IMG/VR virus record: IMGVR_UViG_3300025276_000027 | Span: 1-64,000 of that record | Strand: one strand, 5' to 3' | DNA from: a virus | Length of the DNA: 64,000 nt | Part shown: piece by piece, positions 1-64,000 of the stretch | Numbering within the stretch: position 1 is the stretch's first letter | Layout of the letters: every line of letters begins with the position of its first letter | Program-made: the position numbers and the translations under genes | The notes under the pieces: generated by a model | What the model was told of the DNA's origin: nothing | Databases searched by the model: none | Seen by the model: only the letters and a program-made list of their open reading frames with translations

Positions 1-1
1 A

Positions 2-181
2 GTAAATCCTTTACAATTTAAAAACAAATTTAGTATAGAGTTTCTGCCTACTGAAACTCTTTTTGGCATCAAACTCATCAACTGTGAGGTGTTATGTACA
101 GATAAAAAATACCGTCCTGTGATGGGCATAGAAGTAGGTTTAATTTTTTTAACAGTAAGTTATGTAAATTTAGTAGATTAG
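2..181 (+). CDS. Hypothetical protein, 3' part (truncated by window edge)
   Basis: Open frame 2 from the window start, VNPLQFKNKF...SYVNLVD, ending in TAG at 179-181; same strand as nrdB/nrdA. Confidence 0.6.
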   Translation, partial: VNPLQFKNKFSIEFLPTETLFGIKLINCEVLCTDKKYRPVMGIEVGLIFLTVSYVNLVD

Positions 182-225
182 ATTTTTAAGTCTCATAAAT
201 ATTTCATACTTTATAATTACTTAAT

Positions 226-257
226 AGCTGCATTTTCTACCAGGAGATGTGGCTTTT
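226..257 (+). terminator. Hairpin plus short U-tract upstream of nrdB (terminator or leader structure)
   Basis: AGCTGCATTTTCT-ACC-AGGAGATGTGGCT forms 13 pairs, 4 of them G-U (so it folds on the + strand only), followed by TTT. Confidence 0.5.
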
Positions 258-301
258 ATATCCTATAGGGAATATATAATCATCACATAAATTAATTTCA
301 T

Positions 302-1282
302 ATGAATAAAAACATTTTTAAAAGCAGAACAAACATATTACCTTATGAATATCCACAATTATTAGCCTATAAAGATGCCATTAGACATTCGTATTGGATT
401 GATACAGAATTTAATTTTACAGAGGACGTACAGGATTTTAAAGTAACTATTACGCCAGCTGAGCGGGATGTTATTAAAAAAACTATGCTTGCTATTGCAC
501 AAATAGAAGTGAATGTAAAAACATTCTGGGCTGATATGTATAAACGTATGCCCATTACTGAAATTGGTGATGTAGGAATGACATTTGCTGAATCAGAAGT
601 AAGACATAAAGATGCTTATGCAAGATTGCTTAGGATACTTGGGCTTGAAAAAGAATTTCAAAGTGTTATAGAAGTACCCGCTATTGCAGGTAGACTTAAG
701 TACCTAAAGAAGTACCTAGATGGTACAAGATCTAGGGATGATAAAATGTATACTAAATCTGTTCTATTATTCTCTTTATTTATAGAACATGTAAGTCTAT
801 TTAGTCAGTTCTTAATTATGATGAGCTTCAATAAAGAAAAGAATGTATTAAAAGGTATTTCTAATGTTGTAGAAGCTACTAGTAAAGAAGAAGAGATTCA
901 TGGTAACTTTGGTGCTGAAATCATTAACATTATTAAGAAAGAAAATCCTGAGTGGTTTGATAAAGAATTTGAAGATCTGATTTACTCTGCATGTATGAAA
1001 GCTTATAGTGCTGAGTGTGATATACTAGATTGGATCTTTGAAAAAGGTGAGCTTAGTTTTTTACCTAAAGAAACTATACAACATTTTATAAGAAACAGAT
1101 TTAATAACTCTCTAGAAAAGATAGGTATGAAACCAATCTTTGATGTTGATGAGGACTTGTTAGAGGCAGTAGAATGGTTTGATATAGAAATAACAGGAAC
1201 CAAAGAAGGAGATTTCTTTTACAAAAAAAGTGTAGATTACAATAAAAAGAGTAAAAGTATAACAATTGATGACATATTTTAA
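302..1282 (+). CDS. nrdB: Ribonucleotide reductase beta subunit, class I (class Id/NrdBi-type signatures)
   Basis: Ferritin-like R2 motifs: AQIE69VNVK73, E99VRH102KDAY106, IEHVSLFSQF, KEEEIH, and C-terminal DFFYKKSVDY...ITIDDIF. Confidence 0.97.
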   Translation: MNKNIFKSRTNILPYEYPQLLAYKDAIRHSYWIDTEFNFTEDVQDFKVTITPAERDVIKKTMLAIAQIEVNVKTFWADMYKRMPITEIGDVGMTFAESEVRHKDAYARLLRILGLEKEFQSVIEVPAIAGRLKYLKKYLDGTRSRDDKMYTKSVLLFSLFIEHVSLFSQFLIMMSFNKEKNVLKGISNVVEATSKEEEIHGNFGAEIINIIKKENPEWFDKEFEDLIYSACMKAYSAECDILDWIFEKGELSFLPKETIQHFIRNRFNNSLEKIGMKPIFDVDEDLLEAVEWFDIEITGTKEGDFFYKKSVDYNKKSKSITIDDIF

Positions 1283-1283
1283 A

Positions 1284-1424
1284 ATGAGTACAGAACAATC
1301 AAACGGAAACACCCAGTTAAATACAGAAAGAAATAAACTTAATAGTAGAGTCTCTAGATATAGAATGCTAGGGCAATCTAAAAAAGTAGTATGGGATGGT
1401 GCAAGAAGAAACAGAACAATTTAA
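1284..1424 (+). CDS. 46-aa basic hypothetical protein between nrdB and nrdA (below ORF-track cutoff)
   Basis: ATG 1 nt after the nrdB stop; MSTEQSNGNTQLNTERNKLNSRVSRYRMLGQSKKVVWDGARRNRTI*; fills the gap, ending 10 nt before nrdA. Confidence 0.65.
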   Translation: MSTEQSNGNTQLNTERNKLNSRVSRYRMLGQSKKVVWDGARRNRTI

Positions 1425-1434
1425 ATAAACCAAT

Positions 1435-3060
1435 ATGGAGTATAAAAAGTATTACTGGCTCAATGATGATAGCAGACAATTTTTATCAAGAGGGTATATA
1501 ACAGAATTACCGGAACAAAGAATAAAAGATATAGCAAACACTGCTGAAAAATATTTACATATGCCAGGCTTTGCGCAGAAGTTTGAAATGTATATGTCCA
1601 AAGGATTTTATAGTTTATCTACACCCGTATGGATTAACTTTGGTAAACAAAAGGGTTTACCAATTAGTTGTTATGGATCTAATGTAGATGATAACCTAGA
1701 TAGTATACTAAATGCTGGACGTGAAATAGGTATGATGTCTAAGTATGGTGGAGGTACTAGTGTATACTTAGGTAATATAAGACCCAGAGGTACAGAGATT
1801 TCTACAGGAGGATTAGCTGATGGTCCTGTTCATTATGCTAGAATATATGATACTGTTGTAGATGTATGTAAACAATCAGAAGCAAGACGTGGAGCATGTG
1901 CAGGATACTTACCAATAGAACATGCAGACATAGAAGAGTTCTTAGATATAGGAACTGAGGGAAACCCAATACAAAACTTGCAGTATGGAGTTACAGTTAC
2001 AGATAATTGGTTGGAACAAATGCGTTCTGGGGACAAAGCTAAACGTAAAATATGGGCCAAAGTAATACAAAGGAGAAGTGAATTTGGATATCCTTACATT
2101 ATGTTCAAAGACAACTCTAATAACAATACACCATATAAAGAACTAGGAATGGATATTAATGCTTCTAACCTATGTTCTGAGATACAATTACCTACTGACA
2201 CATATAACTCGTTTGTGTGTTGTTTAGGGTCTATAAACTTGTTGCACTGGGATGAAATCATAAAAACAGATGCAATAGAAACATATGTATTCTTTTTGAA
2301 TGCGGTAATGGATGAGTTTATTAAAAAAGCTGAAGTTAAGGCCGGTCTTAAAAGAGCATATAACTTTGCTAGCAAACACAGAGCAATTGGTCTTGGTGTA
2401 TTAGGATATCATAGTCTATTACAGTCAAAACTAATAGAGTTTGAATCTCTTGCGGCTAAATCTTTAAACAATAATATATTTAAAACTTTAAAAGAACTTT
2501 CAAATGAAGCATCAAGATGGTTACACCAACACAGAGGATACAGATCCTTACGTGAAGGATATGCAAACACGACTCTTATGGCTATTGCTCCTACTAAATC
2601 TAGTTCATTTATCCACGGTGCTGTGTCTATGGGAATTGAACCAATAAAATCTAATTACTTTATTAAGGACCTTGCTAAGTCTAAGACTATATATAAGAAC
2701 CCCTTTCTTATTGATGAGTTAGATAAATATGGGTTGAACACAAAGAAAACTTGGACAAGTATATTAAAGAAAGACGGATCTGTCCAACACTTAGACTTTC
2801 CTACCAAAGCTGTATTTAAATCTTTTGTTGAGATTACACCTAAAGAGTTAGTTCTGCAGGCTGCACAAAGACAAAAGTATATTGATCAGTCACAGTCATT
2901 AAACTTAATGATACATCCATCAGTTCCGGCTAAGGATATAAATGCATTATATTTATATGCACATGATGAAGGAGTCAAGACTTTATATTATCAATTTAGT
3001 CAAAGTAGTGCTCAAGATTTTGCACGTAATATATTAGAGTGTTCTAGTTGTGAAGGTTAA
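1435..3060 (+). CDS. nrdA: Ribonucleotide reductase alpha subunit, no ATP-cone
   Basis: LPISCY, SKYGGG, SNLCSEI (catalytic N-x-C-x-E), RAIGLG, APTKSSS, GVKTLYY and C-terminal CSSCEG; 541 aa with no N-terminal ATP-cone. Confidence 0.97.
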   Translation: MEYKKYYWLNDDSRQFLSRGYITELPEQRIKDIANTAEKYLHMPGFAQKFEMYMSKGFYSLSTPVWINFGKQKGLPISCYGSNVDDNLDSILNAGREIGMMSKYGGGTSVYLGNIRPRGTEISTGGLADGPVHYARIYDTVVDVCKQSEARRGACAGYLPIEHADIEEFLDIGTEGNPIQNLQYGVTVTDNWLEQMRSGDKAKRKIWAKVIQRRSEFGYPYIMFKDNSNNNTPYKELGMDINASNLCSEIQLPTDTYNSFVCCLGSINLLHWDEIIKTDAIETYVFFLNAVMDEFIKKAEVKAGLKRAYNFASKHRAIGLGVLGYHSLLQSKLIEFESLAAKSLNNNIFKTLKELSNEASRWLHQHRGYRSLREGYANTTLMAIAPTKSSSFIHGAVSMGIEPIKSNYFIKDLAKSKTIYKNPFLIDELDKYGLNTKKTWTSILKKDGSVQHLDFPTKAVFKSFVEITPKELVLQAAQRQKYIDQSQSLNLMIHPSVPAKDINALYLYAHDEGVKTLYYQFSQSSAQDFARNILECSSCEG

Positions 3061-3109
3061 ATTTTTATTCTTGACAAATGAATAAAATGTACAGAATCAC
3101 ATGATGTAC

Positions 3110-3142
3110 AAAAGAAAAAGGGGCCATCTTCAATGGTCCCTT
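3110..3142 (-). terminator. Intrinsic terminator at the convergence of replication and virion blocks
   Basis: Stem AAGGGGCCAT/ATGGTCCCTT (3118-3142) with a 5-nt loop, preceded on + by an A-tract (U-tract on -); lies between convergent genes and may be bidirectional. Confidence 0.65.
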
Positions 3143-3186
3143 CATAGTATGTCATGGGTTTACCACAACTACATGTTTGTGAAGAA

Positions 3187-3576
3187 TTAATAACTGTTGG
3201 CTTTAGTTACTGCTTCCTGTAGTTCAGGAAGATCTATTGGGCATACTAGATTAAGACCTGCTCTATAGTCTTTGTACGCAAAACCTTCTGTAAAAATTAT
3301 TATAGTAGGAGCCATCCTAACTTTGTAACTTTTTTTTGCTACAGGTGCTTTTTTAATATCACATTTATAATATTTAACCCCTGTAAGTTTATCCCATTCT
3401 TTAAACTCATTATCTTTATTAAAATCTGCATAAAACTCTACTATTACAACAGCATATGATTCTCCATAGGCATTTGCACCACTAATCTTACTATCAAAAT
3501 CATCATCTGTTATCCATTCTTGTGCATGTATTGTATAACAAGAAATATATAATAGTAATAGTATTAAGTTTTTCAT
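3187..3576 (-). CDS. Secreted thioredoxin-fold protein lacking CxxC
   Basis: Signal peptide MKNLILLLLYISCYTIHA|QE; Trx pattern ITDDDFD...VVIVEFYADF(NKDN)...KYYKCDI...YKVRMAPTIIIF with the cis-Pro position retained; WCxxC replaced. Confidence 0.75.
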   Translation of the reverse strand: MKNLILLLLYISCYTIHAQEWITDDDFDSKISGANAYGESYAVVIVEFYADFNKDNEFKEWDKLTGVKYYKCDIKKAPVAKKSYKVRMAPTIIIFTEGFAYKDYRAGLNLVCPIDLPELQEAVTKANSY

Positions 3577-3578
3577 GA

Positions 3579-3869
3579 CTATTTTCTACTTAGTTCATAT
3601 AAACGCTCTTCTAATCTTGCTAAGGTTTGTTTAATTTCTTCAACATCCTCTTGGGTGGTCATTATAGTTTCTCTAATTAATTCATCTTTTAAATCATACT
3701 CTACCCGTTCAATGGGTGGTTCAGGTAATACCATTGCTTGTGCAATATCTGCTTTAAGTGTAAACCACATGGTTGAAAGAGATACCACGAAGCCTACTAT
3801 CATACCAATTGTTTTTAAATCTAAAACAACTTTAGTTTGTTCCCCAATCTGAGGTGTTTGTTGTGCCAT
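3579..3869 (-). CDS. Single-TM membrane protein with C-terminal coiled coil
   Basis: Hydrophobic IGMIVGFVVSLSTMWFTL; heptad-rich EDVEEIKQTLARLEERLYEL; tightly spaced to both neighbours. Confidence 0.7.
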   Translation of the reverse strand: MAQQTPQIGEQTKVVLDLKTIGMIVGFVVSLSTMWFTLKADIAQAMVLPEPPIERVEYDLKDELIRETIMTTQEDVEEIKQTLARLEERLYELSRK

Positions 3870-3875
3870 TATTTA

Positions 3876-5135
3876 CTATTTAAATGAAAAGTTTAATCCT
3901 ACTGAAGTATTATATAATTCACTATCCCACATTTTTGCATACTCCCCTTCAAAAAATATACCTAAATTTTTATTTATTTTCCAACCAAAATTAGCTCCAA
4001 AAGAATAGTCTGCCCATTGTTCTGGATCATTATCTAATATTAATCCACCGTTACCCCAGTTGTTTCTATTCAAATAAGAAACTACCTCATCACCTTTTAG
4101 ATATCTATGGTATGGTAATATATAATTAGCATATGCATGCAGCCAAAAGTTTCTTTTATAATGATAAAAGTCTATTCCTACTATTGGTGCTACCTCACCA
4201 AATGCAGGTATCTCTGCCAATGCTTCTCTATTGAAGCGGTTCATCAATTCTGTAAACACACCTTCTCTAAAATCAATATCAGAATAAGCTACTATATTTC
4301 CATCAGCATCTTTCCAAATCCAATCTTGTCTTTCTTCTCCTGTTACTGCATCTGTATAAGTTGTGAAGTGATCTGTGTATCCATATTCAAATCCTAAAGT
4401 ATACCATGGGTGTGATGGAAATTCAACTGGGTTACCATCTTGATCTAAAAAAGGATTACCATTTTCATCATAAAATTGTTCAGTTTCATTAAGCCATATC
4501 TCAATTGGGTTGTAACCATAAGCACGGTCATGAGTTCTATAGATTGCTCCTGCAGAAATACTAAACTTCTCTCCTATAGGTAATCTTAATCTTGCTTCAG
4601 CAGACTGGTAAGCTAAGTTTATCTTTCCTACTTCTCTTGACTCAACTTTAACTATGTGATATTTACCTGTATGTTTTATAAAGAACCTGTGATTTTTAAA
4701 GTTTTCACCTCTCCAGCGTTCTTTCTCCCAATGTAGCTGATACTCTAAACCTTTCAATGCAGAAGTAGGAGCACTAAATGCTAGCTGTTCTTCTGTACCA
4801 TCATAAAAGTTTCTAGGCTTTCTTTCATAACTAAACCTTGCTAGTTTTCTAATACCAAAACCAATTCTATAATCATGTGGATAGTCAGGTGTATTATCTA
4901 CAACAACAGGTATATCATAGAGTCCATCTCCATCCCCTGTTCTAACAAAGTAGGTTGACTCTTCAGCTTCTATTGAGTTGTTTATGTCACCTGCACCGTA
5001 GATAGTACCATACTGTAAAAAGTCTTGATATAATACTTTAAAAAATTTACCTTTTTCTTTTGCTTCTTGTGAGTAAGAAGCATTAGGTAAATTAAGAAGT
5101 ACAACAAAAACCAACAGACTTAAATAATTTTTCAT
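3876..5135 (-). CDS. Putative outer-membrane beta-barrel protein
   Basis: Sec signal ...NASYS|QE; many amphipathic strands with an aromatic girdle (YSFGANFGWKIN, LGIFFEGEY); C-terminal beta-signal-like TSVGLNFSFK. Confidence 0.7.
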   Translation of the reverse strand: MKNYLSLLVFVVLLNLPNASYSQEAKEKGKFFKVLYQDFLQYGTIYGAGDINNSIEAEESTYFVRTGDGDGLYDIPVVVDNTPDYPHDYRIGFGIRKLARFSYERKPRNFYDGTEEQLAFSAPTSALKGLEYQLHWEKERWRGENFKNHRFFIKHTGKYHIVKVESREVGKINLAYQSAEARLRLPIGEKFSISAGAIYRTHDRAYGYNPIEIWLNETEQFYDENGNPFLDQDGNPVEFPSHPWYTLGFEYGYTDHFTTYTDAVTGEERQDWIWKDADGNIVAYSDIDFREGVFTELMNRFNREALAEIPAFGEVAPIVGIDFYHYKRNFWLHAYANYILPYHRYLKGDEVVSYLNRNNWGNGGLILDNDPEQWADYSFGANFGWKINKNLGIFFEGEYAKMWDSELYNTSVGLNFSFK

Positions 5136-5230
5136 ATTTAAATATTAAAGTTATTTTAAATTCCTTTGGTTTATACTATAATATATATAATATCTCTTAA
5201 GTATTAAAATATTTTGTCTGCAAATTTGTC

Positions 5231-8200
5231 TTATTTTATAAAGTAATTGTTCATTCTTAAATACGCATCATACTTTTGTATAGAATAAAGAACAGGGATT
5301 ACATCTTTCCAGTTTTTATAGACTTTAAGTTGCCCTTTTCTAGGTTTTTGTTGATATACAAAACTAGAGTTAGATTTAAATTCTTCATCACTATAATATA
5401 AATAACCAAGTGGTGTTGTTAAACTCATTGAAAGAGCTTCACCTAATTCACCCATTGTTCTTGTTGCTGCTATTGGAGATTTAAACATTTGATATTGTTG
5501 TGTCAAACCATCAGGCAGTAGTGTAAACATAACAAGTTCTTTATATGTTCTATCTGCTTGATACTTTAAGATATTTTTAAATCTTTTAGTTGTATCACTA
5601 TCATCATCGTCACCAGCAAGTAAACCTTGTAATACTTGAGATAGAACAAATGTAGATAACATAATACCTATCTCACCCATAGTTCTATAGAACCCATATA
5701 ATTTATTAGTGGCTCTTTGATCTAGGTTTCCACCTTCACCTGTATAACCATAAGCATCTAAAAAGCCTTTATTATATGTAGAAAATTCTTTATTTCCTTT
5801 TACTATTTCACTTTTAACATAAGCTAAAAATTTAAATGCAGATATATATCTTCCTTCCATCCAACCTAAGTTCTGATCAAAATATTCTCTTTGATACCTT
5901 GCTCTAATTGCTGGAGCAACCCACTTGTGAAACTGAAAAGCTAACTTACCTATAGTAGTACTTTGCATAACTACTCTATCTTCTTTAGCATAGTTACCGT
6001 GTATTTGTTTATTTACTTCTCTTATTTCATTTCTTAAACTATATCTAAACTCATCAGTATATGCTATCTCTGTACCATTCTTTTTAACTACAGTATCAAA
6101 ACCTTCTTTTAATTCATTTTTATGTGTTGTAGAATTATATTGAAAAGCATCATATAAAGATAATGTTTCACCAGTTACTTTATTTTTAATTTGTGTATCC
6201 ATCAAAATTGCCATGCCCACTTTAGTTTGAACATTATATTCTGCAGCATCTTGAAGTATATAACCCCATTCAGTTGCCTTAGCAAACCAACTTTTACCAC
6301 TACTTGTGTCAGATGTTTGTTCACGTAAATCAGACATCTTATCCATCATTCTAAATAGATCTACAAATGCCTCATACTTACTATTAGGTTTTTTTGCATC
6401 ATATGTTGAAGCTGCAGCACCTTTTACTAAACCAAAAGTTAAGACGTCTCCTAAATCACCTACAACATATGAAGATCTTTGAACTAAATCTGGGACTGCC
6501 CTCTTATTAAATTCCCAAGTTGCTCTTCTATATGCTTTTTTACTAAAGAATCTTGAGCCAAGCATTTCTATATTATTGTTAATTCTACCAATAACGTAGT
6601 TATTAAAGTTACCAAAAGGGTTAAATGCCACATAAGATAATGAAGACAATTGAATCAGACCATCTGATATCTTATCTACTGCTCCTTTACTCATAGTATC
6701 TTCTTCATAGAATGTCATAGACATCCACTTATTTGCTTTTCTTAATATATTAGAATCTTTACCTTTTATTATACCTCTTTTCTGGAAAGCACCATCTATT
6801 CTTGTACCTGTGGTTATAGTTGGGTCAGCCGGTTGATACTCACGTTTCTCAATTACTTTTACAAAAGCATTAAGAGTATCTTCAATAGTACCCATGACTT
6901 CATAATTTTCTGCCATAGCACTAAACTTCATCAATGAGTCACCTAAGTCTCTACTTATCTCACCAGTAGTTGGTTGACTTACTAATTTTGCTCTGTCTCC
7001 TCTTAATTCAGCAAGTTGTGTATTATATACTGAAATATTAATTAAACCTTTTTTCTTTTGATCTTTTAAAGTTGAAATTCTTTTATCTAACTCTTCTATT
7101 GCACCTTCCCTTCTTGCACTACCCACATAATAAATTGGCAATTGACTAACTAGATTTCCATTTTCATCTAATGCAACACCTCTTTGTTGTGATGTACTTT
7201 GAAACATTTTCCATGCTTCAGCACCTACAGTTTTTGCATATGCCCTTGAAAACCAACTAGGTTTCTCTTTTAGGTTATTAATAAAATTACCTTTTACTAA
7301 AGGTGTTTTTCCTAACATCTGTGTAAGATAATCAAGCGGTAACTTTTTTAATAAATCATTTTCAAATACATCTACATACATCTCATAGAATTCCTTTTGA
7401 GCCTGACCTAATGCGTCTGTAGGATTCATTATTGCTCTATACTTTGCACTAGTCATGTCTCTACCATCTGCTGTGACTTCACGTGTTTCTATAAATTGTT
7501 CTTTAACAGCTTTAAAGTCTTGACCACGAACAACTGCACCAGTTGGATTACCTTGTCCATCACGTTGAGCTTTTGTATAACTAATTGATTCATAATATTT
7601 AGCTACATATATAGAATATTCTTTATCTGATACTGCTCTAGAGTCTTTACGTCTCCATGTTCCAAAAGGATTTTTATCAGTGCCAGGAACCCAATATTCA
7701 TACCTTCTTCTTTCTTCTATAAAATCAGATGTATATCTATGATACATTCCATCAACTAATTCACCACTCTCATCTTTAATTTCTGCTCTAAAAAAGTCAC
7801 TAAAGGCACGTTTTTTATTTGCTACGTCTATATTATAATCTATGTCTGCTTGAGATGCAGAATCTAAATCAGTTACATCTCTATATAAATAAGGTTTGCC
7901 ATCATTATCATAAAGGACGTTTCTTATTTCTTCTTGTATTTTTCTATATTGTTTACCAATAACTTTTACATATTCACCATCACCTTCATGCATAAAATCA
8001 TAAATCTTTTGTCTATCATTTGTAGGAGAAAGTCTTAAAACTTTATTGGCTAATTTTGTAATTATTTCATTTCTCTGCCCAATATTATCTAATAACCTTT
8101 GTTTTTTATTTTTAAACAACTTATCCATTACAGCAAGCAAAACCTTTGGGGATGTTGCCATATCTTTAGTTTGTAAATCCATAGTGTCAATATCTTGAAC

Positions 8201-10903
8201 ACCATTACCTTCTATGATATCTATTAGATCTTGTTCACTAAATGCACTACCTACTCCACCAAAATCATTATTTGCATTTAGTCTTACTTGTTCAGTTACA
8301 TAATTAGAAATTGCCTGATCAATAACACCAGATCCATCAGTAGTACTACCTGCAAGTTTATTTAAAGCAAGTTGTAGTGATAATAATAAAGATCTTTGTG
8401 TTGCATTAAGCTCTGATGTTTCTTCAACCGAATACAGACCCTGAAAGGTTTTTATAAACCTATCAAAATTATTTGCATATGTTATATACTCAGGTTTAGA
8501 AAAATTAGCGGGATCTTCAATATATTTTGTAAATTCTTTAATTTGTTTTATTGCATCCATCATTAATGCTGAGTATGCTTGAGATCTAGATATAGGTCCT
8601 TCGCTAATAGCTATACCTATATAAGCCAAGTTACTTGCAATATCTTCTTTCATATCCTTCACACTACGGTCCATGAACACACTGCTGCGTACAGTATCCA
8701 TAGCATCTCTTTTAGAAATTAAGCCTATTCTGTATGTCTCAAGTGCAGTAAGCACAGTATTATATTCAGGATAATTATTTAAATCTATATTATCTGCTTG
8801 TTCTTGATCATTTTCAAATTGTTCTTCTGCAACAAAAGGTGCATCATATTGATCCGCAACAGCTTCTTCAAGCTTTCTTGTTTTGTTTTCAGCACTTAAT
8901 GACTCAGGTACAATCATATTTACCATGTCTTCGTTTTGCATAGGAGGATGATCAACAAGACCATCTTCTTTTATGTTACCACCAAACTTTTGATCTTTAC
9001 CTTTACCTGTAATATCTGCTACAAAGTGTACAGTTGCAGCTGCATAGTCACCTTGATATACTTGATAACCCATGTTTTCAGCCATCCTTCTATAGATGTT
9101 TACCTGTAAATTATGTTGTTCTCTAGTAGATAATGCTTGAATTCCTAGTTGAAATAGTATACTGTCTGTACTTAAATCCCAAGATTTATCATATTTTTTA
9201 AGTGTTAGTGATCCACCCTTTGTAGGTCTAAAGTATCTAGATGAAATTGAGTTTTTACTTGTCTTTAAATCTAATATTCTAACCTTACCGGTTTTGTCAA
9301 TGATCATTAAATCAACTGTGCCTGCTGTTTTAGTTGCATCATCAAATAGAACTACCTGTGATAATGCTATAGAATCTTCAGGCATTAGAAATTTTAGAGC
9401 AGATTGTAATTGATTATATACTTGATTTGCAATTTCAGGAGTAAGTAAGTTTAAACTAACTGTATCTAAAGATTCGCCAGCAATAAGAGCATCTAATAAA
9501 GCATCTACATCATTACCTACATCAAGATTCATCTGTACATCTTCTTGATTTTTTAGTTTACCTTTTATCTGTGTTGTGACAGAGTTATATTGCTCCCCCG
9601 TATTTATATTATAATATGTATGATCTTTTTCATTAAGAATAACAATTGATCCATCAGATGTATCTTTTAAATTTGCTGATAAAAAATCAACATCTGTTTC
9701 TGTTGTCTGTGCAACATGAAACATTTTATCTAGTATAATTTTTTGTACACCATTTGCTGAATTCCTTTGTATATCTAAAGCCTTTTTCTTTTGTGGAGAA
9801 AGGTTATATCTAATTTTACCATTTACCCTACTCTCTAATTTAAATTGTATACCTTCTGTATTTAAGAGTTTAGCAAGATCAGTAAAGTTAGTATCTGAGT
9901 TTATTGCAGATACTGGTACTTCTCTTCCTGTAAGATATTCATTTAAGTTATTTATGACATTCATAAACCACTCTAATGCGTCCTTTATTAAATCTGAAAA
10001 TCTACGTGTGGGTGTAGTTTCATATTCTTCTCTAAAATGTCTAGCTAATGCTTGTGTAACTATCTCTAAATCTCTATCTGTTTCACTAAAGCGTCTTTCT
10101 TTATTATATGAATCAGTGATTTCTTGTACCATCTCTGGAAAATTGATCCTAGCTTCAGCTAATAAATTATTAAACAAAGTATTATTATCTACTTTAATAG
10201 CATCTATAAATGGGTGTAGCATTTCCTCTATTGCTACTTCATTTGTTACTCTTCCTTTTATTAAGTATGCTGTACCATCCACATAAAAAGAGTTCATTTT
10301 ATCAAAAGGAACATTGCTTTTTTTCCATGATGGCATTTCATTATACATAGCTTTAGCATCAGATATAGATAACATTTCAACATTAACTTGAGGAAACATT
10401 CTTTTAAGATGCATTACTACTGCTCTAGCTCTAGGAGTATCCCAAGCTCTTGATGATTCAATCATATCTTTTGTTGTAAACATGTCTTCATTTACAGTTA
10501 CTCTATATGATTGCGTTGTTCTTTCAATTGTTACTCTATTCTCTGGAATATTATTTATAGATAAATACCTTTTAAGTCTTTTTAAATTACTGTTTAAATA
10601 AAACTCATCATACTGTTGAGTATTAGGATTTGAATTATTTATATAAAATTTATTTTGGAAACTATGCCCTATCCTTTCTCTTCGTAAATTATTTAATAAA
10701 CTATCTGAAAAGTTTCTTTGTTTTAAAGAAAATAATAATTTCTGATTACTTACAAATTCACTTGCTTCTAAAGCAGTAGGGAACGTATCTACATTATTAA
10801 GATCTTGCCATTGATTAATAACATTATTAGTGGCAATTTCTGTTTTATATACACCTTGCAATGCTTTATATTCAGCAGTATTTTTATTAGGACATCTAGC
10901 CAT
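5231..10903 (-). CDS. Large virion cargo/ejection protein with PD-(D/E)xK nuclease and degenerate zincin domains
   Basis: AGTVDLMIID...ILDLKT plus QVNIY (RecB-like, about 9090-9330); EEMLH at 10214-10228; directly follows the vRNAP gene as in crAss-like phages. Confidence 0.75.
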   Translation of the reverse strand: MARCPNKNTAEYKALQGVYKTEIATNNVINQWQDLNNVDTFPTALEASEFVSNQKLLFSLKQRNFSDSLLNNLRRERIGHSFQNKFYINNSNPNTQQYDEFYLNSNLKRLKRYLSINNIPENRVTIERTTQSYRVTVNEDMFTTKDMIESSRAWDTPRARAVVMHLKRMFPQVNVEMLSISDAKAMYNEMPSWKKSNVPFDKMNSFYVDGTAYLIKGRVTNEVAIEEMLHPFIDAIKVDNNTLFNNLLAEARINFPEMVQEITDSYNKERRFSETDRDLEIVTQALARHFREEYETTPTRRFSDLIKDALEWFMNVINNLNEYLTGREVPVSAINSDTNFTDLAKLLNTEGIQFKLESRVNGKIRYNLSPQKKKALDIQRNSANGVQKIILDKMFHVAQTTETDVDFLSANLKDTSDGSIVILNEKDHTYYNINTGEQYNSVTTQIKGKLKNQEDVQMNLDVGNDVDALLDALIAGESLDTVSLNLLTPEIANQVYNQLQSALKFLMPEDSIALSQVVLFDDATKTAGTVDLMIIDKTGKVRILDLKTSKNSISSRYFRPTKGGSLTLKKYDKSWDLSTDSILFQLGIQALSTREQHNLQVNIYRRMAENMGYQVYQGDYAAATVHFVADITGKGKDQKFGGNIKEDGLVDHPPMQNEDMVNMIVPESLSAENKTRKLEEAVADQYDAPFVAEEQFENDQEQADNIDLNNYPEYNTVLTALETYRIGLISKRDAMDTVRSSVFMDRSVKDMKEDIASNLAYIGIAISEGPISRSQAYSALMMDAIKQIKEFTKYIEDPANFSKPEYITYANNFDRFIKTFQGLYSVEETSELNATQRSLLLSLQLALNKLAGSTTDGSGVIDQAISNYVTEQVRLNANNDFGGVGSAFSEQDLIDIIEGNGVQDIDTMDLQTKDMATSPKVLLAVMDKLFKNKKQRLLDNIGQRNEIITKLANKVLRLSPTNDRQKIYDFMHEGDGEYVKVIGKQYRKIQEEIRNVLYDNDGKPYLYRDVTDLDSASQADIDYNIDVANKKRAFSDFFRAEIKDESGELVDGMYHRYTSDFIEERRRYEYWVPGTDKNPFGTWRRKDSRAVSDKEYSIYVAKYYESISYTKAQRDGQGNPTGAVVRGQDFKAVKEQFIETREVTADGRDMTSAKYRAIMNPTDALGQAQKEFYEMYVDVFENDLLKKLPLDYLTQMLGKTPLVKGNFINNLKEKPSWFSRAYAKTVGAEAWKMFQSTSQQRGVALDENGNLVSQLPIYYVGSARREGAIEELDKRISTLKDQKKKGLINISVYNTQLAELRGDRAKLVSQPTTGEISRDLGDSLMKFSAMAENYEVMGTIEDTLNAFVKVIEKREYQPADPTITTGTRIDGAFQKRGIIKGKDSNILRKANKWMSMTFYEEDTMSKGAVDKISDGLIQLSSLSYVAFNPFGNFNNYVIGRINNNIEMLGSRFFSKKAYRRATWEFNKRAVPDLVQRSSYVVGDLGDVLTFGLVKGAAASTYDAKKPNSKYEAFVDLFRMMDKMSDLREQTSDTSSGKSWFAKATEWGYILQDAAEYNVQTKVGMAILMDTQIKNKVTGETLSLYDAFQYNSTTHKNELKEGFDTVVKKNGTEIAYTDEFRYSLRNEIREVNKQIHGNYAKEDRVVMQSTTIGKLAFQFHKWVAPAIRARYQREYFDQNLGWMEGRYISAFKFLAYVKSEIVKGNKEFSTYNKGFLDAYGYTGEGGNLDQRATNKLYGFYRTMGEIGIMLSTFVLSQVLQGLLAGDDDDSDTTKRFKNILKYQADRTYKELVMFTLLPDGLTQQYQMFKSPIAATRTMGELGEALSMSLTTPLGYLYYSDEEFKSNSSFVYQQKPRKGQLKVYKNWKDVIPVLYSIQKYDAYLRMNNYFIK

Positions 10904-10906
10904 GAT

Positions 10907-13900
10907 TTATAAATTACATTTTTTAATTTGGTCTATAAAACCTTCTTCATTTTCATAGATACCATTATTATATTCTTCAATAAAGTCTTCCAAAGATAGG
11001 ATATTATTTTCTCTGAGAGACGCCATTGCTTCTTTATTTCCTTGTATATTAGAATCCCAAAAATCTGTAAGCATAGGAAACTGCTCATCTAACTCCATTC
11101 CAAAATCTAAAGTTAACTGACTTTCAACTTCATCTACTTCAGGCAATGATGTGTCTACATCATCAATAACGTTTGCTTCAAGTTCACTTTGATCTTGTGC
11201 TTCTTGATTTAAACCAAGCTGCTCCAATAGAAATGCTGTGTCAGCAACATTAGTCATGGTTGCTTCAGGATCAAGTTGTACATCAATACTATTTTCAGTT
11301 GCTTCAATATTTACATTATCAGATTGTAATACCTCTTGTTGTACTGCAAAATCTGATGGATCCATTGCAAAATCCATATATGGATCTTCTTGATTTTTTC
11401 CATTTTTAGAATTTACAAAAGCTCTTATTTCTTTATATGTAGGTCTAGGGCCAAACATAAAACCAATATGCGTTTGTTGATTAGAACCAAATGGATCTAT
11501 TTCCTTATATGTTTTAGATTCTGAATCTAACTTATATGTTTTGATGACACCTTGTACATCAACAACTCTAACATAGTTTGGTGTAGCATCTCTATCTAAA
11601 ACAATTGAAGCCCAATTTACTGTTACTTCATTGTCTTTTACCTGAACACCTGGTTGTAAACTTCCGGTTGTTAAAGATCTTTTAAAAGTCCAAAGTTTAG
11701 ATCCATTAATATTAGACTCAAGAAAACCTTCTGTAAATTCTTTTGTTAACTCTTCTTTAGATAATCCAAATACAGACTCAAAAGAAACATCTCCTCTCAC
11801 TGCTTTTTCAACAGTATTAATATGAGATAAAAATTTATTCATTGTAAATGGAGCAATTGCTTCTAACAAACTACCATACCTCAATTGTAATCCATCTTTA
11901 ACCATCATATAGTTAATTATTGTCTGAGCTTGATTTTTAGTATCTAAAGACCCATATAGTTGTGCAAAACTATTTTGTAAATCTACTTTTTGAGGAGCGG
12001 ATAAATTTCTAAATGTATTTGCCATTGCTATGTTAAGACCTGAATCATTACCTACATCTGTTGCAGATTCTGGTATAACAAAATTATCAATAAAGAAATT
12101 TGATTCACCTTTTGATTCTAATACTTCTTTTATTTCATTTATAACATCTACAATAGATCTATCTGAGTTTGGATATATTAAATCATTACTTAAGACTTTT
12201 TCATTTAATGTACCGTTTTGTAAAAGATTATACTGATAACCTTTTATATTTAAATAAGATAAAAGATCTAGTGCAATATTTTGAACATCTTCTGTTTTTA
12301 ATGTTGTAGCCCTTGTGTCTATATTATCTACTACATTGTTTAATATATCTTGAAAAACCGGAGCAGCAGATAAAAATGTTGCTGGTAATAAATAATCAGT
12401 AACTTGCTTAAACAATTTTAAATATGTACTATACCAAGTATTGCTATTATAAATTTTATTTAAATCTAATGGAGCATCTTCGCTAAGCAAATCTTGTATA
12501 TCTTTTTTCTTATCTAATACAGTTGCAACATCTTTACCTAGACCTTTGGTAAGGCTAGTTGGTGCACCCATCTTATCTGTAAATTGTTTTAAATCCGCTA
12601 GCTGTTTAAAATCTTGTAGGATACTAATATTTACTTCATCAGTTACTTCACCTGGAAAATTAATAGCATCTAATAAAACTGCATTTGTTACTGATATTCC
12701 TCGTGGTAATGTACCTGTCTCTTTTTTTACTTTATCAATTAATCTGAAATATTCCTTTTCTACTAATGTATCAATACCCGGATCAAATTTATCTTTTTTG
12801 TTTAATGCTTGAGAATATAAATCTTGTATAACCGGATTATTTATTAATAATATAGATGTTTTAATAGGTATACTTAATGAAGTCATCATTGATACTAAAC
12901 CTAATGCATGTCTATTTAAACCTAACTTTGCAAACAAACGCTCCTTGGCATTATCTGTAGCCATAGTAATAAGAGAGGATATTGTATCTTGATTTCTTTG
13001 ATCACCCTCATTCTTTTTCTCTGTAGTATATTTAAATGAATCATATGTTACCCCATCTATGATAATTGGAGATTTCAAATCAATCTTATATTCAGTAAGC
13101 AAACTAAGATATAAGTTAGGTAATACAGCAGCTCCAATAGAAGCTCCTTTATTTGCTTTAAAAGCAAGTATTTTACCAACCAAGTCATCTACATCATTGT
13201 TTTCTTCTAACATTCTATTTTTAAATATATCAGAAACTTCTGCTAAATCTGCCAGTGTACTATTAAGTATATCCAAAGCAGCAGGAGAATAAGAAATAGG
13301 ATTTTCACCAGATGCTACACTATCATTTCCAAGCAATGCATATTTATAATCTAGTATTTTATTATTTAAAGGAGCAGCATATGGTTCTCCAAACTTAGCA
13401 ACATATTCACCATACTGAGCTTTAGTAATAGGCAGGCCAAGTAATTGTAATGCTTTTACACCTGCCTCTTTTAATCCTGCATCTGTAACAATATTTTGTT
13501 TTGTTAAAAATTGATAGTATGCTTTTTCTTCAGATTCTGTAAGGCTATTTTCAATTTTAGCAGCATCTAAATTTTCATCATAAGTCAAATAGGCTTCAGA
13601 GTATATTGTTCCAGATTTATTTACATTAGCATTTATATATCTAATGTAATCTGAATAATTTTCTTCAAGCTTATTTTTATTACCATACTCAAAAAACTCT
13701 CCATCTTTTACATAAAAGTCCTTAAACTGTGCAAAAACTTTATCAATATCAAAATCTGCACCAGATACCTCAACTAACTCTCTAGCAAACATTGCTGAAG
13801 AACCATAAAACACCGGCATGAAATCAACCCATTTAATATTCATTGCAGAATGATTATCTTGAGATGGTATTCTTACACCAAACATTTTTGATATTGCTTC

Positions 13901-16900
13901 AGGCATAGTTGCTGAAGGTGTATTTTCAATTAAATCCATTACAGATTTATGGTGTGCTGGCATCATCATCTCAGTATACCTTTGACCTGTAGGTTCACCA
14001 TTAGAGTCATATTCCATTATACCATGTCTCAATCTATCTAATACAACAACTCCTTCTGGGCCAATATTTTCTTGTGTTAATGAATCAATGTTAAATAAGT
14101 CATTTTCAGTTCCTTGCCAAGCAGCTCTTCTTATAATTTCAGATCTAATTGGTACTCCATCTTTAATTTCAAATACTCTTCTATAAACTTTATTTCCAAA
14201 GTCTGATACTAAAGTAAGTCCTAATCCAGGAGTTCTTTCTGAGAAAACCCCTTTACTAAAATAAGATAAAAACAACTGTTCAAATTTTCTTACTATTATT
14301 TGATTGTTCAGATTATAATTTGGTATTCCTTCAGTCATAGAAAAGAACTCTAGTATTTGACTGCTAGACTGAGAAGCCTTAAGACCACTTAATGCAAACT
14401 GTAAAAATGCAGCAAGTTTAGGTGTAATTTTACCAGAAGCTTGAGATATACTTAACTCATCCATTGCATTTTCAAAACTAAATATCAAGTTCGTTTTATC
14501 ATTAAATTTTAAAGTAACTCTTTGTGATATAGCTTTATTATATTCTGTTCTAATTTCCTTAACAGACATATTTAATGCTGGAACAAATTGTTTATCATTT
14601 TGTTCAGAAGTTAGTATCTGTTTTATTTGTGTAGGATCAATCTGCTCTAATTTATTAGATGGGTTTAATTGCTGAAGACCCATAAATCTTGCATCCAATG
14701 TAGTAACACCGTTAGTGAATGGATCTGTATTATCTAATTCTTCAAGTAAATTAACACGTTGTTTCTTCATTTTAACTGCACTTAATGGCGCAGCAATTGC
14801 AATTGTTTCTTTTTCTTTCTCAATAGCTTCTAACTTCAATCTTAAATTATGAAGTGTTTCTTTTCCTGGTAGAGCAACCCAAGATTTTATATCATCATTC
14901 CATTCAGACGTATATTGCGGTGTTAATGTAAATGCAGACATTTTAAGAAATGTACTACCATCACCATAAACAAGTTTTTTTGAATTTAATAAAGCTTGCA
15001 TCTTAGCATACCCTTCTGGTGTAGCCTCATTTCCAAATACTGAATCAGAGGTTATTGTTTGACCAGCTTCAATTCTATTAATAAATTCTGCTTGAGCTGC
15101 AGATAACTTTCCAAAACCAAACCACATGTACCTAAATGCTTTTGTTGTAATATACATTTGAGCATCAGCAAAATCAATCCCACTGTCTTGAGGCTCTGTT
15201 AATGTAACTAAGCTTATATCATCTACAGGATGTATTACTCCATGCTCTGGTGCTGTTATTGCTGAGTATGCGCTATAGTATGCACCATTCTGCATTTTAG
15301 CTCTTTTAATTTGATCTACTGAATCTTTTAAAGAAACAGCCTGATCACCTAAGAGAATCTCATTTATAGAGTATGAATTTATAGCATCATTAAAGAATAT
15401 CTGTTTAAGGTTGTGCCTAAAGTTATTATTAAGATTCAGTAATGAAGCTGATTGTACAAGAGCTCCTCTACTAACTCCAGCTGCTATAACGGGACCATTC
15501 TTAACTTGATTAGATATTTGATCTTCTATTTTTAATTCATCTATTAACTGTTCAAATACTTGAAAACGGCTTTCTAAATTATCAACTAAATTATTTCGTA
15601 ATGCTGTCATTCCTGATACTTCATCAGTAACCTCACTAGTTTGTTGTGTAACTGTTCCTGCTAAAGCATCATCAAGAGTTATAATATTACCTGCTTTACC
15701 AGCTTTGATTGCTGCGTTAATAAGAAAGGTCTGTTGTTCCACAGACATTAATGTCTTAGTATTAAAGAATGTAAGTGCTCTTCCGTCTGTATATCCTAAT
15801 ATATCTTCTTGAGTCTTTGTTATATCATTTGCTTCTCTGTTTATTCTAGCAAACTCAGTTCTAATTTTATCTATATATATATCTACAGCCTCTTCAGTTA
15901 AAACAGCTTCACCATTAACCATTTCTACAGTCTTAATTACAGGTAATGCAGCCATATCACCTGTATTAGATGCTTCCATTACTCTTATAAGTATTGGTGC
16001 TAATGCTGAAATAATTTTATTACCTTCTCTATCTAAACTCTCTACTCTAGATACCTTATAACTTTTAGAATTTAAAAGAGCCCCATAATTATTTATTAAG
16101 TTAAGAGCAAACTCTTGTGGAGTAAAGTCACCATATGTTGAGGTTTGTTTAATACCCTGTAAACCATCATTTAATTCTTCTTCTGTAGATATTAAATCTC
16201 CTATCTTATTTCCTGCTACTCTTATTACTTGCAATCTTGATTCTAATGATAACTGTTTGAAAGCAGAACTATTCAATAAATAGTTATTTGCTAAATATGG
16301 ATCAGACTCAAGAAGGTCTACTAAAGCTTCAGGGTTGTTTAACTGAGCAATCTTTTTTAAATGATATGTAGGTAATTGATGTGCATAAATTAAATCCCCA
16401 TTAGGATTTTTAAATACAGATGCTCCAATTGTTTCATCAAATGGTGCATTAGCTATAGACATATTTTTTAATCTACTGTCCATACCATCTTTACCAACAG
16501 AAAATATATCTTCATTAGATTGTATCAACTGATTCATTAAAGCTATAGAGCTTTCTTTGTAAGCTGATCCATCTAAATCATGTGTCAGTGCTGCACTTTC
16601 ATTTTTATTTAATTTTAGAAAAACGCTTTGGTCTTCCTTTAAATTAGTTCTGTTATACAGCATACTATACTGAAGAAATAATGGGCTAATCTTAATACCA
16701 GAAAGCTCAAATAATTCTTGTGAATATTTCTTAGAATCTTTTTTAAGTTTAGCACTTGTAATTGCTTTATCTGTAGGTAAAATATCCTTTTGTATTTGTG
16801 AAAGTAAATTTATTAGTAAATCCTTTCTCTTAGGATCAATGATTAATTGTTTTCTTTTACTTATAAAACCTTGGTTCCATCTATCCAATTGAGAATTTAC

Positions 16901-19900
16901 ATCATCTCTTTCAGATGCAGAGTATACTATAGTATTACCAGCATTATCTCTTTCATTAAATAAATAATCTACCCTAAAGTTTTCAAAACCTTTAAGTATA
17001 GATTGAAATAAAAGAGGAGATTGTATTTCAGTAGGTATACCATTATCTTTTAATAACTGTTCTTTGGTTATTCCAACATCATTTAAAATTCTTTGTACTA
17101 TAGCTCCAGTTTCTGAATTGTCTTGTCCAAAGAAATACATACTTTGAAGTATCTGTTTAGGGTCAGTTAAATTCTTTACAGCTTTTAATAAACCATTATA
17201 TGCTTCTACAAAATCAACAGCTATTATTAATGGCTCACCATTTGTTAATTCTACATTTCCAAAGTAATCTGTTGCTTCTACAGAAGTTGTTGCAATATAA
17301 GCTCTAAGTTGACTAGATAGAGATCTAAAACCACCAATCATTGATGCATCCTTTTCATACTCTGTTGTAGATCTTATACCCGTTGCGTCTTCAAATTCTT
17401 CTACTTCATATCGTTCATTATCTGATTTGTCACTTATTTGATTTATGTATGCTATACTTTGTTCTCTTATTGTGGCACTATAATTATCAAACGCTGATTG
17501 TATTTCATTTAACTTCACCTTCTGCAGATCAGTCTTATTTTCATTAATTGGATTATCAATACTGTATAACCATTCAAAGTCATCCAATACAGAATCCATT
17601 TGATTTTTAGGGTTATAAGATTCTGTTAATTTAGATACACGTTGTAAAAACATAGCTGATATATTTCTGACTAATGGATCTGCTATATCACTTTCTAAAT
17701 AAATAAATCCTAAATTTCCTTTCTCAGTTATTGAGTTATAAGGTATTAATGCATTTGCTTCTATTGTAGCTCCAACGTTTAATGCTGTAGTAAATTCATT
17801 ATTTGCTATTTGTGCTCCTTTAAATTTACCACTATCAATATTTTCAAATAGAGTACGCAATTCATTTTTTGAATATGAATTAAATACAGACTGAATCCAA
17901 TCTAGAATTCTAGTAAATAAAGATTTAACACTTGCATCAGTATTGGTATTCTTAGGGTTTATTTTAAACTTGTTAAATTCATCTGCTAGATATTCTTCAT
18001 AGTATTGATTCTCTAGTTCTTGCCTAGTCATGTTACTATATGTATCTGCAGAGTTTTTAAATTTCTGTAGTTCTTTCTCAAAGCTTTTTCCTTCAGCTCT
18101 AAGTTTAGCTCTTACTTCTTTTCTAGCAATATTTCTATATCTTTTTATTTCTTCATCACTAAGTAGCATTCTAAATACACCGTGAAAAGCTTCATGATAT
18201 TTATAAGGAGAAAGTGCACCAGTATAAATAGTTCCAGATACCTTTTGTCCACCAGCCACATGATTTAACCCTAATACAAAGGCACCAACACGTACACCCC
18301 CTGCTTTTAAATTATTACCTAATGTAGTTATATCAGATATATTCATATAACCAGGTAAGTTGTTTGCAGCCCAATCAGTAAAGACATCTATATCCTCTAC
18401 ATCTGTCAAACTAAAATCAGAAGAAGACATAATTTTATTAGCTTCTTTTTCAATTGCTTTTCTTTGAGCTAATAATTTTTGATACTCTTCACTTGTTCTA
18501 AGAGTCTTACCTCTATCTTTAGGTGCTACACCCTCTAATAGCTGCGTCTTAACAGTTTCAAGTTGTTGTTTTATATCTTCAAGATTATTGATTTGTTGTG
18601 TTGCTGGCTGCTTACCGTCTCTAAACATTTGCCAGCTAGATTTATTATTTCCAACTTGTGGAATACTATCATCTAATCTATCTTGAATATAGTCAACTAT
18701 GATACCCATTTTGTCCATAGTAAAATCATAGTTCTTGTTTATTCTATTCAGAACCATTTGTCTACCTACTTCTTGTGTTATCTTTCCGTTCTTTATGCTT
18801 TTCTCTATTATCTTTATGTAATTCTCTATAGAGTTATCTTCTTCAGCTTTTGCTTCTTTACCATAATATATGGTACTACCATCCACGTCTTTATTTTTAG
18901 TCTTAGTTCCAAGAGGTTGTGTACTATTACCTCTACTTGCAGCACGTTTTGCTTCATATAACTTAGTAATAAGACTCTGGAATTTAGCTCTATCTTTATC
19001 AGCAACCTCTGATGTAACAGGATCTCTTAAAGCTTGAATCTGTTCCTCAATAGTAGATACAGCATCATCAAACTTTTGATTTGGATTAGATGTTGAAACT
19101 TGCTCACTAGTGTTAAGTCCTAAGAAATTTTGAGCTTTAACTCCTAATTGATTTAATACAGCGTCTATTTCCTTCTGAGAAGTAGCAAGACCATTCATTT
19201 GGTTAGGTACTCCTTCAAACTTACCAATTAAAAAGAATTTTACAGATCCATCTGGACTTGTTGCTTTTATTATCTCGGATCCATTTTCATTGTTTTTAAT
19301 TATTTGATTTACAATACCTCCTTTTATGTTCTTTTGTTCAAAAGTATAAATACCTTCTACCCTAGAAAAAGCTTCAACCCCACTAGTTTGTTGTAAACCT
19401 TCTCCACCTCTTTGAGATACCATTACATTAATAGTAGCAGCTCTCATATTATAAACTTCTACTTCTCTTGATGTTAAATTATCTACACCCTCTTTAACAA
19501 TTTTATTTGCTATATGGTTAATAAATTCAGAAGGGAGTGTAAGGAAATCTTTAGCTGCAAATTCAGCAAATGCGAGATCACTTAAGTCTAATAAACTAAA
19601 CTCTGCTTCTTCTGAAGTAAAATTAGATTCATCTATTTCAGTATTTTCTACTACATCTTCTTTTATATTACCCTTATCTATTTCAGCTTGAATAGCAGAA
19701 GACTCACCTGTAGCTCTAGCAGAACTATTTAATACTACTTCAGGTCTTACATTAGTTGTTGTTAAATCAATAATTTCATTAGCAGATGTTGCTGTAGGAA
19801 AAGATTCTCTAAAGTTCTTATTTGATAAAGTAACTTTTGTTGCTTTAATGTCGGCATCATTATTAAAATCTTTTATTAATGACTGTATAAATCCAGTAGC

Positions 19901-22900
19901 AGAATTTTGATTTACAAAAGATGTACTATTTGCAGCAGGTATATCTATTGTAATGGTTTGACCTACTTGTTTAGAAGTATTTTTATCAAATAATTGTAAC
20001 TGCAATTTACCCCACGGAGAAACTTGCAATGAAATATTATAATCAGAATTACTTGAAATAAAAACTTTATCTGGTACAGTAGTATCATTGAAATCTCTAT
20101 TATAAGCTTCATCTTTTACTTTACCATCTTTATCTAGATTTTCCTTTTTTGTTTTCTGTGCACGCTCTACAAGATCAACAGCTAAAGAACCTCTTTGATC
20201 TTTAGTTAATGAACGTGCTTTTAAATTAATAGGTCTGTAAGATCCATCTGGTAATTGAACTATAGCCACATACCTATCTGAACCAGTTATTATATTATCC
20301 CACATCAAATCCTTTTGTAATCTGGACTTTATTTTATTATATAGTTTAACATTTTCTTCTGCTGTAGTAATATATTCTATTGTTCTTGACCCTTTTTTTC
20401 TCTTTAAATCAAATATAAAGTAGCTTCCATTTTCATCAGCATGCTCATAACGTAAATCTTTTAAAGATCTTGTATTACTATTATCAATAGATCTACCACC
20501 CTTTTGTGTTATAAAGTTTAAACCAAAAGGTAATTGATTTATTCCAATCACAGATTTTGGATTACTATCTGCATAAGCAAGTAACAATGCATTAAGTGCA
20601 AAATTATTTCTTACTAATTCTAAAGTTTGTTTTTGATCTAATGTAGCCTTAAGTTCAGGGCTTACAAAAATACTATTAAGAGCTTGTTCTCTTGACATAT
20701 TAGCTAAAGAAGTAACGTCTTTTATTTGTATGTTACCATTAGGAATATATGCAAATATCCCATCTGCATTATCTGTGATAGGTACACCATTATCTTTTAA
20801 TATTTTATTAATTCTATTTTTTATCTTCCCGTTAGGAATAGAAAGCCCTATGCTATACTTAGATTGTACTATAGTAACATATGGGTTTTGTTCTTTACCT
20901 TTTATAACATAATTTCCAATATTGTTACCACCCTCATTATTAACATTTATAACAAGTTCTAAAGTATTAATCTCTTCTTGAGTTAAATTATCTAGTATAA
21001 TATTTAATCTATCATCCGCACCTTCATAATCTCTTTTACCATTTTCATCTGTATTAGCATGTGGATATACTTTATTAATATCAGTTATATTTACTCTAGC
21101 TACATTTGACGGTAGCAGATCAAATTTTATTTCTTGTGTAGTATATGAATTTTTAAATTGACCAGATTGTAATGTTACAGGTTTGCCCTCAAAATTATTA
21201 GGAACTAAACGCAGGTTTCCTCCTTGTACAAATTTTGGTGTACTTATAACTCTATATTCTTTACCATCACTATCATAAACCAATTGTCCCTGAAATAACA
21301 TTACTCCATCAAAAGGAAAAGGAGTACTATCTGGAGCACGCTTATCTAACTTTCTCATACTTGCAATAGCAGTACCAGAATTATTAAATGCATTACGGGT
21401 AATTCCTATTTGTAATAATAATTCTGGAGATACATTATTTCCATTTTTATCAACTAATTTAAAAAATGCTTCAACTTCACCCTGAGAATTGAATGTTGTT
21501 ATTTTTAATACATCTACTATAGTCCCCTCCTGAAAAACTCTAGGTTTTGGTGGATTAGCAGGATCTATATTATCTTCATCATCTTCATTTGCAACTTTAG
21601 GTGTAACAAGAGTAGGATCAGATTTAACTGGCTCAGTATAATACATTTCATTTAATGGAATACCCGCTGCTTGAAGTATATCTCTTACTAAAGGATTTTC
21701 TAAAACCTCTCTGCTTCTCAACCATTGATCAAAACCTGCTTCTGCTTTTATGTCTGCATCTGATAACTCAGTAAATATAGGATTACCTTTAGCATCCATA
21801 ACAGGTAGCTTACCAGATATCCATAGTTTCTTTAATGCATTAAATGAATTTTGCCAGTTTAGACCTTCTGTATTTCTCCATTCCTCAAAAGTCTTAACTG
21901 TCTCACCAAGTACTGTCTGTGTTCCTGAATACTTTCTGTATTGTCTGTCCAATAATTTTTGTAATAATATACTATTATTTGCATCAGGTAATATAACATC
22001 TATATTTGCGTCTTCTAAAATTTCATCTTGATTATTTTTTGTCTCCTTTACTTCAACATCTTTACCCTTTTCTTCAGTTGTGTCTGTTGACTCATCAGTT
22101 TTTTCTGACATACTTCTGTACGTCTCAAGAAGTCTTTGGATTTGATCATACTTTACTTTATCTAAGTTAGGATCTATATCTCCCTGGTCATCATAAAAAT
22201 TCTTTAATTCATTTACATTACCAGAAATTAGAAACTTCTTAACTTGTTCAGGATCACCAACATAACCAGCTTCAAATAACTTATTCATTAATACATTAGC
22301 TTCTTTTATATTAATGTATTTTTCTATTTGTTGTTTATGTATTTTACTAAGGTTCTTATATATATTTTTATTAACCTCTATCTGTCTATCTACAATATCA
22401 CTAAGCCTTTGTGGATTATTTAAATACTCAATAGCTTTATCATATACTTTAGCTCTACCATTTAATGCTTTGTAATCTACTATTTCTTTAAGCGCATCTT
22501 GCATTTTTGATCTATCAACAAATGAATTAGTTGAATTTGCCATAAACTGCACATACTTTTCAAAAGCAGATGTTAATTTATTTATTTTTCTTCTATCAAA
22601 TGAACCATCCTTAGTTAGGTTTTTTGGATCATTTAATATTTTTTCAATAGCACTAAGATTTTTTATTTTGTTTGTTGCTTTTTCTATAGCTTTTTTTCCT
22701 TCACTTGTTTCTTTATCTTGAACTGCAATATCTTGTAGTAATAATCCTATTTCATTATTTATAGAGTCTATATCTAATAATACTGTAATATCATTAGCTG
22801 CCATTCCTTCAAATAATGGCTCATTACTCAACTTAGTATAAATACCAAGTTGTCTTTCTGTTGCACGTTTAAACCCGTCTTCAGTAAACATTTGAAGATA

Positions 22901-25234
22901 TGTAATATGTTCAAAAGCTTTTTCTTTAATAGCTTCAAGAATATATGCTCTAGAACCCTTATCATATTGTGTTCTATCATAAGGATTTGTAAATTTATCT
23001 TTATTTTTCTCAAAACTAAGTTCAAATTTATCTAGGTTATTGATCATCTTCTGAAGTCTTTCCCTAGCTTTACCATTTTTAATATCACTTTTTGGACCAG
23101 GAAACGCTTGTCCTAATTCTTCATCACTCATTTGCATAAAATCTGTAAGCTGAGTTCTAAAATAATTAGATGTTCCGTTTGAAAAAATTGTATAAAGCTG
23201 TTGAAACTTTCCAAAATCTTTTTCATCTGTAAAACCAAATCTATCTTGAGCAAAAGCATTTTCCTTCATTGCTCCAGCAACTTGTTTTTGAATTTTAAAG
23301 TTTAATTCATTTAGGTCAAACAAAGAAGAAGGATTATCAACTGAACTATTCCATGCTTCATTATGTACTTTAACTAAATCCTTTACATAATTCTTCTTTG
23401 TTTCTTGATATTCTTTAAATGCCTTTGGATCACTAATTCTATTATATAAAGCCGGCATTCCTTGAAATACTAGTTTTTGAGGTCCTTGTACAATTCCCCC
23501 CATTAAAAATCCAGATAGGAATGTCTCTACACCTTGTCCACTAAATTGAGAGCCCATACCAGCACGTATCATATCATTTTGTAATGCTATTCCACCTGAT
23601 AACGGATCTTCCATTACAGTAGTATAGTAACCTTTAGTACCTACAGCAATAGCTTCTTGTCCTATTTCTTGTAAACCCTCAGCTACATTCGCTGCAAAGT
23701 ATCTTGCTGTTGCTGATATAGCCATTCCGGTATTACCTTTAATTCCACCAGCTTTTACTTTAGTCCACCAACCTCTAATCCCAGGTCCCGCATCTTCAAA
23801 TACATCTTTGATTTTACCAGTAACAGCATCTTTTACACCTTTACCTTTAAACAATCTTCCGTTTAAACCTTTTTTAAATGTATCATTAAAAACTCTACCT
23901 AATGATCTATTAAATCCACCCATTGCATTTCCTAATACAATCTGATTACTTAGAAAAATTAATGGAGCATTAGTCATTGTAGTATAAAAAGCACCTTCTC
24001 CTGCTTGAGATTGTATAAGTGCCATTTGTTCAGGTGTAACATTACCTGTTTTTTTCTTTTGTATATCTACCCCTTCTCTTACAAGTTCATTGTAGACCAT
24101 ACCACCTTCAAGCTTACTTTCAGCTAATGCTAAATTTACTGCTCTAAAGTCTCTATAAAATCCACCAAATCCTGCTTTTGCTTTTGCTAAATTGTTTGCA
24201 TTTTGTGTAGCATTTTTAGCAGTCTTAAAGTTTTTAAGTGCAGAATAAGTTTGTGGTGTTAATATATTACCAACTACTTTAGTACCAGACTTTGCTGCTG
24301 CCCAGAAAGATTTAGCTGCATCATAATTTTTTAATTGATTAAGCAATGCTCTTGTGCTAGCCTGCATATTTTTTATATTAAAAAAGTTTTTTGCACCTTT
24401 TACAATTCTACCAGCATTTTGTGCTGTTCTTACTGCAGCAAGCCCACTTGTAGCACCACCAGAAAGATATGTTGCACCAGCAAGTATCAATTCTTCTACA
24501 GCAATAGATCCAATTATACCAAATGTATAACCACTATTTAAAAGTAAATTATTTGTAAAAGCTAATGCACCGCCTCTTGTTGAATTACCAATAGCCATAG
24601 CATCTTCAAACTCCATTGCAGAATCAATATCTGGTGCAGAAAAATATGCATCATCATCAAACATGTCTCCTAAAGATCTATATACACTTGAAAATCCAGA
24701 ACCTACTAAACTACTAAACTCACCACGCATTCTAGACATATCATCCCAAATTGTAGAGTTTGCATTATAGTATCCTTCCATATCAGCATAGGGTGTAAAA
24801 CCTAGCTGAGCAAAATCAGGATGCTCATAGTATCTCATAAAATTACTTTGTCTAATATTTGCAAAACGTTTATCTACAACGTCTGCAGCAGGTCCTTTAG
24901 ACTCAGCCTTTAAAATTTTAGAAACAGTATTATATGTATCTTGAGGAGGATTTTGTTGAGCAACTGGATCAAATGTACCAGTAGCTAAAGTTGGTCTTGC
25001 TACACCTAAACTTGCCATAGCAGGTATACCATATCTATCTATAGCTGATTTATATGCACCAACATTAGCAATTGCACCAGGATCAGTAGCTAATACATCA
25101 GCTATCTGAGTTTCTGGCCCATCAAACATTTCTTCAATAGGTATAAAGTTAAATCCATCAGTTGGAATTACAGATTCTTGTCTTTGATTACTATTTACAG
25201 CATTTGTCAAAGATGTATTCGCTTGATTCTCCAT
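10907..25234 (-). CDS. Virion RNA polymerase polyprotein (4775 aa) with zincin protease domain and hydrophobic N-terminal region
   Basis: Catalytic SGADFDIDK (DFDID at 13742-13756) preceded by VRIPSQ; DAQMY and ATDNAKE motifs; HEAFH (18182-18196) with downstream EEYLADEF. Confidence 0.92.
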   Translation of the reverse strand: MENQANTSLTNAVNSNQRQESVIPTDGFNFIPIEEMFDGPETQIADVLATDPGAIANVGAYKSAIDRYGIPAMASLGVARPTLATGTFDPVAQQNPPQDTYNTVSKILKAESKGPAADVVDKRFANIRQSNFMRYYEHPDFAQLGFTPYADMEGYYNANSTIWDDMSRMRGEFSSLVGSGFSSVYRSLGDMFDDDAYFSAPDIDSAMEFEDAMAIGNSTRGGALAFTNNLLLNSGYTFGIIGSIAVEELILAGATYLSGGATSGLAAVRTAQNAGRIVKGAKNFFNIKNMQASTRALLNQLKNYDAAKSFWAAAKSGTKVVGNILTPQTYSALKNFKTAKNATQNANNLAKAKAGFGGFYRDFRAVNLALAESKLEGGMVYNELVREGVDIQKKKTGNVTPEQMALIQSQAGEGAFYTTMTNAPLIFLSNQIVLGNAMGGFNRSLGRVFNDTFKKGLNGRLFKGKGVKDAVTGKIKDVFEDAGPGIRGWWTKVKAGGIKGNTGMAISATARYFAANVAEGLQEIGQEAIAVGTKGYYTTVMEDPLSGGIALQNDMIRAGMGSQFSGQGVETFLSGFLMGGIVQGPQKLVFQGMPALYNRISDPKAFKEYQETKKNYVKDLVKVHNEAWNSSVDNPSSLFDLNELNFKIQKQVAGAMKENAFAQDRFGFTDEKDFGKFQQLYTIFSNGTSNYFRTQLTDFMQMSDEELGQAFPGPKSDIKNGKARERLQKMINNLDKFELSFEKNKDKFTNPYDRTQYDKGSRAYILEAIKEKAFEHITYLQMFTEDGFKRATERQLGIYTKLSNEPLFEGMAANDITVLLDIDSINNEIGLLLQDIAVQDKETSEGKKAIEKATNKIKNLSAIEKILNDPKNLTKDGSFDRRKINKLTSAFEKYVQFMANSTNSFVDRSKMQDALKEIVDYKALNGRAKVYDKAIEYLNNPQRLSDIVDRQIEVNKNIYKNLSKIHKQQIEKYINIKEANVLMNKLFEAGYVGDPEQVKKFLISGNVNELKNFYDDQGDIDPNLDKVKYDQIQRLLETYRSMSEKTDESTDTTEEKGKDVEVKETKNNQDEILEDANIDVILPDANNSILLQKLLDRQYRKYSGTQTVLGETVKTFEEWRNTEGLNWQNSFNALKKLWISGKLPVMDAKGNPIFTELSDADIKAEAGFDQWLRSREVLENPLVRDILQAAGIPLNEMYYTEPVKSDPTLVTPKVANEDDEDNIDPANPPKPRVFQEGTIVDVLKITTFNSQGEVEAFFKLVDKNGNNVSPELLLQIGITRNAFNNSGTAIASMRKLDKRAPDSTPFPFDGVMLFQGQLVYDSDGKEYRVISTPKFVQGGNLRLVPNNFEGKPVTLQSGQFKNSYTTQEIKFDLLPSNVARVNITDINKVYPHANTDENGKRDYEGADDRLNIILDNLTQEEINTLELVINVNNEGGNNIGNYVIKGKEQNPYVTIVQSKYSIGLSIPNGKIKNRINKILKDNGVPITDNADGIFAYIPNGNIQIKDVTSLANMSREQALNSIFVSPELKATLDQKQTLELVRNNFALNALLLAYADSNPKSVIGINQLPFGLNFITQKGGRSIDNSNTRSLKDLRYEHADENGSYFIFDLKRKKGSRTIEYITTAEENVKLYNKIKSRLQKDLMWDNIITGSDRYVAIVQLPDGSYRPINLKARSLTKDQRGSLAVDLVERAQKTKKENLDKDGKVKDEAYNRDFNDTTVPDKVFISSNSDYNISLQVSPWGKLQLQLFDKNTSKQVGQTITIDIPAANSTSFVNQNSATGFIQSLIKDFNNDADIKATKVTLSNKNFRESFPTATSANEIIDLTTTNVRPEVVLNSSARATGESSAIQAEIDKGNIKEDVVENTEIDESNFTSEEAEFSLLDLSDLAFAEFAAKDFLTLPSEFINHIANKIVKEGVDNLTSREVEVYNMRAATINVMVSQRGGEGLQQTSGVEAFSRVEGIYTFEQKNIKGGIVNQIIKNNENGSEIIKATSPDGSVKFFLIGKFEGVPNQMNGLATSQKEIDAVLNQLGVKAQNFLGLNTSEQVSTSNPNQKFDDAVSTIEEQIQALRDPVTSEVADKDRAKFQSLITKLYEAKRAASRGNSTQPLGTKTKNKDVDGSTIYYGKEAKAEEDNSIENYIKIIEKSIKNGKITQEVGRQMVLNRINKNYDFTMDKMGIIVDYIQDRLDDSIPQVGNNKSSWQMFRDGKQPATQQINNLEDIKQQLETVKTQLLEGVAPKDRGKTLRTSEEYQKLLAQRKAIEKEANKIMSSSDFSLTDVEDIDVFTDWAANNLPGYMNISDITTLGNNLKAGGVRVGAFVLGLNHVAGGQKVSGTIYTGALSPYKYHEAFHGVFRMLLSDEEIKRYRNIARKEVRAKLRAEGKSFEKELQKFKNSADTYSNMTRQELENQYYEEYLADEFNKFKINPKNTNTDASVKSLFTRILDWIQSVFNSYSKNELRTLFENIDSGKFKGAQIANNEFTTALNVGATIEANALIPYNSITEKGNLGFIYLESDIADPLVRNISAMFLQRVSKLTESYNPKNQMDSVLDDFEWLYSIDNPINENKTDLQKVKLNEIQSAFDNYSATIREQSIAYINQISDKSDNERYEVEEFEDATGIRSTTEYEKDASMIGGFRSLSSQLRAYIATTSVEATDYFGNVELTNGEPLIIAVDFVEAYNGLLKAVKNLTDPKQILQSMYFFGQDNSETGAIVQRILNDVGITKEQLLKDNGIPTEIQSPLLFQSILKGFENFRVDYLFNERDNAGNTIVYSASERDDVNSQLDRWNQGFISKRKQLIIDPKRKDLLINLLSQIQKDILPTDKAITSAKLKKDSKKYSQELFELSGIKISPLFLQYSMLYNRTNLKEDQSVFLKLNKNESAALTHDLDGSAYKESSIALMNQLIQSNEDIFSVGKDGMDSRLKNMSIANAPFDETIGASVFKNPNGDLIYAHQLPTYHLKKIAQLNNPEALVDLLESDPYLANNYLLNSSAFKQLSLESRLQVIRVAGNKIGDLISTEEELNDGLQGIKQTSTYGDFTPQEFALNLINNYGALLNSKSYKVSRVESLDREGNKIISALAPILIRVMEASNTGDMAALPVIKTVEMVNGEAVLTEEAVDIYIDKIRTEFARINREANDITKTQEDILGYTDGRALTFFNTKTLMSVEQQTFLINAAIKAGKAGNIITLDDALAGTVTQQTSEVTDEVSGMTALRNNLVDNLESRFQVFEQLIDELKIEDQISNQVKNGPVIAAGVSRGALVQSASLLNLNNNFRHNLKQIFFNDAINSYSINEILLGDQAVSLKDSVDQIKRAKMQNGAYYSAYSAITAPEHGVIHPVDDISLVTLTEPQDSGIDFADAQMYITTKAFRYMWFGFGKLSAAQAEFINRIEAGQTITSDSVFGNEATPEGYAKMQALLNSKKLVYGDGSTFLKMSAFTLTPQYTSEWNDDIKSWVALPGKETLHNLRLKLEAIEKEKETIAIAAPLSAVKMKKQRVNLLEELDNTDPFTNGVTTLDARFMGLQQLNPSNKLEQIDPTQIKQILTSEQNDKQFVPALNMSVKEIRTEYNKAISQRVTLKFNDKTNLIFSFENAMDELSISQASGKITPKLAAFLQFALSGLKASQSSSQILEFFSMTEGIPNYNLNNQIIVRKFEQLFLSYFSKGVFSERTPGLGLTLVSDFGNKVYRRVFEIKDGVPIRSEIIRRAAWQGTENDLFNIDSLTQENIGPEGVVVLDRLRHGIMEYDSNGEPTGQRYTEMMMPAHHKSVMDLIENTPSATMPEAISKMFGVRIPSQDNHSAMNIKWVDFMPVFYGSSAMFARELVEVSGADFDIDKVFAQFKDFYVKDGEFFEYGNKNKLEENYSDYIRYINANVNKSGTIYSEAYLTYDENLDAAKIENSLTESEEKAYYQFLTKQNIVTDAGLKEAGVKALQLLGLPITKAQYGEYVAKFGEPYAAPLNNKILDYKYALLGNDSVASGENPISYSPAALDILNSTLADLAEVSDIFKNRMLEENNDVDDLVGKILAFKANKGASIGAAVLPNLYLSLLTEYKIDLKSPIIIDGVTYDSFKYTTEKKNEGDQRNQDTISSLITMATDNAKERLFAKLGLNRHALGLVSMMTSLSIPIKTSILLINNPVIQDLYSQALNKKDKFDPGIDTLVEKEYFRLIDKVKKETGTLPRGISVTNAVLLDAINFPGEVTDEVNISILQDFKQLADLKQFTDKMGAPTSLTKGLGKDVATVLDKKKDIQDLLSEDAPLDLNKIYNSNTWYSTYLKLFKQVTDYLLPATFLSAAPVFQDILNNVVDNIDTRATTLKTEDVQNIALDLLSYLNIKGYQYNLLQNGTLNEKVLSNDLIYPNSDRSIVDVINEIKEVLESKGESNFFIDNFVIPESATDVGNDSGLNIAMANTFRNLSAPQKVDLQNSFAQLYGSLDTKNQAQTIINYMMVKDGLQLRYGSLLEAIAPFTMNKFLSHINTVEKAVRGDVSFESVFGLSKEELTKEFTEGFLESNINGSKLWTFKRSLTTGSLQPGVQVKDNEVTVNWASIVLDRDATPNYVRVVDVQGVIKTYKLDSESKTYKEIDPFGSNQQTHIGFMFGPRPTYKEIRAFVNSKNGKNQEDPYMDFAMDPSDFAVQQEVLQSDNVNIEATENSIDVQLDPEATMTNVADTAFLLEQLGLNQEAQDQSELEANVIDDVDTSLPEVDEVESQLTLDFGMELDEQFPMLTDFWDSNIQGNKEAMASLRENNILSLEDFIEEYNNGIYENEEGFIDQIKKCNL

Positions 25235-25242
25235 TTAGTTTT

Positions 25243-28200
25243 TTATTTTATACCGTATTCCTTTTGATCTTTATCTCTAGCTAATCTGTTTTGTGTTCTT
25301 ATACTTACAAAGTAATTATGTAATGAATTTATTTGAGAATCCATACCTCTTACTCCCAACTCCATATCTACAGGTTGTGTAAACTCAGAAGATGTGTATG
25401 TACCTCCTAATTTAGTTTCCGGATTATAAGGAACATATGTATTAACTGTATAATTAACCATATATTTATTATTATTTACTCTTGAAACTCTATAGTTAGC
25501 TGTAGGTGTTATCATATCAGGAACTGTATAATCTGCATATCCATTTTCACTAGTTATTATATCTGTATTAATAGCAGAATAATAAGAATTCCTTTCTGCC
25601 TTAACATTTATATCTTCTGATTGATTAAATAAAAATGTTATACCATCAGTACTCATTTTTGCAATATCATCTGTAGTTAATGCACCATATTGATCACTTA
25701 CATCTGCACCTCCTTTTTTCTTTGAAGCTCCCCATTCTTTATTTGGCATAATTTTATATCCAAATGTTACTTTATTACCATCTTGAGATCTACCAAGTAT
25801 AGGTTTGTATTCAAATCTGCTTTTAGGTGTAGTTGCATTTGAATTAGATCTTTTAGGATTATTATAAGCAGTGTTTAAATCTTCTCTATAAAGATTCCAT
25901 ATTTTTGTAGCAATAGGATCATCCTTAAATAATTCATCACTGTCTAAGTTATCTATAGAACCTGTAAAAAGACCATAAGGTTTTCCAGATAAATCCATTT
26001 CTTTAATTTGATCTAATAAATTACCTAGCTCTGCATCTGCTTGTGGATTATTTACTAATGGATTAAGAGTATAACTATATGTAGGTGACATTTGTAATCC
26101 ATCTGAACTATCACCATAACCAGCTAATAAAGAATCTACTGTACCGGTAGCTAGATCTCCCTGTGTTCCTATTAATCCCTGTTGAAATAAAGTATACAAT
26201 TTATCATAGTATTCATTAGCTTCAGATCTAATTTCGTCTTCATCAAATCCTATCATGTGATTACCCTGAGCATCCGTTAGAGGAACTGTTAAAGTTGAAG
26301 TACTATAATTACTACCTGTATAATTTGGATTAGGTACTTCTTTATATAAATACTTTTTATATTTTTCATTTTCATTTCCATCCCATCCCCATAGATCTGG
26401 ATTTTTTATTTCTCCAGCATCTATTCTTTCTTTTACTAATTCATAGTATTCTGCTTTGGGTATAATCTGATTTTGATCATTCATAATAGTTGGAAAACCA
26501 GCATCAGCAAGAATTTTAGCATTTTTATCAAATCCTGATTCACCTCTGCTTTCTAAATTAGCTTTCATAAGATCATATGTCTCCCTATGATTTCCAAGTA
26601 CTGTAGTCATTGCTGCATTTAATCCTAACATTTGAGTATTAGTACTATTTTCAGGACCAACCATATTATTATATAAATCTTGATATGGTGCAAATGATGC
26701 ATCATTACCTGTTAAATTTGCATTTTGCTTAGTTTGGTTATATGTATTAATAAAAGCATCTCTAGTTTTAGTATATAAACCTGATACTAAAGATCTGTTT
26801 GCATACCCAGCAATTTTAGCATCTTCACCTTCACCTTCTATTATAGGTGCCATGAGTTTTTCTCTAATTTTCTCAATGGTTCCTCTAAACTCCACTTCTT
26901 TACCATCTTGCATTATAGTAACACCCCATTTACCATCTTGAGCAGCATCATCACCTCTAGGGTTTATTATCATTTTAGCATCTAAAATATTATTTACTTG
27001 TCTTTCAAATAAACTATTATCTCTACGTAAAAATGCATCATTATTCATTATAGTAACATCAGTATCTGGATCAATTTCTCCTTTGCTATCTACTGCTACC
27101 TGAAGTGAATCACTATCACCAAAACGTGTACTTGTTCCTTTTAATTTATTACCTATTGAGTTTGGATCTCCATCTACTATTTCTCCTTTTGCTGCTGCTA
27201 AAGCTCTAGCATCCTTAGCTTTTTGAGCTTGTAAGATCAATCCATTTCTTGCATTAGCTCTTATCTTAGCCATGTCATACATCTGTTGCTTTTCTTGTTT
27301 AGCATATTCATTGACCCTCATAGTATACTCTTGATCACGTGCACCAAAATTAACAGCTGCTTTTTTCATGTCACCACTTATATTGTAGTTCATTAACATG
27401 TTATATGCTTTATTAAGTGTTCCCTGTGAACTCTTTGATGGCGTATTACCAATACTTTGTAAATTTACCTTAGCATCTAATGCAGCTTGCATTGCTTCAG
27501 CAGCACTTAATTGTTCTTCCATTGCTTGTTCTAACTCAGAACCAGGAACAATACCATTATTTGCTTTATAATTTTGCCAATTTACATTAGCATTCTCTGC
27601 TTTTTTTAATTCTTTAGTTGCCTGTTGAATTAAAGGTTCATTTAATGTATTAATTCTTTCAATAGTTTCTTGTGCCCAGGTATCTTGTCCTTGTTGAACT
27701 GATGAAAATTGACCTGCTTGCATACCTTGTGCTGCAAAATTTCTACTTTTAACAAATGCATCTTCTTGATATGCTCTTTGAACTGTAGGATTATCTAATA
27801 ATGCTGATTGTACAGCTTGTAATGCTGCTCCTGTAATTAATCTACCATTTTGTTCAGTTATAATCCAATCTGTATTTGCAGTACCATCTGCATTTTCCCC
27901 ATAATGATCTACTTTCATTTTAAGAGGGGGATCCATACCTTCTAAATATTCGGTTGCTAACTCAAATAAGTCTGCATCTTGTATATACTTTGGTAATTGT
28001 GCTTGTAAAGCTTGCTGCTCAGACCCATTTATAAAATCATTCATTCTATATTGCATTCCTTGTATACCAGTTTCCCAGTATTTTTCATGCATTGCTGTGT
28101 CTGTAGAATCAAGCAATCTATTGGCATAAGCCATTTCATCTCTATATTTAGATGTAAACACAATATCCTTAACAGTTAAATCATCTTGATAAAAAGGTGC

Positions 28201-28488
28201 AAATACACTTTGTGCACTAGCAGCATTTTGCTGTAATGATAAATCCATCCCTGATATCTTTTCTATTTGTGGTCCTATCTGATCTGCAAATTGATCTCTT
28301 CGTTCTTTTGTATCTTCTCTAGATAAATCTGCATATACAACTTTATTGTATATATCATTTGTTGCTTTAAAATTAGCATCATACTTATCAGTTCTGGTTT
28401 CTAAAACAGCTGATAAAAATTTATAGTCTGGAGTAAACGGTTTAATATCCGGTACGTAAGATTTGCTTCCTTTAATGTATGTTGCCAT
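25243..28488 (-). CDS. Virion cargo/ejection protein (helical, 1081 aa)
   Basis: Immediately upstream of vRNAP; N-terminal PFTPDY followed by coiled coils; no Cys seen; typical crAss-like cargo position. Confidence 0.6.
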   Translation of the reverse strand: MATYIKGSKSYVPDIKPFTPDYKFLSAVLETRTDKYDANFKATNDIYNKVVYADLSREDTKERRDQFADQIGPQIEKISGMDLSLQQNAASAQSVFAPFYQDDLTVKDIVFTSKYRDEMAYANRLLDSTDTAMHEKYWETGIQGMQYRMNDFINGSEQQALQAQLPKYIQDADLFELATEYLEGMDPPLKMKVDHYGENADGTANTDWIITEQNGRLITGAALQAVQSALLDNPTVQRAYQEDAFVKSRNFAAQGMQAGQFSSVQQGQDTWAQETIERINTLNEPLIQQATKELKKAENANVNWQNYKANNGIVPGSELEQAMEEQLSAAEAMQAALDAKVNLQSIGNTPSKSSQGTLNKAYNMLMNYNISGDMKKAAVNFGARDQEYTMRVNEYAKQEKQQMYDMAKIRANARNGLILQAQKAKDARALAAAKGEIVDGDPNSIGNKLKGTSTRFGDSDSLQVAVDSKGEIDPDTDVTIMNNDAFLRRDNSLFERQVNNILDAKMIINPRGDDAAQDGKWGVTIMQDGKEVEFRGTIEKIREKLMAPIIEGEGEDAKIAGYANRSLVSGLYTKTRDAFINTYNQTKQNANLTGNDASFAPYQDLYNNMVGPENSTNTQMLGLNAAMTTVLGNHRETYDLMKANLESRGESGFDKNAKILADAGFPTIMNDQNQIIPKAEYYELVKERIDAGEIKNPDLWGWDGNENEKYKKYLYKEVPNPNYTGSNYSTSTLTVPLTDAQGNHMIGFDEDEIRSEANEYYDKLYTLFQQGLIGTQGDLATGTVDSLLAGYGDSSDGLQMSPTYSYTLNPLVNNPQADAELGNLLDQIKEMDLSGKPYGLFTGSIDNLDSDELFKDDPIATKIWNLYREDLNTAYNNPKRSNSNATTPKSRFEYKPILGRSQDGNKVTFGYKIMPNKEWGASKKKGGADVSDQYGALTTDDIAKMSTDGITFLFNQSEDINVKAERNSYYSAINTDIITSENGYADYTVPDMITPTANYRVSRVNNNKYMVNYTVNTYVPYNPETKLGGTYTSSEFTQPVDMELGVRGMDSQINSLHNYFVSIRTQNRLARDKDQKEYGIK

Positions 28489-28492
28489 AATT

Positions 28493-28523
28493 CAAAATTA
28501 ATATAATTTAATAAGTTTACAAA
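28493..28523 (-). promoter_or_regulatory. Bacteroidota sigma70-type promoter (-33 TTTG, 19-nt spacer, -7 TAATTTTG)
   Basis: Minus strand reads TTTG-TAAACTTATTAAATTATAT-TAATTTTG-AATT-ATG, an exact match to TTTG-N19-21-TAnnTTTG. Confidence 0.65.
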
Positions 28524-28547
28524 GTATTCATTATAAACTGTTTAAGT

Positions 28548-31500
28548 TTACATACCCATCTTTCCACTATAAAATGGAAATGATTTTGGTAACTTTTTTA
28601 TTTCTTTTCCTTTTTTAAGCTGTACATTTGATCCAGGATATCCAGGAATACCACGTTGTTGCATATCAGCTTGACCCTTTGTAGTTCCAATAGCAGGTAT
28701 ACTACTATTACCTAAAGATAAATACCTATCTAAAAAAGCAGCATCTATCTTTTGATCTGCCGGTAAATTCTTTCTTAGCTTAGTATATGCATTTAAAAAA
28801 GCTTCTTGTTGATCTACCTGATTTGATTTGTATAATTGCTGACCATTTTCAGTAAACTCTACATCACCATCCTCTTGTGGGTTAATATTATAATAAGGAT
28901 ATAATGTGTTTAAATTATTAGTAGTTGATGCATTAGTTATCATTGCATTAAAGAGTTCATTGTTTTTAGCAATTTTTTCATTGTCAAAATTTGTTTTATT
29001 TTGCAATGCTAACACTGTATCATCATATAAACCTTTGTCAATAGCCTTATTTCTCATATCTGTTTGTGCTTTCATTTGAGCATCCATAGATGCAGCACGG
29101 TTCATGAATTGAAGGTTTGTTCTGTTTGTTGTCTCCTGTGCTTGTGTTATAGCATTTAAACTTTTTCCTTGAACATTATTTCTTGCTATTGCTTGAGGAC
29201 CACCATAAGCGCCTAATGCATTTACCATAGTGTTTTGTGCTCCCATGATTGCATTAACTTTACCAGTATAATCATCTAATACATAATCAATTTTCTGTTC
29301 ATCAAGTTTAGGTGACCAAGGTAAATACAAATCATCTTGTATAGCTGCTAAAGCCATTAAGTTATTTTGATCTTGTCTCCATACTTCTTTTACAGGACCA
29401 GGTGTATTTTCTATCTCTGTAGTTGTAATCTTTTCTGGTTCTTTAGGTAAATCAATAAAGCCTTCTTGTTCTGCTACAAAGTCTACATCAAATCCAGGAG
29501 CATTAAATACTTTTGTTCCCGCTTTTCCATCAGCCTTAGATGCAGTTTCCCCACTTCCAAAATAAGATCTATACGGTGCACCTACTTTTTTATAGAATTT
29601 CTTTCTTTCTTCTTCATATAAATTTTGAAACTTTAACCATTGAGGGTCTTTCTTTCCTTTATTATAATCAAAGCCTTCTATTTTTGCAGCTATCTTACCA
29701 TTCCTTCTCATCCAATCTTCCTTGGCTGCATCTGATGCATATGCGTCTGAACCATACCAACTATCCTGATTACCTGTAGAATATTGTTTTACAGGTATTT
29801 TACCATCAGCGTACATCCCATAATCAAAATAACCTATATCTGATGAATTAATTACATCACCAGCACCCCTTTCATCATCACTATATATTGGATCTCCTAT
29901 TTCAGATGAACCAATTATATCTATTGATGTAGTATCTTCATTACCTTTTTTACCTTCAAAGTTAGAAGATGGTCCTTTATAATATCTTAATTTACCATCA
30001 TCAGTTACATTAAATGTAAACCCTTGAGATTGTTTTTGTTTAATAAGGTTATAGGTATCACTTCCTACTGGAAAATATGACAATGGATCACCACTATTAT
30101 TAGATGATGGTTTTTGTTTTATTTCTTCTATGTTATTATTAACTTCAGTTATTACTTCTTCAGACTGAGTATTATTAACGCTACTATAAGTTTCATTAAA
30201 TACTTCTTCTGTAATGCTTAAATCTCCAGTAGTATTCCTATTTTTATCATCAAACACATCATAATCTTCTATATTAACTAAAGCTTTACCATACATTTTA
30301 ATCTCATCATCAGATAAACCTTCTATAAATTCTGAACTTACTTCACCATCAAAATTTCTATGCATGTTACCTCTAATCATTCTATCAACATATGCAGCTC
30401 TATCAACAGGTTGCCCATTTATTTGATAGTTTGTATTACCGGTTAGTACTTGTGAACCATCTGATAAATTCATAACAGTATCAGATGCATTATTATTTTC
30501 TCCTACTGTTTCTTCTTCTGTTTCTAAACCTTCTTGTATTTGAGGTCTAACCAGTTTACCTTCACTATCAAAAGTAACTTGTTCTATTTCAACATATTCA
30601 CCATCTTTAAACTGATAACCTTGACCTGTGTTTTTATTTAGATAATACTTACCTTCTTCAGCTAGTCTAGTTGGAGGTATAAAATATGTACCAGGTTCAG
30701 TGTTAAGAACTCTGAAACGTGCATCTTCTTCATCTACTGTTTCATATACTATTTCTTCACCTGCTTGTGCTCTCTTTAAAAAGTCTGACATTTCATTACC
30801 AAACCTAGCCATAGGCATTATATCATTATTTGCTTGAGCAAGTTGCATTTGATTAGCAGAATCTATTGGTGGTGCTTGCATATTTTGTGGAGGCATAACT
30901 TCCTGTTGTTCAGATTGAGATATCATCTGCTGTAACATCCTTAACTGATCTTGTTCTTCTTGTGGTAATTTATCTATTGCATTTTGTTGAGCTTGCTGCA
31001 TAGATATTTGTTCAACACTAGCTGTAAACTCTAATGGATTTAAACCTTGAGATACTAAAAAAGGATGTGATGCTAAAGGAACACCATCCTCAAAATTCTT
31101 TTTTGCTTCTTGCATAAAAGATAATTTAGAAAGATCCTCCATGTTTTTCTTTAACATTAATTCAGCACTTCTAGAAGAAATGTTATCTGAAAATTGTGAA
31201 TTTAGTTCACCATAAAAATCATTTAATCCAAACTTTTTAGAAATTTTAGCTGGTGTCTTTTTAGATCCACCCATATCAAACTCAGCCATCTCATTTTTAG
31301 TAAATTTTAATTTAGGTGTATCAGAATAAATAAAAGACTGTTCAGGTAAAAACATAGGTACACCACCTTGTGAGTGTCTTGGACCTGTAATGTTATAAAG
31401 ACCAAAGTCTCCATTGTTATTTAAATCAGATAAAACTGTTTCTCCACCTTCAGCTTCTATATTAGCCTCATCTCTTGGAACACTAGATAAACTATGTCTA

Positions 31501-31688
31501 ACAGATTCATCATTTGTATTATTAAACATTGTTTGTCCATAATATTCTTGTGGGGTTGTTACCAAACCATAATCAGCTTGATCACCAGATCTTAAACTGC
31601 CACCATCTTGCATTACTTGATCTTCAACAACTTTGCCGTCAACAAGTTTAAATCCTTTTGGTAGTTTATTTATTTTAATCTTTGCCAT
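28548..31688 (-). CDS. Virion cargo protein (C1-like, 1046 aa)
   Basis: ANIEAEGGETV...GPRHSQGGVP domain recalled from crAss-like cargo proteins; Q/N-rich linkers; MQDGG and RAQAG motifs. Confidence 0.6.
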   Translation of the reverse strand: MAKIKINKLPKGFKLVDGKVVEDQVMQDGGSLRSGDQADYGLVTTPQEYYGQTMFNNTNDESVRHSLSSVPRDEANIEAEGGETVLSDLNNNGDFGLYNITGPRHSQGGVPMFLPEQSFIYSDTPKLKFTKNEMAEFDMGGSKKTPAKISKKFGLNDFYGELNSQFSDNISSRSAELMLKKNMEDLSKLSFMQEAKKNFEDGVPLASHPFLVSQGLNPLEFTASVEQISMQQAQQNAIDKLPQEEQDQLRMLQQMISQSEQQEVMPPQNMQAPPIDSANQMQLAQANNDIMPMARFGNEMSDFLKRAQAGEEIVYETVDEEDARFRVLNTEPGTYFIPPTRLAEEGKYYLNKNTGQGYQFKDGEYVEIEQVTFDSEGKLVRPQIQEGLETEEETVGENNNASDTVMNLSDGSQVLTGNTNYQINGQPVDRAAYVDRMIRGNMHRNFDGEVSSEFIEGLSDDEIKMYGKALVNIEDYDVFDDKNRNTTGDLSITEEVFNETYSSVNNTQSEEVITEVNNNIEEIKQKPSSNNSGDPLSYFPVGSDTYNLIKQKQSQGFTFNVTDDGKLRYYKGPSSNFEGKKGNEDTTSIDIIGSSEIGDPIYSDDERGAGDVINSSDIGYFDYGMYADGKIPVKQYSTGNQDSWYGSDAYASDAAKEDWMRRNGKIAAKIEGFDYNKGKKDPQWLKFQNLYEEERKKFYKKVGAPYRSYFGSGETASKADGKAGTKVFNAPGFDVDFVAEQEGFIDLPKEPEKITTTEIENTPGPVKEVWRQDQNNLMALAAIQDDLYLPWSPKLDEQKIDYVLDDYTGKVNAIMGAQNTMVNALGAYGGPQAIARNNVQGKSLNAITQAQETTNRTNLQFMNRAASMDAQMKAQTDMRNKAIDKGLYDDTVLALQNKTNFDNEKIAKNNELFNAMITNASTTNNLNTLYPYYNINPQEDGDVEFTENGQQLYKSNQVDQQEAFLNAYTKLRKNLPADQKIDAAFLDRYLSLGNSSIPAIGTTKGQADMQQRGIPGYPGSNVQLKKGKEIKKLPKSFPFYSGKMGM

Positions 31689-31690
31689 AA

Positions 31691-34600
31691 CTATAACATT
31701 TCTATATCAGCTCCCGCTGCAATTAATTTAGCTAACATTTTAGGATCTACATTTACTGTCTCTCCTCCTTTTTTTAACCCTTTCAATTTCATTGCTTGTC
31801 TAATACCAAATTTTGTTATTCCACTAGCATCATCATAAAAAGGTTGTTCATAAACATAATCTCTTACTTCTTCTTTATTTATACCTGATTCTTCTAAATA
31901 TTTTTTAATATCTCTTTTCTTAACGTTACTAAAGAAGTCTATACCTTCACTAATACTGCCAATATTCTGTGCTTCATTATAAATATTAATAATTTCTTCC
32001 TCACTTCCAGGAGATAAGTTAAGTAATTTTTGCATCATAGGATTAGCCATCATACCACTACCTAATACAGTTGCTAAATTAGAACTACCAGGTATTCCTC
32101 CCTGAGCTTTAGATAGTTCTCTTTGTATAACTTTATTTCTATTAGCTAAGTAAGCAGCCTCACCTCTTTCACCACCATATTCATTCTTTGGAAGCATCTT
32201 TAACTTAGATAAATTATCTTTTAAAGACATTTCAAGCGGCTCAATACCCATTGGTTCAAGAGTACTTATAGATTCAGGTGGTATAAAAAATTTACCAGAA
32301 TCTAATTCAGATTGTAAACCAGCTAATTTATCATTTAAATTATTTGTTGAGCCAACATATCTTGTTACTCTTAGTCCTGAATTAGGATCACTAGTATCTT
32401 GAATACCCTTTATTGCATTTAAAGATCTATAGTTAACACCACCATCTACTCTACCACCACTATTTTCCATCATTATAGGAGAACCACTTTCATCATAATC
32501 TCCAGTAAATATCATTGTGTGAGCATTTCCCTCTCCACCAGAAGTACTATAATTAGATACAATTCTATCACCCGGTTGTAAATCTGAATATCCAGCATCC
32601 ATCAATTGCATTTGTAATCCACCTCTATTATTTTCAATCATACCATTTAATTGACTGTTACCAGAAATAATTGGAATTGGTTTGCCATCAGCAGTTGTTG
32701 CACCTGCTGATCTCATTATACCACAACCATAACTTGTACACCCATAACCAGCAGTTGTACCACTTTTTAACCAATTTCTAGTTACTGAAGGTACGGTATC
32801 TAACCCAGATACCTTGTCTCCATACTCGTCCACACTTACATCAAATATAGAACGTTTAATAGTACTATCATCTCCTAGTATCTCTGTTAGTTGCTTTTGA
32901 ATTTCTTCATCATTTTCTCCTTCTTTACTAGTTATAAGTCCACGGTATATTTTATCAATGTTTGATTGATAGCTTAAAAGTCTTTCTTGTTCTGTAGTAA
33001 GCTGACCTTGTGTTGCTGCAATCTCTGCTTCAATCATTGCTTTAGTTCTACGATTATTTAGAGGCGTTTCACCTTTCACTTGATATTCTTCTAAATCACC
33101 TGTAAAAAGTTTTAATGGATTAAATGGATTACCACCCATTTGCATTCTTTTCTGAAAATTGTCTAACTCAAAGTTTTCAGACTGTGATGGTAATTGCATT
33201 AGTTGTGAATTATTAAATAATCTAGTAACTAACATTTTATCATATGAAGAATCTTTCTTAAAGTTTGGTAATTGAAAATCTACTGATTGTTCTGCTAAAG
33301 ATGTTAAGAATTCATACTGTGGAGTCATTGGTACAAACTCTATTTCATTAGCTCCTGTAATAGCATCTAATTGTGCTTTAGTTGGCATACCTGGTATCTG
33401 TTGTCCAGGAACACCCCCACGTTGCATGTTTTGTAATATGTTTGCTTGTGCTTCTGGGGGCAATGCTTTAAATCCAGCATTATTTGTACCACCACCATAC
33501 TTTGATAGTTGAGTATATCCAGTTACTTTATCTGCTTCAGGATATAGACCGCTGTTAATATCAGGGCCTTTACCTCTTTTAAATAAAGGATCGGTTGAAG
33601 TAGCATATGTGTTATCCGCATTTAAGTTGTTTAAAAAATTAATTGCTCTATCATCATCAATCTCATCTTCTAAATAATCATTAACGTTACTTGCTGCTCT
33701 TACTGCAAAAGAACTACCTCTTTTTGCAGCTTTTGCAAACGCTGTATCTGGGAATCTAGATATTCCTCCTAGTATACCACCTGAATCAATATCTATACTT
33801 GGAAAGTTTATATTACCAAATAATGAATCAGCACTCTCTTGATCTTCATCTTCACCTGTTTCCAAAACACTAAAAGTATTTACATATGCTTCATACTCTT
33901 GTGGTGCATTAGCACCAGTTCTCCTAACAGTATCTTGCATAACCCACTCTTTAAAAGTTAATGGTTGCCCACCATTTTGAGCCATGGGTATTGAACTAAA
34001 ACCAGGAGTGTTAATTATAGCATCATATGTACTTTGTGCTGATGTACCTAATTTACTAAGATTTTCCTTAAGCCAATCTTTGCCTTTATTTAGTTTGCTA
34101 TTTATATCATTCTGATTAATCTGCACCTTATCTTTAAGGTTAGGTAAATTACCTCCGTTTGGATTTTCTATATTATATTGTGTTAAATAATCATTTACAG
34201 CCTTTACATTTTCTTCTGAATCATCTACATTTATATTATAAACTGAATTAGCATATTTATTTGCTTGATTAGCTGCAGCATCTGCTGCTAAAGTATCAGG
34301 AGCACTTTGTATACCAGTAAATAATTCTCCTGCTAAACCAACTGCTTCACCAAAAGACCATCTTTTTCCACTATGAAACATATTAGGTGAAACATAAAAA
34401 GGATTTGTAACATCACCATTATCTACTTTTACCTCTTCTTTATTTATTACATCTCCCTTATTATTTTTTATAACAGTATTACCTTTGTTAGCAAATTGAT
34501 TAGCTAAATCAAGTATTTCTTGGCCTGTTTCTGCTTTATCAGTATAGCCAGCTTCTTCAAGTCTAAGTTGTGTTTCTATATCCTTAGCTCTTATCTTTCT

Positions 34601-35614
34601 TTTACCCTTATACATAAAGCGTGGTTCAAACGCACCACCTGCTTTAAATTGAAGTTCTTCAGATTCAGGAGGAAATAATGGTTTATCTTTTTTTGATGGA
34701 TTTATTAAAGGTAAATTTTTATAAACTTGTTTTAAAGAATCCACCTCAGATTGTCTAGGATATATATTGTCACTAAACATATTATTATCTTTGTCTTCCC
34801 ATTCACGCTTAAGGTTTTGTGCATTCCTCCAATTTTGATATTGTGTTGGAAATTGTTGTTCTTTACTTGCGTTATTTTGATTTATTATATTTTGTTCAGC
34901 ATCAGTATTACCAAATTGATTTACTGCAGGTGAAGAACCACCTTGTTGTTTAAATCTTGGATCTAAAGTGTACTTTCTATTAGGGGCATTATAAGAACCT
35001 TCTCTTTGTCTTACTCCTTCTGTATAGCCTGTTCCTCCACCTTCTTGTTTTTTAAACTTAGCAGCATTCTTTGCAAAATTAGCCATCTTAACTATAGATG
35101 GGGGGTATCTATCTTTATTAGACATAACCTTCCTAGCTGCTTCTTGAACGCTCATACCACGTGCCTTAGCCCATGCTGTAAACTTACCTTTATTTTCAGG
35201 TTTAATCTCTATCCCAGATTTAGCCATTTCAACAGGATCTATATTTATATCTAATCCTTCTTGTCCTTCTTGTATGTCTTGTTGTCTTGCTAACTGTTGA
35301 GGGTCTTGATTTATTTGTTGAGGTGTTGGATCAGCAGGTTGTTGTTGTTGTTGAATATTTTGAAATAAAAGTTCTAGATCTTTCTCTTGATAACCTATTG
35401 CCATAAGTGCTTGTACAATAGTATTTTGATCTACTTCTTGTTCAATTAACCCCATTACAACTTCTTCAGGTTTACCTCCTTGGTCAATGGATTCTTTAAA
35501 AAACATGCTAATTTGTTGAATAGCAGGATCAACCTTTGGTTGTTGTTGCATACCAGGTTGTTGAGGAATCATTTGTCCACCTTGCTGTTTTACACTTTTT
35601 TTGTTTAAATCCAT
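31691..35614 (-). CDS. Modular virion cargo protein with NlpC/P60-like cysteine peptidase domain (1307 aa)
   Basis: GYGCTSYGC...LQPGDRIV...AHTMIFTG...MMENSGG (Cys 32738-32740, His 32519-32521); basic IEIKPENKGKFT...ANFAKNA module; about 14 x-[QAK]-x-G(G) motifs. Confidence 0.7.
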   Translation of the reverse strand: MDLNKKSVKQQGGQMIPQQPGMQQQPKVDPAIQQISMFFKESIDQGGKPEEVVMGLIEQEVDQNTIVQALMAIGYQEKDLELLFQNIQQQQQPADPTPQQINQDPQQLARQQDIQEGQEGLDINIDPVEMAKSGIEIKPENKGKFTAWAKARGMSVQEAARKVMSNKDRYPPSIVKMANFAKNAAKFKKQEGGGTGYTEGVRQREGSYNAPNRKYTLDPRFKQQGGSSPAVNQFGNTDAEQNIINQNNASKEQQFPTQYQNWRNAQNLKREWEDKDNNMFSDNIYPRQSEVDSLKQVYKNLPLINPSKKDKPLFPPESEELQFKAGGAFEPRFMYKGKRKIRAKDIETQLRLEEAGYTDKAETGQEILDLANQFANKGNTVIKNNKGDVINKEEVKVDNGDVTNPFYVSPNMFHSGKRWSFGEAVGLAGELFTGIQSAPDTLAADAAANQANKYANSVYNINVDDSEENVKAVNDYLTQYNIENPNGGNLPNLKDKVQINQNDINSKLNKGKDWLKENLSKLGTSAQSTYDAIINTPGFSSIPMAQNGGQPLTFKEWVMQDTVRRTGANAPQEYEAYVNTFSVLETGEDEDQESADSLFGNINFPSIDIDSGGILGGISRFPDTAFAKAAKRGSSFAVRAASNVNDYLEDEIDDDRAINFLNNLNADNTYATSTDPLFKRGKGPDINSGLYPEADKVTGYTQLSKYGGGTNNAGFKALPPEAQANILQNMQRGGVPGQQIPGMPTKAQLDAITGANEIEFVPMTPQYEFLTSLAEQSVDFQLPNFKKDSSYDKMLVTRLFNNSQLMQLPSQSENFELDNFQKRMQMGGNPFNPLKLFTGDLEEYQVKGETPLNNRRTKAMIEAEIAATQGQLTTEQERLLSYQSNIDKIYRGLITSKEGENDEEIQKQLTEILGDDSTIKRSIFDVSVDEYGDKVSGLDTVPSVTRNWLKSGTTAGYGCTSYGCGIMRSAGATTADGKPIPIISGNSQLNGMIENNRGGLQMQLMDAGYSDLQPGDRIVSNYSTSGGEGNAHTMIFTGDYDESGSPIMMENSGGRVDGGVNYRSLNAIKGIQDTSDPNSGLRVTRYVGSTNNLNDKLAGLQSELDSGKFFIPPESISTLEPMGIEPLEMSLKDNLSKLKMLPKNEYGGERGEAAYLANRNKVIQRELSKAQGGIPGSSNLATVLGSGMMANPMMQKLLNLSPGSEEEIINIYNEAQNIGSISEGIDFFSNVKKRDIKKYLEESGINKEEVRDYVYEQPFYDDASGITKFGIRQAMKLKGLKKGGETVNVDPKMLAKLIAAGADIEML

Positions 35615-35633
35615 TTCACTAATATTATATTAT

Positions 35634-35644
35634 TAATATACAAA
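35634..35644 (-). promoter_or_regulatory. Putative late promoter motif TTTGTATATTA
   Basis: TAATATACAAA on +, about 20 nt upstream of the 35614 start; recurs in several intergenic gaps. Confidence 0.55.
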
Positions 35645-35675
35645 TTCTCTAGGAGATTTGCTAATCTTTAAAGGT

Positions 35676-37643
35676 TTAAGAGTTTGAAATTATATAAGAT
35701 GCAATAAAATTAGTAACACCAATTCCACGTTCTTTTGCATCTTTATAATACATTCTATTTAGTTTATCATATACTTTTTTAGCATACTGACTTTCATCTT
35801 CTCCATTTATATAATTCATGTATGTTTTACTTACATCTTCAGTTGATCCTCCATCTTGTTGAATTTGTATAAATCCATTACGTTGAATTTGTGGTGAAAA
35901 TTCTTCGGGAGGATCTGGTGCAAATACTTTACCATCTGCAAATACTCCTGATTTATATTTTTCTACTAATTTATTAATTGTATCTTTTTCATTTAAATTT
36001 TGATTCCCAACTAATGATCCTACATAATTATTATATATATCTTGTAGTGACTCTTTGCCTTTTATTGACCAAGGGCGTTCATCTTTTCCAATAGTTACTG
36101 CTTCATGACCTATTCCAGCTAAATTTGAACCAATAAACCCTGCTGCATTATCAACACCAAAAAAATCTAATACACCACCTACATAAGGAATATCTCTTAC
36201 TTTTTGTTGTAGAACTTTAGATGTTTTTGCAGAAGATGATGAATGTCTTAATGGATCCATTCCTTCATTTATTAAATCTTTTGTTTCTTGATATATAGGA
36301 TTTGCCACATTCCAATCTGCTTGTTGTTTTCTAAGTGCAACAACTCTTTTATCCATTTCAAAGTCCCTTCCCCTTTTCAAACCATTATCATAATCTTTAT
36401 CTCTATATTCTTGATAAATAGTAGCAATCTGGTTTTCTATATTTTCATCAAAATCATGAAATGTTTTCATTTGATCTTCTGAGAGTATTTGGCCAATATT
36501 ATTTATTTTACCCATACTATAACCTAACCACTCATTTACATCTTTTTCTGCATCTCTTAATGAATAATCATATGAACTACCTTTTTGTCCATCTAAGTTT
36601 ATACTATCTTGAGCTTTAGGTAATGTTTTAACTTTACCGTTCTTAGTTCTAGCATATCTATTTGATTCTGTTTCCATGCTAGGAATAAGTGAACCTGAAT
36701 ATGATTTACCTTTCCATTTCCAACTTACTGAGCCACCTCCTTTTTTCTTTTGAATATATTTTCCTGAATCTTTATCTTTTTCTACATATATTCTATCATA
36801 TATTTCAAAAGGTTTAGTTAAACCTAATTTCTCACCAAAGTTTATATTACCACCTAAACCTCCGGCTTGGTCAAACTTATCATAATAAGATATATACATA
36901 CCATTTTCATCTTCCCCAAATCCTGTAAAATAATTACCAATAGCATTTAATTGGTGATCATCAATATCATTTACTTCTTTATAGCCTGTAACTTTATAAT
37001 TATTTTTATCTAGTTGTTTTTCATTATCATTTACATCCAGTATTAAATCAGGTTTAGTTTCATTGGTATAAAAATTTCCATTACTAACTCTATTATAATT
37101 ATCTATAACTTCTTGAACAAGTTGTTGATTTTTATTTAGTGATATATATTTAGCATCTGGATCTTTTGCTTTTGTAGGTTTAGTATTACTAACTTGAAGA
37201 ATATTATCTTCTAATGGTCTACCAGAATAGTATCTATATAAGTCAGCCAATCTACTGTTATGATGTTGATGATTTGCAAAATCTCCTGCAGCTAAAGCAC
37301 TTAAAAAAGGAATACCTTTAAAATCTCTAAATTCTCCATTACCTCCCTGTGCCATAGGTATTTCAAGTACTTGATCTCCTGGAAAACTATAATTTGTACC
37401 AGGTGTCATTACTTCTTTATTGCCTAAATTATCTATACCAAGTAAAGGTCCTTTTTTTAATGGGCTACCATCATTTTCACTCATGCTAATATTACCTGAC
37501 TCAATAAGATTAACTGAATTGTTTTTATCAGGACTATCATATCTATATCCCTCAACAGAAGCAATACCTGTAACATATGTTATATCTTCATTAGGTCCTC
37601 CGGGTAATCCACGGCTTTTTATGTAATTAAAATCTTCTCTCAT
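35676..37643 (-). CDS. Modular virion cargo protein with DUF6973-like domain (655 aa)
   Basis: Segments separated by MAQGG, KKKGGG, KAQD and QQDGG; DPLRH...GHE...DIYNNYVG motif; start overlaps the muzzle stop by 1 nt. Confidence 0.55.
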   Translation of the reverse strand: MREDFNYIKSRGLPGGPNEDITYVTGIASVEGYRYDSPDKNNSVNLIESGNISMSENDGSPLKKGPLLGIDNLGNKEVMTPGTNYSFPGDQVLEIPMAQGGNGEFRDFKGIPFLSALAAGDFANHQHHNSRLADLYRYYSGRPLEDNILQVSNTKPTKAKDPDAKYISLNKNQQLVQEVIDNYNRVSNGNFYTNETKPDLILDVNDNEKQLDKNNYKVTGYKEVNDIDDHQLNAIGNYFTGFGEDENGMYISYYDKFDQAGGLGGNINFGEKLGLTKPFEIYDRIYVEKDKDSGKYIQKKKGGGSVSWKWKGKSYSGSLIPSMETESNRYARTKNGKVKTLPKAQDSINLDGQKGSSYDYSLRDAEKDVNEWLGYSMGKINNIGQILSEDQMKTFHDFDENIENQIATIYQEYRDKDYDNGLKRGRDFEMDKRVVALRKQQADWNVANPIYQETKDLINEGMDPLRHSSSSAKTSKVLQQKVRDIPYVGGVLDFFGVDNAAGFIGSNLAGIGHEAVTIGKDERPWSIKGKESLQDIYNNYVGSLVGNQNLNEKDTINKLVEKYKSGVFADGKVFAPDPPEEFSPQIQRNGFIQIQQDGGSTEDVSKTYMNYINGEDESQYAKKVYDKLNRMYYKDAKERGIGVTNFIASYIISNS

Positions 37644-40600
37644 TACCTCATTGATAATTGTAGTTTAGTATTGTTTAATCTTAATAGCATTTTTCTATTA
37701 TCACCACCTTTAGTTATTGATCTATTTTTTCTCAATATAACATGATTTGAATAATGTCTAAATTTCTTACGTTGTGTTGCAGATTTTTGATAATTTAAAT
37801 TAATAGGATTTAATGGTCTTATATACCCGTTACAATCAGTATTAAATATAGATTGTTCAGCATTAGTAAATTCACCTCTATCATTAGTAATATCCCAAAA
37901 TTGATTAAACCTAAATTTATGCTCCACCTTTGAAACTTCTATATTAATATCATCAGTACCTATACTTGGATATTGTAAATTACCCCAAGGATCATTATAC
38001 AATGCATTATTTAAAAGTAATAAACCAGATGTTTGATCATTATTATATACAATAGCTGCATCAAAATTATAATCTAAATCCTCCCATTTATCACCACCAC
38101 ACATGTTATATTGTGGATCTCCTTTGTATACATATGTTTCTAATTGATATTCAAAACTTCTTACAGTATTAACTGCTTGTCCTGTATTAGATATTAAATC
38201 TATTTCCCATGGATAATTAATATTATAAAAATTGGCATATGAATCACATCTTATATTATGTCTCCAGAATCCACCTACTTCAAAATTTGGTTGTGTACTC
38301 TCAAAAAAGAAATAATTACATCTTCTTGGATCTGGTTGTATAAATGCAGGATCTCCTATTTGATATATTAAAGGTGCTGAATCTGGACATGTACCAACAG
38401 CAGTCACAACTGTACCAGGAATTGTTACAGGTGGACAAGAGCAAGTTACCTTTTTACATATTGGTTGAAGTACATCATTACACTCACCTGATGACTCTGT
38501 ATAATTAAATGTTGTTGGATTAGGATAAACTATTGTATAACCTGCAGGACATGCACAAACAAAATCTGTTCCACATACTGATCCACCAATTGCTGTTGCA
38601 ACAGGCGTTATAGTAGTTGGGTCTGCAGCATTAATTCCAAATTGATATGGATCAACATTTACAGGACCAGAAGTCATTGATATATGACCTAACACATCAG
38701 CATCAGTAGGTGCAGAATTAGTAGCACCACAAAATATTGCATATAAAAATTGGTTTGCAGGTCCAAATCCAGTTCCAACTGTATTAGATTGATATGGTCC
38801 ACCCACTACACCTGGGTCAGTTGTTGTATCAGTAACAAATAATATTACTCTTCTATAGTTTGCGTTACCACTTCTATCACCTAATTCAGAAGCATTTGCA
38901 GCATTTAGTACACCTACAGCACCATTTAATCCAGCAACAACTTCAGTACCTGGATAACTACCCCAGTTATCATCATACCATTGATCTACATATGCTATAT
39001 TAATATTAGAAGACATACTAAAATTACCACCAGCACCATTTGGAAGAGGCACTGTTTCACTTCCAACTCCCCATTGAGTAAAACCAATTTGCATTTGATC
39101 ATTATTCATAAAAGTTTGAATTTGAGGATCATTTAAAAAACCATTTAAAAGAGCCAATTGTGCTCCTCTTCTTCCTGCCCGATCAGTACTACCTGATGTA
39201 TCCATAGCAAATACTACATCAACTAAACAATTTGTAGGCCCACCAGTTACTACTCCATCAGTAATAATATCTACTAATACTGTAGCATCTTTAGTTTCAT
39301 TATTTGCTATTTCACATAGTTCTGTAACAGGATTATAAGTATATCCAGGAGGACATTGTGGTATAGTAGTAGTTAAAGTTTTTGTAGTAAAGAAATGATT
39401 AATACTTGGTAAAGCTAACTCAGGATGCCAGTCATGAAAAGATATCCATGCTTTAACCTTTGGATCATAACTTATAGTCCATGAACAATCATCAAAGTAA
39501 AGCGGATCTCCTATATCTATTGGAGCTGAAATACCTGTTAATGTATTAATAGTAATTGGCTTAATATCTCTATCTATAAATGTAGCTGTACTAATAAATT
39601 CTGGTTTAAGTTGGTAATCTTTCTTCATAAAATAAACAAGATCATCAACAGAATCATACATGACTTGACAACCAACACCAAATACGGGGTTATCTGTCCA
39701 CACTGAAGTTTCTGAATTTGGAAATTGTTTTATAAATCTTGATGGTAAATACTTAGCAAACCACCATTTCATGCCTGCATTAGATATAGGGCTGAGCCCT
39801 TTACCACCGTATTGAAATATTTTACCTTGTTGTTGTGATATAAAAAATAAACCTACTGGTGTATTTATTACACCTCTTATACTTTCACATGATCCAAACT
39901 CAGTTGATATATCTGCATTAGCTACATTTTGAAATGGTTGACTAAATAATCCACCATCACCAATAGTTAATTTAGTATCTAATTGAGTTTTTAAAGTATC
40001 TAATCCTTGGAACATCTGTGGTGACAAATGTGGGAAAAATATTAGTGCACCACTTTTATTTATAGGTTTAATTACACTAACATCATTTTTAAAATCTTTA
40101 TAATTATTATTTAAAAACACTCTCCAAAAATCTTTTCTGGATTCTTCTTGTGCTTGTAAAGAATATATAAGTCTCTTTGGATATGATACAAAACAATTTT
40201 CTGCAACTAATGGATCATAATACGTAGGTTGTACTTGACCAAAAGAAGTTAATTGCGTAGCAAATTTAGAAGGACTTAATGACTCATCATATTTATAAAA
40301 ATTACCTTCTTTTTCTATTTTTGCATGAAAGAGTTCATCAATATCATTATAGTCATATACATTGTATATTCTTTTTGCAGGCTCATCTTTCCATTCTCTT
40401 TGGGTTAAATTTATTTCTGTTTCAACAAAGAAATCCGTTATGCCATTTACATGAGTATACATATATGCATACTCCATATTAAATGCAGGATTAGGATCAG
40501 ATGAATTAAATATTGCAGCAAATCCAGATGAACATGAATCATTACCTCTATCTAAATAAAATAAATCATTTGGTATTAAGTTATCTAGAGCACTTGTATT

Positions 40601-43600
40601 AACAATTGATAAAGAAGCTATCTCTGAAGCTAGTGGGGTAATATCATATCTTTGTGAGTTTAACCAAAATCTTGGATATGGTATATTTACATACAATGAA
40701 TAATTATATGTAAAGTCATCAGGTTGTCCTAATAAATAATTTGTAAATATAGGCATGATAACTTTTTCAGTATATCTACATATAAATGTATCACCAGCAA
40801 AAATAGGATCACTACTATATAAATACTCATCCGGTTTAGTTGAATCTAAAAGTTCAACACAACCTCTAAGTTGTACTTGTTTTATTCCAGCAAGTTGACC
40901 ATATTGATTATCAAAGTTAAATTTAAGAGCTCCGTATTTAGCGGATATATTTGTTTTTCTTGTTTGTCTTGGATCTAATAAATATTGATCACTAAATTCA
41001 TTTACAACAGATTGATCTACATTAGTAAATTCACCATCTGCATTTAAATTTAATGACATGTCTCCACCAATTACATATCTTGATTCATCAATTACAGATG
41101 GATCTCTAAGAGGATTTTCTAGACTTACAGCTACTGTCTCAGGTCTAAATAAATTATTTATTTTATATTGTCCACTATCAAATGTTTGGAATGAAGCACC
41201 TATATAATTAGATGCGTTATTTTTAATTCTCCATAAACCATTTGTTTGATTTGAAAAATCTGAAAAGAAACCTAAAGAATTATGTTTCCAAACAAAATCT
41301 GAATGATTAATCATATTATAAAACAGATCAATAATTTCATTTCCCCCTATAGCTATATTTGCTTGTAAAGTAAATATACTTGTAAGTGTTCTAAATACCT
41401 GTGGTAAGTTTGTTTCAGATGAATCTCTATCTCTGTTAGTTTCCAAGGCACCTGAATTAACACCAGGAATTCTTCCTTTTAATCCTTCTGCTGTTGTTGC
41501 AGCTTTTTCAGTTATAGCCGTAGCTAATCCACCAGTATATAAATCTACTATTCCACCTAAAGTATCTAGCAAAATACTTATTACTGTACTAGTTGTTGCT
41601 GAAGTAGTAGTAGCTGCACCTGCGGCTGCTACATATGCTGTTTGTTTAGAAGCCCACGGTTGTTTCCAATCACCACCTCTTATTGCTCCACCAGATCTAC
41701 CATTTAAGTTTACAGTAGCAACACCAGGTGGTACGGTTAGAGAAATAAATCCTCCACCACCACCTTGTGCATCACCATCAATTTCTTCCCCTATTCCAGA
41801 CTGACTAGTTAAATTACCAGTTGAATAAGTTTGTTTACGGGAAGTTGTTCCTTTTAGTTTATGACAGGCATAACCAAAACCTATGATAGCTCCAATCCAT
41901 GCACCACCACCTCTTAATAATTTAAATTGCGGATGATCTTCTGATGGTTTAAAAAACCCAGATGCTGCTCCACTTACCTCTCCATATATTCTAGATTCAT
42001 ATGCATTTAAGAAAGGTTGAGTAAACATTAAATCTGGTGAGTGAAATGTAAATACTTTTCTTGAAAATCCTGTTGGCTCACCATCTACATCAACTCTATC
42101 ACCTAAAGGCTTAAAATAATCACAAGACTCTTGAAAAGTATTACAGCCATCTGTTCTATTTAAAGCATCACCATTTATACCATCATGAAAATATACATCT
42201 GGTCTCAAATCATTATAAGGATAGTTAGGATATAACCCCTGTACATCTCCACCTATTAAGTTTTCAGTATCAGGAATAGTATACTTACGCATATTTTTAA
42301 ATAAACCTTTTGCCAATATAGACTTTGCTCCTAATCTTGATCCTTTTAATATTTCATAACCAACAACATTTTGAATAAATGAACCATCATTATATTTTGG
42401 ACGTGCTATATTATCAAATTGTACACCAAGGATGTTTATTAAATCTCCTGATGTATTACTTATATTTAATGGTGAACCAATAGATTCATCCGGCATCTTA
42501 TGATGCCTTATTGGAACACCACATAAGTCTCCCCATATATCTGGTCTATTTGATGGATATCTTTCAGTAGATTCCCAATATCCCATCTTCCCTTTTGCTA
42601 TTATATTAGTACCATCCCCAAGTGGTTCAGAAGCTACTGAAGTTATTGATGCAGTATTATAAACTTTAAATAAAGGGTCTCCAGAAGAATCTAATACATT
42701 TGAACCAAATATATCTGCATTTTCTAATTCTATTGAACCATTCGGTAATGTATAATTTTGTGGAGCTCTACCTGGTATATGATATGAGGATGATCTTTCT
42801 CCAGTGTTATATATCCATCTTATAAAAAATGCATATTGTTCATCTCTCAAGAAATTCATTTTATTACCCCCTTTAGAATAATAATCATCTTGAACACTAT
42901 TAATACACCAATTTACTTGAATGTTATTAGCATCTGGTTGATAGTTAAAATCAAATTGTTCGGTTGGTCCTTGTCTTATTAACCAATCATTCACAACAAA
43001 CATTGATTCAGATTTTTCATATGCAGGACTACGTAAAGGTATTTGTACTAAATCTATAGCTATTAATGATTCATCTATATAATCAATATTAATATTCTTT
43101 TGTTGTGTGTTATAAATCCCTAATCTTTTTGCAGATGTTTGTCCCTGGTTTCTTCTAAGTATTACTAATTCATAAAATTCATAATCTTTATCTAAATTTG
43201 AAATAGATATATCAAGTGAACCGGCTGTACCATCAATATTCCATAATGTTTGAATATTAGATATACCTATATAGTCAGTTACTTTAATTTCATTTTCAGT
43301 ATATGCAATAAATGCTTGATATGCTCCATTAGCTAACATACCACCATCAGTTGCTTTACTTAATGCAACACATGGTGTATCAACTAATGGTGCTAATCTA
43401 ATTTGTTCACAATCTAATCGTTTAGGTTGTTGATCTTCATATACAACACATGGGTCACCATCAATATCTGGCCCCGATATCTGTATTTGTTTATATGGTA
43501 TTTTATCTATATTTAATGCTCTTGATGGATTGTTACCATCATCCCAATATACTTCCCAAGTACAATCAAAGTTTTCTTTTGCTGCACCGGTAATTAAATA

Positions 43601-43996
43601 CTTTCTATTAAAACTTAAACAAGTGTCATTAACTAATGTAGTATATTTACATTGGCTATCATCAAATGTTCCTATTTCTGAATTAATATCATCTGTAGAA
43701 TATATTATCCATTCATCACCATATCTATGTATAGCTCCAATAACTGTATATGGTATTACACCACATTGTAAATTTGATGGCTCATTACCTACAACACCTA
43801 AGTCTCCATCTAAAGAATTGTTTACTAAATTTCGTGCATGCCACCATGATTGGTTACTTTCCAAAGATGGAGTAATATCCTTATTCATTCCTTTACTAAA
43901 GGAATTTGTTTGTATAGATGAACTGCTTTGGGATCTAGGACTTCTCCTGGATCCCTTACGGTTACTATTAGAAGAAGAGTTTCTCTTTTTAGCCAT
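37643..43996 (-). CDS. Tail muzzle/stabilisation protein (P22 gp10-like) with inserted vWA and Cys-rich domains
   Basis: N-terminal NSFSKGMNKD...ARN; RDEQYAFFIRW; C-terminal WTISYD...WISFHDWHP; follows the tubular protein; VDVVFAMDTSGST MIDAS at about 39190-39225. Confidence 0.8.
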   Translation of the reverse strand: MAKKRNSSSNSNRKGSRRSPRSQSSSSIQTNSFSKGMNKDITPSLESNQSWWHARNLVNNSLDGDLGVVGNEPSNLQCGVIPYTVIGAIHRYGDEWIIYSTDDINSEIGTFDDSQCKYTTLVNDTCLSFNRKYLITGAAKENFDCTWEVYWDDGNNPSRALNIDKIPYKQIQISGPDIDGDPCVVYEDQQPKRLDCEQIRLAPLVDTPCVALSKATDGGMLANGAYQAFIAYTENEIKVTDYIGISNIQTLWNIDGTAGSLDISISNLDKDYEFYELVILRRNQGQTSAKRLGIYNTQQKNINIDYIDESLIAIDLVQIPLRSPAYEKSESMFVVNDWLIRQGPTEQFDFNYQPDANNIQVNWCINSVQDDYYSKGGNKMNFLRDEQYAFFIRWIYNTGERSSSYHIPGRAPQNYTLPNGSIELENADIFGSNVLDSSGDPLFKVYNTASITSVASEPLGDGTNIIAKGKMGYWESTERYPSNRPDIWGDLCGVPIRHHKMPDESIGSPLNISNTSGDLINILGVQFDNIARPKYNDGSFIQNVVGYEILKGSRLGAKSILAKGLFKNMRKYTIPDTENLIGGDVQGLYPNYPYNDLRPDVYFHDGINGDALNRTDGCNTFQESCDYFKPLGDRVDVDGEPTGFSRKVFTFHSPDLMFTQPFLNAYESRIYGEVSGAASGFFKPSEDHPQFKLLRGGGAWIGAIIGFGYACHKLKGTTSRKQTYSTGNLTSQSGIGEEIDGDAQGGGGGFISLTVPPGVATVNLNGRSGGAIRGGDWKQPWASKQTAYVAAAGAATTTSATTSTVISILLDTLGGIVDLYTGGLATAITEKAATTAEGLKGRIPGVNSGALETNRDRDSSETNLPQVFRTLTSIFTLQANIAIGGNEIIDLFYNMINHSDFVWKHNSLGFFSDFSNQTNGLWRIKNNASNYIGASFQTFDSGQYKINNLFRPETVAVSLENPLRDPSVIDESRYVIGGDMSLNLNADGEFTNVDQSVVNEFSDQYLLDPRQTRKTNISAKYGALKFNFDNQYGQLAGIKQVQLRGCVELLDSTKPDEYLYSSDPIFAGDTFICRYTEKVIMPIFTNYLLGQPDDFTYNYSLYVNIPYPRFWLNSQRYDITPLASEIASLSIVNTSALDNLIPNDLFYLDRGNDSCSSGFAAIFNSSDPNPAFNMEYAYMYTHVNGITDFFVETEINLTQREWKDEPAKRIYNVYDYNDIDELFHAKIEKEGNFYKYDESLSPSKFATQLTSFGQVQPTYYDPLVAENCFVSYPKRLIYSLQAQEESRKDFWRVFLNNNYKDFKNDVSVIKPINKSGALIFFPHLSPQMFQGLDTLKTQLDTKLTIGDGGLFSQPFQNVANADISTEFGSCESIRGVINTPVGLFFISQQQGKIFQYGGKGLSPISNAGMKWWFAKYLPSRFIKQFPNSETSVWTDNPVFGVGCQVMYDSVDDLVYFMKKDYQLKPEFISTATFIDRDIKPITINTLTGISAPIDIGDPLYFDDCSWTISYDPKVKAWISFHDWHPELALPSINHFFTTKTLTTTIPQCPPGYTYNPVTELCEIANNETKDATVLVDIITDGVVTGGPTNCLVDVVFAMDTSGSTDRAGRRGAQLALLNGFLNDPQIQTFMNNDQMQIGFTQWGVGSETVPLPNGAGGNFSMSSNINIAYVDQWYDDNWGSYPGTEVVAGLNGAVGVLNAANASELGDRSGNANYRRVILFVTDTTTDPGVVGGPYQSNTVGTGFGPANQFLYAIFCGATNSAPTDADVLGHISMTSGPVNVDPYQFGINAADPTTITPVATAIGGSVCGTDFVCACPAGYTIVYPNPTTFNYTESSGECNDVLQPICKKVTCSCPPVTIPGTVVTAVGTCPDSAPLIYQIGDPAFIQPDPRRCNYFFFESTQPNFEVGGFWRHNIRCDSYANFYNINYPWEIDLISNTGQAVNTVRSFEYQLETYVYKGDPQYNMCGGDKWEDLDYNFDAAIVYNNDQTSGLLLLNNALYNDPWGNLQYPSIGTDDINIEVSKVEHKFRFNQFWDITNDRGEFTNAEQSIFNTDCNGYIRPLNPINLNYQKSATQRKKFRHYSNHVILRKNRSITKGGDNRKMLLRLNNTKLQLSMR

Positions 43997-44010
43997 AATA
44001 GATTACGTAT

Positions 44011-44964
44011 TTAACAAGTTGTGGATGTAGATGAAGAAGTTGTATTCCCTGTTAAGTTAGGAGCTGAAACAACTCTTGGTTGAACTGGTGCATAACTTAA
44101 AAACATATTATAATAATTATGATATTGAGCTCTTCTGTTCATAGTCCACACTTTTCTCATTTCAGCAAAGTCTGGTGTATTTACAAAAGTAAGTGCATTG
44201 TTTCTTGCACCCCTTAATCTAGTTTCAATTAAATTTAATTGTTGAGAAACATTTTCACCTTGCCAAACCATATTTTCTAATATCCTTTGTTTTACTGCAT
44301 ATTCATAATACTCATTACAGTATGGATGATCTAAAACTAATAGATCCCCAAAGGTATCTTCCATAGCTCCTTGAAAACTTAAATATACTTTACCTGTTTT
44401 AAATGTTGTTATTAAATAACCATCTTTTACTTCTGCAATATCTAATGCTTGAGCTCCTAAACTTGGACAATAACATACTGCATCATTTACATCTCTTATA
44501 CGTAATTGTGTCCAGTTTTCAAAAGATCTAAATTGATTGGGTCCTATTCTTTGTACCAATTGATAACTGTTTTTGTCATCACATGTTTTAATAACACATA
44601 CATCTTTACATGTATCATCTTTACTACATGGAGATTTTTCTCCAGGAGCTGGTACATAAGGAACATCATTAAATGTTTCTACATGTGTACCTGATGGCAT
44701 AGTATTATTTATTGTATAACTACCACATCTAAATGCATAATTTACATATTTAAAATCTGTAGGTAATTGACCACGTCCATGCTCAATATCTATAATAACT
44801 TGTTTAGTCCTATGTATTTTTAAACCTAAATCATAATTAACTCTTTGAGCAACTTTAATAAGTTGTTGTGGTTCTATCATACCCTCAAGAGCATATGTAG
44901 AAAAATCAATTGATACATCATCCATCAATTGACTAAACGTTCTATATTTTTGTGAAACTCCCAT
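44011..44964 (-). CDS. Tail tubular/ring protein (P22 gp4-like, R1-type)
   Basis: Directly upstream of the muzzle; GQLPTDF, GYLITTFKTGKVYLSF and YYEYAVKQRI resemble crAss tubular proteins. Confidence 0.65.
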   Translation of the reverse strand: MGVSQKYRTFSQLMDDVSIDFSTYALEGMIEPQQLIKVAQRVNYDLGLKIHRTKQVIIDIEHGRGQLPTDFKYVNYAFRCGSYTINNTMPSGTHVETFNDVPYVPAPGEKSPCSKDDTCKDVCVIKTCDDKNSYQLVQRIGPNQFRSFENWTQLRIRDVNDAVCYCPSLGAQALDIAEVKDGYLITTFKTGKVYLSFQGAMEDTFGDLLVLDHPYCNEYYEYAVKQRILENMVWQGENVSQQLNLIETRLRGARNNALTFVNTPDFAEMRKVWTMNRRAQYHNYYNMFLSYAPVQPRVVSAPNLTGNTTSSSTSTTC

Positions 44965-45635
44965 TATTGTCTATTTATATTACGTTTATTATCAGAATCT
45001 TCTGATGGAATCTGCATAGTACCCATCATAGTTTGAATAACTTGACTCTCTATTTCTGCAAATAAAGCTTCAGGTATAAATATTTGTTGTTCATATCTGG
45101 GTGTACAATTGTTTTCTGTATCACAATCCCATGCTGTAATATCTGAATCAAATACACCTTCTACTTTAATTGCATCCCATGCTATGTTTGGACAATAAAT
45201 ATATCCATCCAACCACCAAAAATATAATGTATTATTATATTTAAAAGTAGTTGTTTTAGTCATAGATGTATATGTACCAGGTTGAGTTGCTTGCATTTCT
45301 TGTGAACTATCAATAGAACTTACTGTACGAATTAATGGTCCCCAATAACCTTCAAACATGGAAGGGAGTTTAGTTTTTGTACGTTTAATTGTACAACCAC
45401 TCTGAATACCTGAACAATGTGCTTCTACTTTATCTACTTCAATTAATTCTACATAAGGTAATGTTTTCCATACTGAATTAAATTTCATAAGTTTATTTGC
45501 ATAGTCTTGTCTTCTCATTAAAAATTGAGCATACTTTTCTATTAAACTATATATATATCTATCTGTAACAAAAGCATCTTGAACCTCAGCTTTAACTTGA
45601 CCTCTTATCCTAGATATTGTTTCTGCTATTGTCAT
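44964..45635 (-). CDS. Tail ring protein
   Basis: 223 aa; VTDRYIYSLI, RTKTKLP, DGYIY, IKVEGVF and C-terminal D-x-x-N; synteny. Confidence 0.6.
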   Translation of the reverse strand: MTIAETISRIRGQVKAEVQDAFVTDRYIYSLIEKYAQFLMRRQDYANKLMKFNSVWKTLPYVELIEVDKVEAHCSGIQSGCTIKRTKTKLPSMFEGYWGPLIRTVSSIDSSQEMQATQPGTYTSMTKTTTFKYNNTLYFWWLDGYIYCPNIAWDAIKVEGVFDSDITAWDCDTENNCTPRYEQQIFIPEALFAEIESQVIQTMMGTMQIPSEDSDNKRNINRQ

Positions 45636-45640
45636 TTTTT

Positions 45641-46207
45641 TTATTTTTCAAATTCATTATAATATTTTAAAGCTTTGTTGGTCTCTTCAAAGTTTTCATC
45701 ATATAAATGAGCAACTCTATATTTATTTTTCATTACTACATACTTTGTCCAATTGGTAGGATATTGTTTAGCTACTGATCTTTTAAAATCTCTACATGCT
45801 ACAAAACGCCACAATTCTCTATTTTTAAATCTATATTTTGTAGAGTAGTTTGTATAAAATATCTTTCCTAAATTACCATCTGTTTCCCAATTTTTATTTT
45901 GTAACACTTTACCATATTCTTTTGATAATGCATAATCTGTATTAACTGTCCTTGAAGGTTTACATGTTCCTATAAATAAAAATCCAAGTGAGTCAGGTAA
46001 TTCTACACCATTTCTATTTTGTATAACTGTATTCCAAATTTTTGTATTATATAATTTTATTATCTTTTTTAACTTTGCATTATCAATATCAGAATACATA
46101 GGTTTTTTATCCTTAAATTCTTTTATTGTTTTCTCATTTAATAACCCTAATCTTTTTTGCCTATACCTAGGAGCATTAAGATTAGGCTTTTTAAAATTAT
46201 TAATCAT
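45641..46207 (-). CDS. Basic IHF/HU-like protein of the crAss-like virion module
   Basis: Lys/Arg-rich; RNGVELPDSLGFLFI and WRFVACRDFKRSV resemble the IHF-like gene found next to the tubular gene. Confidence 0.55.
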   Translation of the reverse strand: MINNFKKPNLNAPRYRQKRLGLLNEKTIKEFKDKKPMYSDIDNAKLKKIIKLYNTKIWNTVIQNRNGVELPDSLGFLFIGTCKPSRTVNTDYALSKEYGKVLQNKNWETDGNLGKIFYTNYSTKYRFKNRELWRFVACRDFKRSVAKQYPTNWTKYVVMKNKYRVAHLYDENFEETNKALKYYNEFEK

Positions 46208-46220
46208 ATGTCTACATTTA

Positions 46221-46231
46221 TAATTTACAAA
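46221..46231 (-). promoter_or_regulatory. Putative late promoter motif variant TTTGTAAATTA
   Basis: TAATTTACAAA on +, 13 nt upstream of the 46207 start. Confidence 0.45.
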
Positions 46232-46265
46232 AAAAACCCCATTAAATGAAATTTAACAGGTGTCT

Positions 46266-47486
46266 TTATAATACTTGATGTGCAAATTCAGCTATATTAC
46301 CCAAAGTAGGATGCTGAAGTTCTAATTTTCCTGTTCTTCTATTACCTACAAATTTGTTAGAATAGTGATAATAATCAGTTTTACCTAAACTAGGTAATGT
46401 TTTTTCTATAAAACCTGCTGTCTCATTAGATGTCATATATTCTACTTTTCTATCTGTATGTATATGACCTTTAAATAATGTTCTGTTTACTGTGTTACCC
46501 CATTGTTTTGGATATTCACTAGCATAAATTAATGGATTATTTTTACTTTTTTTATCTCCATGTTCAAATGCATTAAAATTATTATGCCATACGTGTACCT
46601 TACGTTCTTCATATTTTATATCCCAACTTATTTCTTTACTCTCTATTGATTGAGATAATGCATGTACTAAATGAAATGAAGATAACCTGTCATGATTACC
46701 AGGAACATATACTATTACTAATTCAACGCAAAACCTCTTTATATACCCAATAGCCCAGTGCATTGCATTAAATGCCTGTACGTAAGCCTCAGTAGCCGTC
46801 ATGCAGTTGTCTAATGGTGTTCCTGATGTTGTTGTACCATCAAAGGTATCCATGTTGATTAAATCACCTCCTATTACAAAAAACATTTTTTGAATGCTAT
46901 GTGATGGAGTTGCACGCTCAAGTAAGTTTATAATTGTTTCTTCAAAATCATTATCTATTGTTTGATTACCTTGCTTTCCAAAATGTATATCTTGTAAAGA
47001 CATGACTCCGCAAACCTTTTCTCCTTTATTAGATAATTTAGTTTTTGGTAACTTATATGTTTTAGGTTTCCAGTTACTCAATAAATCTTCAAAATGTTTT
47101 TCATCAAAGTTTTTAATCTGTGAAATTAATGCAGATACTCTCCAATGATCACCCATTTGTTTATTCCAATATTGTGATAGTTTCCATTTTTTAGTATCTA
47201 TCTTTAATAATGAAATAATTTCTTCAGGGCTTTTAGGTTCATGGTCAAACGTACCAGATATCTTTCCTTGACCTTTTTCTAAATCAATTGACTCAACTAA
47301 TTGAGAATTATCTGCTGCTTTTTTAAAAAACCCACTTATTTTTTTTTCTTTCTTTCTTTCTTTTAATATTTGTTTTTTTAATTTGATATACTCTTCTTCA
47401 GAAATACCCACTCTTGATGCAGATATGCTTGGATGTTTTTTCCATTTAAGAGATTCAATAATTCTTTGTTTTAAGGTATTTGACAT
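46266..47486 (-). CDS. Calcineurin-like metallophosphoesterase with basic N-terminal (HTH-like) region
   Basis: All five motifs present: QDIHFG, GGDLIN, PGNHD, EHGD, GHIH. Confidence 0.88.
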   Translation of the reverse strand: MSNTLKQRIIESLKWKKHPSISASRVGISEEEYIKLKKQILKERKKEKKISGFFKKAADNSQLVESIDLEKGQGKISGTFDHEPKSPEEIISLLKIDTKKWKLSQYWNKQMGDHWRVSALISQIKNFDEKHFEDLLSNWKPKTYKLPKTKLSNKGEKVCGVMSLQDIHFGKQGNQTIDNDFEETIINLLERATPSHSIQKMFFVIGGDLINMDTFDGTTTSGTPLDNCMTATEAYVQAFNAMHWAIGYIKRFCVELVIVYVPGNHDRLSSFHLVHALSQSIESKEISWDIKYEERKVHVWHNNFNAFEHGDKKSKNNPLIYASEYPKQWGNTVNRTLFKGHIHTDRKVEYMTSNETAGFIEKTLPSLGKTDYYHYSNKFVGNRRTGKLELQHPTLGNIAEFAHQVL

Positions 47487-47549
47487 AAGAAATCTTTTTG
47501 TGGTTCTCGTAAAAATAAGTATAAATAATTAAAAACCAGTGTGTTTAAT

Positions 47550-47580
47550 AAAAAAAAGAGACTGAGTTGCCCCAGTCTCT
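47550..47580 (-). terminator. Intrinsic terminator
   Basis: Perfect 8-bp stem AGAGACTG/CAGTCTCT with an 8-nt loop, followed on - by a U-run; lies after the 187-aa gene. Confidence 0.85.
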
Positions 47581-47629
47581 CCCAACGTTTGTAGTAGAAA
47601 AACCAACAAACCACCACCTGTTGTTTCTT

Positions 47630-48193
47630 TTAACTAGCCGCTAATGTAGAAAATAATATTTCTATTGGTTTACAAGCAGCACTATTACCATTATCAACTA
47701 CCTTAACTTTATACGCAGTTGATGCTGTTAAATTAGTTATCTTATAATTAAATACAGTTGTTACTATTGGAGTACTATTAGCTAATGTCCATCCTGATGG
47801 AGATATCTGTGTATCAAAATAAATATTAATACCAGTACTTGAACTCCATATACTATTCCATAATATTTCAGCAGTTGAACTTGTTATAGTAGTTGCATAT
47901 ACATTATATGGATCATGTTGTAAATCATTAGAAGTACATGCACCTAATCCATTAGATAGTATCATAGCATACTTTTGTATAATTGAATCTAAACGTTCAC
48001 CAGAAGTTATAACTATTTGACTACCAGCTGCACCAATTTGAAAAGATGTTCCTGTATAACTCACACATGCTGCGCTTTGTATATCATCACATCTCTCACT
48101 ACCTACACTACAATCAGTGTATGTACATGGATTGGTTAATGCTGTATCAGCACAACTACATTTTTCACTACATTTTGTACAATTACATGCCAT
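47630..48193 (-). CDS. Cys-rich virion protein with C-terminal fibronectin type III domain
   Basis: N-terminal CNCTKCSEKCSC; FN3 pattern ITSSTAEILW...ITNLTASTAYKVKV. Confidence 0.7.
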   Translation of the reverse strand: MACNCTKCSEKCSCADTALTNPCTYTDCSVGSERCDDIQSAACVSYTGTSFQIGAAGSQIVITSGERLDSIIQKYAMILSNGLGACTSNDLQHDPYNVYATTITSSTAEILWNSIWSSSTGINIYFDTQISPSGWTLANSTPIVTTVFNYKITNLTASTAYKVKVVDNGNSAACKPIEILFSTLAAS

Positions 48194-48212
48194 TCTTTTA
48201 ATTTTTAATTTA

Positions 48213-50423
48213 TTAACAAGCAGATGTTATTTCCGCCTGTATATTAGCTGCATCAAAGGTATTATTATAATTTCCACCAGTTGTTGTTGCTAAATATCTC
48301 CATGGATAAACTAATGATCCACCTGGAGGAGTATAACCTGCATCAACACCTGGGCCTAATATAAATATCTTAACTCCTTGAGTTAAAGCTTGAGTTGCTA
48401 ATGTTTGAATAAATGTCCAATCATTTGCATCAAACTTTCCATCATCACCACCTGGTAATACATCTGTTCCTACAATTATAAATCTAGCAACACCCACTCT
48501 CCATATTCCAGTAAAATTGTTATTCAATACTCTATTAATAGCTTGATCTGTACATTCTGGTCCGGTAGATCCACCATACCCAATTTGTACACATGTTCCT
48601 ACTCCACCTGGGCTATTTAATAAATTTAATTGTGTTGTTGCAGTTGTTGCATTGTTAGTTTGAAACATTTCCCATGCAGAAATAAATAATTGATGACCAC
48701 TATTTCCTGGATAATTTAATCTTTGTGCTGCTGGTAAACTTGTATATTCTGTACAAGCATTATAATTAGGTGTAACACCAAAATTATCTTCATCAGCTGT
48801 TGTAATAGATATTCTATATTCATTTCCAGCTGAAACTTGATTTTGTATAGTAGTAATTAAACTTGCAAAACCAGTTTTAAGAGCATTAATTGAAGTACCC
48901 ATACTACCTGAATAATCCATAATAAATGCTACGTCCATTCCATCATCACAGGCAGCTGCTGCAGATGTTGTTTTAAAGTTTGTTTTAGCAGTACACACTT
49001 CTACTACACCTCCAAATGTATTTGTTATTCTTACATCATATGATGTTCCAGGTGTTAAGCCTGTAAATGTATGACTTGGTGTAGGAGTTGGATTAGTTAA
49101 AGTAGTTGTTGCTACAACAACTGCACCATCTAAAATATCTACTATATAAGTTGCTGTTGTTCCTAATGTATTTGTTAATGTTACTGTTGCTTGAGTACTT
49201 GTTATTGCACTTACAACAACTGCTGGACATGGTACTATACCACCTACAACACTACTTTGATCATTTTGACAAGTATTTACACCATCAGTAAAACTATATG
49301 AGACAGCTATATTTATATTCCCAGAAGTATTTAATGATCCTGTACTAAATAAATATCCGCCTGCATTATTTTGTAGAGATGATATACTAACTGTTGTTGT
49401 TAAACTACTTCCAAGTGAATCTGTTATTGTTATATTACTAAAACCAGATGAGTCACTATATGTAGCAGGTATACTTGAACCTGTAAAATTAAACAAAATA
49501 CCATTTATTGTTCCGTTAGCTGCTAATGATTTAGATGTTGTATAATTATATACTATAGCATCACATGCACCAGGGCAACAATTTGTTTGTATAGCCGCAA
49601 CTGCAGTATATAAATCATCAATTACCACCCATGCATTTTGAACTGATTGAGCTAAATTAGATGGGGAATTATTATATCCTGCAATTGATCCATAAGATAC
49701 TGCAGAATTTGTTAAAGTTAAATATGAACCTGTAATTACTGTTTGAGCAATTGCAGATGAAATAGCTGATGGTGTTCCCACAGCTGTTTGCAATGCACAA
49801 AATGCACTTTCAAGTGCTGTAACTACTACTGATACATTTGTTAGTTGACCTATCGTACTTGTTACACAAGTTGGTACAATTTGAACTTCTGTTATAGCTC
49901 CACTACAAGGTAATACACATGCTTCTAATACATCTATTCTAGTATCTAAACTAGTTAATGTTGTATTGATTGTTGTTATACTTGCTAAATTTGTACATAC
50001 CTGATTTGCTATAAGTAAAGCAAAAGCATCTAAACGTAACTCAGTTACTGGATTACCACTTGCATCATTATATTTCAAACATGCAGGTAATGTCATCATT
50101 GGTAGTGGAGTACTAGGACCAAGTGATGAAATGCTATTAGCACAAATTTGAGTAACCATAGCCTGTAATACAGGAACTAAAGTTGTAGGAGTTGTACCTT
50201 GAATGTTTAAACATGATAAATCTAACCCTGTAAGACTTGGGTTAGCTGATACTCCGTCTGTTATTATTTTACAAACTTTATCACCAATCTTTTTAGTAAC
50301 TTCACTGATTGTATCACCAGTACAAAGCTCTATACATGCAATGTCCGGCCCTTGCCATATTACACAATTAGATGATATGTTATTACATCCATTTGTAGTT
50401 ATACTTGAATTCGTTGGGATCAT
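48213..50423 (-). CDS. Cys-rich fibre-like protein with coiled coils, FN3 and C-terminal vWA domain
   Basis: FTGLTPGTSYDVRI (FN3); DVAFIMDYSGSM (MIDAS), IIVGTD, GVKIFILG, YLATTTGG (vWA). Confidence 0.8.
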   Translation of the reverse strand: MIPTNSSITTNGCNNISSNCVIWQGPDIACIELCTGDTISEVTKKIGDKVCKIITDGVSANPSLTGLDLSCLNIQGTTPTTLVPVLQAMVTQICANSISSLGPSTPLPMMTLPACLKYNDASGNPVTELRLDAFALLIANQVCTNLASITTINTTLTSLDTRIDVLEACVLPCSGAITEVQIVPTCVTSTIGQLTNVSVVVTALESAFCALQTAVGTPSAISSAIAQTVITGSYLTLTNSAVSYGSIAGYNNSPSNLAQSVQNAWVVIDDLYTAVAAIQTNCCPGACDAIVYNYTTSKSLAANGTINGILFNFTGSSIPATYSDSSGFSNITITDSLGSSLTTTVSISSLQNNAGGYLFSTGSLNTSGNINIAVSYSFTDGVNTCQNDQSSVVGGIVPCPAVVVSAITSTQATVTLTNTLGTTATYIVDILDGAVVVATTTLTNPTPTPSHTFTGLTPGTSYDVRITNTFGGVVEVCTAKTNFKTTSAAAACDDGMDVAFIMDYSGSMGTSINALKTGFASLITTIQNQVSAGNEYRISITTADEDNFGVTPNYNACTEYTSLPAAQRLNYPGNSGHQLFISAWEMFQTNNATTATTQLNLLNSPGGVGTCVQIGYGGSTGPECTDQAINRVLNNNFTGIWRVGVARFIIVGTDVLPGGDDGKFDANDWTFIQTLATQALTQGVKIFILGPGVDAGYTPPGGSLVYPWRYLATTTGGNYNNTFDAANIQAEITSAC

Positions 50424-50474
50424 AAATATTTTATTTAATTATAATGCACTGATTGGTTAAAGACTGTACAATTA

Positions 50475-50485
50475 TAATATACAAA
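50475..50485 (-). promoter_or_regulatory. Putative late promoter motif TTTGTATATTA
   Basis: TAATATACAAA on +, 51 nt upstream of the 50423 start. Confidence 0.55.
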
Positions 50486-50554
50486 AATTTTTAAAACCAA
50501 ACAAGAAAGTGAAGTCTTAAAAATTTTTGAAAATATTTATATAAGTAAGAAAGT

Positions 50555-50803
50555 TTATCCTTCTTGCACTTCTAATTCTTTTATTTCTCCTGATGCTAAA
50601 TCAACATTAACTCTACCATAAACTTCCTCCAATGCTTTTGCATTTTCATTCCATCTTTCTTGGATTTCTAAATGTTTAGATAAGAGTTGAGACTTAACTA
50701 CTTCCGCATTACCCAATTGACCAAGTATGTTGTTTACTTCTTGTTGTAATTCTGTAAGAGTTTCTAATTCTTTTTTAGAAATCTTTTTTGTTTTTTTTGC
50801 CAT
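50555..50803 (-). CDS. Small coiled-coil protein, possible fibre assembly chaperone
   Basis: 82 aa, helical, ending LEEVYGRVNVDLASGEIKE; follows the fibre genes. Function inferred from position. Confidence 0.5.
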   Translation of the reverse strand: MAKKTKKISKKELETLTELQQEVNNILGQLGNAEVVKSQLLSKHLEIQERWNENAKALEEVYGRVNVDLASGEIKELEVQEG

Positions 50804-50883
50804 GGTTTTAATTTTAAAATTATATATATATATTATACAAATATAATAAAATAATATTAATTGTTATTGTTATTTTTATTTAT

Positions 50884-53800
50884 TTAAAAAGTTGCAGTAT
50901 CCCAAACTCTGTATCTAAGTTTTATTCTTATTGATGTAACGGCTGTGGATATATTCAAGCTGGAAGAAACTCTTCTGAGTGTAGTTTCCTTATCAGGTCT
51001 GTAAGTTCTATTTAAAGTAGATCGGCCAGTGTCATTTTCATACATTCCAGAACTATAAGCACTAGCAGCACCATTTGCATAAGTTATACTGTTTAATGTT
51101 TCTCCAGTTATATAAGCTACAAGATCCGCATCATTAGCGTCATTTGAATCCTGATCAATTTCATACCGTTGATTTATTGATGTTTGATTTGTGTTGTAAC
51201 TATAGTTTACTAAAAAAGTAGCTTTTTCTACTATAACATATTTATTTGTTCCTGGTGATTTTAAAAGTGTAATTCCACTACCATTTGCTGTAGGTAGGGC
51301 ATTCATTTCAGCTCTAGTAAATTCAAATGTTGCCTCTTGAGCTGTTCTTACTACATTACCATTTGCCATCGTACCTAAATCAGATGTAGTATCTGACATA
51401 TTACCACCTGATGGACTAAAGTTTTGAATTGGTCCTACTCCTGAATTGGGAGTACTTGAAGTATTTGTTGCTATATAACCGTTTAAAAGTAAATTACTAG
51501 AACAACCTAAAGTACCTAATGAATTAATTATATTACCTCTAAGAGTTCCCTCTACATTTACGTTTTGTACATATGATGCAGGAGCTCCAAAGTATATGGT
51601 GTTCCCTGAAGCTCCTCCTTGAATAAAAGCATATCCAGATGATTTATAAATAGTTAAATAGTTGGTTCCAGCATCTTGTATAGTTAATGAACCTGTATTT
51701 CCCTCTCCTATTGTCATAGAACCACCCAGGTTTAAATTACCTGCAAATTTACTATTAGAATTAGTATCTATAGAATAAGTCGTACTATTATTCATAAACA
51801 GACTACCACCTTTTGTTTTTCTTAAATCCCAAGAAGCCCAATTAGCATTTAAAAAACCATAGTCAGTACCAGCTCCATATATTTGCCAAACGTGATTACC
51901 ATTTCCTGCAAATGCAGAAAACCCAGCATCTGAACTTGAGCCACCAGCTTGATAATAAAGATTTTGAACAGTATTTCCTTTTGCTAAATAACCTTGAGTA
52001 TTGCCTCCAATTTGTACATACCCGGCTGTTGTAAGATTCCCACCTGTAGTCATATTTCCTGAAAGGTCTATATCTCCAGCTGTACTAATAGTTAATCTTT
52101 TTATACCGGTACTTGCTGTTCCAGAAGAAGCTGGTCCAGTATATATCTCAAATGCTCCAGCAATAAACCTAATATATGTTTGTCCTTGTGCTGCAACTTT
52201 TCTTCCGTAATAAGGAGAACCCGCTATATTTGCACCAATACCAGAGCCATTATATGTTACACCAGGCTCAGAACACCACATGTCTATAAAAGCTTTACGG
52301 TCATCAAGAGCATCATTATAAAATAAATTAAATCGTGATGTACTATGACCACCTTCTAATGTAAGAAGTGTTGAAGGACTGGCAGTTCCAATACCTAATC
52401 TATTATTACTATCATCCCAGTATAGAGCAGCATCTGCACTTAAAGAAGTAGTTCCACTCCAAAAAGCAACTCTTGTAGCAACACCAGAACCTGTCAATGT
52501 ACCTGTATTTGTAGTATAACCTTGATTTTTTACAAATGCTGTAGTAGCTAAATAAGTAGAGCTATCTGCTGTTGATCTTGTTACAGATATTGGCGTTGTT
52601 GTAAATGTTTTTGCTCCTGCTATAGATTGCGTACCTGAAGTTCTAACAACTGTACTGTCTACTAATAATCCTGTAGATGATTGTGATAATCCATCACCTG
52701 CTCCTACAGTTAAAGTACCAGTTGAAGTTATTGTACCACCTGATATTCCGTTACCAGTTGCAACTGATGTTACACCTGAACTACTTGAAGTACCAGCTCC
52801 AATTAGACTTCTTACTTCTGCGGCTGAAATACCTGTATTTAACGAAGGTAATGAACCGTCACTTAATATTGCAGCTGTTGATGTACCATCACCACCTCCA
52901 CCTCCAGAACTTACATTTGGTATTTTTATTAAAACCCAGGCTGCAGAGCTAAAATCAACTCCACCTTGCATGTTATTAGTTTCACTTGGATACTCATCAA
53001 AGAATCCATATATGTTATCATCATTACCAAACCCAGCAGTTTCAAAACTATCTTGCCCACTAAAAGTTCTTGTAGCAGTAACAGTTATTTTTGCATCATC
53101 TGCAGTATCCCAAGCAAAGGCACTTGCAGTTGCTGTTGTATAAGCTGCAGATGGATTTGTAACATTAGCATCTGACATACCCACAGACGTTTGAAGAGGA
53201 TTTATCCATCTTCCAAAACCATCATAACTACCATTTATATTCCAACCAAATTTATTATTACCACTATGGTTAGGGCCAACAGATGTCATACCATTTGTTG
53301 CTCCACCACTAAAAAAGAATTTCCATTTTCTACCTTGTGGAACACCATAAATAAAATCAATTGTTCTAGTATCTCTCCATCTAGAAAAATCAGTAGCACC
53401 CATTATTCTAACTTCTGTAGGAAAACTATCACCAAAATCAGCTGAAAATGAAGTTGTTTCATTTTGTGCTGTACCCAAAGATAATCCACTTACAGAACCC
53501 CATGTACCATTTAGTGCTATAGTATTCATTGCACTAGCAGCAAATCTACCTACTAAAATCCATTCACCATAATCATCTGTAATTACTCTACATTTTTGTA
53601 AACCTCCATTAGGTGTATCTATTAATCTAACTGAAGATGTATATACACCAAAACTTTTTACAGTAGCTACAGCTTCAAGATTGCTTTCAGGAGTTGTTAT
53701 ATTGTTTGTAAAAGTTGCAGGGCCATCAGCTGCTATAGTTAATCTTGTACCAAATCCAGCTGAACCATTTTGTGTTTGAAAAACTAAAGAACCTTTATCA

Positions 53801-56800
53801 TCTGCCCCATCCCTAAAGCCTGCTACTGTTGCTACACTATCACCATTATTACTAAATATTATTTCTCCAAATGCACCATTTGTACCATTTGTTCTTTTAC
53901 CATACATAATCATAGTAGCTACTGAAGATGTAGTGCCTACACTTGATACAGTTAAATTAGCATCTATTGTAGTATTTCCATTTAAATAACTTGTACCATT
54001 GTTGTAAAAATCATAACTTGTATTTGCTGCTCCTACATATACTCCTGGAGCTACTATATCTCCTAGAAAAGCTGCACCTTGATTAAAACTAAAAGCACTT
54101 CCAGCATTTATATTACCATCTGTTATAGTAATAGTATTATTAAAATATCCAAAATTCCATCTTTTGGTTGATCCACCAAGTGTTGAAGCAGCATCCGCTG
54201 CGGGTAAAATATCTCCTTGAAAAGTTACAGTAGCACTGCCATATCCATATCTAAATACTTCACTATTAGTTCCTGCTTCTCTACGGTAAAAAGAAATTGT
54301 ATCTGTTGTACTATTTCCAAAAGCAGGACTACCGTCACCATTGTAAACTATACCACCCCCATAAGTTGTAGATTGCCCTACGTAAACTACACCAGTTCCT
54401 TGTGAATCTCCATAAGCTTCTAAACTTGCTTGATAGCTATCTCCAGCCAAAGATCTAATAGCTCTATTTTGAGTAGCTGATGTTGTTCCAGCCTCTAAGT
54501 CTGCACCTGAAGTAATAAATACACTCGTTGATGATATATTATTAAGGCCTGTCCAAACTGCAACACCTCTTGTTGTCAAACGTTGACCTTGCACATTACC
54601 TACTTGTGTATTGTCAATTTTTTGCCATGTGTCTGTAGCTAAATCTGCCCTTATACACCAATCTCCAACTGCCCAAACATTAGGTGTTGTACCATTACCA
54701 TTTGGTGCAGAACTACCAGCAACACTTACTATATAATAATTACCTGGTATATGTGTTGCTACAGCTTGTAAATCTGGAGATCCACCACCACTAATACCTG
54801 AAGCATCCCATTCACTTACAAATTTTACAGCTCCTGTTGTAGCTGTATCAATAGCTGTTTGTATTTGCGCTCCCGTTGCTAAATTAGCAGAAGATGAACT
54901 TACCGTACCAGTTATAGCTGATACTACACGAGCAGTTGATGAACCACTTACGTTTATTGTACTTCCTCCGTCATCACTAACACTTGTAACTCCTGAACTA
55001 CTAGATGTTCCTGCACCTATTAAAGTTCTAACTTCAAGACCTGTAATTCCACTGTTTAAAGTAGGAGTACTTCCATTAGAAATTATTGCAGGAGTTTCTC
55101 CTGAACCATCATTAGTTGTTAAGTTTCTATATTGAGTAGTATCACCTCCTGAGTACACAGGTCCAGTAGTTACAATACCACCTTGATCTACTTGATCTAA
55201 ATCTACTTGTCCTGCTGTTGTAAAACTTGCCCATGCTGCTGCTGATATACCTCCGGGAGGATCAGCGTCTGGAGTAAAATCTTCTCTTACCCAACCATTA
55301 GATTGGAAGTCATCTCCAAGTATTGCAATATTAAGATTGTTTGTAGCATCATCAATATATACTTGAAGTGCAGCCCCCTGATATGTAGTATCATCTTTAA
55401 TTCTTAGGTATCTAAGAACTGATGTACCAAATCTATTGTTGGCTAAAACTGTAATTGTGTTTGAACCATCTGTTCCAAACATATGACCTGCATAAAAAAT
55501 AACAGATTGATGTCTTGAACTTGCTGTATCCCATAACCCAAATCTACCAATTGCTCTGTCTCCACCATTTGTTGCTATAGTATACCATCCAATTGCTGTA
55601 TTATCAATTGAATCTTTTTGAACATAGCCTCTTTCCAAAAAGGTTTCTATGTTTACAGTATCTAAACCTGTAACATGACCAAACCCATCTAATGTTACAT
55701 CTTGTATTACTACTCCATTTGATCCATTCACGGAACCTTGACTTGATGTATCTGCGTGAGATAAACTTCCCGTACTTGTTATTGTACCACCTGTTAAACC
55801 TGCTCCAGATCCTACAGCAGTTACTGTACCTGTACCAACACCTGAAGTAACAGAAGTTATATTACCAGAAGCATCAGAACGTAAAGTACCTGCACCATAA
55901 GTGTTAAATCTAATAGCACCAGCTGTAGAAACTCCAAATCTTGGTTGTCCGCTTGTTTCAAGTTGAAAAGGAACATAAGAGCCAGTACTTCCATAAGTAA
56001 CTGCAAGATTACCTACAGTATCATTAACTGCCATTAATATTTGATTATCATTAGTGCCAGTATTATCTAAAGCTGCAATTTCTCCTTTTACTAATAACTC
56101 TCTACCAAGTGCAGGACCTGTGCCAATACCAACGCTTTTAGAAAAGTAATTACCTATACCAGTTTCTCCCCATGACCATAGCCCTGTTGAGCTGGCTTCT
56201 ATACCTCTCCAGTCTGTAGCTCCACCGCCACTCATGTATATTCTTTCGTTACCCCCTCTTATATATAAACTTGAATTAACATACAAATCACCTGTTAGTG
56301 GTTTTGTATTTCCAGCTGTTAGTGGTAAGAAAACTCCGTCACCTGGCGTAAGAGCATCAGCATATGCTTTGGTGACAAAGTTAGCAGCAGCAGTAGGGGT
56401 AATACCAGATACTAAACCTGTAAAAGTTGCGTTTTGTGATGTGTCAATTGTTAACGCTTTAATACTATTTGTGTCAAAAACTAAATCATGATTTGAATAA
56501 GTTCCAACGTGTGCGTTTCCATCTTGTGCATAAAGCAATAATTTAACATTATTAGTCGTATCTTGTATTGTTAATATTGGGGTACCTGCACTTATTAAAC
56601 TAACATTTCCTGCAAAAGTTGAGAGTGCTTGCTGATTTATAAATAAAGCGTTGGTAGTTGTTGATCCGTTTGTTATTTGAAAATTATATTGACCCGTACT
56701 ATTAGTACCACCTCTTGATTTAAAAACAGAAGTTGAACCAGATTGCTTTATTACAAGTTGTAAGTCACTTGCAACAGTGTCGTTTATTGTTAGTTCAGGT

Positions 56801-56880
56801 TGGTTTTTAGTTATTGTTATATTTCCAGCAATAGTTGCACTACCTGTTACATTAAGACCATTATAAAACTGTATTGCCAT
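50884..56880 (-). CDS. Long tail fibre/receptor-binding protein (1998 aa)
   Basis: G/T/S-rich beta repeats, RLGIGTASPSTLL, LATTAFVK and GVTSVATGNGISGG fibre motifs; internal fibrinogen-like segment. Confidence 0.85.
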   Translation of the reverse strand: MAIQFYNGLNVTGSATIAGNITITKNQPELTINDTVASDLQLVIKQSGSTSVFKSRGGTNSTGQYNFQITNGSTTTNALFINQQALSTFAGNVSLISAGTPILTIQDTTNNVKLLLYAQDGNAHVGTYSNHDLVFDTNSIKALTIDTSQNATFTGLVSGITPTAAANFVTKAYADALTPGDGVFLPLTAGNTKPLTGDLYVNSSLYIRGGNERIYMSGGGATDWRGIEASSTGLWSWGETGIGNYFSKSVGIGTGPALGRELLVKGEIAALDNTGTNDNQILMAVNDTVGNLAVTYGSTGSYVPFQLETSGQPRFGVSTAGAIRFNTYGAGTLRSDASGNITSVTSGVGTGTVTAVGSGAGLTGGTITSTGSLSHADTSSQGSVNGSNGVVIQDVTLDGFGHVTGLDTVNIETFLERGYVQKDSIDNTAIGWYTIATNGGDRAIGRFGLWDTASSRHQSVIFYAGHMFGTDGSNTITVLANNRFGTSVLRYLRIKDDTTYQGAALQVYIDDATNNLNIAILGDDFQSNGWVREDFTPDADPPGGISAAAWASFTTAGQVDLDQVDQGGIVTTGPVYSGGDTTQYRNLTTNDGSGETPAIISNGSTPTLNSGITGLEVRTLIGAGTSSSSGVTSVSDDGGSTINVSGSSTARVVSAITGTVSSSSANLATGAQIQTAIDTATTGAVKFVSEWDASGISGGGSPDLQAVATHIPGNYYIVSVAGSSAPNGNGTTPNVWAVGDWCIRADLATDTWQKIDNTQVGNVQGQRLTTRGVAVWTGLNNISSTSVFITSGADLEAGTTSATQNRAIRSLAGDSYQASLEAYGDSQGTGVVYVGQSTTYGGGIVYNGDGSPAFGNSTTDTISFYRREAGTNSEVFRYGYGSATVTFQGDILPAADAASTLGGSTKRWNFGYFNNTITITDGNINAGSAFSFNQGAAFLGDIVAPGVYVGAANTSYDFYNNGTSYLNGNTTIDANLTVSSVGTTSSVATMIMYGKRTNGTNGAFGEIIFSNNGDSVATVAGFRDGADDKGSLVFQTQNGSAGFGTRLTIAADGPATFTNNITTPESNLEAVATVKSFGVYTSSVRLIDTPNGGLQKCRVITDDYGEWILVGRFAASAMNTIALNGTWGSVSGLSLGTAQNETTSFSADFGDSFPTEVRIMGATDFSRWRDTRTIDFIYGVPQGRKWKFFFSGGATNGMTSVGPNHSGNNKFGWNINGSYDGFGRWINPLQTSVGMSDANVTNPSAAYTTATASAFAWDTADDAKITVTATRTFSGQDSFETAGFGNDDNIYGFFDEYPSETNNMQGGVDFSSAAWVLIKIPNVSSGGGGGDGTSTAAILSDGSLPSLNTGISAAEVRSLIGAGTSSSSGVTSVATGNGISGGTITSTGTLTVGAGDGLSQSSTGLLVDSTVVRTSGTQSIAGAKTFTTTPISVTRSTADSSTYLATTAFVKNQGYTTNTGTLTGSGVATRVAFWSGTTSLSADAALYWDDSNNRLGIGTASPSTLLTLEGGHSTSRFNLFYNDALDDRKAFIDMWCSEPGVTYNGSGIGANIAGSPYYGRKVAAQGQTYIRFIAGAFEIYTGPASSGTASTGIKRLTISTAGDIDLSGNMTTGGNLTTAGYVQIGGNTQGYLAKGNTVQNLYYQAGGSSSDAGFSAFAGNGNHVWQIYGAGTDYGFLNANWASWDLRKTKGGSLFMNNSTTYSIDTNSNSKFAGNLNLGGSMTIGEGNTGSLTIQDAGTNYLTIYKSSGYAFIQGGASGNTIYFGAPASYVQNVNVEGTLRGNIINSLGTLGCSSNLLLNGYIATNTSSTPNSGVGPIQNFSPSGGNMSDTTSDLGTMANGNVVRTAQEATFEFTRAEMNALPTANGSGITLLKSPGTNKYVIVEKATFLVNYSYNTNQTSINQRYEIDQDSNDANDADLVAYITGETLNSITYANGAASAYSSGMYENDTGRSTLNRTYRPDKETTLRRVSSSLNISTAVTSIRIKLRYRVWDTATF
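52762..52878 (-). repeat. 39-codon internal repeat of the fibre, copy 2
   Basis: TAAILSDGSLPSLNTGISAAEVRSLIGAGTSSSSGVTSV; partner at 54979-55095. Confidence 0.85.
54979..55095 (-). repeat. 39-codon internal repeat of the fibre, copy 1
   Basis: TPAIISNGSTPTLNSGITGLEVRTLIGAGTSSSSGVTSV; same length (117 nt) as copy 2, diverged at synonymous sites. Confidence 0.85.
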
Positions 56881-56916
56881 TTTTAATAAATTAAGTTACT
56901 ATATGTTAGAAACTGC

Positions 56917-56927
56917 TAATATACAAA
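56917..56927 (-). promoter_or_regulatory. Putative late promoter motif TTTGTATATTA
   Basis: TAATATACAAA on +, 36 nt upstream of the 56880 start. Confidence 0.55.
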
Positions 56928-56937
56928 TATCCATTAA

Positions 56938-58866
56938 CTACCCAACATATGTAAGTAACACTTTATGTGTACTATCACCAATTGTTCCATTAAATTGAAC
57001 AATTAAATCAGCAGAAGATCTTGAAATACCTGCATATACAGTTTCACCTGCGTTAGTTATAACTTCACATTTTACATCTATGGCATTTGCTCCAGAAAAT
57101 GATGTAGTAACATCATATTTAAATGTAGTTACTCCACTTGCAGTAACACCACCTGTTAAAGCTACATTATCTCCTGTAACTCCTTGTTCTACACTAGTAA
57201 TTGTTATTGTGTCTGTACCGTTTGATGCTAATGTAATACCTGTTCCTTCTGCTAATTTAACAGTACTATCTGCACCACCATCTGTTCCATCTAAAAATAT
57301 TGGAACATTTATTCCAGATTTTGCTTGAGCTTTTAATTCATACTTAGCATCTGAATTATTAGTATAAAAAGGTACAGCCCATTTATTATCTTTAGTTAAA
57401 AATTTAGTTGCTGATCCGGATATCCCATCAACAGCTGTTAAATCTACATCTCCTATATTTATACTTCCTGCTTGTGCACTAAATGTAGTTTCATAAGCTA
57501 CATAAGTACCACCATTTTTATTAGTAAAATCAGTGACACCTTCATCAGACTGTACAACTGACCAATCAGCAACAAGTGAAGCATTAGCTGCTCTAACTAC
57601 TGTAGCTATAATTGAATCACCTATATCTAACACAGGACCAGAACAATAAAAAGATCCAGCAGTTGCAACTACATAGTAATCTCCAATAGCTACAGCAACT
57701 CTAGTTCCTGCACCACCTGGACAGTTATATAAATTAGATCCTGAATTACTTCCTGATACAATAGCACCAGTGGAAGCATTAAATGTTCCTTTAAACGTTA
57801 GACCACCTGAAACTAAACCATCAACATATCCTTTTGAAGCTGCATCTGTTGATGCTAAAGGTGTTCCTGGAATTGTTACTTGATATCCAAAAGAAGATCT
57901 AGTTGCTGCTCCTCCTGAATTAACCACTAAACTAGTTGTAACTGCTATATCATTCGGTAAACCAAATACATATGCATCTTCCGCTGTACCTGTTACTGTT
58001 ACTTGACTTCCTGTTCCACTAAATGATATTGTATCTTGAGTTGTACCATTAGCTGATAATATTAAATCAGTTGAACCTGCTGCTTTATCTAAAGCATATG
58101 TAGTATTTACATTTGGATTAGATGGCAATGTAAATGTTGTTTCCTTATGGCCTGTAACGTGTCCTGTTGCATTGGTTGTTACGTCTGTATACGCATCAAA
58201 TGTTCCCCCAAACGCTAAAGTAGCAGTATCTGTAGTTCCTGTATCAGTTTGAGTGGCGTGACCTATAGTTACATCGCCAGATGATCCACCACCAGTAATT
58301 GGAGCTGTAACTAAAACAGCTGTAATATCACCTTGCGGTATTGCTGGAAAACCAACTAAATCTCCTTGACCATTTATATATTGTGTAACTGCACCATTCA
58401 TTGTTATATCAACAGATGGGTTAACTGAAGCTACATTTCCAATAGCTGCAGTAAATGCATTACCAGCATGTGTAGCTGCTACTGAAGTAACAGTACCAGC
58501 TGCTGAATCAGTTCCTGTAACTGTAAGTGTATTTCCACTCCTTGTTACTCCTACTGTACCTGCACCAACTACTAATACATCATCGTGATTACTTGTCCCT
58601 GTTTCAGTTAATCTTACACCTGCTGTTCCATTTGTAGAACCAACACCTGTAAGGTCATATAATGTATCATTATCACTTGTTGCTATTGTAACCCATGATG
58701 AACCATTATACAATTTTAAAGCATTACTAGCTGAATTATAATAAACTCTACCAGAAATACCAGCAGGATCAGAACCCAATGGTTGAACTATAAAGTTTTG
58801 TAATTGGTTCTCATTTAAATTTACATTCCCTGTAACATTTAAACCTGTTAAAAATTGTATTGCCAT
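56938..58866 (-). CDS. Shorter tail fibre protein (642 aa), paralogous to the 1998-aa fibre
   Basis: Shares N-terminal MAIQFxxGLNVTG; GRVYYNSASNALKLYNGSSW, DAASKGYVD, LTFKGTFNAS...GDYYVV modules. Confidence 0.8.
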   Translation of the reverse strand: MAIQFLTGLNVTGNVNLNENQLQNFIVQPLGSDPAGISGRVYYNSASNALKLYNGSSWVTIATSDNDTLYDLTGVGSTNGTAGVRLTETGTSNHDDVLVVGAGTVGVTRSGNTLTVTGTDSAAGTVTSVAATHAGNAFTAAIGNVASVNPSVDITMNGAVTQYINGQGDLVGFPAIPQGDITAVLVTAPITGGGSSGDVTIGHATQTDTGTTDTATLAFGGTFDAYTDVTTNATGHVTGHKETTFTLPSNPNVNTTYALDKAAGSTDLILSANGTTQDTISFSGTGSQVTVTGTAEDAYVFGLPNDIAVTTSLVVNSGGAATRSSFGYQVTIPGTPLASTDAASKGYVDGLVSGGLTFKGTFNASTGAIVSGSNSGSNLYNCPGGAGTRVAVAIGDYYVVATAGSFYCSGPVLDIGDSIIATVVRAANASLVADWSVVQSDEGVTDFTNKNGGTYVAYETTFSAQAGSINIGDVDLTAVDGISGSATKFLTKDNKWAVPFYTNNSDAKYELKAQAKSGINVPIFLDGTDGGADSTVKLAEGTGITLASNGTDTITITSVEQGVTGDNVALTGGVTASGVTTFKYDVTTSFSGANAIDVKCEVITNAGETVYAGISRSSADLIVQFNGTIGDSTHKVLLTYVG

Positions 58867-58887
58867 TTTATTTTATTTTATATTTTT

Positions 58888-59433
58888 TTAATTTAAATAA
58901 ACACAACCTGAAAATGCTGCATTAAACGTTATAACTAATTGTTGTGAACTTTTATAATCTACATTCCCTATAACTACAGTATTTCCACTATCTACTACAG
59001 TTACTGAAGGATATCCTCCTAAGTTATGAGTTACTGTCCATACACTAGATGCAACTTCAAAGCACTCAGCATATGTTCCATCATCTGCTAATATGTCTTC
59101 TAAATCTATTATAGTACAAACATTAGATGGTGTAGCAGGACAACTCATGCTTGCTTTAGCATTTATTTTTGCTAAAGGTTCTACAAATACTCCTGGAGTT
59201 TCTGTAGCTACTACAACATTACTGCTTGCTCCATTTTGCCAATCACATAATTCTTTCTCAATTACAGCATCTGCAAAATCCGTATAACAACATGAAGCAA
59301 TTCCAAACCTAATTGATTTAAAATTAGCATAAGCTTGTTTTGCAAAATTTTGCTCAACTTTAATCCGCTTTAACAATTTTATTTCTTTTTGTTGAGCAGT
59401 GTTAGATGTAGCCACTATTGTTGATGATGCCAT
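58888..59433 (-). CDS. Virion structural protein (tail hub/fibre adaptor-like)
   Basis: C-terminal WTVTHNLGGYPSVTVVD...ITFNAAFSGCVYLN domain common in phage tails; synteny. Confidence 0.55.
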   Translation of the reverse strand: MASSTIVATSNTAQQKEIKLLKRIKVEQNFAKQAYANFKSIRFGIASCCYTDFADAVIEKELCDWQNGASSNVVVATETPGVFVEPLAKINAKASMSCPATPSNVCTIIDLEDILADDGTYAECFEVASSVWTVTHNLGGYPSVTVVDSGNTVVIGNVDYKSSQQLVITFNAAFSGCVYLN

Positions 59434-59440
59434 ATTTTAC

Positions 59441-59620
59441 TTACTTATTTCTTAAATCTTGTATCTGTTGTTTAGCTAATTCTAGATTCAAATCTCTTGG
59501 TGTGGATACATTTGCTTCAGCTAAAGCTTTACAATTTTTACACACAATAACCCCATTCCCCATACTAGCTTTTTGACATCCACAAGAAAATACTCTATTA
59601 CAATGAGCACAATTTGCCAT
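59441..59620 (-). CDS. Small Cys-rich (zinc-finger-like) protein, 59 aa
   Basis: Start at 59620 (MANCAHC...CGC...CKNC) avoids overlap with the upstream gene. Confidence 0.65.
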   Translation of the reverse strand: MANCAHCNRVFSCGCQKASMGNGVIVCKNCKALAEANVSTPRDLNLELAKQQIQDLRNK

Positions 59621-59631
59621 TTTATGTTGGT

Positions 59632-60207
59632 TTAAATTAAATATTTTGAACTTGATCCGCAATTCCCTGAAGGACAGCTTACCTTATTCAATCTTTGTTT
59701 AGCATAACTATAAAGTTGCATACCTTGAGCAGATGATTGACAGTATTCTACATTAGCTACTGCTGCATCAATCATTGTCTTAATGTAATACATCTCTGAT
59801 AGTAATTCTTGTTTATCTGAATCTGGTTGACATGCCTGTACATTTAAATCACATAATACTTCATAATATGTAGTAAGTAATTTAGTTACTCTTAAGTGAT
59901 TATATTCTACATAAACTTTAGAGTTAGGAGATACACTATATTTAATAATATATATTCCATCAGGTATGTTAGATTGTTTTGTTCCACAATCTACAGTTTG
60001 TAATGCCATAGTACATGCAGTAAGACACATGTCAAAATTTTTATCAACTTTAATTAGAACTGGAACAGAATATCCCGGTAATGTAATTAAAAGCTCTTCA
60101 CAATCTACAGCTAACTCTTTGGAATATTGACTTGTATCCTTAATACACAATAAATCACAGTTAGATACTGTAGGTATTTCTAAACTTAATATATGTCTGC
60201 TTGCCAT
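59632..60207 (-). CDS. Tail hub-like structural protein, Cys-rich
   Basis: IKDTSQY...LLITLPGY...IPDGIYIIKYSV (Ig-like) plus a C-terminal helical bundle; follows the auxiliary capsid gene. Confidence 0.55.
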   Translation of the reverse strand: MASRHILSLEIPTVSNCDLLCIKDTSQYSKELAVDCEELLITLPGYSVPVLIKVDKNFDMCLTACTMALQTVDCGTKQSNIPDGIYIIKYSVSPNSKVYVEYNHLRVTKLLTTYYEVLCDLNVQACQPDSDKQELLSEMYYIKTMIDAAVANVEYCQSSAQGMQLYSYAKQRLNKVSCPSGNCGSSSKYLI

Positions 60208-60237
60208 TTTTCTATTTACTTTAATACACTATATAGA

Positions 60238-60248
60238 TAATATACAAA
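60238..60248 (-). promoter_or_regulatory. Putative late promoter motif TTTGTATATTA
   Basis: TAATATACAAA on +, just downstream of a terminator and 30 nt upstream of the 60207 start. Confidence 0.6.
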
Positions 60249-60264
60249 AAAAACAAGAATATAT

Positions 60265-60300
60265 AAAATAAAAAGAGCAGGAGTTTGATACCCCTGCTCT
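60265..60300 (-). terminator. Intrinsic terminator
   Basis: Stem AGAGCAGG/CCTGCTCT (60274-60300) followed on - by TTTTATTTT; lies after the putative auxiliary capsid gene. Confidence 0.85.
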
Positions 60301-60330
60301 AATTAATTATTTAAGATATTAAACTATATC

Positions 60331-61869
60331 TTACCAGTAAATATTTGTATCTTCAAATACAACTTTATTACCATTGTCACCAGCCCATGCTTCTAGAGCT
60401 TCCATAAGATCTACAACTAGAAGTTGAACAGCAGCATCACTACATTTTGCGTAGATTTTATAAACATACTGGTCATTGTCAAATACACCAGTTGGATTAT
60501 TAAATCTTGGTACAGAATGTTGAATATAATAAGCTCTATAAGTAGCCGTTCTATCAACTGCAGCTAAAAGTTCATCAGACATTTCAATTTCTCTGATTCT
60601 AGCACTGTCAGCATTTCCTTGGTTATAAGGAGATTGACGGTATCTTTCAGACATAATTAATTCTCTAATTACTTCTTCACCTTGAGTTTGTTGCATTGAA
60701 CCAGGACTTTGCGTTGCAACACCACAGTCATTACATGGGTTACCAGTTTCATCCAATTGAGAAACAATGATTTCAACAGGCTCAGCATTATAATGATCTC
60801 TTGTATCAAAAGAACAGTTACCAAACGTAGTATCTACATAAGCTCCTACAAATTCAACTCTAGCACTTACCTTAGTAGCTCCATTAGGATCAGTTGAAGG
60901 AACATAAGCTCCTGCACCTTTACCTTTAGCTTGTGCTATACTATATACTGCATTAGTTACTACAGCACCGGTTGTTTTAGTTATAACAACACCACCAGCA
61001 GTTAAACCTGCAGCAGCAACAGTTAATGTAGCATCCGTAGTTGCAGCAGCATCTATAACAGTTATAACATCACCTACTTTGTATTTTTCCCCTGCTTGAG
61101 CAATATCAAAAGTAAGTATTACTCCAGTACCACTTATAGTTAATACACTAACTTCTGCATCAACAAAACCTGTACGGCTTGAAGCTGTAATAGCAGTTCC
61201 TAATGAATCAACAGCAGATGTTTTATGCTGTGCTACAGTATAACCTACTCCAGCAGATAATGTTAAACCAGCTCCTTCAAGAAGCCCGTCAATATCACCT
61301 TCAGCTACAAATGGTTTGATTAATGGATCTGTAAGAGCCATATCAGCCATAGTTGCTAAAACAACAGCAGGATCAATATATTCTTGTCCATCAATACAAC
61401 ATACATTTGCTGAATCAGCAATTGCATATGCATTGTGGTTTAAGAATCTTAGTGCAGGTGAACCCTTCACGTCAATTCTCATAAATTGTGTTTTACCACA
61501 TGGAGCACAATCAGAAGCCAATGAAAGACTTGCTGTTGCTTGACTTGCGTCAAAGCAATTTGCAGCCCATAATCTAGTAATATATCTAGGGTTAATACCT
61601 TTAGATTTTACTGATTCTTTGTACCCACCATGTCCAGGATTGTTACCAATTGTATCTTTAGTATAAAAAGATCCTTCAACAACGTAAGCTAATGAGCCTG
61701 CTGCTATTGCTGGTACAGCTCCACCACCGGCTACGGCTACAGAGTTCCAGTCAGATCCTTGAACTAAAGCTAATTGTCCTGCGGTAAGAGCACTTGATGC
61801 AGTTCCTCCAGCTGCGTCAACTGAAGCTACAACAAACGTCTTGTTAAACGCATTATTAAAATAAGCCAT
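60331..61869 (-). CDS. Auxiliary capsid/decoration protein (probable start MAYFNNAF, 512 aa)
   Basis: Ala/Val/Gly-rich; has its own promoter motif and terminator, consistent with a high-copy protein; lies between ring and hub genes; C-terminal YYIQH...RFNN. Confidence 0.55.
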   Translation of the reverse strand: MAYFNNAFNKTFVVASVDAAGGTASSALTAGQLALVQGSDWNSVAVAGGGAVPAIAAGSLAYVVEGSFYTKDTIGNNPGHGGYKESVKSKGINPRYITRLWAANCFDASQATASLSLASDCAPCGKTQFMRIDVKGSPALRFLNHNAYAIADSANVCCIDGQEYIDPAVVLATMADMALTDPLIKPFVAEGDIDGLLEGAGLTLSAGVGYTVAQHKTSAVDSLGTAITASSRTGFVDAEVSVLTISGTGVILTFDIAQAGEKYKVGDVITVIDAAATTDATLTVAAAGLTAGGVVITKTTGAVVTNAVYSIAQAKGKGAGAYVPSTDPNGATKVSARVEFVGAYVDTTFGNCSFDTRDHYNAEPVEIIVSQLDETGNPCNDCGVATQSPGSMQQTQGEEVIRELIMSERYRQSPYNQGNADSARIREIEMSDELLAAVDRTATYRAYYIQHSVPRFNNPTGVFDNDQYVYKIYAKCSDAAVQLLVVDLMEALEAWAGDNGNKVVFEDTNIYW

Positions 61870-61964
61870 AATAAAAAAAATTTGTGTGAGGACCATTACC
61901 CCCACTAGTTATAAATAAATGATTTAATCAGTTTACTCTGTTCGTGACGTCATTGTCACTATAA

Positions 61965-61975
61965 TAATATACAAC
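61965..61975 (-). promoter_or_regulatory. Putative late promoter motif (GTTGTATATTA)
   Basis: TAATATACAAC on +, 95 nt upstream of the 61869 start. Confidence 0.5.
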
Positions 61976-62000
61976 AAAATAAATAACATTATATTATATA

Positions 62001-62705
62001 TTAATTATTTCTTTCTGCTGCTTGAGTGCCTCTTTGTTGCTGATATATATTTTCTATATCACCAGCAATTAATGCAGCTGTATCATCAAGCATAACTTCT
62101 ACTAAATCATCTTTAAATTCACAATTTACATTGGTAGTACTTACCAAACCTGTATATGGATTTACACAATTTAATACTTGTATCAATATTGGTTTTCTAT
62201 AATATGTTAATACAGGATTTACAATAGTAAACTTAGTATTCCTATAGATCCTAATAGTATTATTTAACATAGTACAAAATGTTTCACCCCATTCAAAATC
62301 TGGATTTTTTAACGGATCCCTTAATAGTAATGGAACATTTGCTTCTTCAGCTAAATAAACTGTCATAGATCTAGGCTCACAACAGTCATCTTTTGCTTGT
62401 GTACCAACTCTTTTAAATTCTAAATATTCATCAACTGGAAAATTATCAGTCTGAAAGTATGTATCTGTACTTGTTCCAGTTAATGATAATTCAATAAGTA
62501 AAGGTTGGAGATCATCTATTCTTTTTTTAGATAGCTCATCTCCTTCCTTATACATATTACCACCATGTAGATTACGTCTACACCACTCTATTTGTGCTTT
62601 ATTAAAAGCCTCAATAAATTGCCAACACTCAATATTATCATAATCATTGCTATCAAGTTTGTTTAACCTTTGCTTAAGTTTTATTAAGAGTGTATTATTT
62701 TCCAT
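62001..62705 (-). CDS. Tail ring/neck protein
   Basis: LNKLDSN...FNKAQ...KRIDDLQPL...LTYYRKP...CEF, as recalled for the conserved crAss-like ring gene near the capsid gene. Confidence 0.7.
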   Translation of the reverse strand: MENNTLLIKLKQRLNKLDSNDYDNIECWQFIEAFNKAQIEWCRRNLHGGNMYKEGDELSKKRIDDLQPLLIELSLTGTSTDTYFQTDNFPVDEYLEFKRVGTQAKDDCCEPRSMTVYLAEEANVPLLLRDPLKNPDFEWGETFCTMLNNTIRIYRNTKFTIVNPVLTYYRKPILIQVLNCVNPYTGLVSTTNVNCEFKDDLVEVMLDDTAALIAGDIENIYQQQRGTQAAERNN

Positions 62706-62714
62706 TTTTATATA

Positions 62715-63734
62715 TTATGCATTCCAATATGGTTCAATTTTATCTAATAAAGATAATAGCACTTCTTCATTTGCAGGATCTTTTAAAAACTCCAAACATT
62801 CATTAGGTCTTTTACCTAGTCTAACACCGCTATCCATAGGTTCAATCCATCCTCCTGCTTTAGTTAATAGAAATCTATAGTATAATGAATCTTTTACTAA
62901 AGCTCTAAGCTTTAATTCTTCCATATCTAATGCAGAAACATCTAAAAAGTTTTGTGCAGCACGTTTTTTATTACTTTCTGCTCCATCACCAACAATATAA
63001 ACATCCATATTTTCATACATGATATCATTAGGTGTATTTTTAGTATATTGTACACTATCTATATCTACAACTTTAGCAACATACATTAACTTAGTTGTAT
63101 TTGTATCATACAACTTTTGCAATTGTGAAATTGATTTATTTTTTAATTTAGTAAATTCTGTTCTAGTACTTAATGTTTCTTGTACAGTATCTAAATAAAA
63201 CTTTGGTTGAGTTTGTAACTTTTTTGCTACTGCAAGTGATTTAGCTACAATAGAAAATCCACCAGCCTTTATTGCATATATTTTTATTTTGTCATATGGA
63301 TCAACATCTGGTTCTAAAAATACAGGATCATTCCCACATCTTAATTCAATCTTATCCCAAAATTTAGAATTATCAGGTTTCATAACAGTTAGTTTATTCC
63401 AAAAATCTTTATCCTTTGGATCTACTACATTAGCTGCTAAATCAGCTTCTAATTCAGAAACTACTTTTCTGATTTCTGCAATTTTTGCCTTTTTCTTATC
63501 TGGAGGTAACATCTTTACATCAGGTGCAAATTCATTAAGTCCTGTTAAGTATCTCTTTACCCCATTCATTTCTAAACAAGCTAAACTTTCTTGATGCCAT
63601 ACCCCATCATGTAAAGATAGTCCATATGATTCTAACCCCATATTTTCTATATCTTGGTTAAAGTAAGGGCGTATAGCTATTGAGCTATTTTTTTTTGTGT
63701 GTTGATACTTTTCAACAATAGTGTAATCTTCCAT
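62715..63734 (-). CDS. Conserved crAss-like morphogenesis protein (gene usually downstream of the major capsid protein)
   Basis: RYLTGL, NSKFW, LEPDVDPYDKIK, KFYL, ECLEFLKDPANEEV pattern; synteny. Confidence 0.55.
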   Translation of the reverse strand: MEDYTIVEKYQHTKKNSSIAIRPYFNQDIENMGLESYGLSLHDGVWHQESLACLEMNGVKRYLTGLNEFAPDVKMLPPDKKKAKIAEIRKVVSELEADLAANVVDPKDKDFWNKLTVMKPDNSKFWDKIELRCGNDPVFLEPDVDPYDKIKIYAIKAGGFSIVAKSLAVAKKLQTQPKFYLDTVQETLSTRTEFTKLKNKSISQLQKLYDTNTTKLMYVAKVVDIDSVQYTKNTPNDIMYENMDVYIVGDGAESNKKRAAQNFLDVSALDMEELKLRALVKDSLYYRFLLTKAGGWIEPMDSGVRLGKRPNECLEFLKDPANEEVLLSLLDKIEPYWNA

Positions 63735-63854
63735 TTTGTGGTTTTTAAAAATTAATAATTATTACTCAAGTCAAATAATGCAAACTAATGCACATTTTAT
63801 TATTACTAATATTTCTTAAGCAAGGTTTTACCCTTGCAAAGTTTTTGACTTTTA

Positions 63855-63998
63855 TTACACTACAACCTTCAAATCTCCTGTGGAATGATATAGATCACCT
63901 TTAACTAAGCCTGCTGTAACTGCTGCAGCATTATTTGCATAGTCTCTGACTAATATATCTTTTCCAACTGATTTTGAAGAGATAATTTTAGACACACT
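63855..63998 (-). CDS. C-terminal part of a structural protein (truncated by window edge)
   Basis: SVSKIISSKSVGKDILVRDYANNAAAVTAGLVKGDLYHSTGDLKVVV followed by TAA TAA; YANNAAA..AGL..GDLY is a common phage fibre/decoration terminal motif. Confidence 0.65.
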   Translation of the reverse strand, partial: SVSKIISSKSVGKDILVRDYANNAAAVTAGLVKGDLYHSTGDLKVVV

Positions 63999-64000
63999 TG

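Follow-up and report, generated by a model that had tools for sequence, protein, structure and literature searches.

The window analysed here, a 64,000 nt stretch from an uncultured marine crAss-like phage, has a group of three linked genes on its minus strand. These encode a 419-residue protein (P419; 3876–5135) predicted to be exported and to form a 12-stranded outer-membrane beta-barrel, a 96-residue protein (P96; 3579–3869) predicted to pass once through the inner membrane and to have a Pro-rich linker and an acidic tail that is helical or a coiled coil, and a 129-residue protein (TRX or p129; 3187–3576) with a signal peptide, a Cys-free thioredoxin fold and a C-terminal Tyr. Gaps of 6 nt and 2 nt respectively separate the P419 gene from the P96 gene and the P96 gene from the TRX gene. 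Upstream of the barrel gene on the same strand lies an AT-rich intergenic gap of 95 nt (5136–5230; 15.8% GC as against 31.8% for the window) that is a candidate promoter region, and a promoter scan of this gap gave weak sigma-70-like matches that are not above those in shuffled sequences. Downstream, a terminator-like hairpin and U-run (3110–3143, minus strand) separates the trio from convergent ribonucleotide reductase genes. An initial annotation of this DNA had described the three open reading frames with their 6 and 2 nt gaps and the AT-rich upstream gap, and our coordinates and GC values agree with it. It had also placed a terminator downstream, for which the case is weaker than was claimed: the hairpin (3143–3117 on the minus strand) has a folding energy of -12.3 kcal/mol (z -2.95 relative to shuffles) with UUUUUCUUUU directly after it, but a strict terminator scan reported none.

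P419 begins with a hydrophobic leader, contains no Cys anywhere and ends in VGLNFSFK, and G-x-N is found within the last 10 residues of 136 of 137 non-identical homologues, as in beta-signals of the type G-x-N...F/K. The AlphaFold model is of moderate confidence (pLDDT 73.9) and its fold matches are to outer-membrane barrels only, mostly 12-stranded, with a Foldseek probability of 1.0. The signal peptide, closed barrel and C-terminal beta-signal that characterise an outer-membrane barrel inserted by BAM are all predicted. The resemblance is spread equally over several unrelated 12-stranded families (autotransporter, KdgM/NanC, OMPLA, LpxR and Tsx), with VIA Z scores of 9.7–11.6 against EstA, KdgM, NanC, NalP, LpxR (10.2), Tsx and OMPLA (9.7), and searches of the Pfam, NCBIfam and PHROG libraries at E values up to 1 assigned P419 to no family. 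A large variable loop at approximately residues 203–311 would be extracellular, and a long turn at residues 98–128 (GIRKLARFxYE...FYDGTE) is highly conserved and of low model confidence; the membrane sides of both were taken from the order of strands in the DSSP string and not from coordinates. The barrel shows 62–70% identity where the neighbouring ribonucleotide reductase shows about 39%.

Sequence prediction gives P96 a single hydrophobic segment at approximately residues 21–38 with a more positive N-terminal flank, and the protein probably has its N-terminus inside and its C-terminus outside the inner membrane. Of the 53 residues in the tail, 14 are acidic, 8 are basic and none is Cys; K19, F36, E57, D62 and R66 are conserved in the family, with the motif E(Y/F)xxKDExxR. 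P96 is thus predicted to have the features of an i-spanin, namely a class II N-in/C-out topology, an N-terminal membrane helix and a helical periplasmic domain. Named families match it below threshold only: PspC (TIGR02978) scores 24.3 bits (cut-off 104) at E 2e-5. Matches to unnamed PHROGs are also below threshold, and one P96 variant has a weak match to a holin/anti-holin PHROG (E 5e-4) that is confined to the membrane segment. Divergent relatives were sought with single divergent P96 proteins as queries.

The third protein, TRX, matches the Pfam family Thioredoxin (PF00085) at E 6e-6 (26.6 bits, gathering score 23.5), its family profile matches solved thioredoxins at E 1e-6 to 1e-7, and the top Foldseek matches of its model (pLDDT 87.8) are thioredoxins. 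The fold is therefore that of thioredoxin, with the cis-Pro retained, but the CxxC redox site is missing: FNKDN stands in place of WCGPC, and 16 diverse homologues have F/W-N/V-x-x-N at the active-site position. As no Cys is conserved and WCGPC is replaced throughout the family, TRX cannot be a redox enzyme. In the alignment Q19, A50 and P90 are invariant. The leaders are of the signal-peptidase-I type, ending in A/S/G-Q, and the Gln that follows the leader is invariant in the TRX alignment and near-universal in that of the barrel, which fits the Bacteroidetes Q-rule (PMC5837995). We considered whether TRX is a lipoprotein and rejected this because Cys is not conserved; a single variant (L089) has a lipobox-like LASC. 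The initial annotation had assigned the products to the outer membrane, inner membrane and periplasm, as a barrel, a protein with one transmembrane segment and a coiled coil, and a secreted redox-dead thioredoxin fold with FNKDN for WCxxC, both signal peptides being cleaved before Gln under the Q-rule, and the predictions for all three proteins bear this out.

Of the barrel loci, 65 have 1.5 kb or more of flank on each side, and all 65 carry the three genes together, in two gene orders; this co-occurrence is far above chance, although the choice of queries biases the locus counts and many of the loci are close relatives. Two outcomes had been named at the outset as speaking against the module, that the 419-residue protein does not fold as a barrel and that the genes do not co-occur in other genomes; the model does fold as a barrel, and the genes are linked at every one of these loci. 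However, the trio put forward in the initial annotation is divisible. The P96–TRX pair occurs without the barrel in near-complete genomes, and we therefore reject an always-linked trio and regard the pair as the core of the module, which is a new result. TRX comes immediately after P96 in either gene order, and likewise where the barrel is missing; some loci carry duplicated copies of P96 or of P96–TRX.

The C-terminal residue of TRX is tied to the presence of the barrel, which is likewise a new observation. Next to a barrel, 123 of 124 non-identical TRX sequences, from three deep subfamilies, have Phe or Tyr as their last residue, as against none of 10 second pairs and 6 of 53 barrel-less loci. 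This co-variation is an indirect hint, drawn from sequence comparison, that P96, TRX and P419 may contact one another. We also looked for natural fusions of TRX with a partner, which would point to contact, and the sole match was P0391. In this protein a truncated thioredoxin continues into a barrel whose own leader is retained, and we set it aside as a probable artefact.

The module is very common in ocean viromes, with more than 2,000 barrel homologues (2,377, metagenomic) and at least 7,984 homologues of P96. Searched at the DNA and the protein level, 50,697 deposited phage records, cultured phages included, gave no relative of any of the three proteins, Pfam, PHROGs and NCBIfam hold no named family for the barrel, and we found no description of the module in the literature. 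A scan of 185,579 species genomes matched only 12 MAG contigs, whose taxonomy is contradictory (Woesearchaeota, Nitrosopelagicus, Pelagibacter and Flavobacteriaceae). Those inspected carry the trio or other phage genes, and the contigs look like mis-binned phage DNA; no host ancestor of the trio was found among the genomes scanned. In the Protein Atlas the matches are to viral clusters only, plus outer-membrane families at chance level.

The genes around the module are in large part lysis genes. At 49 of the 65 barrel loci the same strand carries an endolysin no more than 2 kb away, and at 74 of 114 non-identical P96/TRX loci there is one within 3 kb. Three unrelated endolysin families are represented: Peptidase_M15_3 (E 7e-15), a 201-residue protein with an endolysin match to phrog_33083, and a PG-binding/amidase type. 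Holin-like genes (phrog_3427, E 1e-17) are also found in the cassettes, often overlapping the endolysin, and Vibrio phage homologues of the phrog_3427 protein are annotated as holin and adjoin an endolysin. In one type of locus (L058) the gene order is P96, TRX, P419, a small membrane protein, endolysin and holin, with 4 nt start/stop overlaps that indicate a single coupled operon. In near-complete genomes of 33 kb the only lysis or envelope genes are those for a 52-residue membrane protein, P96, TRX, an M15 endolysin and a holin; these genomes have the pair and no lipoprotein, and the pair therefore occupies the spanin slot. The phage of the window is arranged differently, with its endolysin at 74.9–75.8 kb of the record, far from the trio. 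Close crAss-like relatives likewise have tens of kb between trio and endolysin, and many relatives have the trio placed after ribonucleotide reductase genes.

Spanins disrupt or fuse the outer membrane in phages of Proteobacteria. We propose, with a probability of roughly 40%, that the trio bridges the envelope in the manner of spanins and disrupts the outer membrane at lysis. In this model P96 would sit in the inner membrane with its helical tail reaching into the periplasm, the Cys-free TRX would be exported to the periplasm to serve as a connector, and P419 would be inserted in the outer membrane by the host BAM machinery as an anchor, probably binding the Phe/Tyr end of TRX. The assembled chain would join both membranes through the cell wall and, after the endolysin has removed the wall, would disrupt or fuse the outer membrane. 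The folds, the predicted locations, the gene linkage, the placement in lysis cassettes and the co-variation of TRX with the barrel are results of the analysis, whereas we infer that the proteins touch, when they are expressed and that they disrupt the membrane. The predicted locations of the three proteins cover all three layers of the envelope, and we also count for a bridge that few cultured flavobacterial phages have a recognised spanin (PMC8776804) and that about 15% of phages are without a spanin (bioRxiv 10.1101/515445). The initial annotation had listed spanin-like disruption, superinfection exclusion and nutrient uptake without ranking them; we favour the first because the genes sit inside holin/endolysin cassettes in most lineages, whereas exclusion is weakly supported and nutrient uptake is without support.

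Several features argue against a bridge. The lipoprotein that is the hallmark of an o-spanin is absent from the module, the periplasmic part of P96 is short for spanning the periplasm at only about 53 residues, nothing anchors TRX to the outer membrane in the barrel-less phages, and both the window and its close crAss-like relatives have trio and endolysin far apart. The barrel is also unusually conserved; spanins usually evolve fast. Slightly more tentative is the broader claim that the module is a third system of outer-membrane disruption beside spanins and disruptin, consisting of a P96-type coiled coil and a redox-dead thioredoxin with an optional phage-supplied barrel anchor, and present in thousands of uncultured marine phages, mostly of Bacteroidota.

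The same placement in lysis cassettes would also be expected if the module set the moment of lysis and did not break the outer membrane. P96 would then be holin-like or holin-binding and TRX an antiholin-like partner, much as RI of T4 is the antiholin partner of the holin T, with the barrel acting as an outer-membrane sensor or gate for envelope events such as superinfection. The predicted N-in single-pass topology of P96 with a periplasmic domain, as in T4-type holins, is consistent with this, as are the weak holin/anti-holin match of one variant and the genomes that have the pair alone, and the duplicated copies of P96 and P96–TRX suggest regulatory variation. However, the same cassettes already contain distinct holin-like genes, we found no homology to RI, to T or to any known antiholin, and timing by itself hardly justifies a dedicated and highly conserved outer-membrane barrel; we consider control of lysis timing unlikely, if still worth entertaining.

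A role in superinfection exclusion or receptor masking, in which the barrel blocks or modifies receptors and P96 and TRX deliver or hold it, appears to us rather improbable. Lambda Lom reportedly blocks or modifies host receptors. Outer-membrane barrels are common in phages and such a role has been proposed for them (bioRxiv 10.64898/2026.10.24.761521), the large variable loop of P419 could, on the model, contact surface molecules, and the trio of the window and its crAss-like relatives stands apart from the endolysin with its own AT-rich gap, often after ribonucleotide reductase genes. But in most lineages translation of the genes is coupled to that of endolysin and holin, implying that they are expressed late; exclusion also leaves the obligatory partners in the inner membrane and periplasm unexplained, and the barrel is far more conserved than typical arms-race genes.

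The barrel may instead be the effector, an outer-membrane enzyme or pore of the OMPLA or LpxR kind that degrades or perforates the membrane at lysis, with P96 and TRX having separate or regulatory roles. The model does resemble 12-stranded barrels that include the lipid-acting LpxR and OMPLA, conserved polar residues include R200, H202, H333, D376 and E396, the high conservation would fit an enzyme, and P96–TRX occurs by itself. These fold matches are generic, however, as transporters and autotransporter barrels score equally or higher. We identified in P419 no catalytic motif like those of OMPLA, LpxR or PagP, and a TRX C-terminus that varies with the barrel speaks for the two acting together; we regard this explanation as very doubtful. 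Finally, we give almost no credence to a porin for nutrient uptake, an auxiliary metabolic function during infection, as 12 strands with an N-terminal helix are atypical of a general porin and both the fixed partners and the lysis-cassette placement are unexplained, even though the fold is a barrel and some genomes place it beside nucleotide-metabolism genes.

The way in which Bacteroidota phages get through the outer membrane when infection ends is largely unexplained, and the trio may be an undescribed route for opening it; many genomes carry the module exactly at the position expected of spanins. If the module is a last-step lysis device, a new mechanism would join the textbook pathway, many marine phage genomes could have their lysis genes annotated, and we would have an explanation of how phages of Bacteroidota, where spanins are seldom found, complete lysis. 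It would also be a rare case of a virus-supplied barrel inserted by BAM and of a thioredoxin fold reused as a structural connector. The Phe/Tyr end of TRX offers a simple handle for testing the function of the module.

Among known systems, the envelope bridge that we favour is closest to the two-component spanins (lambda Rz/Rz1, T4 PseT.3/PseT.2 and T7 gp18.5/18.7), surveyed by Kongari et al. 2018 (PMC6139136). Like P96, their i-spanin has an inner-membrane helix and a charged helical periplasmic tail, the gene for an exported partner follows directly, so that P96–TRX mirrors the order of i-spanin then o-spanin (PMC6139136), the genes adjoin holin and endolysin in most lineages, though not in that of the window, and the predicted products would together extend across the periplasm from one membrane to the other. 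The two are not similar in sequence, however. The o-spanin is a lipoprotein with a lipobox and a lipidated Cys, whereas TRX is a folded, Cys-free thioredoxin with an ordinary signal peptide; with no conserved lipoprotein, the trio is not a canonical spanin. Its outer-membrane anchor, when present, is a third protein with 12 strands, the tail of P96 is short, and conservation is much above that of the usual spanins.

The individual proteins have other counterparts. Lambda Lom and other phage barrels (huge-phage survey, bioRxiv 10.64898/2026.10.24.761521) resemble P419 in signal peptide, host export and insertion by BAM, but Lom is 8-stranded, stands alone and is linked to exclusion or adhesion, whereas P419 is predicted to have 12 strands, always comes with an inner-membrane and a periplasmic partner and is usually in a lysis cassette. 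TRX shares with thioredoxins of the E. coli TrxA type (PF00085) the fold and the cis-proline loop, but is exported by a signal peptide and has WCGPC replaced. PspC resembles P96, in architecture only, in having an inner-membrane helix followed by a leucine-zipper-like periplasmic helix. Disruptin (gp28 of phiKT) sets a precedent for disrupting the outer membrane from a lysis cassette by other means than a spanin (bioRxiv 10.1101/515445), but it is a single small cationic peptide, unlike the trio in sequence, fold and composition.

The full record holding the window is 77.8 kb and belongs to an uncultured marine crAss-like phage, with a tail-ring protein matching Pfam CrAss_Ring_1 and several giant genes on the minus strand. 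The genes for P419 (5135-3876, minus, 419 aa), P96 (3869-3579, minus, 96 aa) and TRX (3576-3187, minus, 129 aa) form the end of a long minus-strand block, with intergenic spacing of 6 and 2 nt. The trio lies between an upstream gap of 95 nt, 15.8% GC, and a downstream hairpin with a U-run (-12.3 kcal/mol, z -2.95); a strict terminator scan reported nothing. Beyond the hairpin are convergent ribonucleotide reductase genes. Upstream of the trio, a 1,890-aa protein (5231-10903, minus) matches PHROG exonuclease family phrog_298 over residues 414-613 (E 1e-12).

We fetched 92 loci around P419 homologues; the seed proteins used for annotation represented the trio and lysis genes of separately checked identity: endolysins of Peptidase_M15_3 type (E 7e-15), of PG-binding/amidase type and related to a 201-aa protein matching phrog_33083 endolysin, and a holin (phrog_3427, E 1e-17) with homologues in Vibrio phages that bear the annotation holin and lie beside an endolysin. 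Over the 65 loci having at least 1.5 kb on each side, P96 and TRX adjoin the barrel in all 65, in two gene orders, and an endolysin of one of the three unrelated types is found on the same strand within 2 kb in 49. One group of loci runs P96, TRX, P419, a small membrane protein, endolysin and holin with successive 4-nt overlaps. An adjacent endolysin is lacking in 16 loci, all but L091 from the window's own crAss-like clade. The window's genome has a probable endolysin, with a PG-binding domain and an amidase-like part and 47% identity to the endolysin of locus L088, at 74901-75821 (minus, 74.9-75.8 kb), the far end of the record and outside the window. In five complete relatives tens of kb separate trio and endolysin, and in many relatives reductase genes precede the trio on the same strand. 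Ahead of P96, 10 loci encode a roughly 137-aa protein whose central part is hydrophobic (L058:4958-5371; L018:7118-7588, there between barrel and P96); its gene may be a fourth associated one.

Divergent P96 queries gave 156 further loci, with four arrangements: barrel, P96, TRX, endolysin, holin; P96, TRX, barrel, a second P96-TRX pair, endolysin; P96, TRX, endolysin, holin with the barrel absent; and duplicated P96 copies. In five complete or near-complete genomes bearing the pair, a profile search over the entire record detected no barrel, and in two 33-kb genomes the only envelope-directed genes are those for a 52-aa membrane protein, P96, TRX, an M15 endolysin and a holin, with no lipoprotein. 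From these barrel-less genomes we infer that P96-TRX is a two-gene module in the usual i-/o-spanin slot, with the barrel as an optional third component. A 52-aa single-pass membrane protein whose gene overlaps the P96 start in barrel-less cassettes (L120:4858-5016 and 23 further loci) may be a holin or antiholin. A low-complexity lipoprotein family (lipobox, short conserved domain, Tyr/Pro/Asn-rich tail), absent from the window, recurs within lysis cassettes at 44 loci (L170:4322-4696, L002:7248-7658, L065:7883-8311, L104:6577-7047), downstream of the endolysin, immediately ahead of P96 or between the barrel and P96 genes; these lipoproteins might serve as an alternative partner in the outer membrane.

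In P419 a Gln comes after the hydrophobic leader, Cys is absent and the C-terminus reads VGLNFSFK; the protein matched no family in Pfam, PHROG or NCBIfam. Its AlphaFold model, built with 30 diverse homologues (pLDDT 73.9), is beta-strand nearly throughout, and both Foldseek and a Foldseek-independent search matched it to outer-membrane barrels only, mainly 12-stranded (Z: EstA barrel 11.6, KdgM 10.8, NanC 10.6, NalP 10.6, LpxR 10.2, Tsx 10.2, OMPLA 9.7). Reckoned back from the C-terminus on the secondary-structure string rather than on coordinates, the strands number 12, which would place a large length-variable loop with Asp/Gly/Asn-rich motifs (about 203-311) outside the cell and have a turn of 31 residues (98-128) facing the periplasm. 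This turn (GIRKLARFxYE...FYDGTE) is the best-conserved stretch in the family, and its low model confidence is as expected of a segment that may bind a partner.

The single membrane segment of P96 is joined by a short linker rich in Pro to an acidic helical tail of 53 residues; the protein is probably N-in because its N-flank is the more positive. Many homologues (P0278, P0285, P0291 and others) are labelled 'copper chaperone CopZ' by JGI, a label that looks spurious; the sequences have no metal-binding Cys motif. TRX is a thioredoxin by a Pfam match above threshold, by profile search against solved structures and by its model (pLDDT 87.8; all top structure matches thioredoxins). Among 16 diverse homologues the WCGPC position reads F/W-N/V-x-x-N, the cis-Pro is invariant and conserved Cys residues are absent. 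At one locus a conventional cytoplasmic thioredoxin that keeps WCGPC (L203:1083-1397, minus) is encoded about 4 kb from an exported Cys-free TRX.

By counts that relatedness inflates, a C-terminal Phe/Tyr is present in 123 of 124 non-identical TRX sequences adjoining a barrel, 0 of 10 from second pairs and 6 of 53 from barrel-less loci, several of these six probably having a barrel outside the fetched stretch. The barrel-linked sequences cover three subfamilies of only 17-30% mutual identity (ending ..ASQF or ..ANSY; ..ESKF; ..MSAF), and the terminal aromatic tracks the barrel across deep branches; we read it as a sign that the TRX C-terminus may dock on the barrel.

Both the P419 and the TRX families have an invariant or near-invariant Gln behind the leader, matching the Bacteroidetes Q-rule (PMC5837995) and pointing to a host in Bacteroidota. 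Some TRX variants (L179-L183, L187, L193; about 5289-5657) lack this Gln and have a CxxGxC pair ahead of strand one; their phages may infect hosts outside Bacteroidota. P419 homologues number 2,377 in a large protein collection and 251 in a full HMMER scan of representatives, none named; a P96 profile gave at least 8,000 candidates. The deposited phage records searched hold no relative of the three proteins, and no account of this module turned up in the literature searched. Species genomes gave matches in only a dozen MAG contigs, of contradictory taxonomy and, where inspected, holding phage genes, and hence no cellular ancestor is seen. Barrel-gene contigs L082, L083, L087, L089 and L090, binned to MAGs named Woesearchaeota, Nitrosopelagicus, Parvibaculum and Pelagibacter, look like mis-binned phage DNA.

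We put the probability of some role in lysis at roughly 0.7. More tentatively, and at somewhat less than even odds, the trio would form a spanin-like chain from inner to outer membrane, acting at the last step of lysis; this is the simplest model. Counting against this chain are the high conservation of the barrel (62-70% identity where the reductase has about 39%), the barrel-less phages without any outer-membrane anchor, and the separation of trio and endolysin in the window's own genome. The foremost rival is control of lysis timing of the T4 holin/RI type, followed by superinfection exclusion, a role proposed for other phage barrels, and by an enzymatic or pore-forming activity of the barrel itself; nutrient uptake we place last. 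New here are the independence of the P96-TRX pair from the barrel, the C-terminal aromatic signature of TRX, and the predicted 12-strand topology of P419 with its conserved, putatively periplasm-facing turn. As for the proposed spanin-like chain, the defining part of a canonical spanin is a lipoprotein (PMC6139136), whereas P96-TRX-P419 has no conserved one; since the trio also has no sequence similarity to canonical spanins and P96 is short, it is not a canonical spanin.

Follow-up and report, generated by a model that had tools for sequence, protein, structure and literature searches.

Facing lone cysteines at the junction of two giant polymerase-block genes of a marine crAss-like phage suggest a head-to-tail tether

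Two giant proteins encoded by adjacent genes of an uncultured marine crAss-like phage, here called A and B and probably injected by the phage, each contain a single cysteine, and these two residues lie at the ends that face each other across the gene junction (Table 1). All positions refer to the window, the 64,000-nt stretch of DNA from this phage that was analyzed. Across Crassvirales, split junctions carry such a Cys pair and fused ones lack it. Sequence comparison, together with the analogy of a cyanophage, leads us to propose, with a probability of about 0.6, that A and B are parts of a single giant functional chain, rejoined head to tail through their sole cysteines. The end-to-end link would most likely be a disulfide.

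Table 1. Features at and around the junction of genes A and B
Feature	Position	Strand	Description
Gene A	10907..25234	minus	4775 aa, M1 and M2 fused; C terminus ...FIDQIKKCNL
Gene B	5231..10903	minus	1890 aa, module M3; N terminus MARCPNKNTAEYKAL, begins MARCPNK
Cys4773 of A, TGT codon	10916..10918	minus	Sole Cys of A; third from C terminus
Cys4 of B, TGT codon	10892..10894	minus	Sole Cys of B; column invariant in alignments A1 and A2
Intergene spacer	10904..10909	minus	Stop TAA (10907-10909) and codon ATC (10904-10906); B start ATG (10901-10903) in frame
A C-terminal module, ~60 aa	10910..11089	minus	FWDxNIQ...LR.NNILSLEDFIxEYN...F[IL][DE]xIKxC (alignment A3)
Acidic, variable stretch of A ahead of C-terminal module	11090..11437	minus	Asp/Glu-rich columns; predicted disordered
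B N-terminal arm and first helices, conserved	10724..10903	minus	MA[RK]CPNKNTAEYKALQxVY...; residues 1-9 predicted coil
B zincin-like domain, aa ~154-327	9923..10444	minus	EEMLH (aa 226-230) in place of zincin HExxH

The ORF translations agreed with the earlier note on this DNA, which had reported a lone Cys in the terminal KKCNL of the 4775-aa protein and another at residue 4 of the 1890-aa protein; positions 10892 to 10918, as given there, are the exact span from Cys codon to Cys codon. Random placement of the single Cys in each of A and B would put both no more than 5 residues from the junction with a probability of ~2.8e-6. No Cys was found at the other giant cargo junctions of the window (1307/1046/1081/A) or at the outer chain ends. 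Additional internal Cys residues were looked for and were found neither in A or B nor in five divergent full-length relatives. The A homologues of five divergent complete genomes are 4988 to 5257 aa long and contain exactly one Cys, 2 to 5 residues from the C terminus. The window phage also encodes Cys-rich outer virion proteins.

The virion RNA polymerase module of A (M2, like gp50/g066) carries the motif GADFDIDK (aa 3825-3832) opposite GSDFDIDK of phi14:2 g066, and BLASTP aligned A 3714-4396 with g066 1244-1917 (E 2e-11), bringing the DFDID motifs into register. The putative gp47/g067-like part of A (M1) has a zincin motif, HEAFH, at aa 2347, and the identical pentapeptide occurs at position 2157 of crAss001 gp47; BLASTP of A against phi14:2 g067 gave no match. 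In the clade of the window phage, M1 and M2 are fused, and there is no Cys at the M1/M2 fusion point. Using tblastn, B 1277-1841 was mapped to crAss001 53571-55124, a segment of gp49 (E 1e-24), and a second stretch, B 1623-1872, fell within phi14:2 g065 (E 6e-4). Judged by sequence, B is M3, the homologue of crAss001 gp49 and phi14:2 g065 ("RNA polymerase associated protein"). Pfam returned no family for A or B; PHROGs returned none for A and only a weak "exonuclease" match for B 414-613. The junction region had no blastn or tblastn matches in a phage collection, and nothing useful was obtained from PDB sequences by phmmer of the last 2000 aa of A and of B or with a profile of the B N terminus.

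To determine how the two cysteines fare in relatives, co-conservation was checked in IMG/VR sequences with identity down to 33% in the first 400 aa of the B homologue. Both terminal Cys residues, for which the earlier note had proposed this check, were retained in 34/34 distinct junctions. The flanking residues, the spacer length (-1 to 26 nt), and the frame all vary at these junctions while the Cys residues stay, with 1 to 4 residues following the C-terminal Cys and 2 to 4 preceding the N-terminal one. Within the last 60 aa of A, the Cys4773 position and one Phe are the only near-invariant residues across the same 34 junctions. The in-frame TAA-ATC of this junction, which the earlier note took as a possible mark of fission, did not prove meaningful: the two genes share a frame at only 18 of the 34 distinct junctions and are out of frame at the other 16, and some of the in-frame junctions have two or three stops within the spacer. 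Since the shared frame is not conserved, it carries no information on read-through or recent fission. A search for longer (fused) B homologues among close relatives, which is weak evidence, found none.

The pattern extends beyond these relatives. An hmmsearch of 1.84 billion representatives yielded 100 full-length members of the downstream (M3) family, of which 97 have a Cys at residue 3 to 7 and 63 have no other Cys; the N-terminal Cys is present also in members whose N-terminal 60 to 1000 aa cannot be aligned. When both members of a neighboring ORF pair measured 900 aa or more, Cys lay within 10 aa on both sides in 46/51 distinct pairs compared with 7/134 control ORF pairs (Fisher p about 4e-30, a value that overstates independence because the lineages are related).

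Where the polymerase block is divided differently, the cysteines follow the divisions. In phi14:2, g067 ends ...NTIC, g066 begins MAC and ends ...QECK, and g065 begins MSC, with pairs at both junctions; these four are the only Cys residues among the 5398 aa of the three proteins. In crAss001 there are likewise pairs at both junctions (gp47 ...LRCNS, gp50 MSKRC...KICGANTLYEL, gp49 MAKKC...), and the pair persists although gp47 sits on the opposite strand. The C-terminal Cys of the crAss001-like group lies 9 to 14 residues from the end. In Intestiviridae (LMMB, crAss002, and cr271_1), M1 ends ...SCM or ...VCS and the next protein starts MSC; the M2+M3 protein of all three has no Cys at its C terminus, and in LMMB and crAss002 several hundred Cys-free residues surround the inferred M2+M3 fusion point. 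Fused forms of the A/B junction thus exist in this family. The fused M1+M2 protein of Suoliviridae (cr4_1 and cr118_1) ends ...CKGK or ...CKGE and is followed by a protein starting MICPN, and in another IMG/VR clade the three proteins read ...DCR, MSVC......NLC, and MARRRKASC.... The rule has exceptions, among which the crAss001-like group counts for its more distant C-terminal Cys. The one real exception, P0115 (2437 aa), has no Cys anywhere, and searches of viral and metagenome contigs did not recover its genomic context. L083 is a split junction without Cys, and this split may be a frameshift.

Structure was predicted for both ends. The C-terminal module of A is predicted to fold into a small bundle of helices, the last of which ends in the Cys. 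An AlphaFold2 model of the read-through product placed helices at model residues 136-199 (pLDDT 66 to 80), and pLDDT was <50 at model residues 35-140, the basis for predicting disorder in the acidic stretch. In the zincin-like domain of B, columns E226, E227, and H230 are invariant, and the domain gave weak fold matches to anthrax lethal factor and PPEP zincin-type domains (Foldseek, E 0.08; VIA, Z 5.3 to 6.5 over 138 to 166 residues). The tail of A might dock on this domain. Charges are complementary across the junction, with a mean of -1.8 for the last 20 aa upstream and +1.8 for the first 8 aa downstream.

We infer docking, bond formation in this phage, the order of ejection, and reduction as follows. 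The 60-aa helical module of A, carried on the disordered acidic tether, would dock to B, either on its N-terminal arm or on its first domain, after which Cys4773 and Cys4 would be joined by an intermolecular disulfide within the particle, probably once it is in oxic seawater. As A and B are otherwise Cys free, wrong pairing would be impossible and no other thiol would be available to periplasmic oxidases. The cross-link would be only a small branch, because so few residues lie beyond either Cys, and it could fit the narrow tail channel, with B following A as one thread. The link could finally be reduced by the host cytoplasm. Disulfides do occur in crAss001 particles, between the tail hub and ring proteins (PMC10172136).

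The cytoplasm in which particles are assembled is reducing and the surroundings of gut crassviruses are anoxic, both of which speak against a disulfide. They would suit a non-covalent clasp in which the terminal Cys pair bridges a metal ion (Zn, Cu, or Fe) and which is assembled in the reducing cytoplasm before packaging. Such a clasp would fit the split/fused pairing rule equally well, and both proteins have zincin-type motifs (HEAFH in A and EEMLH in B). We nevertheless regard it as unlikely. Each terminus offers a single Cys, there is no conserved His, Cys, or Asp at fixed spacing beside either one across lineages, and the sole solved case with this signature, that of cyanophage A4, is a disulfide.

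It is also improbable that each Cys acts alone, for example with the N-terminal one as an MMP-type "cysteine switch" that caps the metal of the adjacent zincin-like domain, or with each one anchoring its protein to a Cys-rich virion part such as the portal, ring, or muzzle. The N-terminal Cys arm of B directly precedes the zincin-like EExxH domain, and in another clade the polymerase has the same arm-plus-domain unit ahead of it (L096_Y 1102-1338 versus B 114-356, E 2e-29). The ARCPN of B also bears a loose likeness to the MMP motif PRCG.PD. A pattern search, however, found neither HExxH nor EExxH in phi14:2 g066 or crAss001 gp50, which have Cys at both ends, and gp49-like proteins that lack the motif also start with a Cys, as does L096_Z, which lacks it too. 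The Cys of crAss001 gp47, 180 aa past HEAFH, vanishes on M1-M2 fusion. Anchoring could draw on the Cys-rich outer virion proteins of the window phage, but the Cys residues occur at facing ends every time and at outer ends in no case, a pattern that an independent anchor does not predict.

Chance, a nucleotide-level constraint on the junction (translational coupling or start context), or stop read-through into a 6667-aa protein is very improbable and already contradicted by the comparative sequence data: the two genes of the window share a frame and are separated by 3 nt, and in an AT-rich genome with a Cys-poor background a single Cys is conspicuous, but random placement has a p of about 3e-6 for the window alone, chance is ruled out because the pair is conserved in relatives, and the Cys residues are kept across variable spacers, extra stops, and frames and in crAss001 with the two genes on opposite strands.

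Several other candidates were considered and rejected. Split inteins and trans-splicing fail since so few residues flank the terminal Cys residues that intein halves, of which the N-terminal one takes about 100 aa, have no room. Programmed stop read-through was rejected on the out-of-frame junctions and on the several in-frame ones with two or three stops, and translational coupling was rejected as the cause of the Cys pair. Cys4 of B is not preceded by a signal peptide, as a lipoprotein lipobox would be; CaaX prenylation is at odds with a tail of 0 to 14 residues and bacterial hosts. One Zn(Cys)4 site to which four termini each contribute is excluded by one-junction lineages, which have two Cys residues only.

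The tether between A and B may be one instance of a wider arrangement. Across Crassvirales, the virion RNA polymerase could be a cut-up N4-like giant chain stitched by terminal disulfides, its pieces kept in fixed proportion and threaded serially, with a Cys pair gained per split and lost per fusion; we give this generalization an even chance. The tether bears on the open question of how about 700 kDa of polymerase-associated protein gets packed and injected by crassviruses. In the crAss001 particle, the polymerase-block proteins were not resolved by Bayfield et al. (PMC10172136), and according to a 2026 N4 paper, the way in which the three crassvirus proteins correspond to the N-terminal, core, and C-terminal parts of N4 vRNAP "warrants further investigation" (PMC13434306). 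A terminal-Cys tether, if true, would account both for separate gene products acting as a single chain and for the otherwise Cys-avoiding composition of these proteins. Terminal Cys residues could also serve as a simple annotation marker for the true starts and ends of giant polymerase-block genes. One such start is that of crAss002 gp33; its annotated position seems to lie 32 codons upstream of the true one.

A terminal disulfide between large phage proteins was known before from cyanophage A4 (Anabaena phage A-4L), in whose virion Cys1715 of gp27 is bonded to Cys5 of gp26, both being pre-ejectosome proteins (PNAS 2025, PMC12002296). In the A-4L record, gp27 (1717 aa, ending ...DNPCQF) and gp26 (1114 aa, beginning MSKHC) contain one Cys each. 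They resemble A and B in being large proteins of adjacent genes, with a lone Cys third from the C terminus facing a lone Cys near residue 5, and those of A4 are internal ejection proteins. The Cys of gp27 is on a C-terminal helix, as is predicted for A. BLASTP and HMM comparisons of gp26 and gp27 with A and B gave nothing below E 0.02, and the listed Foldseek and VIA matches of B 1-400, the sole part of B folded, included neither gp26 nor any other A4 chain. We treat A4 as an analogue and not as a shown relative, since no sequence similarity and no listed fold match turned up. A4 also differs in that it has a single junction and lacks a virion RNA polymerase, and its bond is treated as a local stabilizer and not as a rule tracking gene splits (PMC12002296).

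Within Crassvirales, g067-g066-g065 of phi14:2 (vRNAP gp66) and gp47-gp50-gp49 of crAss001 are homologous systems with terminal Cys at both junctions. They differ from the window phage, in which M1+M2 is one 4775-aa protein, which leaves a single junction and a single Cys pair. Polymerase-block proteins were found in virions of phi14:2 (Drobysheva et al., 10.1101/2020.03.07.982082) and of crAss001 (Bayfield et al. 2023, PMC10172136). Neither the preprint nor PMC10172136 mentions cysteines or disulfides for these proteins, "disulfide" in the latter referring to tail hub and ring only, and we found no paper reporting a terminal-Cys tether for Crassvirales. The ejection proteins of Schitoviridae (N4 gp50 and DEV gp71-73) are Cys free, which has been explained by their passage through the periplasm (PMC11445570). 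N4 and DEV share with A and B a giant virion RNA polymerase, ejected there and probably here, and strong suppression of Cys, and the three-part layout (N-terminal part, polymerase, and C-terminal part) is similar in N4 vRNAP (PMC13434306). N4 vRNAP, however, is a single chain with zero Cys, whereas the chain of the window phage is cut and has one Cys per cut end.

The giant ORFs of the window form a long minus-strand block. The earlier note had placed a lone Cys near the C terminus of protein A and another near the N terminus of protein B, and translation of both ORFs confirmed this (see the table). For a single Cys assigned to a random position in each protein, the chance of both lying within 5 residues of the junction is about 3 in a million. 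Seven consecutive proteins of this block contain only four Cys, and the Cys content of the virion proteins further upstream is mostly 1.6 to 5.9%. None of the other giant-giant cargo junctions of the window (1307/1046, 1046/1081, and 1081/A) has terminal Cys.

Coordinates, lengths, and Cys positions of the features
Feature	Location	Length	Cys	Terminal sequence
Protein A	window 10907..25234, minus strand	4775 aa	sole, residue 4773 (codon 10916-10918)	...EGFIDQIKKCNL-stop
Protein B	window 5231..10903, minus strand	1890 aa	sole, residue 4 (codon 10892-10894)	MARCPNKNTAEYKAL
Tail of A	window 10910-11437
Zincin-like domain of B	window 9923-10444 (residues 154-327)
Exonuclease match in B	window 9065-9664 (residues 414-613)
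Seven-protein run	window 3876-37643, minus strand	11,173 aa	four
Upstream virion proteins	window 37643-63734
phi14:2 g067		1797 aa	one, last residue
phi14:2 g066		2180 aa	two, 3 and 2179
phi14:2 g065		1421 aa	one, 3
crAss001 gp47		2341 aa	one, 2339
crAss001 gp50		2412 aa	5, 1334, 2404
crAss001 gp49			one, 5
LMMB M1				...SFSCM-stop
crAss002 M1				...SFVCS-stop
cr271_1 M1				...KISCM-stop
cr4_1 junction		downstream 1803 aa	sole in downstream	...MLNCKGK-stop / MICPNLNDK...
cr118_1 junction		downstream 1667 aa	sole in downstream	...MKHCKGE-stop / MICPNLSNPK...
IMG/VR clade, three proteins in a row				...FIRDCR-stop / MSVC......NLC-stop / MARRRKASC...
crAss002 gp33 start	L065:4196-4294
Zincin-like domain, other clade	L096:12304-13014
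Cut polymerase protein	L083:6306-18359	2514 + 1493 aa	none at cut

Neither Pfam nor PHROGs recognized A. Inspection of its sequence revealed the motifs GADFDIDK (residues 3825 to 3832) and HEAFH (at 2347), and residues 3714 to 4396 align with residues 1244 to 1917 of g066, the virion RNA polymerase of the cultured crassvirus phi14:2, with the catalytic motifs in register (E = 2e-11). Residues 1277 to 1841 of B match gp49 of crAss001, also a cultured crassvirus, and residues 1623 to 1872 match phi14:2 g065 ("RNA polymerase associated protein"). Judged by these motifs and alignments, A is probably a fusion of a gp47/g067-like module with a zincin motif (M1) and the polymerase module (M2), and B is the third module (M3). 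Homologues of all three are contained in phi14:2 and crAss001 particles (PMC10172136; preprint 10.1101/2020.03.07.982082). Within B, the PHROG search also gave a weak match to the "exonuclease" family phrog_298 (E = 1e-12).

IMG/VR was scanned twice with protein seeds and once with a profile, yielding 61 loci; the profile scan is somewhat biased, because one seed pattern (N[TA]AEYKA) adjoins the Cys, a bias shared neither by its second pattern nor by the two protein-seeded scans. Both terminal Cys, whose co-conservation the tether proposed in the earlier note implied, are kept at all 61: C-x(1-4)-stop closes the upstream giant ORF and M-x(1-3)-C opens the downstream one, even where identity over the first 400 aa of B drops to 33%. 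No further Cys occurs in about 1000 aa upstream or 1400 aa downstream of the junction as read, except at L059, where the upstream frame is just 162 aa and has two Cys. The in-frame junction holds in the window, where the TAA of A, one ATC codon, and the ATG of B share a frame, but not generally, since 16 of 34 distinct junctions are out of frame (spacer, -1 to 26 nt). Across these 34, only two positions in the final 60 aa of A are nearly invariant, the Cys and a Phe. Five A homologues from divergent, near-complete genomes, each translated in full (4988, 5198, 5043, 5257, and 5231 aa), have exactly one Cys each, 2 to 5 residues from the end.

A profile of B residues 1 to 400 gave 615 matches among 1.84 billion representative proteins. 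Cys was found at residue 3 to 7 in 97 of the 100 matches with a Met start and at least 1000 aa, and in 63 of the 100 the N-terminal Cys is the only one; the background Cys content is 0.11%. The rule extends to members whose first 60 to 1000 residues do not align to the profile, and the result is therefore not made by the alignment. Of the three exceptions, two are gene calls that were truncated. The genuine one, P0115 (2437 aa), has no Cys at all and is the only full-length member among the 100 without the N-terminal Cys; searches of viral and metagenome contigs did not locate its gene.

Sequence comparison across crassviruses indicates that each junction is split in some families and fused in others, and that the Cys pair tracks the split state. 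In the Intestiviridae (LMMB, crAss002, and cr271_1), M2 is fused to M3; M1 has a Cys near its C terminus (see the table), the fusion protein begins MSC (in crAss002 only from an internal Met start), and no Cys was found near its C terminus in any of the three. The M2/M3 fusion point, inferred by aligning these proteins to gp50 and gp49, lies inside Cys-free stretches in LMMB (residues 2221 to 3104) and crAss002 (2109 to 3086). For crAss002 gp33, the true start probably lies 32 codons downstream of the annotated one, at an internal ATG; translation from there begins MSCTPSNPK..., in line with the M-x-C start of all relatives. In the Suoliviridae (cr4_1 and cr118_1), M1 and M2 are fused, as in the window. 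The annotated giant genes of cr4_1 (gp24-gp27, locus L071) contain 7 to 38 in-frame stops under table 11, with the terminal-Cys pattern present; these are consistent with the reassignment of stop codons described in some crass-like phages (PMC7886860). In the crassviruses compared, the outer chain ends never have a Cys.

Among all fetched metagenomic loci, Cys lies within 10 residues on both sides in 46 of 51 distinct adjacent ORF pairs with both members at least 900 aa, compared with 7 of 134 control pairs of smaller ORFs (nominal p ~4e-30, which overstates independence because the lineages are related). On one IMG/VR contig (L083), the giant polymerase protein is cut where relatives are continuous; the cause is a frameshift, an assembly error, or a recent split yet to gain the Cys pair.

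AlphaFold2 modeling of B residues 1 to 400 (24-sequence alignment; mean pLDDT, 72) predicted residues 1 to 9, including Cys4, as coil followed by helix. Because the genes are in frame in the window and 11 relatives, the read-through translation could also be folded, using their alignment. In this model, the tail of A comprises about 120 acidic, poorly conserved residues predicted to be disordered and then a conserved helical module of about 60 aa (pLDDT, 66 to 80). The last helix of this module runs up to the Cys, and coil continues through MARCPNKNT. As modeled, this tail resembles a docking element on a tether. Mean net charge is -1.8 over the last 20 aa upstream and +1.8 over the first 8 aa downstream. 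The B domain at residues 154 to 327 weakly matches the zincin-type domains of anthrax lethal factor and PPEP by fold (Foldseek, E = 0.08; VIA, Z of 5.3 to 6.5 and rmsd of 3.9 to 4.7 over 138 to 166 residues), with an invariant EEMLH (EExxH) in place of the zincin HExxH. In another crassvirus clade (L096), this domain, together with a comparable Cys arm at its N terminus (C-V-N-x-N-S-x-E-F-K), stands before the polymerase, not after as in the window; therefore, the domain or the break point moved between modules.

These patterns are most simply explained if a giant N4-like polymerase chain is made in pieces and a Cys-Cys link, most likely a disulfide, connects the pieces end to end again. The linked pieces would be packed together in the particle and would exit it as one thread, and the very short stubs past each Cys would suit a cross-link passing a narrow channel. 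The junction may, as suggested earlier, mark the fission of an ancestral protein; fused forms of the A/B-type (M2/M3) junction exist in the Intestiviridae, and phages with all three modules fused are mentioned in preprint 10.1101/2020.03.07.982082. A metal bridge between the two Cys would fit the comparative data as well as a disulfide and would be better suited to the reducing cell, but a conserved extra ligand is absent and the solved example, from cyanopodophage A4, is a disulfide, making the bridge unlikely. It is similarly improbable that each Cys has an independent role, as a cysteine switch on the zincin-like domain or an anchor to Cys-rich virion parts, given that polymerase proteins in which a pattern search found no zincin-type motif have Cys at both ends, that the Cys are always at facing ends, and that both are lost upon fusion. 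Stop read-through or a junction-level constraint is contradicted and was rejected, since the frame varies among relatives and crAss001 gp47, encoded on the strand opposite to gp50 and gp49, still has its Cys, which excludes any explanation from the gene junction itself.

The phi14:2 preprint, the crAss001 atlas, Yutin et al. 2021, and the 2026 N4 paper were checked for statements on the cysteines of these proteins, and none was found; a full-text literature search on Crassvirales, cysteine, and RNA polymerase returned only unrelated papers. In N4-like phages, Cys suppression in ejected proteins is known and has been related to their transit of the periplasm (PMC11445570), and disulfides between outer tail proteins have been seen in crAss001 (PMC10172136). 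Sequence comparison and the listed fold matches of B residues 1 to 400 revealed no relationship of A4 gp26 or gp27 to crassvirus proteins, and A4 is therefore taken as an analogue. Translation of the Anabaena phage A-4L record gave one Cys in gp27 (1717 aa; residue 1715, ...DNPCQF-stop) and one in gp26 (1114 aa; residue 5, MSKHC...). This is the same signature as in A and B, lone Cys at facing ends, and in the A4 particle the two are joined by a real bond (PMC12002296).

Follow-up and report, generated by a model that had tools for sequence, protein, structure and literature searches.

Crassviruses are among the most abundant gut phages. Podoviruses such as T7 (gp16) and P22 (gp7, gp16, gp20) encode ejection proteins with a wall-degrading domain: they are packed in the head, expelled ahead of the DNA, and pass through the tail unfolded, one of them carrying a peptidoglycan hydrolase. 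Within the crAss-like assemblage, the closest described counterparts are C1 (gp45) and C2 (gp46) of crAss001, which are encoded directly downstream of the muzzle gene as large proteins that are for the most part unmodelled or disordered (Bayfield et al. 2023, PMC10172136). The polyvalent proteins of phages and conjugative elements combine many unrelated domains per polypeptide, are presumed to travel with the DNA, and undergo rapid domain shuffling; their release through processing has been proposed (Iyer, Burroughs, Anand, de Souza, and Aravind 2017, PMC5512222).

Three genes past the muzzle gene of a marine crAss-like phage

The window, that is, the entire 64,000-nt stretch analyzed, comes from an uncultured marine crAss-like phage, a podovirus, for which our search found no cultured relatives. 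Three genes of 655, 1307, and 1046 aa follow the gene for a 2117-aa muzzle-like protein, reproducing the order of crAss001 gp44, gp45, and gp46 (muzzle, C1, C2), so that they occupy the crAss001 cargo position directly past the muzzle gene. The reading frames of these lengths reported in a previous sequence-only reading were confirmed, all on the minus strand:

37643..43996, minus strand: 2117-aa muzzle-like virion protein; context, anchors the cargo-gene position as in crAss001 gp44-gp46
35676..37643, minus strand: 655-aa putative cargo protein (P0002), first gene past the muzzle
31691..35614, minus strand: 1307-aa putative cargo protein (P0001), 12 GG-bounded modules
28548..31688, minus strand: 1046-aa putative cargo protein (P0003), N-terminal ~300 aa strongly conserved, variable middle, conserved C-terminal part

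The core of P0001 consists of residues 14-193 together with the last 23 residues, and the remainder is made up of optional cassettes. P0002 combines a conserved N-terminal module (residues 1-101, ending PMAQGG) and a conserved C-terminal module (from QQDGG at 595) with a variable middle, its relatives being between 127 and 2305 aa long. None of the three proteins yielded a match in Pfam scans. The portal is strongly conserved (74-95% identity among the best 80 of at least 598 IMG/VR contigs), whereas the cargo is mosaic; related forms are spread through the sea, the gene pair being found in sequencing runs of 10 studies.

In addition to gene position, P0001 shares with crAss001 gp45 a helical module of about 60 aa (residues 125-184 vs 364-420, E=1e-5), which also matches cargo-position genes of cr127_1, cr108_1, and other phages; this is the basic helical module recognized in the sequence-only reading, and it is predicted with a pLDDT of ~90. 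Like P0001, gp45 and two more gut crassvirus cargo proteins are enriched in GG, in the contexts A[FY]GG, AKYGG, and MAKGG, and ordered segments of gp45 are flanked by x-[FY]-GG. The locus differs from that of crAss001 in that three genes rather than two are mosaic, the marine motif is [KM][QA]xGG or LPKAQxGG as opposed to A[FY]GG in the gut phages, and a CHAP cassette is present. Judging from the gene position and the one module shared with gp45, the three proteins are probably carried inside the particle and delivered by injection.

A Gly-Gly peptide at the borders of exchanged cassettes

The cassettes end in a short peptide that consists of a hydrophobic residue or Lys, followed by Gln, Lys, or Ala, any residue, and Gly-Gly (hereafter, seam). 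In fuller form, the consensus reads [I/L]-P-[K/M]-A-Q-x-G-G, K-Q-x-GG, or M-Q-x-GG, with variable spacing between Gln and GG (KAQGG, MAQNGG, KAQYGG) and, in the 655-aa family, frequent absence of the second Gly. A plain hinge would require neither the LPKAQ extension nor the conserved Gln/Lys. Each of the three proteins also starts with a short leader closed by GG, at residues 13, 16, and 30, a feature absent from the other large virion proteins.

Every motif string listed in the sequence-only reading was found in the sequence, and the proposed enrichment over background, assessed with 500 composition-preserving shuffles, holds for P0001 and P0002 and fails for P0003. In P0001, GG occurs 21 times against 10.5 expected (P=0.004), [QAK].GG 10 times against 2.3, and [MK]Q.GG 5 times against 0.08, the latter two counts being reached in 0/500 shuffles. 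P0002 contains 5 copies of [QAK].GG compared to 1.1 expected (P=0.004). The 3 copies in P0003 do not exceed expectation (1.3, P=0.15), although the protein's few sites are conserved; no enrichment is seen in the 1081-, 2117-, and 4775-aa proteins encoded alongside. The seams and the elements that they delimit in P0001 are as follows (all on the minus strand; HSP, BLAST alignment segment):

35576..35590, minus: KQQGG, closes the 13-residue N-terminal leader; in 103/123 relatives
35213..35227, minus: MAKSG, degenerate, precedes the 'IEIKxxNKGKFTA' helical module; the crAss001 gp45 equivalent is AKDGG
35033..35050, minus: KQEGGG, HSP end at 193 and HSP start at 194
34937..34951, minus: KQQGG, closes the 33-aa cassette 194-226, which other relatives have close to the C end
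34634..34648, minus: FKAGG, closes cassette 227-327, found in 0/123 relatives
34523..34537, minus: KAETG, degenerate; relatives have PKAQxGG
33968..33982, minus: AQNGG (IPMAQNGG)
33488..33505, minus: SKYGGG, HSP ends at 708/709 (n=23)
33413..33427, minus: MQRGG, HSP ends at 734 (n=19)
33131..33145, minus: MQMGG, closes cassette 735-828
32171..33130, minus: cassette 829-1148, long helix and CHAP/NlpC-P60-like papain fold, NEYGG at its end; in 23/123 relatives
32096..32110, minus: KAQGG, HSP ends at 1173 (n=14)
31763..31777, minus: LKKGG, precedes the tail peptide
31694..31762, minus: 23-residue C-terminal tail peptide after the last GG, in 123/123 relatives; candidate anchoring or loading peptide

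Across hundreds of marine relatives, similarity stops precisely with the final Gly of the motif. When P0001 was compared with 119 relatives, 20 of the 109 distinct BLAST breakpoints fell within 2 residues of one of 10 motif sites, against 4.1 expected (0/5000 trials), and the commonest HSP ends (193, 226, 708/709, 734, and 1173) each coincide with the last Gly of a motif. The twelve GG-bounded modules are present or absent independently of one another among the relatives, and where an alignment reaches the end of a module, the relative nearly always has the GG there. A tandem duplication of cassette 735-828 is seen in 9 relatives, and the cassette is found in the 1046-aa family as well.

The other two proteins follow the same pattern:

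37341..37355, minus: MAQGG of P0002; consensus of relatives E-[IL]-P-M-A-Q-x-G(G)
36732..36749, minus: KKKGGG of P0002; the next cassette, up to KAQD, is also found in 1307-family proteins
36606..36617, minus: KAQD of P0002, degenerate LPKAQ seam; n=16 HSP ends (345-349)
35847..35861, minus: QQDGG of P0002, opens the conserved C-terminal module
31599..31613, minus: MQDGG of P0003, closes the 30-residue leader (VMQDGG)
30759..30809, minus: ARFG and RAQAG of P0003, degenerate seams ending the conserved N-terminal part

Among 150 representatives compared with P0002, 73 HSPs end at residues 100-104 (PMAQGG), with further accumulations at ~300-309 (KKKGGG), 345-349 (KAQD), and 590-609 (QQDGG). In P0003, M26, G29, and G30 are invariant across 30 relatives, and HSPs end at 300 and 312, where the relatives read EARFGGN and KKAQGGN in place of the degenerate copies. 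Two strings previously proposed as boundaries, LKKG of the 1046-aa protein and YQVKG of the 1307-aa protein, lack support. All three gene families have cassettes in common, and contigs of other metagenome studies have joins at P0001 residues 194, 222, 226, 707, and 1281 and at residues 103 and 348 of P0002. The breakpoints, the independent presence of the modules, and the sharing among families bear out the proposal that the three genes are expandable cassette arrays bounded by the motif, with module gain and loss in relatives coinciding with its last Gly. We found no published description of this combination of GG seams and cassettes: neither the seam motif nor cassette exchange is described by Bayfield et al. 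2023 (PMC10172136), and a delimiting junction motif is apparently not described by Iyer et al. 2017 (PMC5512222), whose text contains neither 'glycine' nor 'linker'.

In the AlphaFold predictions, each of the eight seams within residues 1-830 of P0001 is located inside or at the margin of a stretch with pLDDT <50, and these stretches separate confident islands at 30-95, 140-187, and 330-360; several seams come immediately after a helix. Predicted disorder at the seams, together with the breakpoints and contig joins and the shifting of cassettes between genes, would be compatible with a pure recombination joint, a neutral splice-linker kept because Gly-rich disordered linkers tolerate junctions. 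We nevertheless consider this quite unlikely. The Gly codons at the motifs vary (GGT/GGA/GGG), which points to selection on the peptide rather than to a DNA-level element, and the peptide consensus survives deep divergence; furthermore, little or no variation is seen at G29 and G30 of the P0003 leader or at the N-terminal and C-terminal seams of P0001, including where exchange is not apparent, and 15 nt of degenerate DNA is insufficient to guide homologous recombination.

Cassette contents

The NlpC/P60 peptidase suggested by the sequence-only reading is present as a papain-like CHAP/NlpC-P60 fold of cassette 829-1148 in the structure model. The top ~28 matches in VIA-align are all CHAP or NlpC/P60 (Z 6.8-9.3, 109-156 residues aligned), and the Cys in GCTSYGC and the His in AHTM are invariant in 23 sequences. 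The mean pLDDT of the whole model is 74, with most 10-residue blocks of the domain at 74-96 and dips to 55-68. The cassette matches neither the CHAP nor the NLPC_P60 profile, nor any other Pfam family, even at E<=10, and Foldseek of the model against the PDB returned nothing at E<=0.001. In a relative with a 90%-identical portal, this cassette is found in the neighbouring gene.

LysM and YkuD (L,D-transpeptidase-fold) cassettes are found in relatives, so that action of the identifiable cassettes on the cell wall, and hence the cell-wall opening envisaged previously, is plausible. The presence of a putative wall-active domain in proteins that, judging from gene position, would be packed in the head and ejected is reminiscent of T7 and P22; those ejection proteins, however, are unrelated in sequence and are not known to have cassette arrays or a recurrent junction peptide. 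The three proteins resemble the polyvalent proteins in joining several unrelated domains within one polypeptide of shuffled architecture. In contrast to the polyvalent proteins, LPD, MPTase, and other signature domains remain below Pfam thresholds in the three cargo proteins, and the payloads would target the cell wall rather than nucleic acids or restriction. For residues 2200-2560 of the neighbouring 4775-aa protein, LPD23/LPD1 clusters emerge as a language-model lead (score 0.90-0.91).

Other assignments fared less well. DUF6973 (PF22322) is a language-model lead only, the second atlas match being a cluster with this domain in 27% of its members (score 0.89), and Pfam gave no match to it for P0002 or 10 relatives. 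For the supposed SH3/Tudor-like element, a beta-hairpin plus helix is predicted, without the SH3/Tudor identity. The sole trace of anti-defence or host-takeover payloads is one SET-domain match in one relative, and the HEAFH region taken for zincins encoded next door has no Pfam or PDB match. Of the earlier interpretation as a whole, the cassette arrays, the CHAP/NlpC-P60 domain, and the basic helix stand, whereas the zincins, the anti-defence payloads, and the cutting discussed below lack support.

Possible processing or docking, and a proposed uncut seam

Proteases that cut at GG include adenain, ASFV pS273R, Ulp/SENP, and the C39 leader peptidases. The seams resemble the sites of such viral and ubiquitin-like proteases in being a short GG-ended consensus with a hydrophobic residue a few positions upstream, and the three proteins could be polyproteins from which a protease of phage or host origin, acting after Gly-Gly either within the head or once ejection has taken place, frees leaders, small peptides, and enzymes. 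At 23-33 aa, cassettes are below domain size, and cassettes of 13-33 aa, conserved GG-ended leaders confined to these proteins among the large virion proteins, and a universal tail peptide fit propeptide or polyprotein logic. The cr127 gp46 protein itself starts with the KGKFTA module, which GG precedes in other proteins, and crAss001 gp45 has some parts in the capsid and others in the tail, at a distance of 420 A, for which separate fragments would be the simpler explanation. Autoprocessing of packaged polyvalent proteins has, moreover, been proposed (Iyer et al. 2017, PMC5512222).

On balance, we regard this scenario as unlikely. Pfam detects no peptidase family in the cargo block, and MPTase-PolyVal, S78, S77, ClpP, C39 (PF03412), and C48 (PF02902) were not found in three complete relatives (113-118 kb); a novel or host protease could still act. 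The only papain-like domain has the CHAP/NlpC-P60 fold and occurs in only 23 of 123 relatives. Compared with GG-directed processing, which involves clan CE (C48) or C39 peptidases, the register differs, and the variable spacing and loss of the second Gly make the motif loose for a protease site. Residues 425-552 of gp45 were modelled on the portal, with no report of cleavage (Bayfield et al. 2023, PMC10172136); in our numbering, this continuously modelled segment opens with A425-F-G-G-W429 and thus contains a seam, the GG-W bond of which appears intact. This single seam, from a gut phage that is only distantly related, and the residue range quoted in that paper are our grounds for inferring that the seams remain whole.

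Short motifs that recur along a disordered chain are characteristic of multivalent binding. The seams, or the adjacent leader and tail peptides, might accordingly constitute a loading or docking code, binding to a site that recurs on a scaffold or on the portal, ring, or muzzle proteins, such that seam number and order set stowage and release. The gp45 segments on the 12-fold portal and ring proteins are flanked by GG (209-210, 263-265, 427-428, 562-563), the conserved parts of all three proteins are end modules, and the mosaic cargo accompanies a highly conserved portal. The binding partner is putative, though, and the portal-binding domain crAss_CARG1 (PF25725) is undetectable, a search having returned nothing at E<=10 across the 77.8-kb record or at E<=1 in the three complete relatives; motif number follows cassette content freely, which would be unusual if the set of binding sites were fixed. 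As a full account of the seams, a docking code appears quite unlikely.

The explanation that we favour, and to which we give about an even chance, is that the three genes encode mosaic internal cargo (ejection) proteins in which the uncut seam is a flexible joint and perhaps a docking handle as well. Under this model, each protein would consist of conserved end modules and a middle drawn from a common pool of small cassettes, from 13 to ~320 aa. The seam would act as a helix-terminating hinge or cap in a largely disordered chain, allowing cassettes to be gained, lost, duplicated, and moved among the three genes without damage to their neighbours, and may double as a repeated docking handle within the particle. 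The chains would be packed in an extended form, threaded out via the tail on infection, and target the cell envelope by means of the CHAP/NlpC-P60 cassette here and the LysM and L,D-transpeptidase-fold cassettes in relatives.

It is improbable, but conceivable, that the seams are true cut sites for a protease outside current family models or for a host or autocatalytic activity. In that case, crassvirus cargo genes would be polyproteins releasing leaders, peptides of 23-40 residues, and enzymes in the particle or the host envelope, and cutting would also account for the separation of the gp45 parts between tail and capsid.

The conserved junction peptide provides a parsing rule that splits otherwise unannotatable giant proteins into units and explains the extreme mosaicism of the cargo beside a nearly invariant portal. 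It also offers an experimental handle for distinguishing threading of whole chains from delivery of processed pieces, with a bearing on how crassviruses stow and inject megadaltons of protein.

The cargo position of the virion gene block

The source contig is 77.8 kb long (64 kb of which make up the window), with a GC content of ~31% and a completeness of 68% (CheckV). It carries a single long minus-strand block, in which the terminase, portal and major capsid genes lie just outside the window and the tail genes inside it. A 2117-aa protein encoded in the window matches 'virion structural' PHROGs, and further matches are large structural proteins from Cellulophaga phi4:1, from Flavobacterium FPSV phages and from an epsilon crAss-like phage. 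Downstream of its gene, the ORFs encode, in order, proteins of 655, 1307, 1046, 1081, 4775 and 1890 aa. In crAss001, the muzzle gene gp44 is followed by the cargo genes gp45 and gp46 and then by RNA-polymerase-related giants (PMC10172136). Given that the 2117-aa gene and the next three ORFs mirror gp44-gp46, these ORFs, judged by gene order, occupy the cargo position of a crAss-like virion block.

Features of the window discussed here
302-3060, plus strand: genes for the two ribonucleotide reductase subunits (small and large)
10907-25234, minus strand: 4775-aa giant
28548-31688, minus strand: P0003, 1046-aa cargo protein
31691-35614, minus strand: P0001, 1307-aa cargo protein
34634-34936, minus strand: module 227-327 of P0001
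35676-37643, minus strand: P0002, 655-aa cargo protein
46266-47486, minus strand: 406-aa ORF
48213-50423, minus strand: 736-aa ORF (fn3 domain; weak VWA match)
50884-56880, minus strand: 1998-aa Gly-rich ORF

No Pfam or NCBIfam family was found for P0001, P0002 or P0003, lax thresholds included, and tblastn with P0001 and P0002 gave no match in cultured phages. Among the tail genes, the 406-aa ORF, an oddly placed SbcD-like phosphoesterase, matches PHROG 704 ('DNA repair exonuclease'; E=8e-38), and the 1998-aa ORF is likely a fibre or receptor-binding protein because a BppL_N motif (lower baseplate protein) covers its residues 1407-1430. Where the virion block ends, the ribonucleotide reductase genes are encoded on the other strand. 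Beyond the window, a tandem set of four tiny and very basic ORFs (96, 80, 63 and 63 aa; contig 76431-77349) was observed, one ending ...YKANGGGY..., and one with a phrog_7595 match and a weak match to a PHROG annotated as 'minor head protein and DNA pilot'.

Gly-Gly seams as module borders

The sequence-only reading held that a recurrent motif ending in Gly-Gly, here called the seam, delimits modules of the three cargo proteins. Measured against 500 composition-preserving shuffles, the motif is enriched in two of them. P0001 contains 21 GG pairs (10.5 expected), 10 copies of [QAK]-x-GG (2.3 expected) and five of [MK]-Q-x-GG (0.08 expected), the latter two counts being reached in 0/500 shuffles; in P0002, five copies of [QAK]-x-GG compare with 1.1 expected (P=0.004). 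P0003 shows no enrichment of this pattern (3 vs 1.3 expected), nor do the giants flanking the cargo genes. With a stricter pattern, the sites across the contig are concentrated in P0001 (nine) and P0002 (three), and short N-terminal leaders ending in GG are present only in P0001, P0002 and P0003 (residues 13, 16 and 30, respectively). A non-redundant logo of 156 sites has K/M at -3, Q/K at -2, Q/Y/E at -1 and E/G at +1, with LPKAQxGG as a recurrent extended form, and the P0002 family independently points the same way. The Gly codons at the seams vary freely, so that the constraint is on the peptide; a DNA element such as GGAGG, considered as an internal start, is thereby ruled out.

Marine metagenomes contain more than 300 relatives of P0001, the longest of their contigs measuring ~119 kb; the genomic loci examined were those of IMG/VR. 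Among 119 relatives, BLAST alignments end preferentially at the last Gly of the motif (193, 226, 708/709, 734 and 1173), and starts pile up at 194, 1147 and 1281; 20 of the 109 distinct breakpoints fall within two residues of the 10 motif sites, compared with 4.1 expected (0/5000 trials), which places the motif at module borders. Division of P0001 at GGs gave 12 modules, each of which was searched in 123 complete-looking relatives; the modules were present independently of one another, and where alignments reached a module end, the relative almost always had GG there too.

Modules of P0001 (residues) and their presence in relatives
1-13: 103/123; N-terminal leader
14-193: 123/123; core
194-226: 19/123
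227-327: 0/123; Gln/Asn-rich, 101 aa, apparently unique to this phage
328-549: 113/123
550-708: 117/123
709-734: 90/123
735-828: 18/123; tandem duplication in 9
829-1148: 23/123; CHAP cassette
1149-1173: 71/123
1174-1284: 29/123
1285-1307: 123/123; tail peptide

Scoring of 1.84 billion representatives against P0002 yielded 1315 relatives, which range in length from 127 to 2305 aa. Among the best 150 of these, 73 alignment ends lie at the E-[IL]-P-M-A-Q-x-G(G) seam (residues 100-104), with further piles at KKKGGG, KAQD and QQDGG. In the P0003 family, M26, G29 and G30 of the leader are invariant. Several imperfect copies included in the sequence-only reading proved to be degenerate seams: for ARFG and RAQAG of P0003, relatives read EARFGGN and KKAQGGN (alignment ends at 300 and 312), and for MAKSG and KAETG of P0001 the counterpart in relatives or in gp45 is a canonical GG site. 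A functionless recombination joint is, in our view, a distinctly improbable account of the seams. Searches for free-standing cassettes were unproductive, recovering mainly shorter family members and fragments, including a 90-aa protein (P0211) that looks truncated.

A shared cassette pool and its predicted payloads

Comparison of the sequences indicates that the three cargo genes draw on one cassette pool. Cassette 299-348 of P0002 also occurs in P0001-family proteins (78% identity), the KGKFTA module (a basic helical cassette) and the CHAP cassette of P0001 recur in P0002-family proteins, and the 707-828 region of P0001 recurs in P0003-family proteins; each ends in GG. In a complete relative with a 90%-identical portal, the CHAP cassette belongs to the next gene upstream, and the orthologue of P0001 has only 707 aa. 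Among at least 598 IMG/VR contigs, the best 80 have portals (L006:3227-5974) that are 74-95% identical, while only a few kb from the portal the cargo genes are mosaics; mosaicism is thus particular to the cargo genes. Marine metagenome contigs from other studies join at residues 194, 222, 226, 707 and 1281 of P0001 and 103 and 348 of P0002; being assemblies of relatives, they add evidence of no new kind and are weak by themselves, as are joints with likeness <95% and short sides. In marine samples this clade is both abundant and widely distributed, with cargo genes in runs from 10 studies.

The AlphaFold model of P0001 residues 828-1163 consists of a long helix and a compact domain, for which approximately the top 28 VIA-align matches are uniformly CHAP or NlpC/P60 peptidoglycan hydrolases (109-156 residues aligned; Z 6.8-9.3, values of 7-9 being only moderately above background for this method). 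Foldseek against the PDB gave no match at E<=0.001. Because the match list is uniform and the catalytic pair (Cys of GCTSYGC, His of AHTM) is invariant, it is reasonable to predict a CHAP/NlpC-P60-like peptidoglycan hydrolase fold for residues 829-1148, as the sequence-only reading had suggested. Longer P0002 relatives (P0349, P0347, P0396, P0413 and P0456 carry SET, LysM or YkuD cassettes) contain up to three LysM copies and YkuD, an L,D-transpeptidase fold that is unusual for an injected phage protein; one has a SET domain just over the cut-off (24.4 bits). Of the proposed injected effectors, those acting on the cell wall thus gain support, but those directed at host defence do not, the nameable payloads (CHAP, LysM, YkuD) pointing at the cell wall.

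Cut or uncut seams and the wider cargo protein class

The model of P0001 residues 1-830 is mostly of low confidence (mean pLDDT 52), with three confident islands: residues 30-95, a helical bundle that looks UBA-like by eye; the KGKFTA module at 140-187; and a hairpin with a helix at 330-360. Each of the eight seams of this region falls within, or borders, a stretch with pLDDT <50, several directly after a helix. We put at about an even chance that the seam stays uncut and acts as a hinge or helix cap, possibly as a docking handle; a specific loading code is the least probable of the readings considered. Cleavage, which would accommodate the leaders ending in GG, the very small cassettes, the universal 23-residue tail peptide, the cr127 KGKFTA module that starts at its protein's own N terminus, and the distance of 420 A between gp45 parts in the tail and those in the capsid, appears unlikely: no peptidase family was found in the cargo block; MPTase-PolyVal, S78, S77, ClpP, C39 and C48 were not found in three complete 113-118-kb relatives (the S77 search lacking a positive control); relatives may do without the CHAP domain; the distance from Gln to GG is variable; and members of the P0002 family have often lost the second Gly. 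The zincins suggested to be encoded next door were not borne out, neither Pfam nor the PDB yielding a match for the region around HEAFH in the 4775-aa protein. Cleavage goes unmentioned in the crAss001 paper, and the gp45 segment modelled on the portal there (residues 425-552; Bayfield et al., PMC10172136) begins, in our numbering of the RefSeq protein, with A-F-G-G-W, so that this seam would be part of a continuous chain. The HEAFH region of this giant (residues ~2200-2560) has language-model features resembling clusters with LPD23 and LPD1 ('large polyvalent protein associated'; score 0.90-0.91), which is only a lead towards a polyvalent-protein-like nature.

Conceptually, the crAss001 cargo proteins (PMC10172136) and polyvalent proteins (Iyer et al., PMC5512222) come closest, and for neither is a junction peptide described; the literature on crassvirus cargo and proteolysis, and on phage ejection proteins and Gly-Gly or polyproteins, likewise yielded no description of the seam motif. 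Pfam crAss_CARG1 (PF25725) was undetectable in the 77.8-kb contig and in three complete relatives, and P0001, P0002 and P0003 are not assigned to this family. The N-terminal domain of P0003, suspected by eye to be the gp45 portal-binding domain, was rejected as such (hhalign probability 0.1, no BLAST match there, no PF25725 match); a complex prediction for portal residues 1-830 with the N-terminal 165 residues of P0003 scored 0.00, which speaks neither for nor against. Residues 125-184 of P0001 match residues 364-420 of gp45 (E=1e-5), and the KGKFTA module also matches cargo-position genes of several gut Crassvirales. Given that gp45, cr127 gp46 and cr108 gp056 are also GG-enriched, in the contexts A[FY]GG, AKYGG and MAKGG, the seam appears to characterize this class of cargo proteins in general, in versions that differ between clades.
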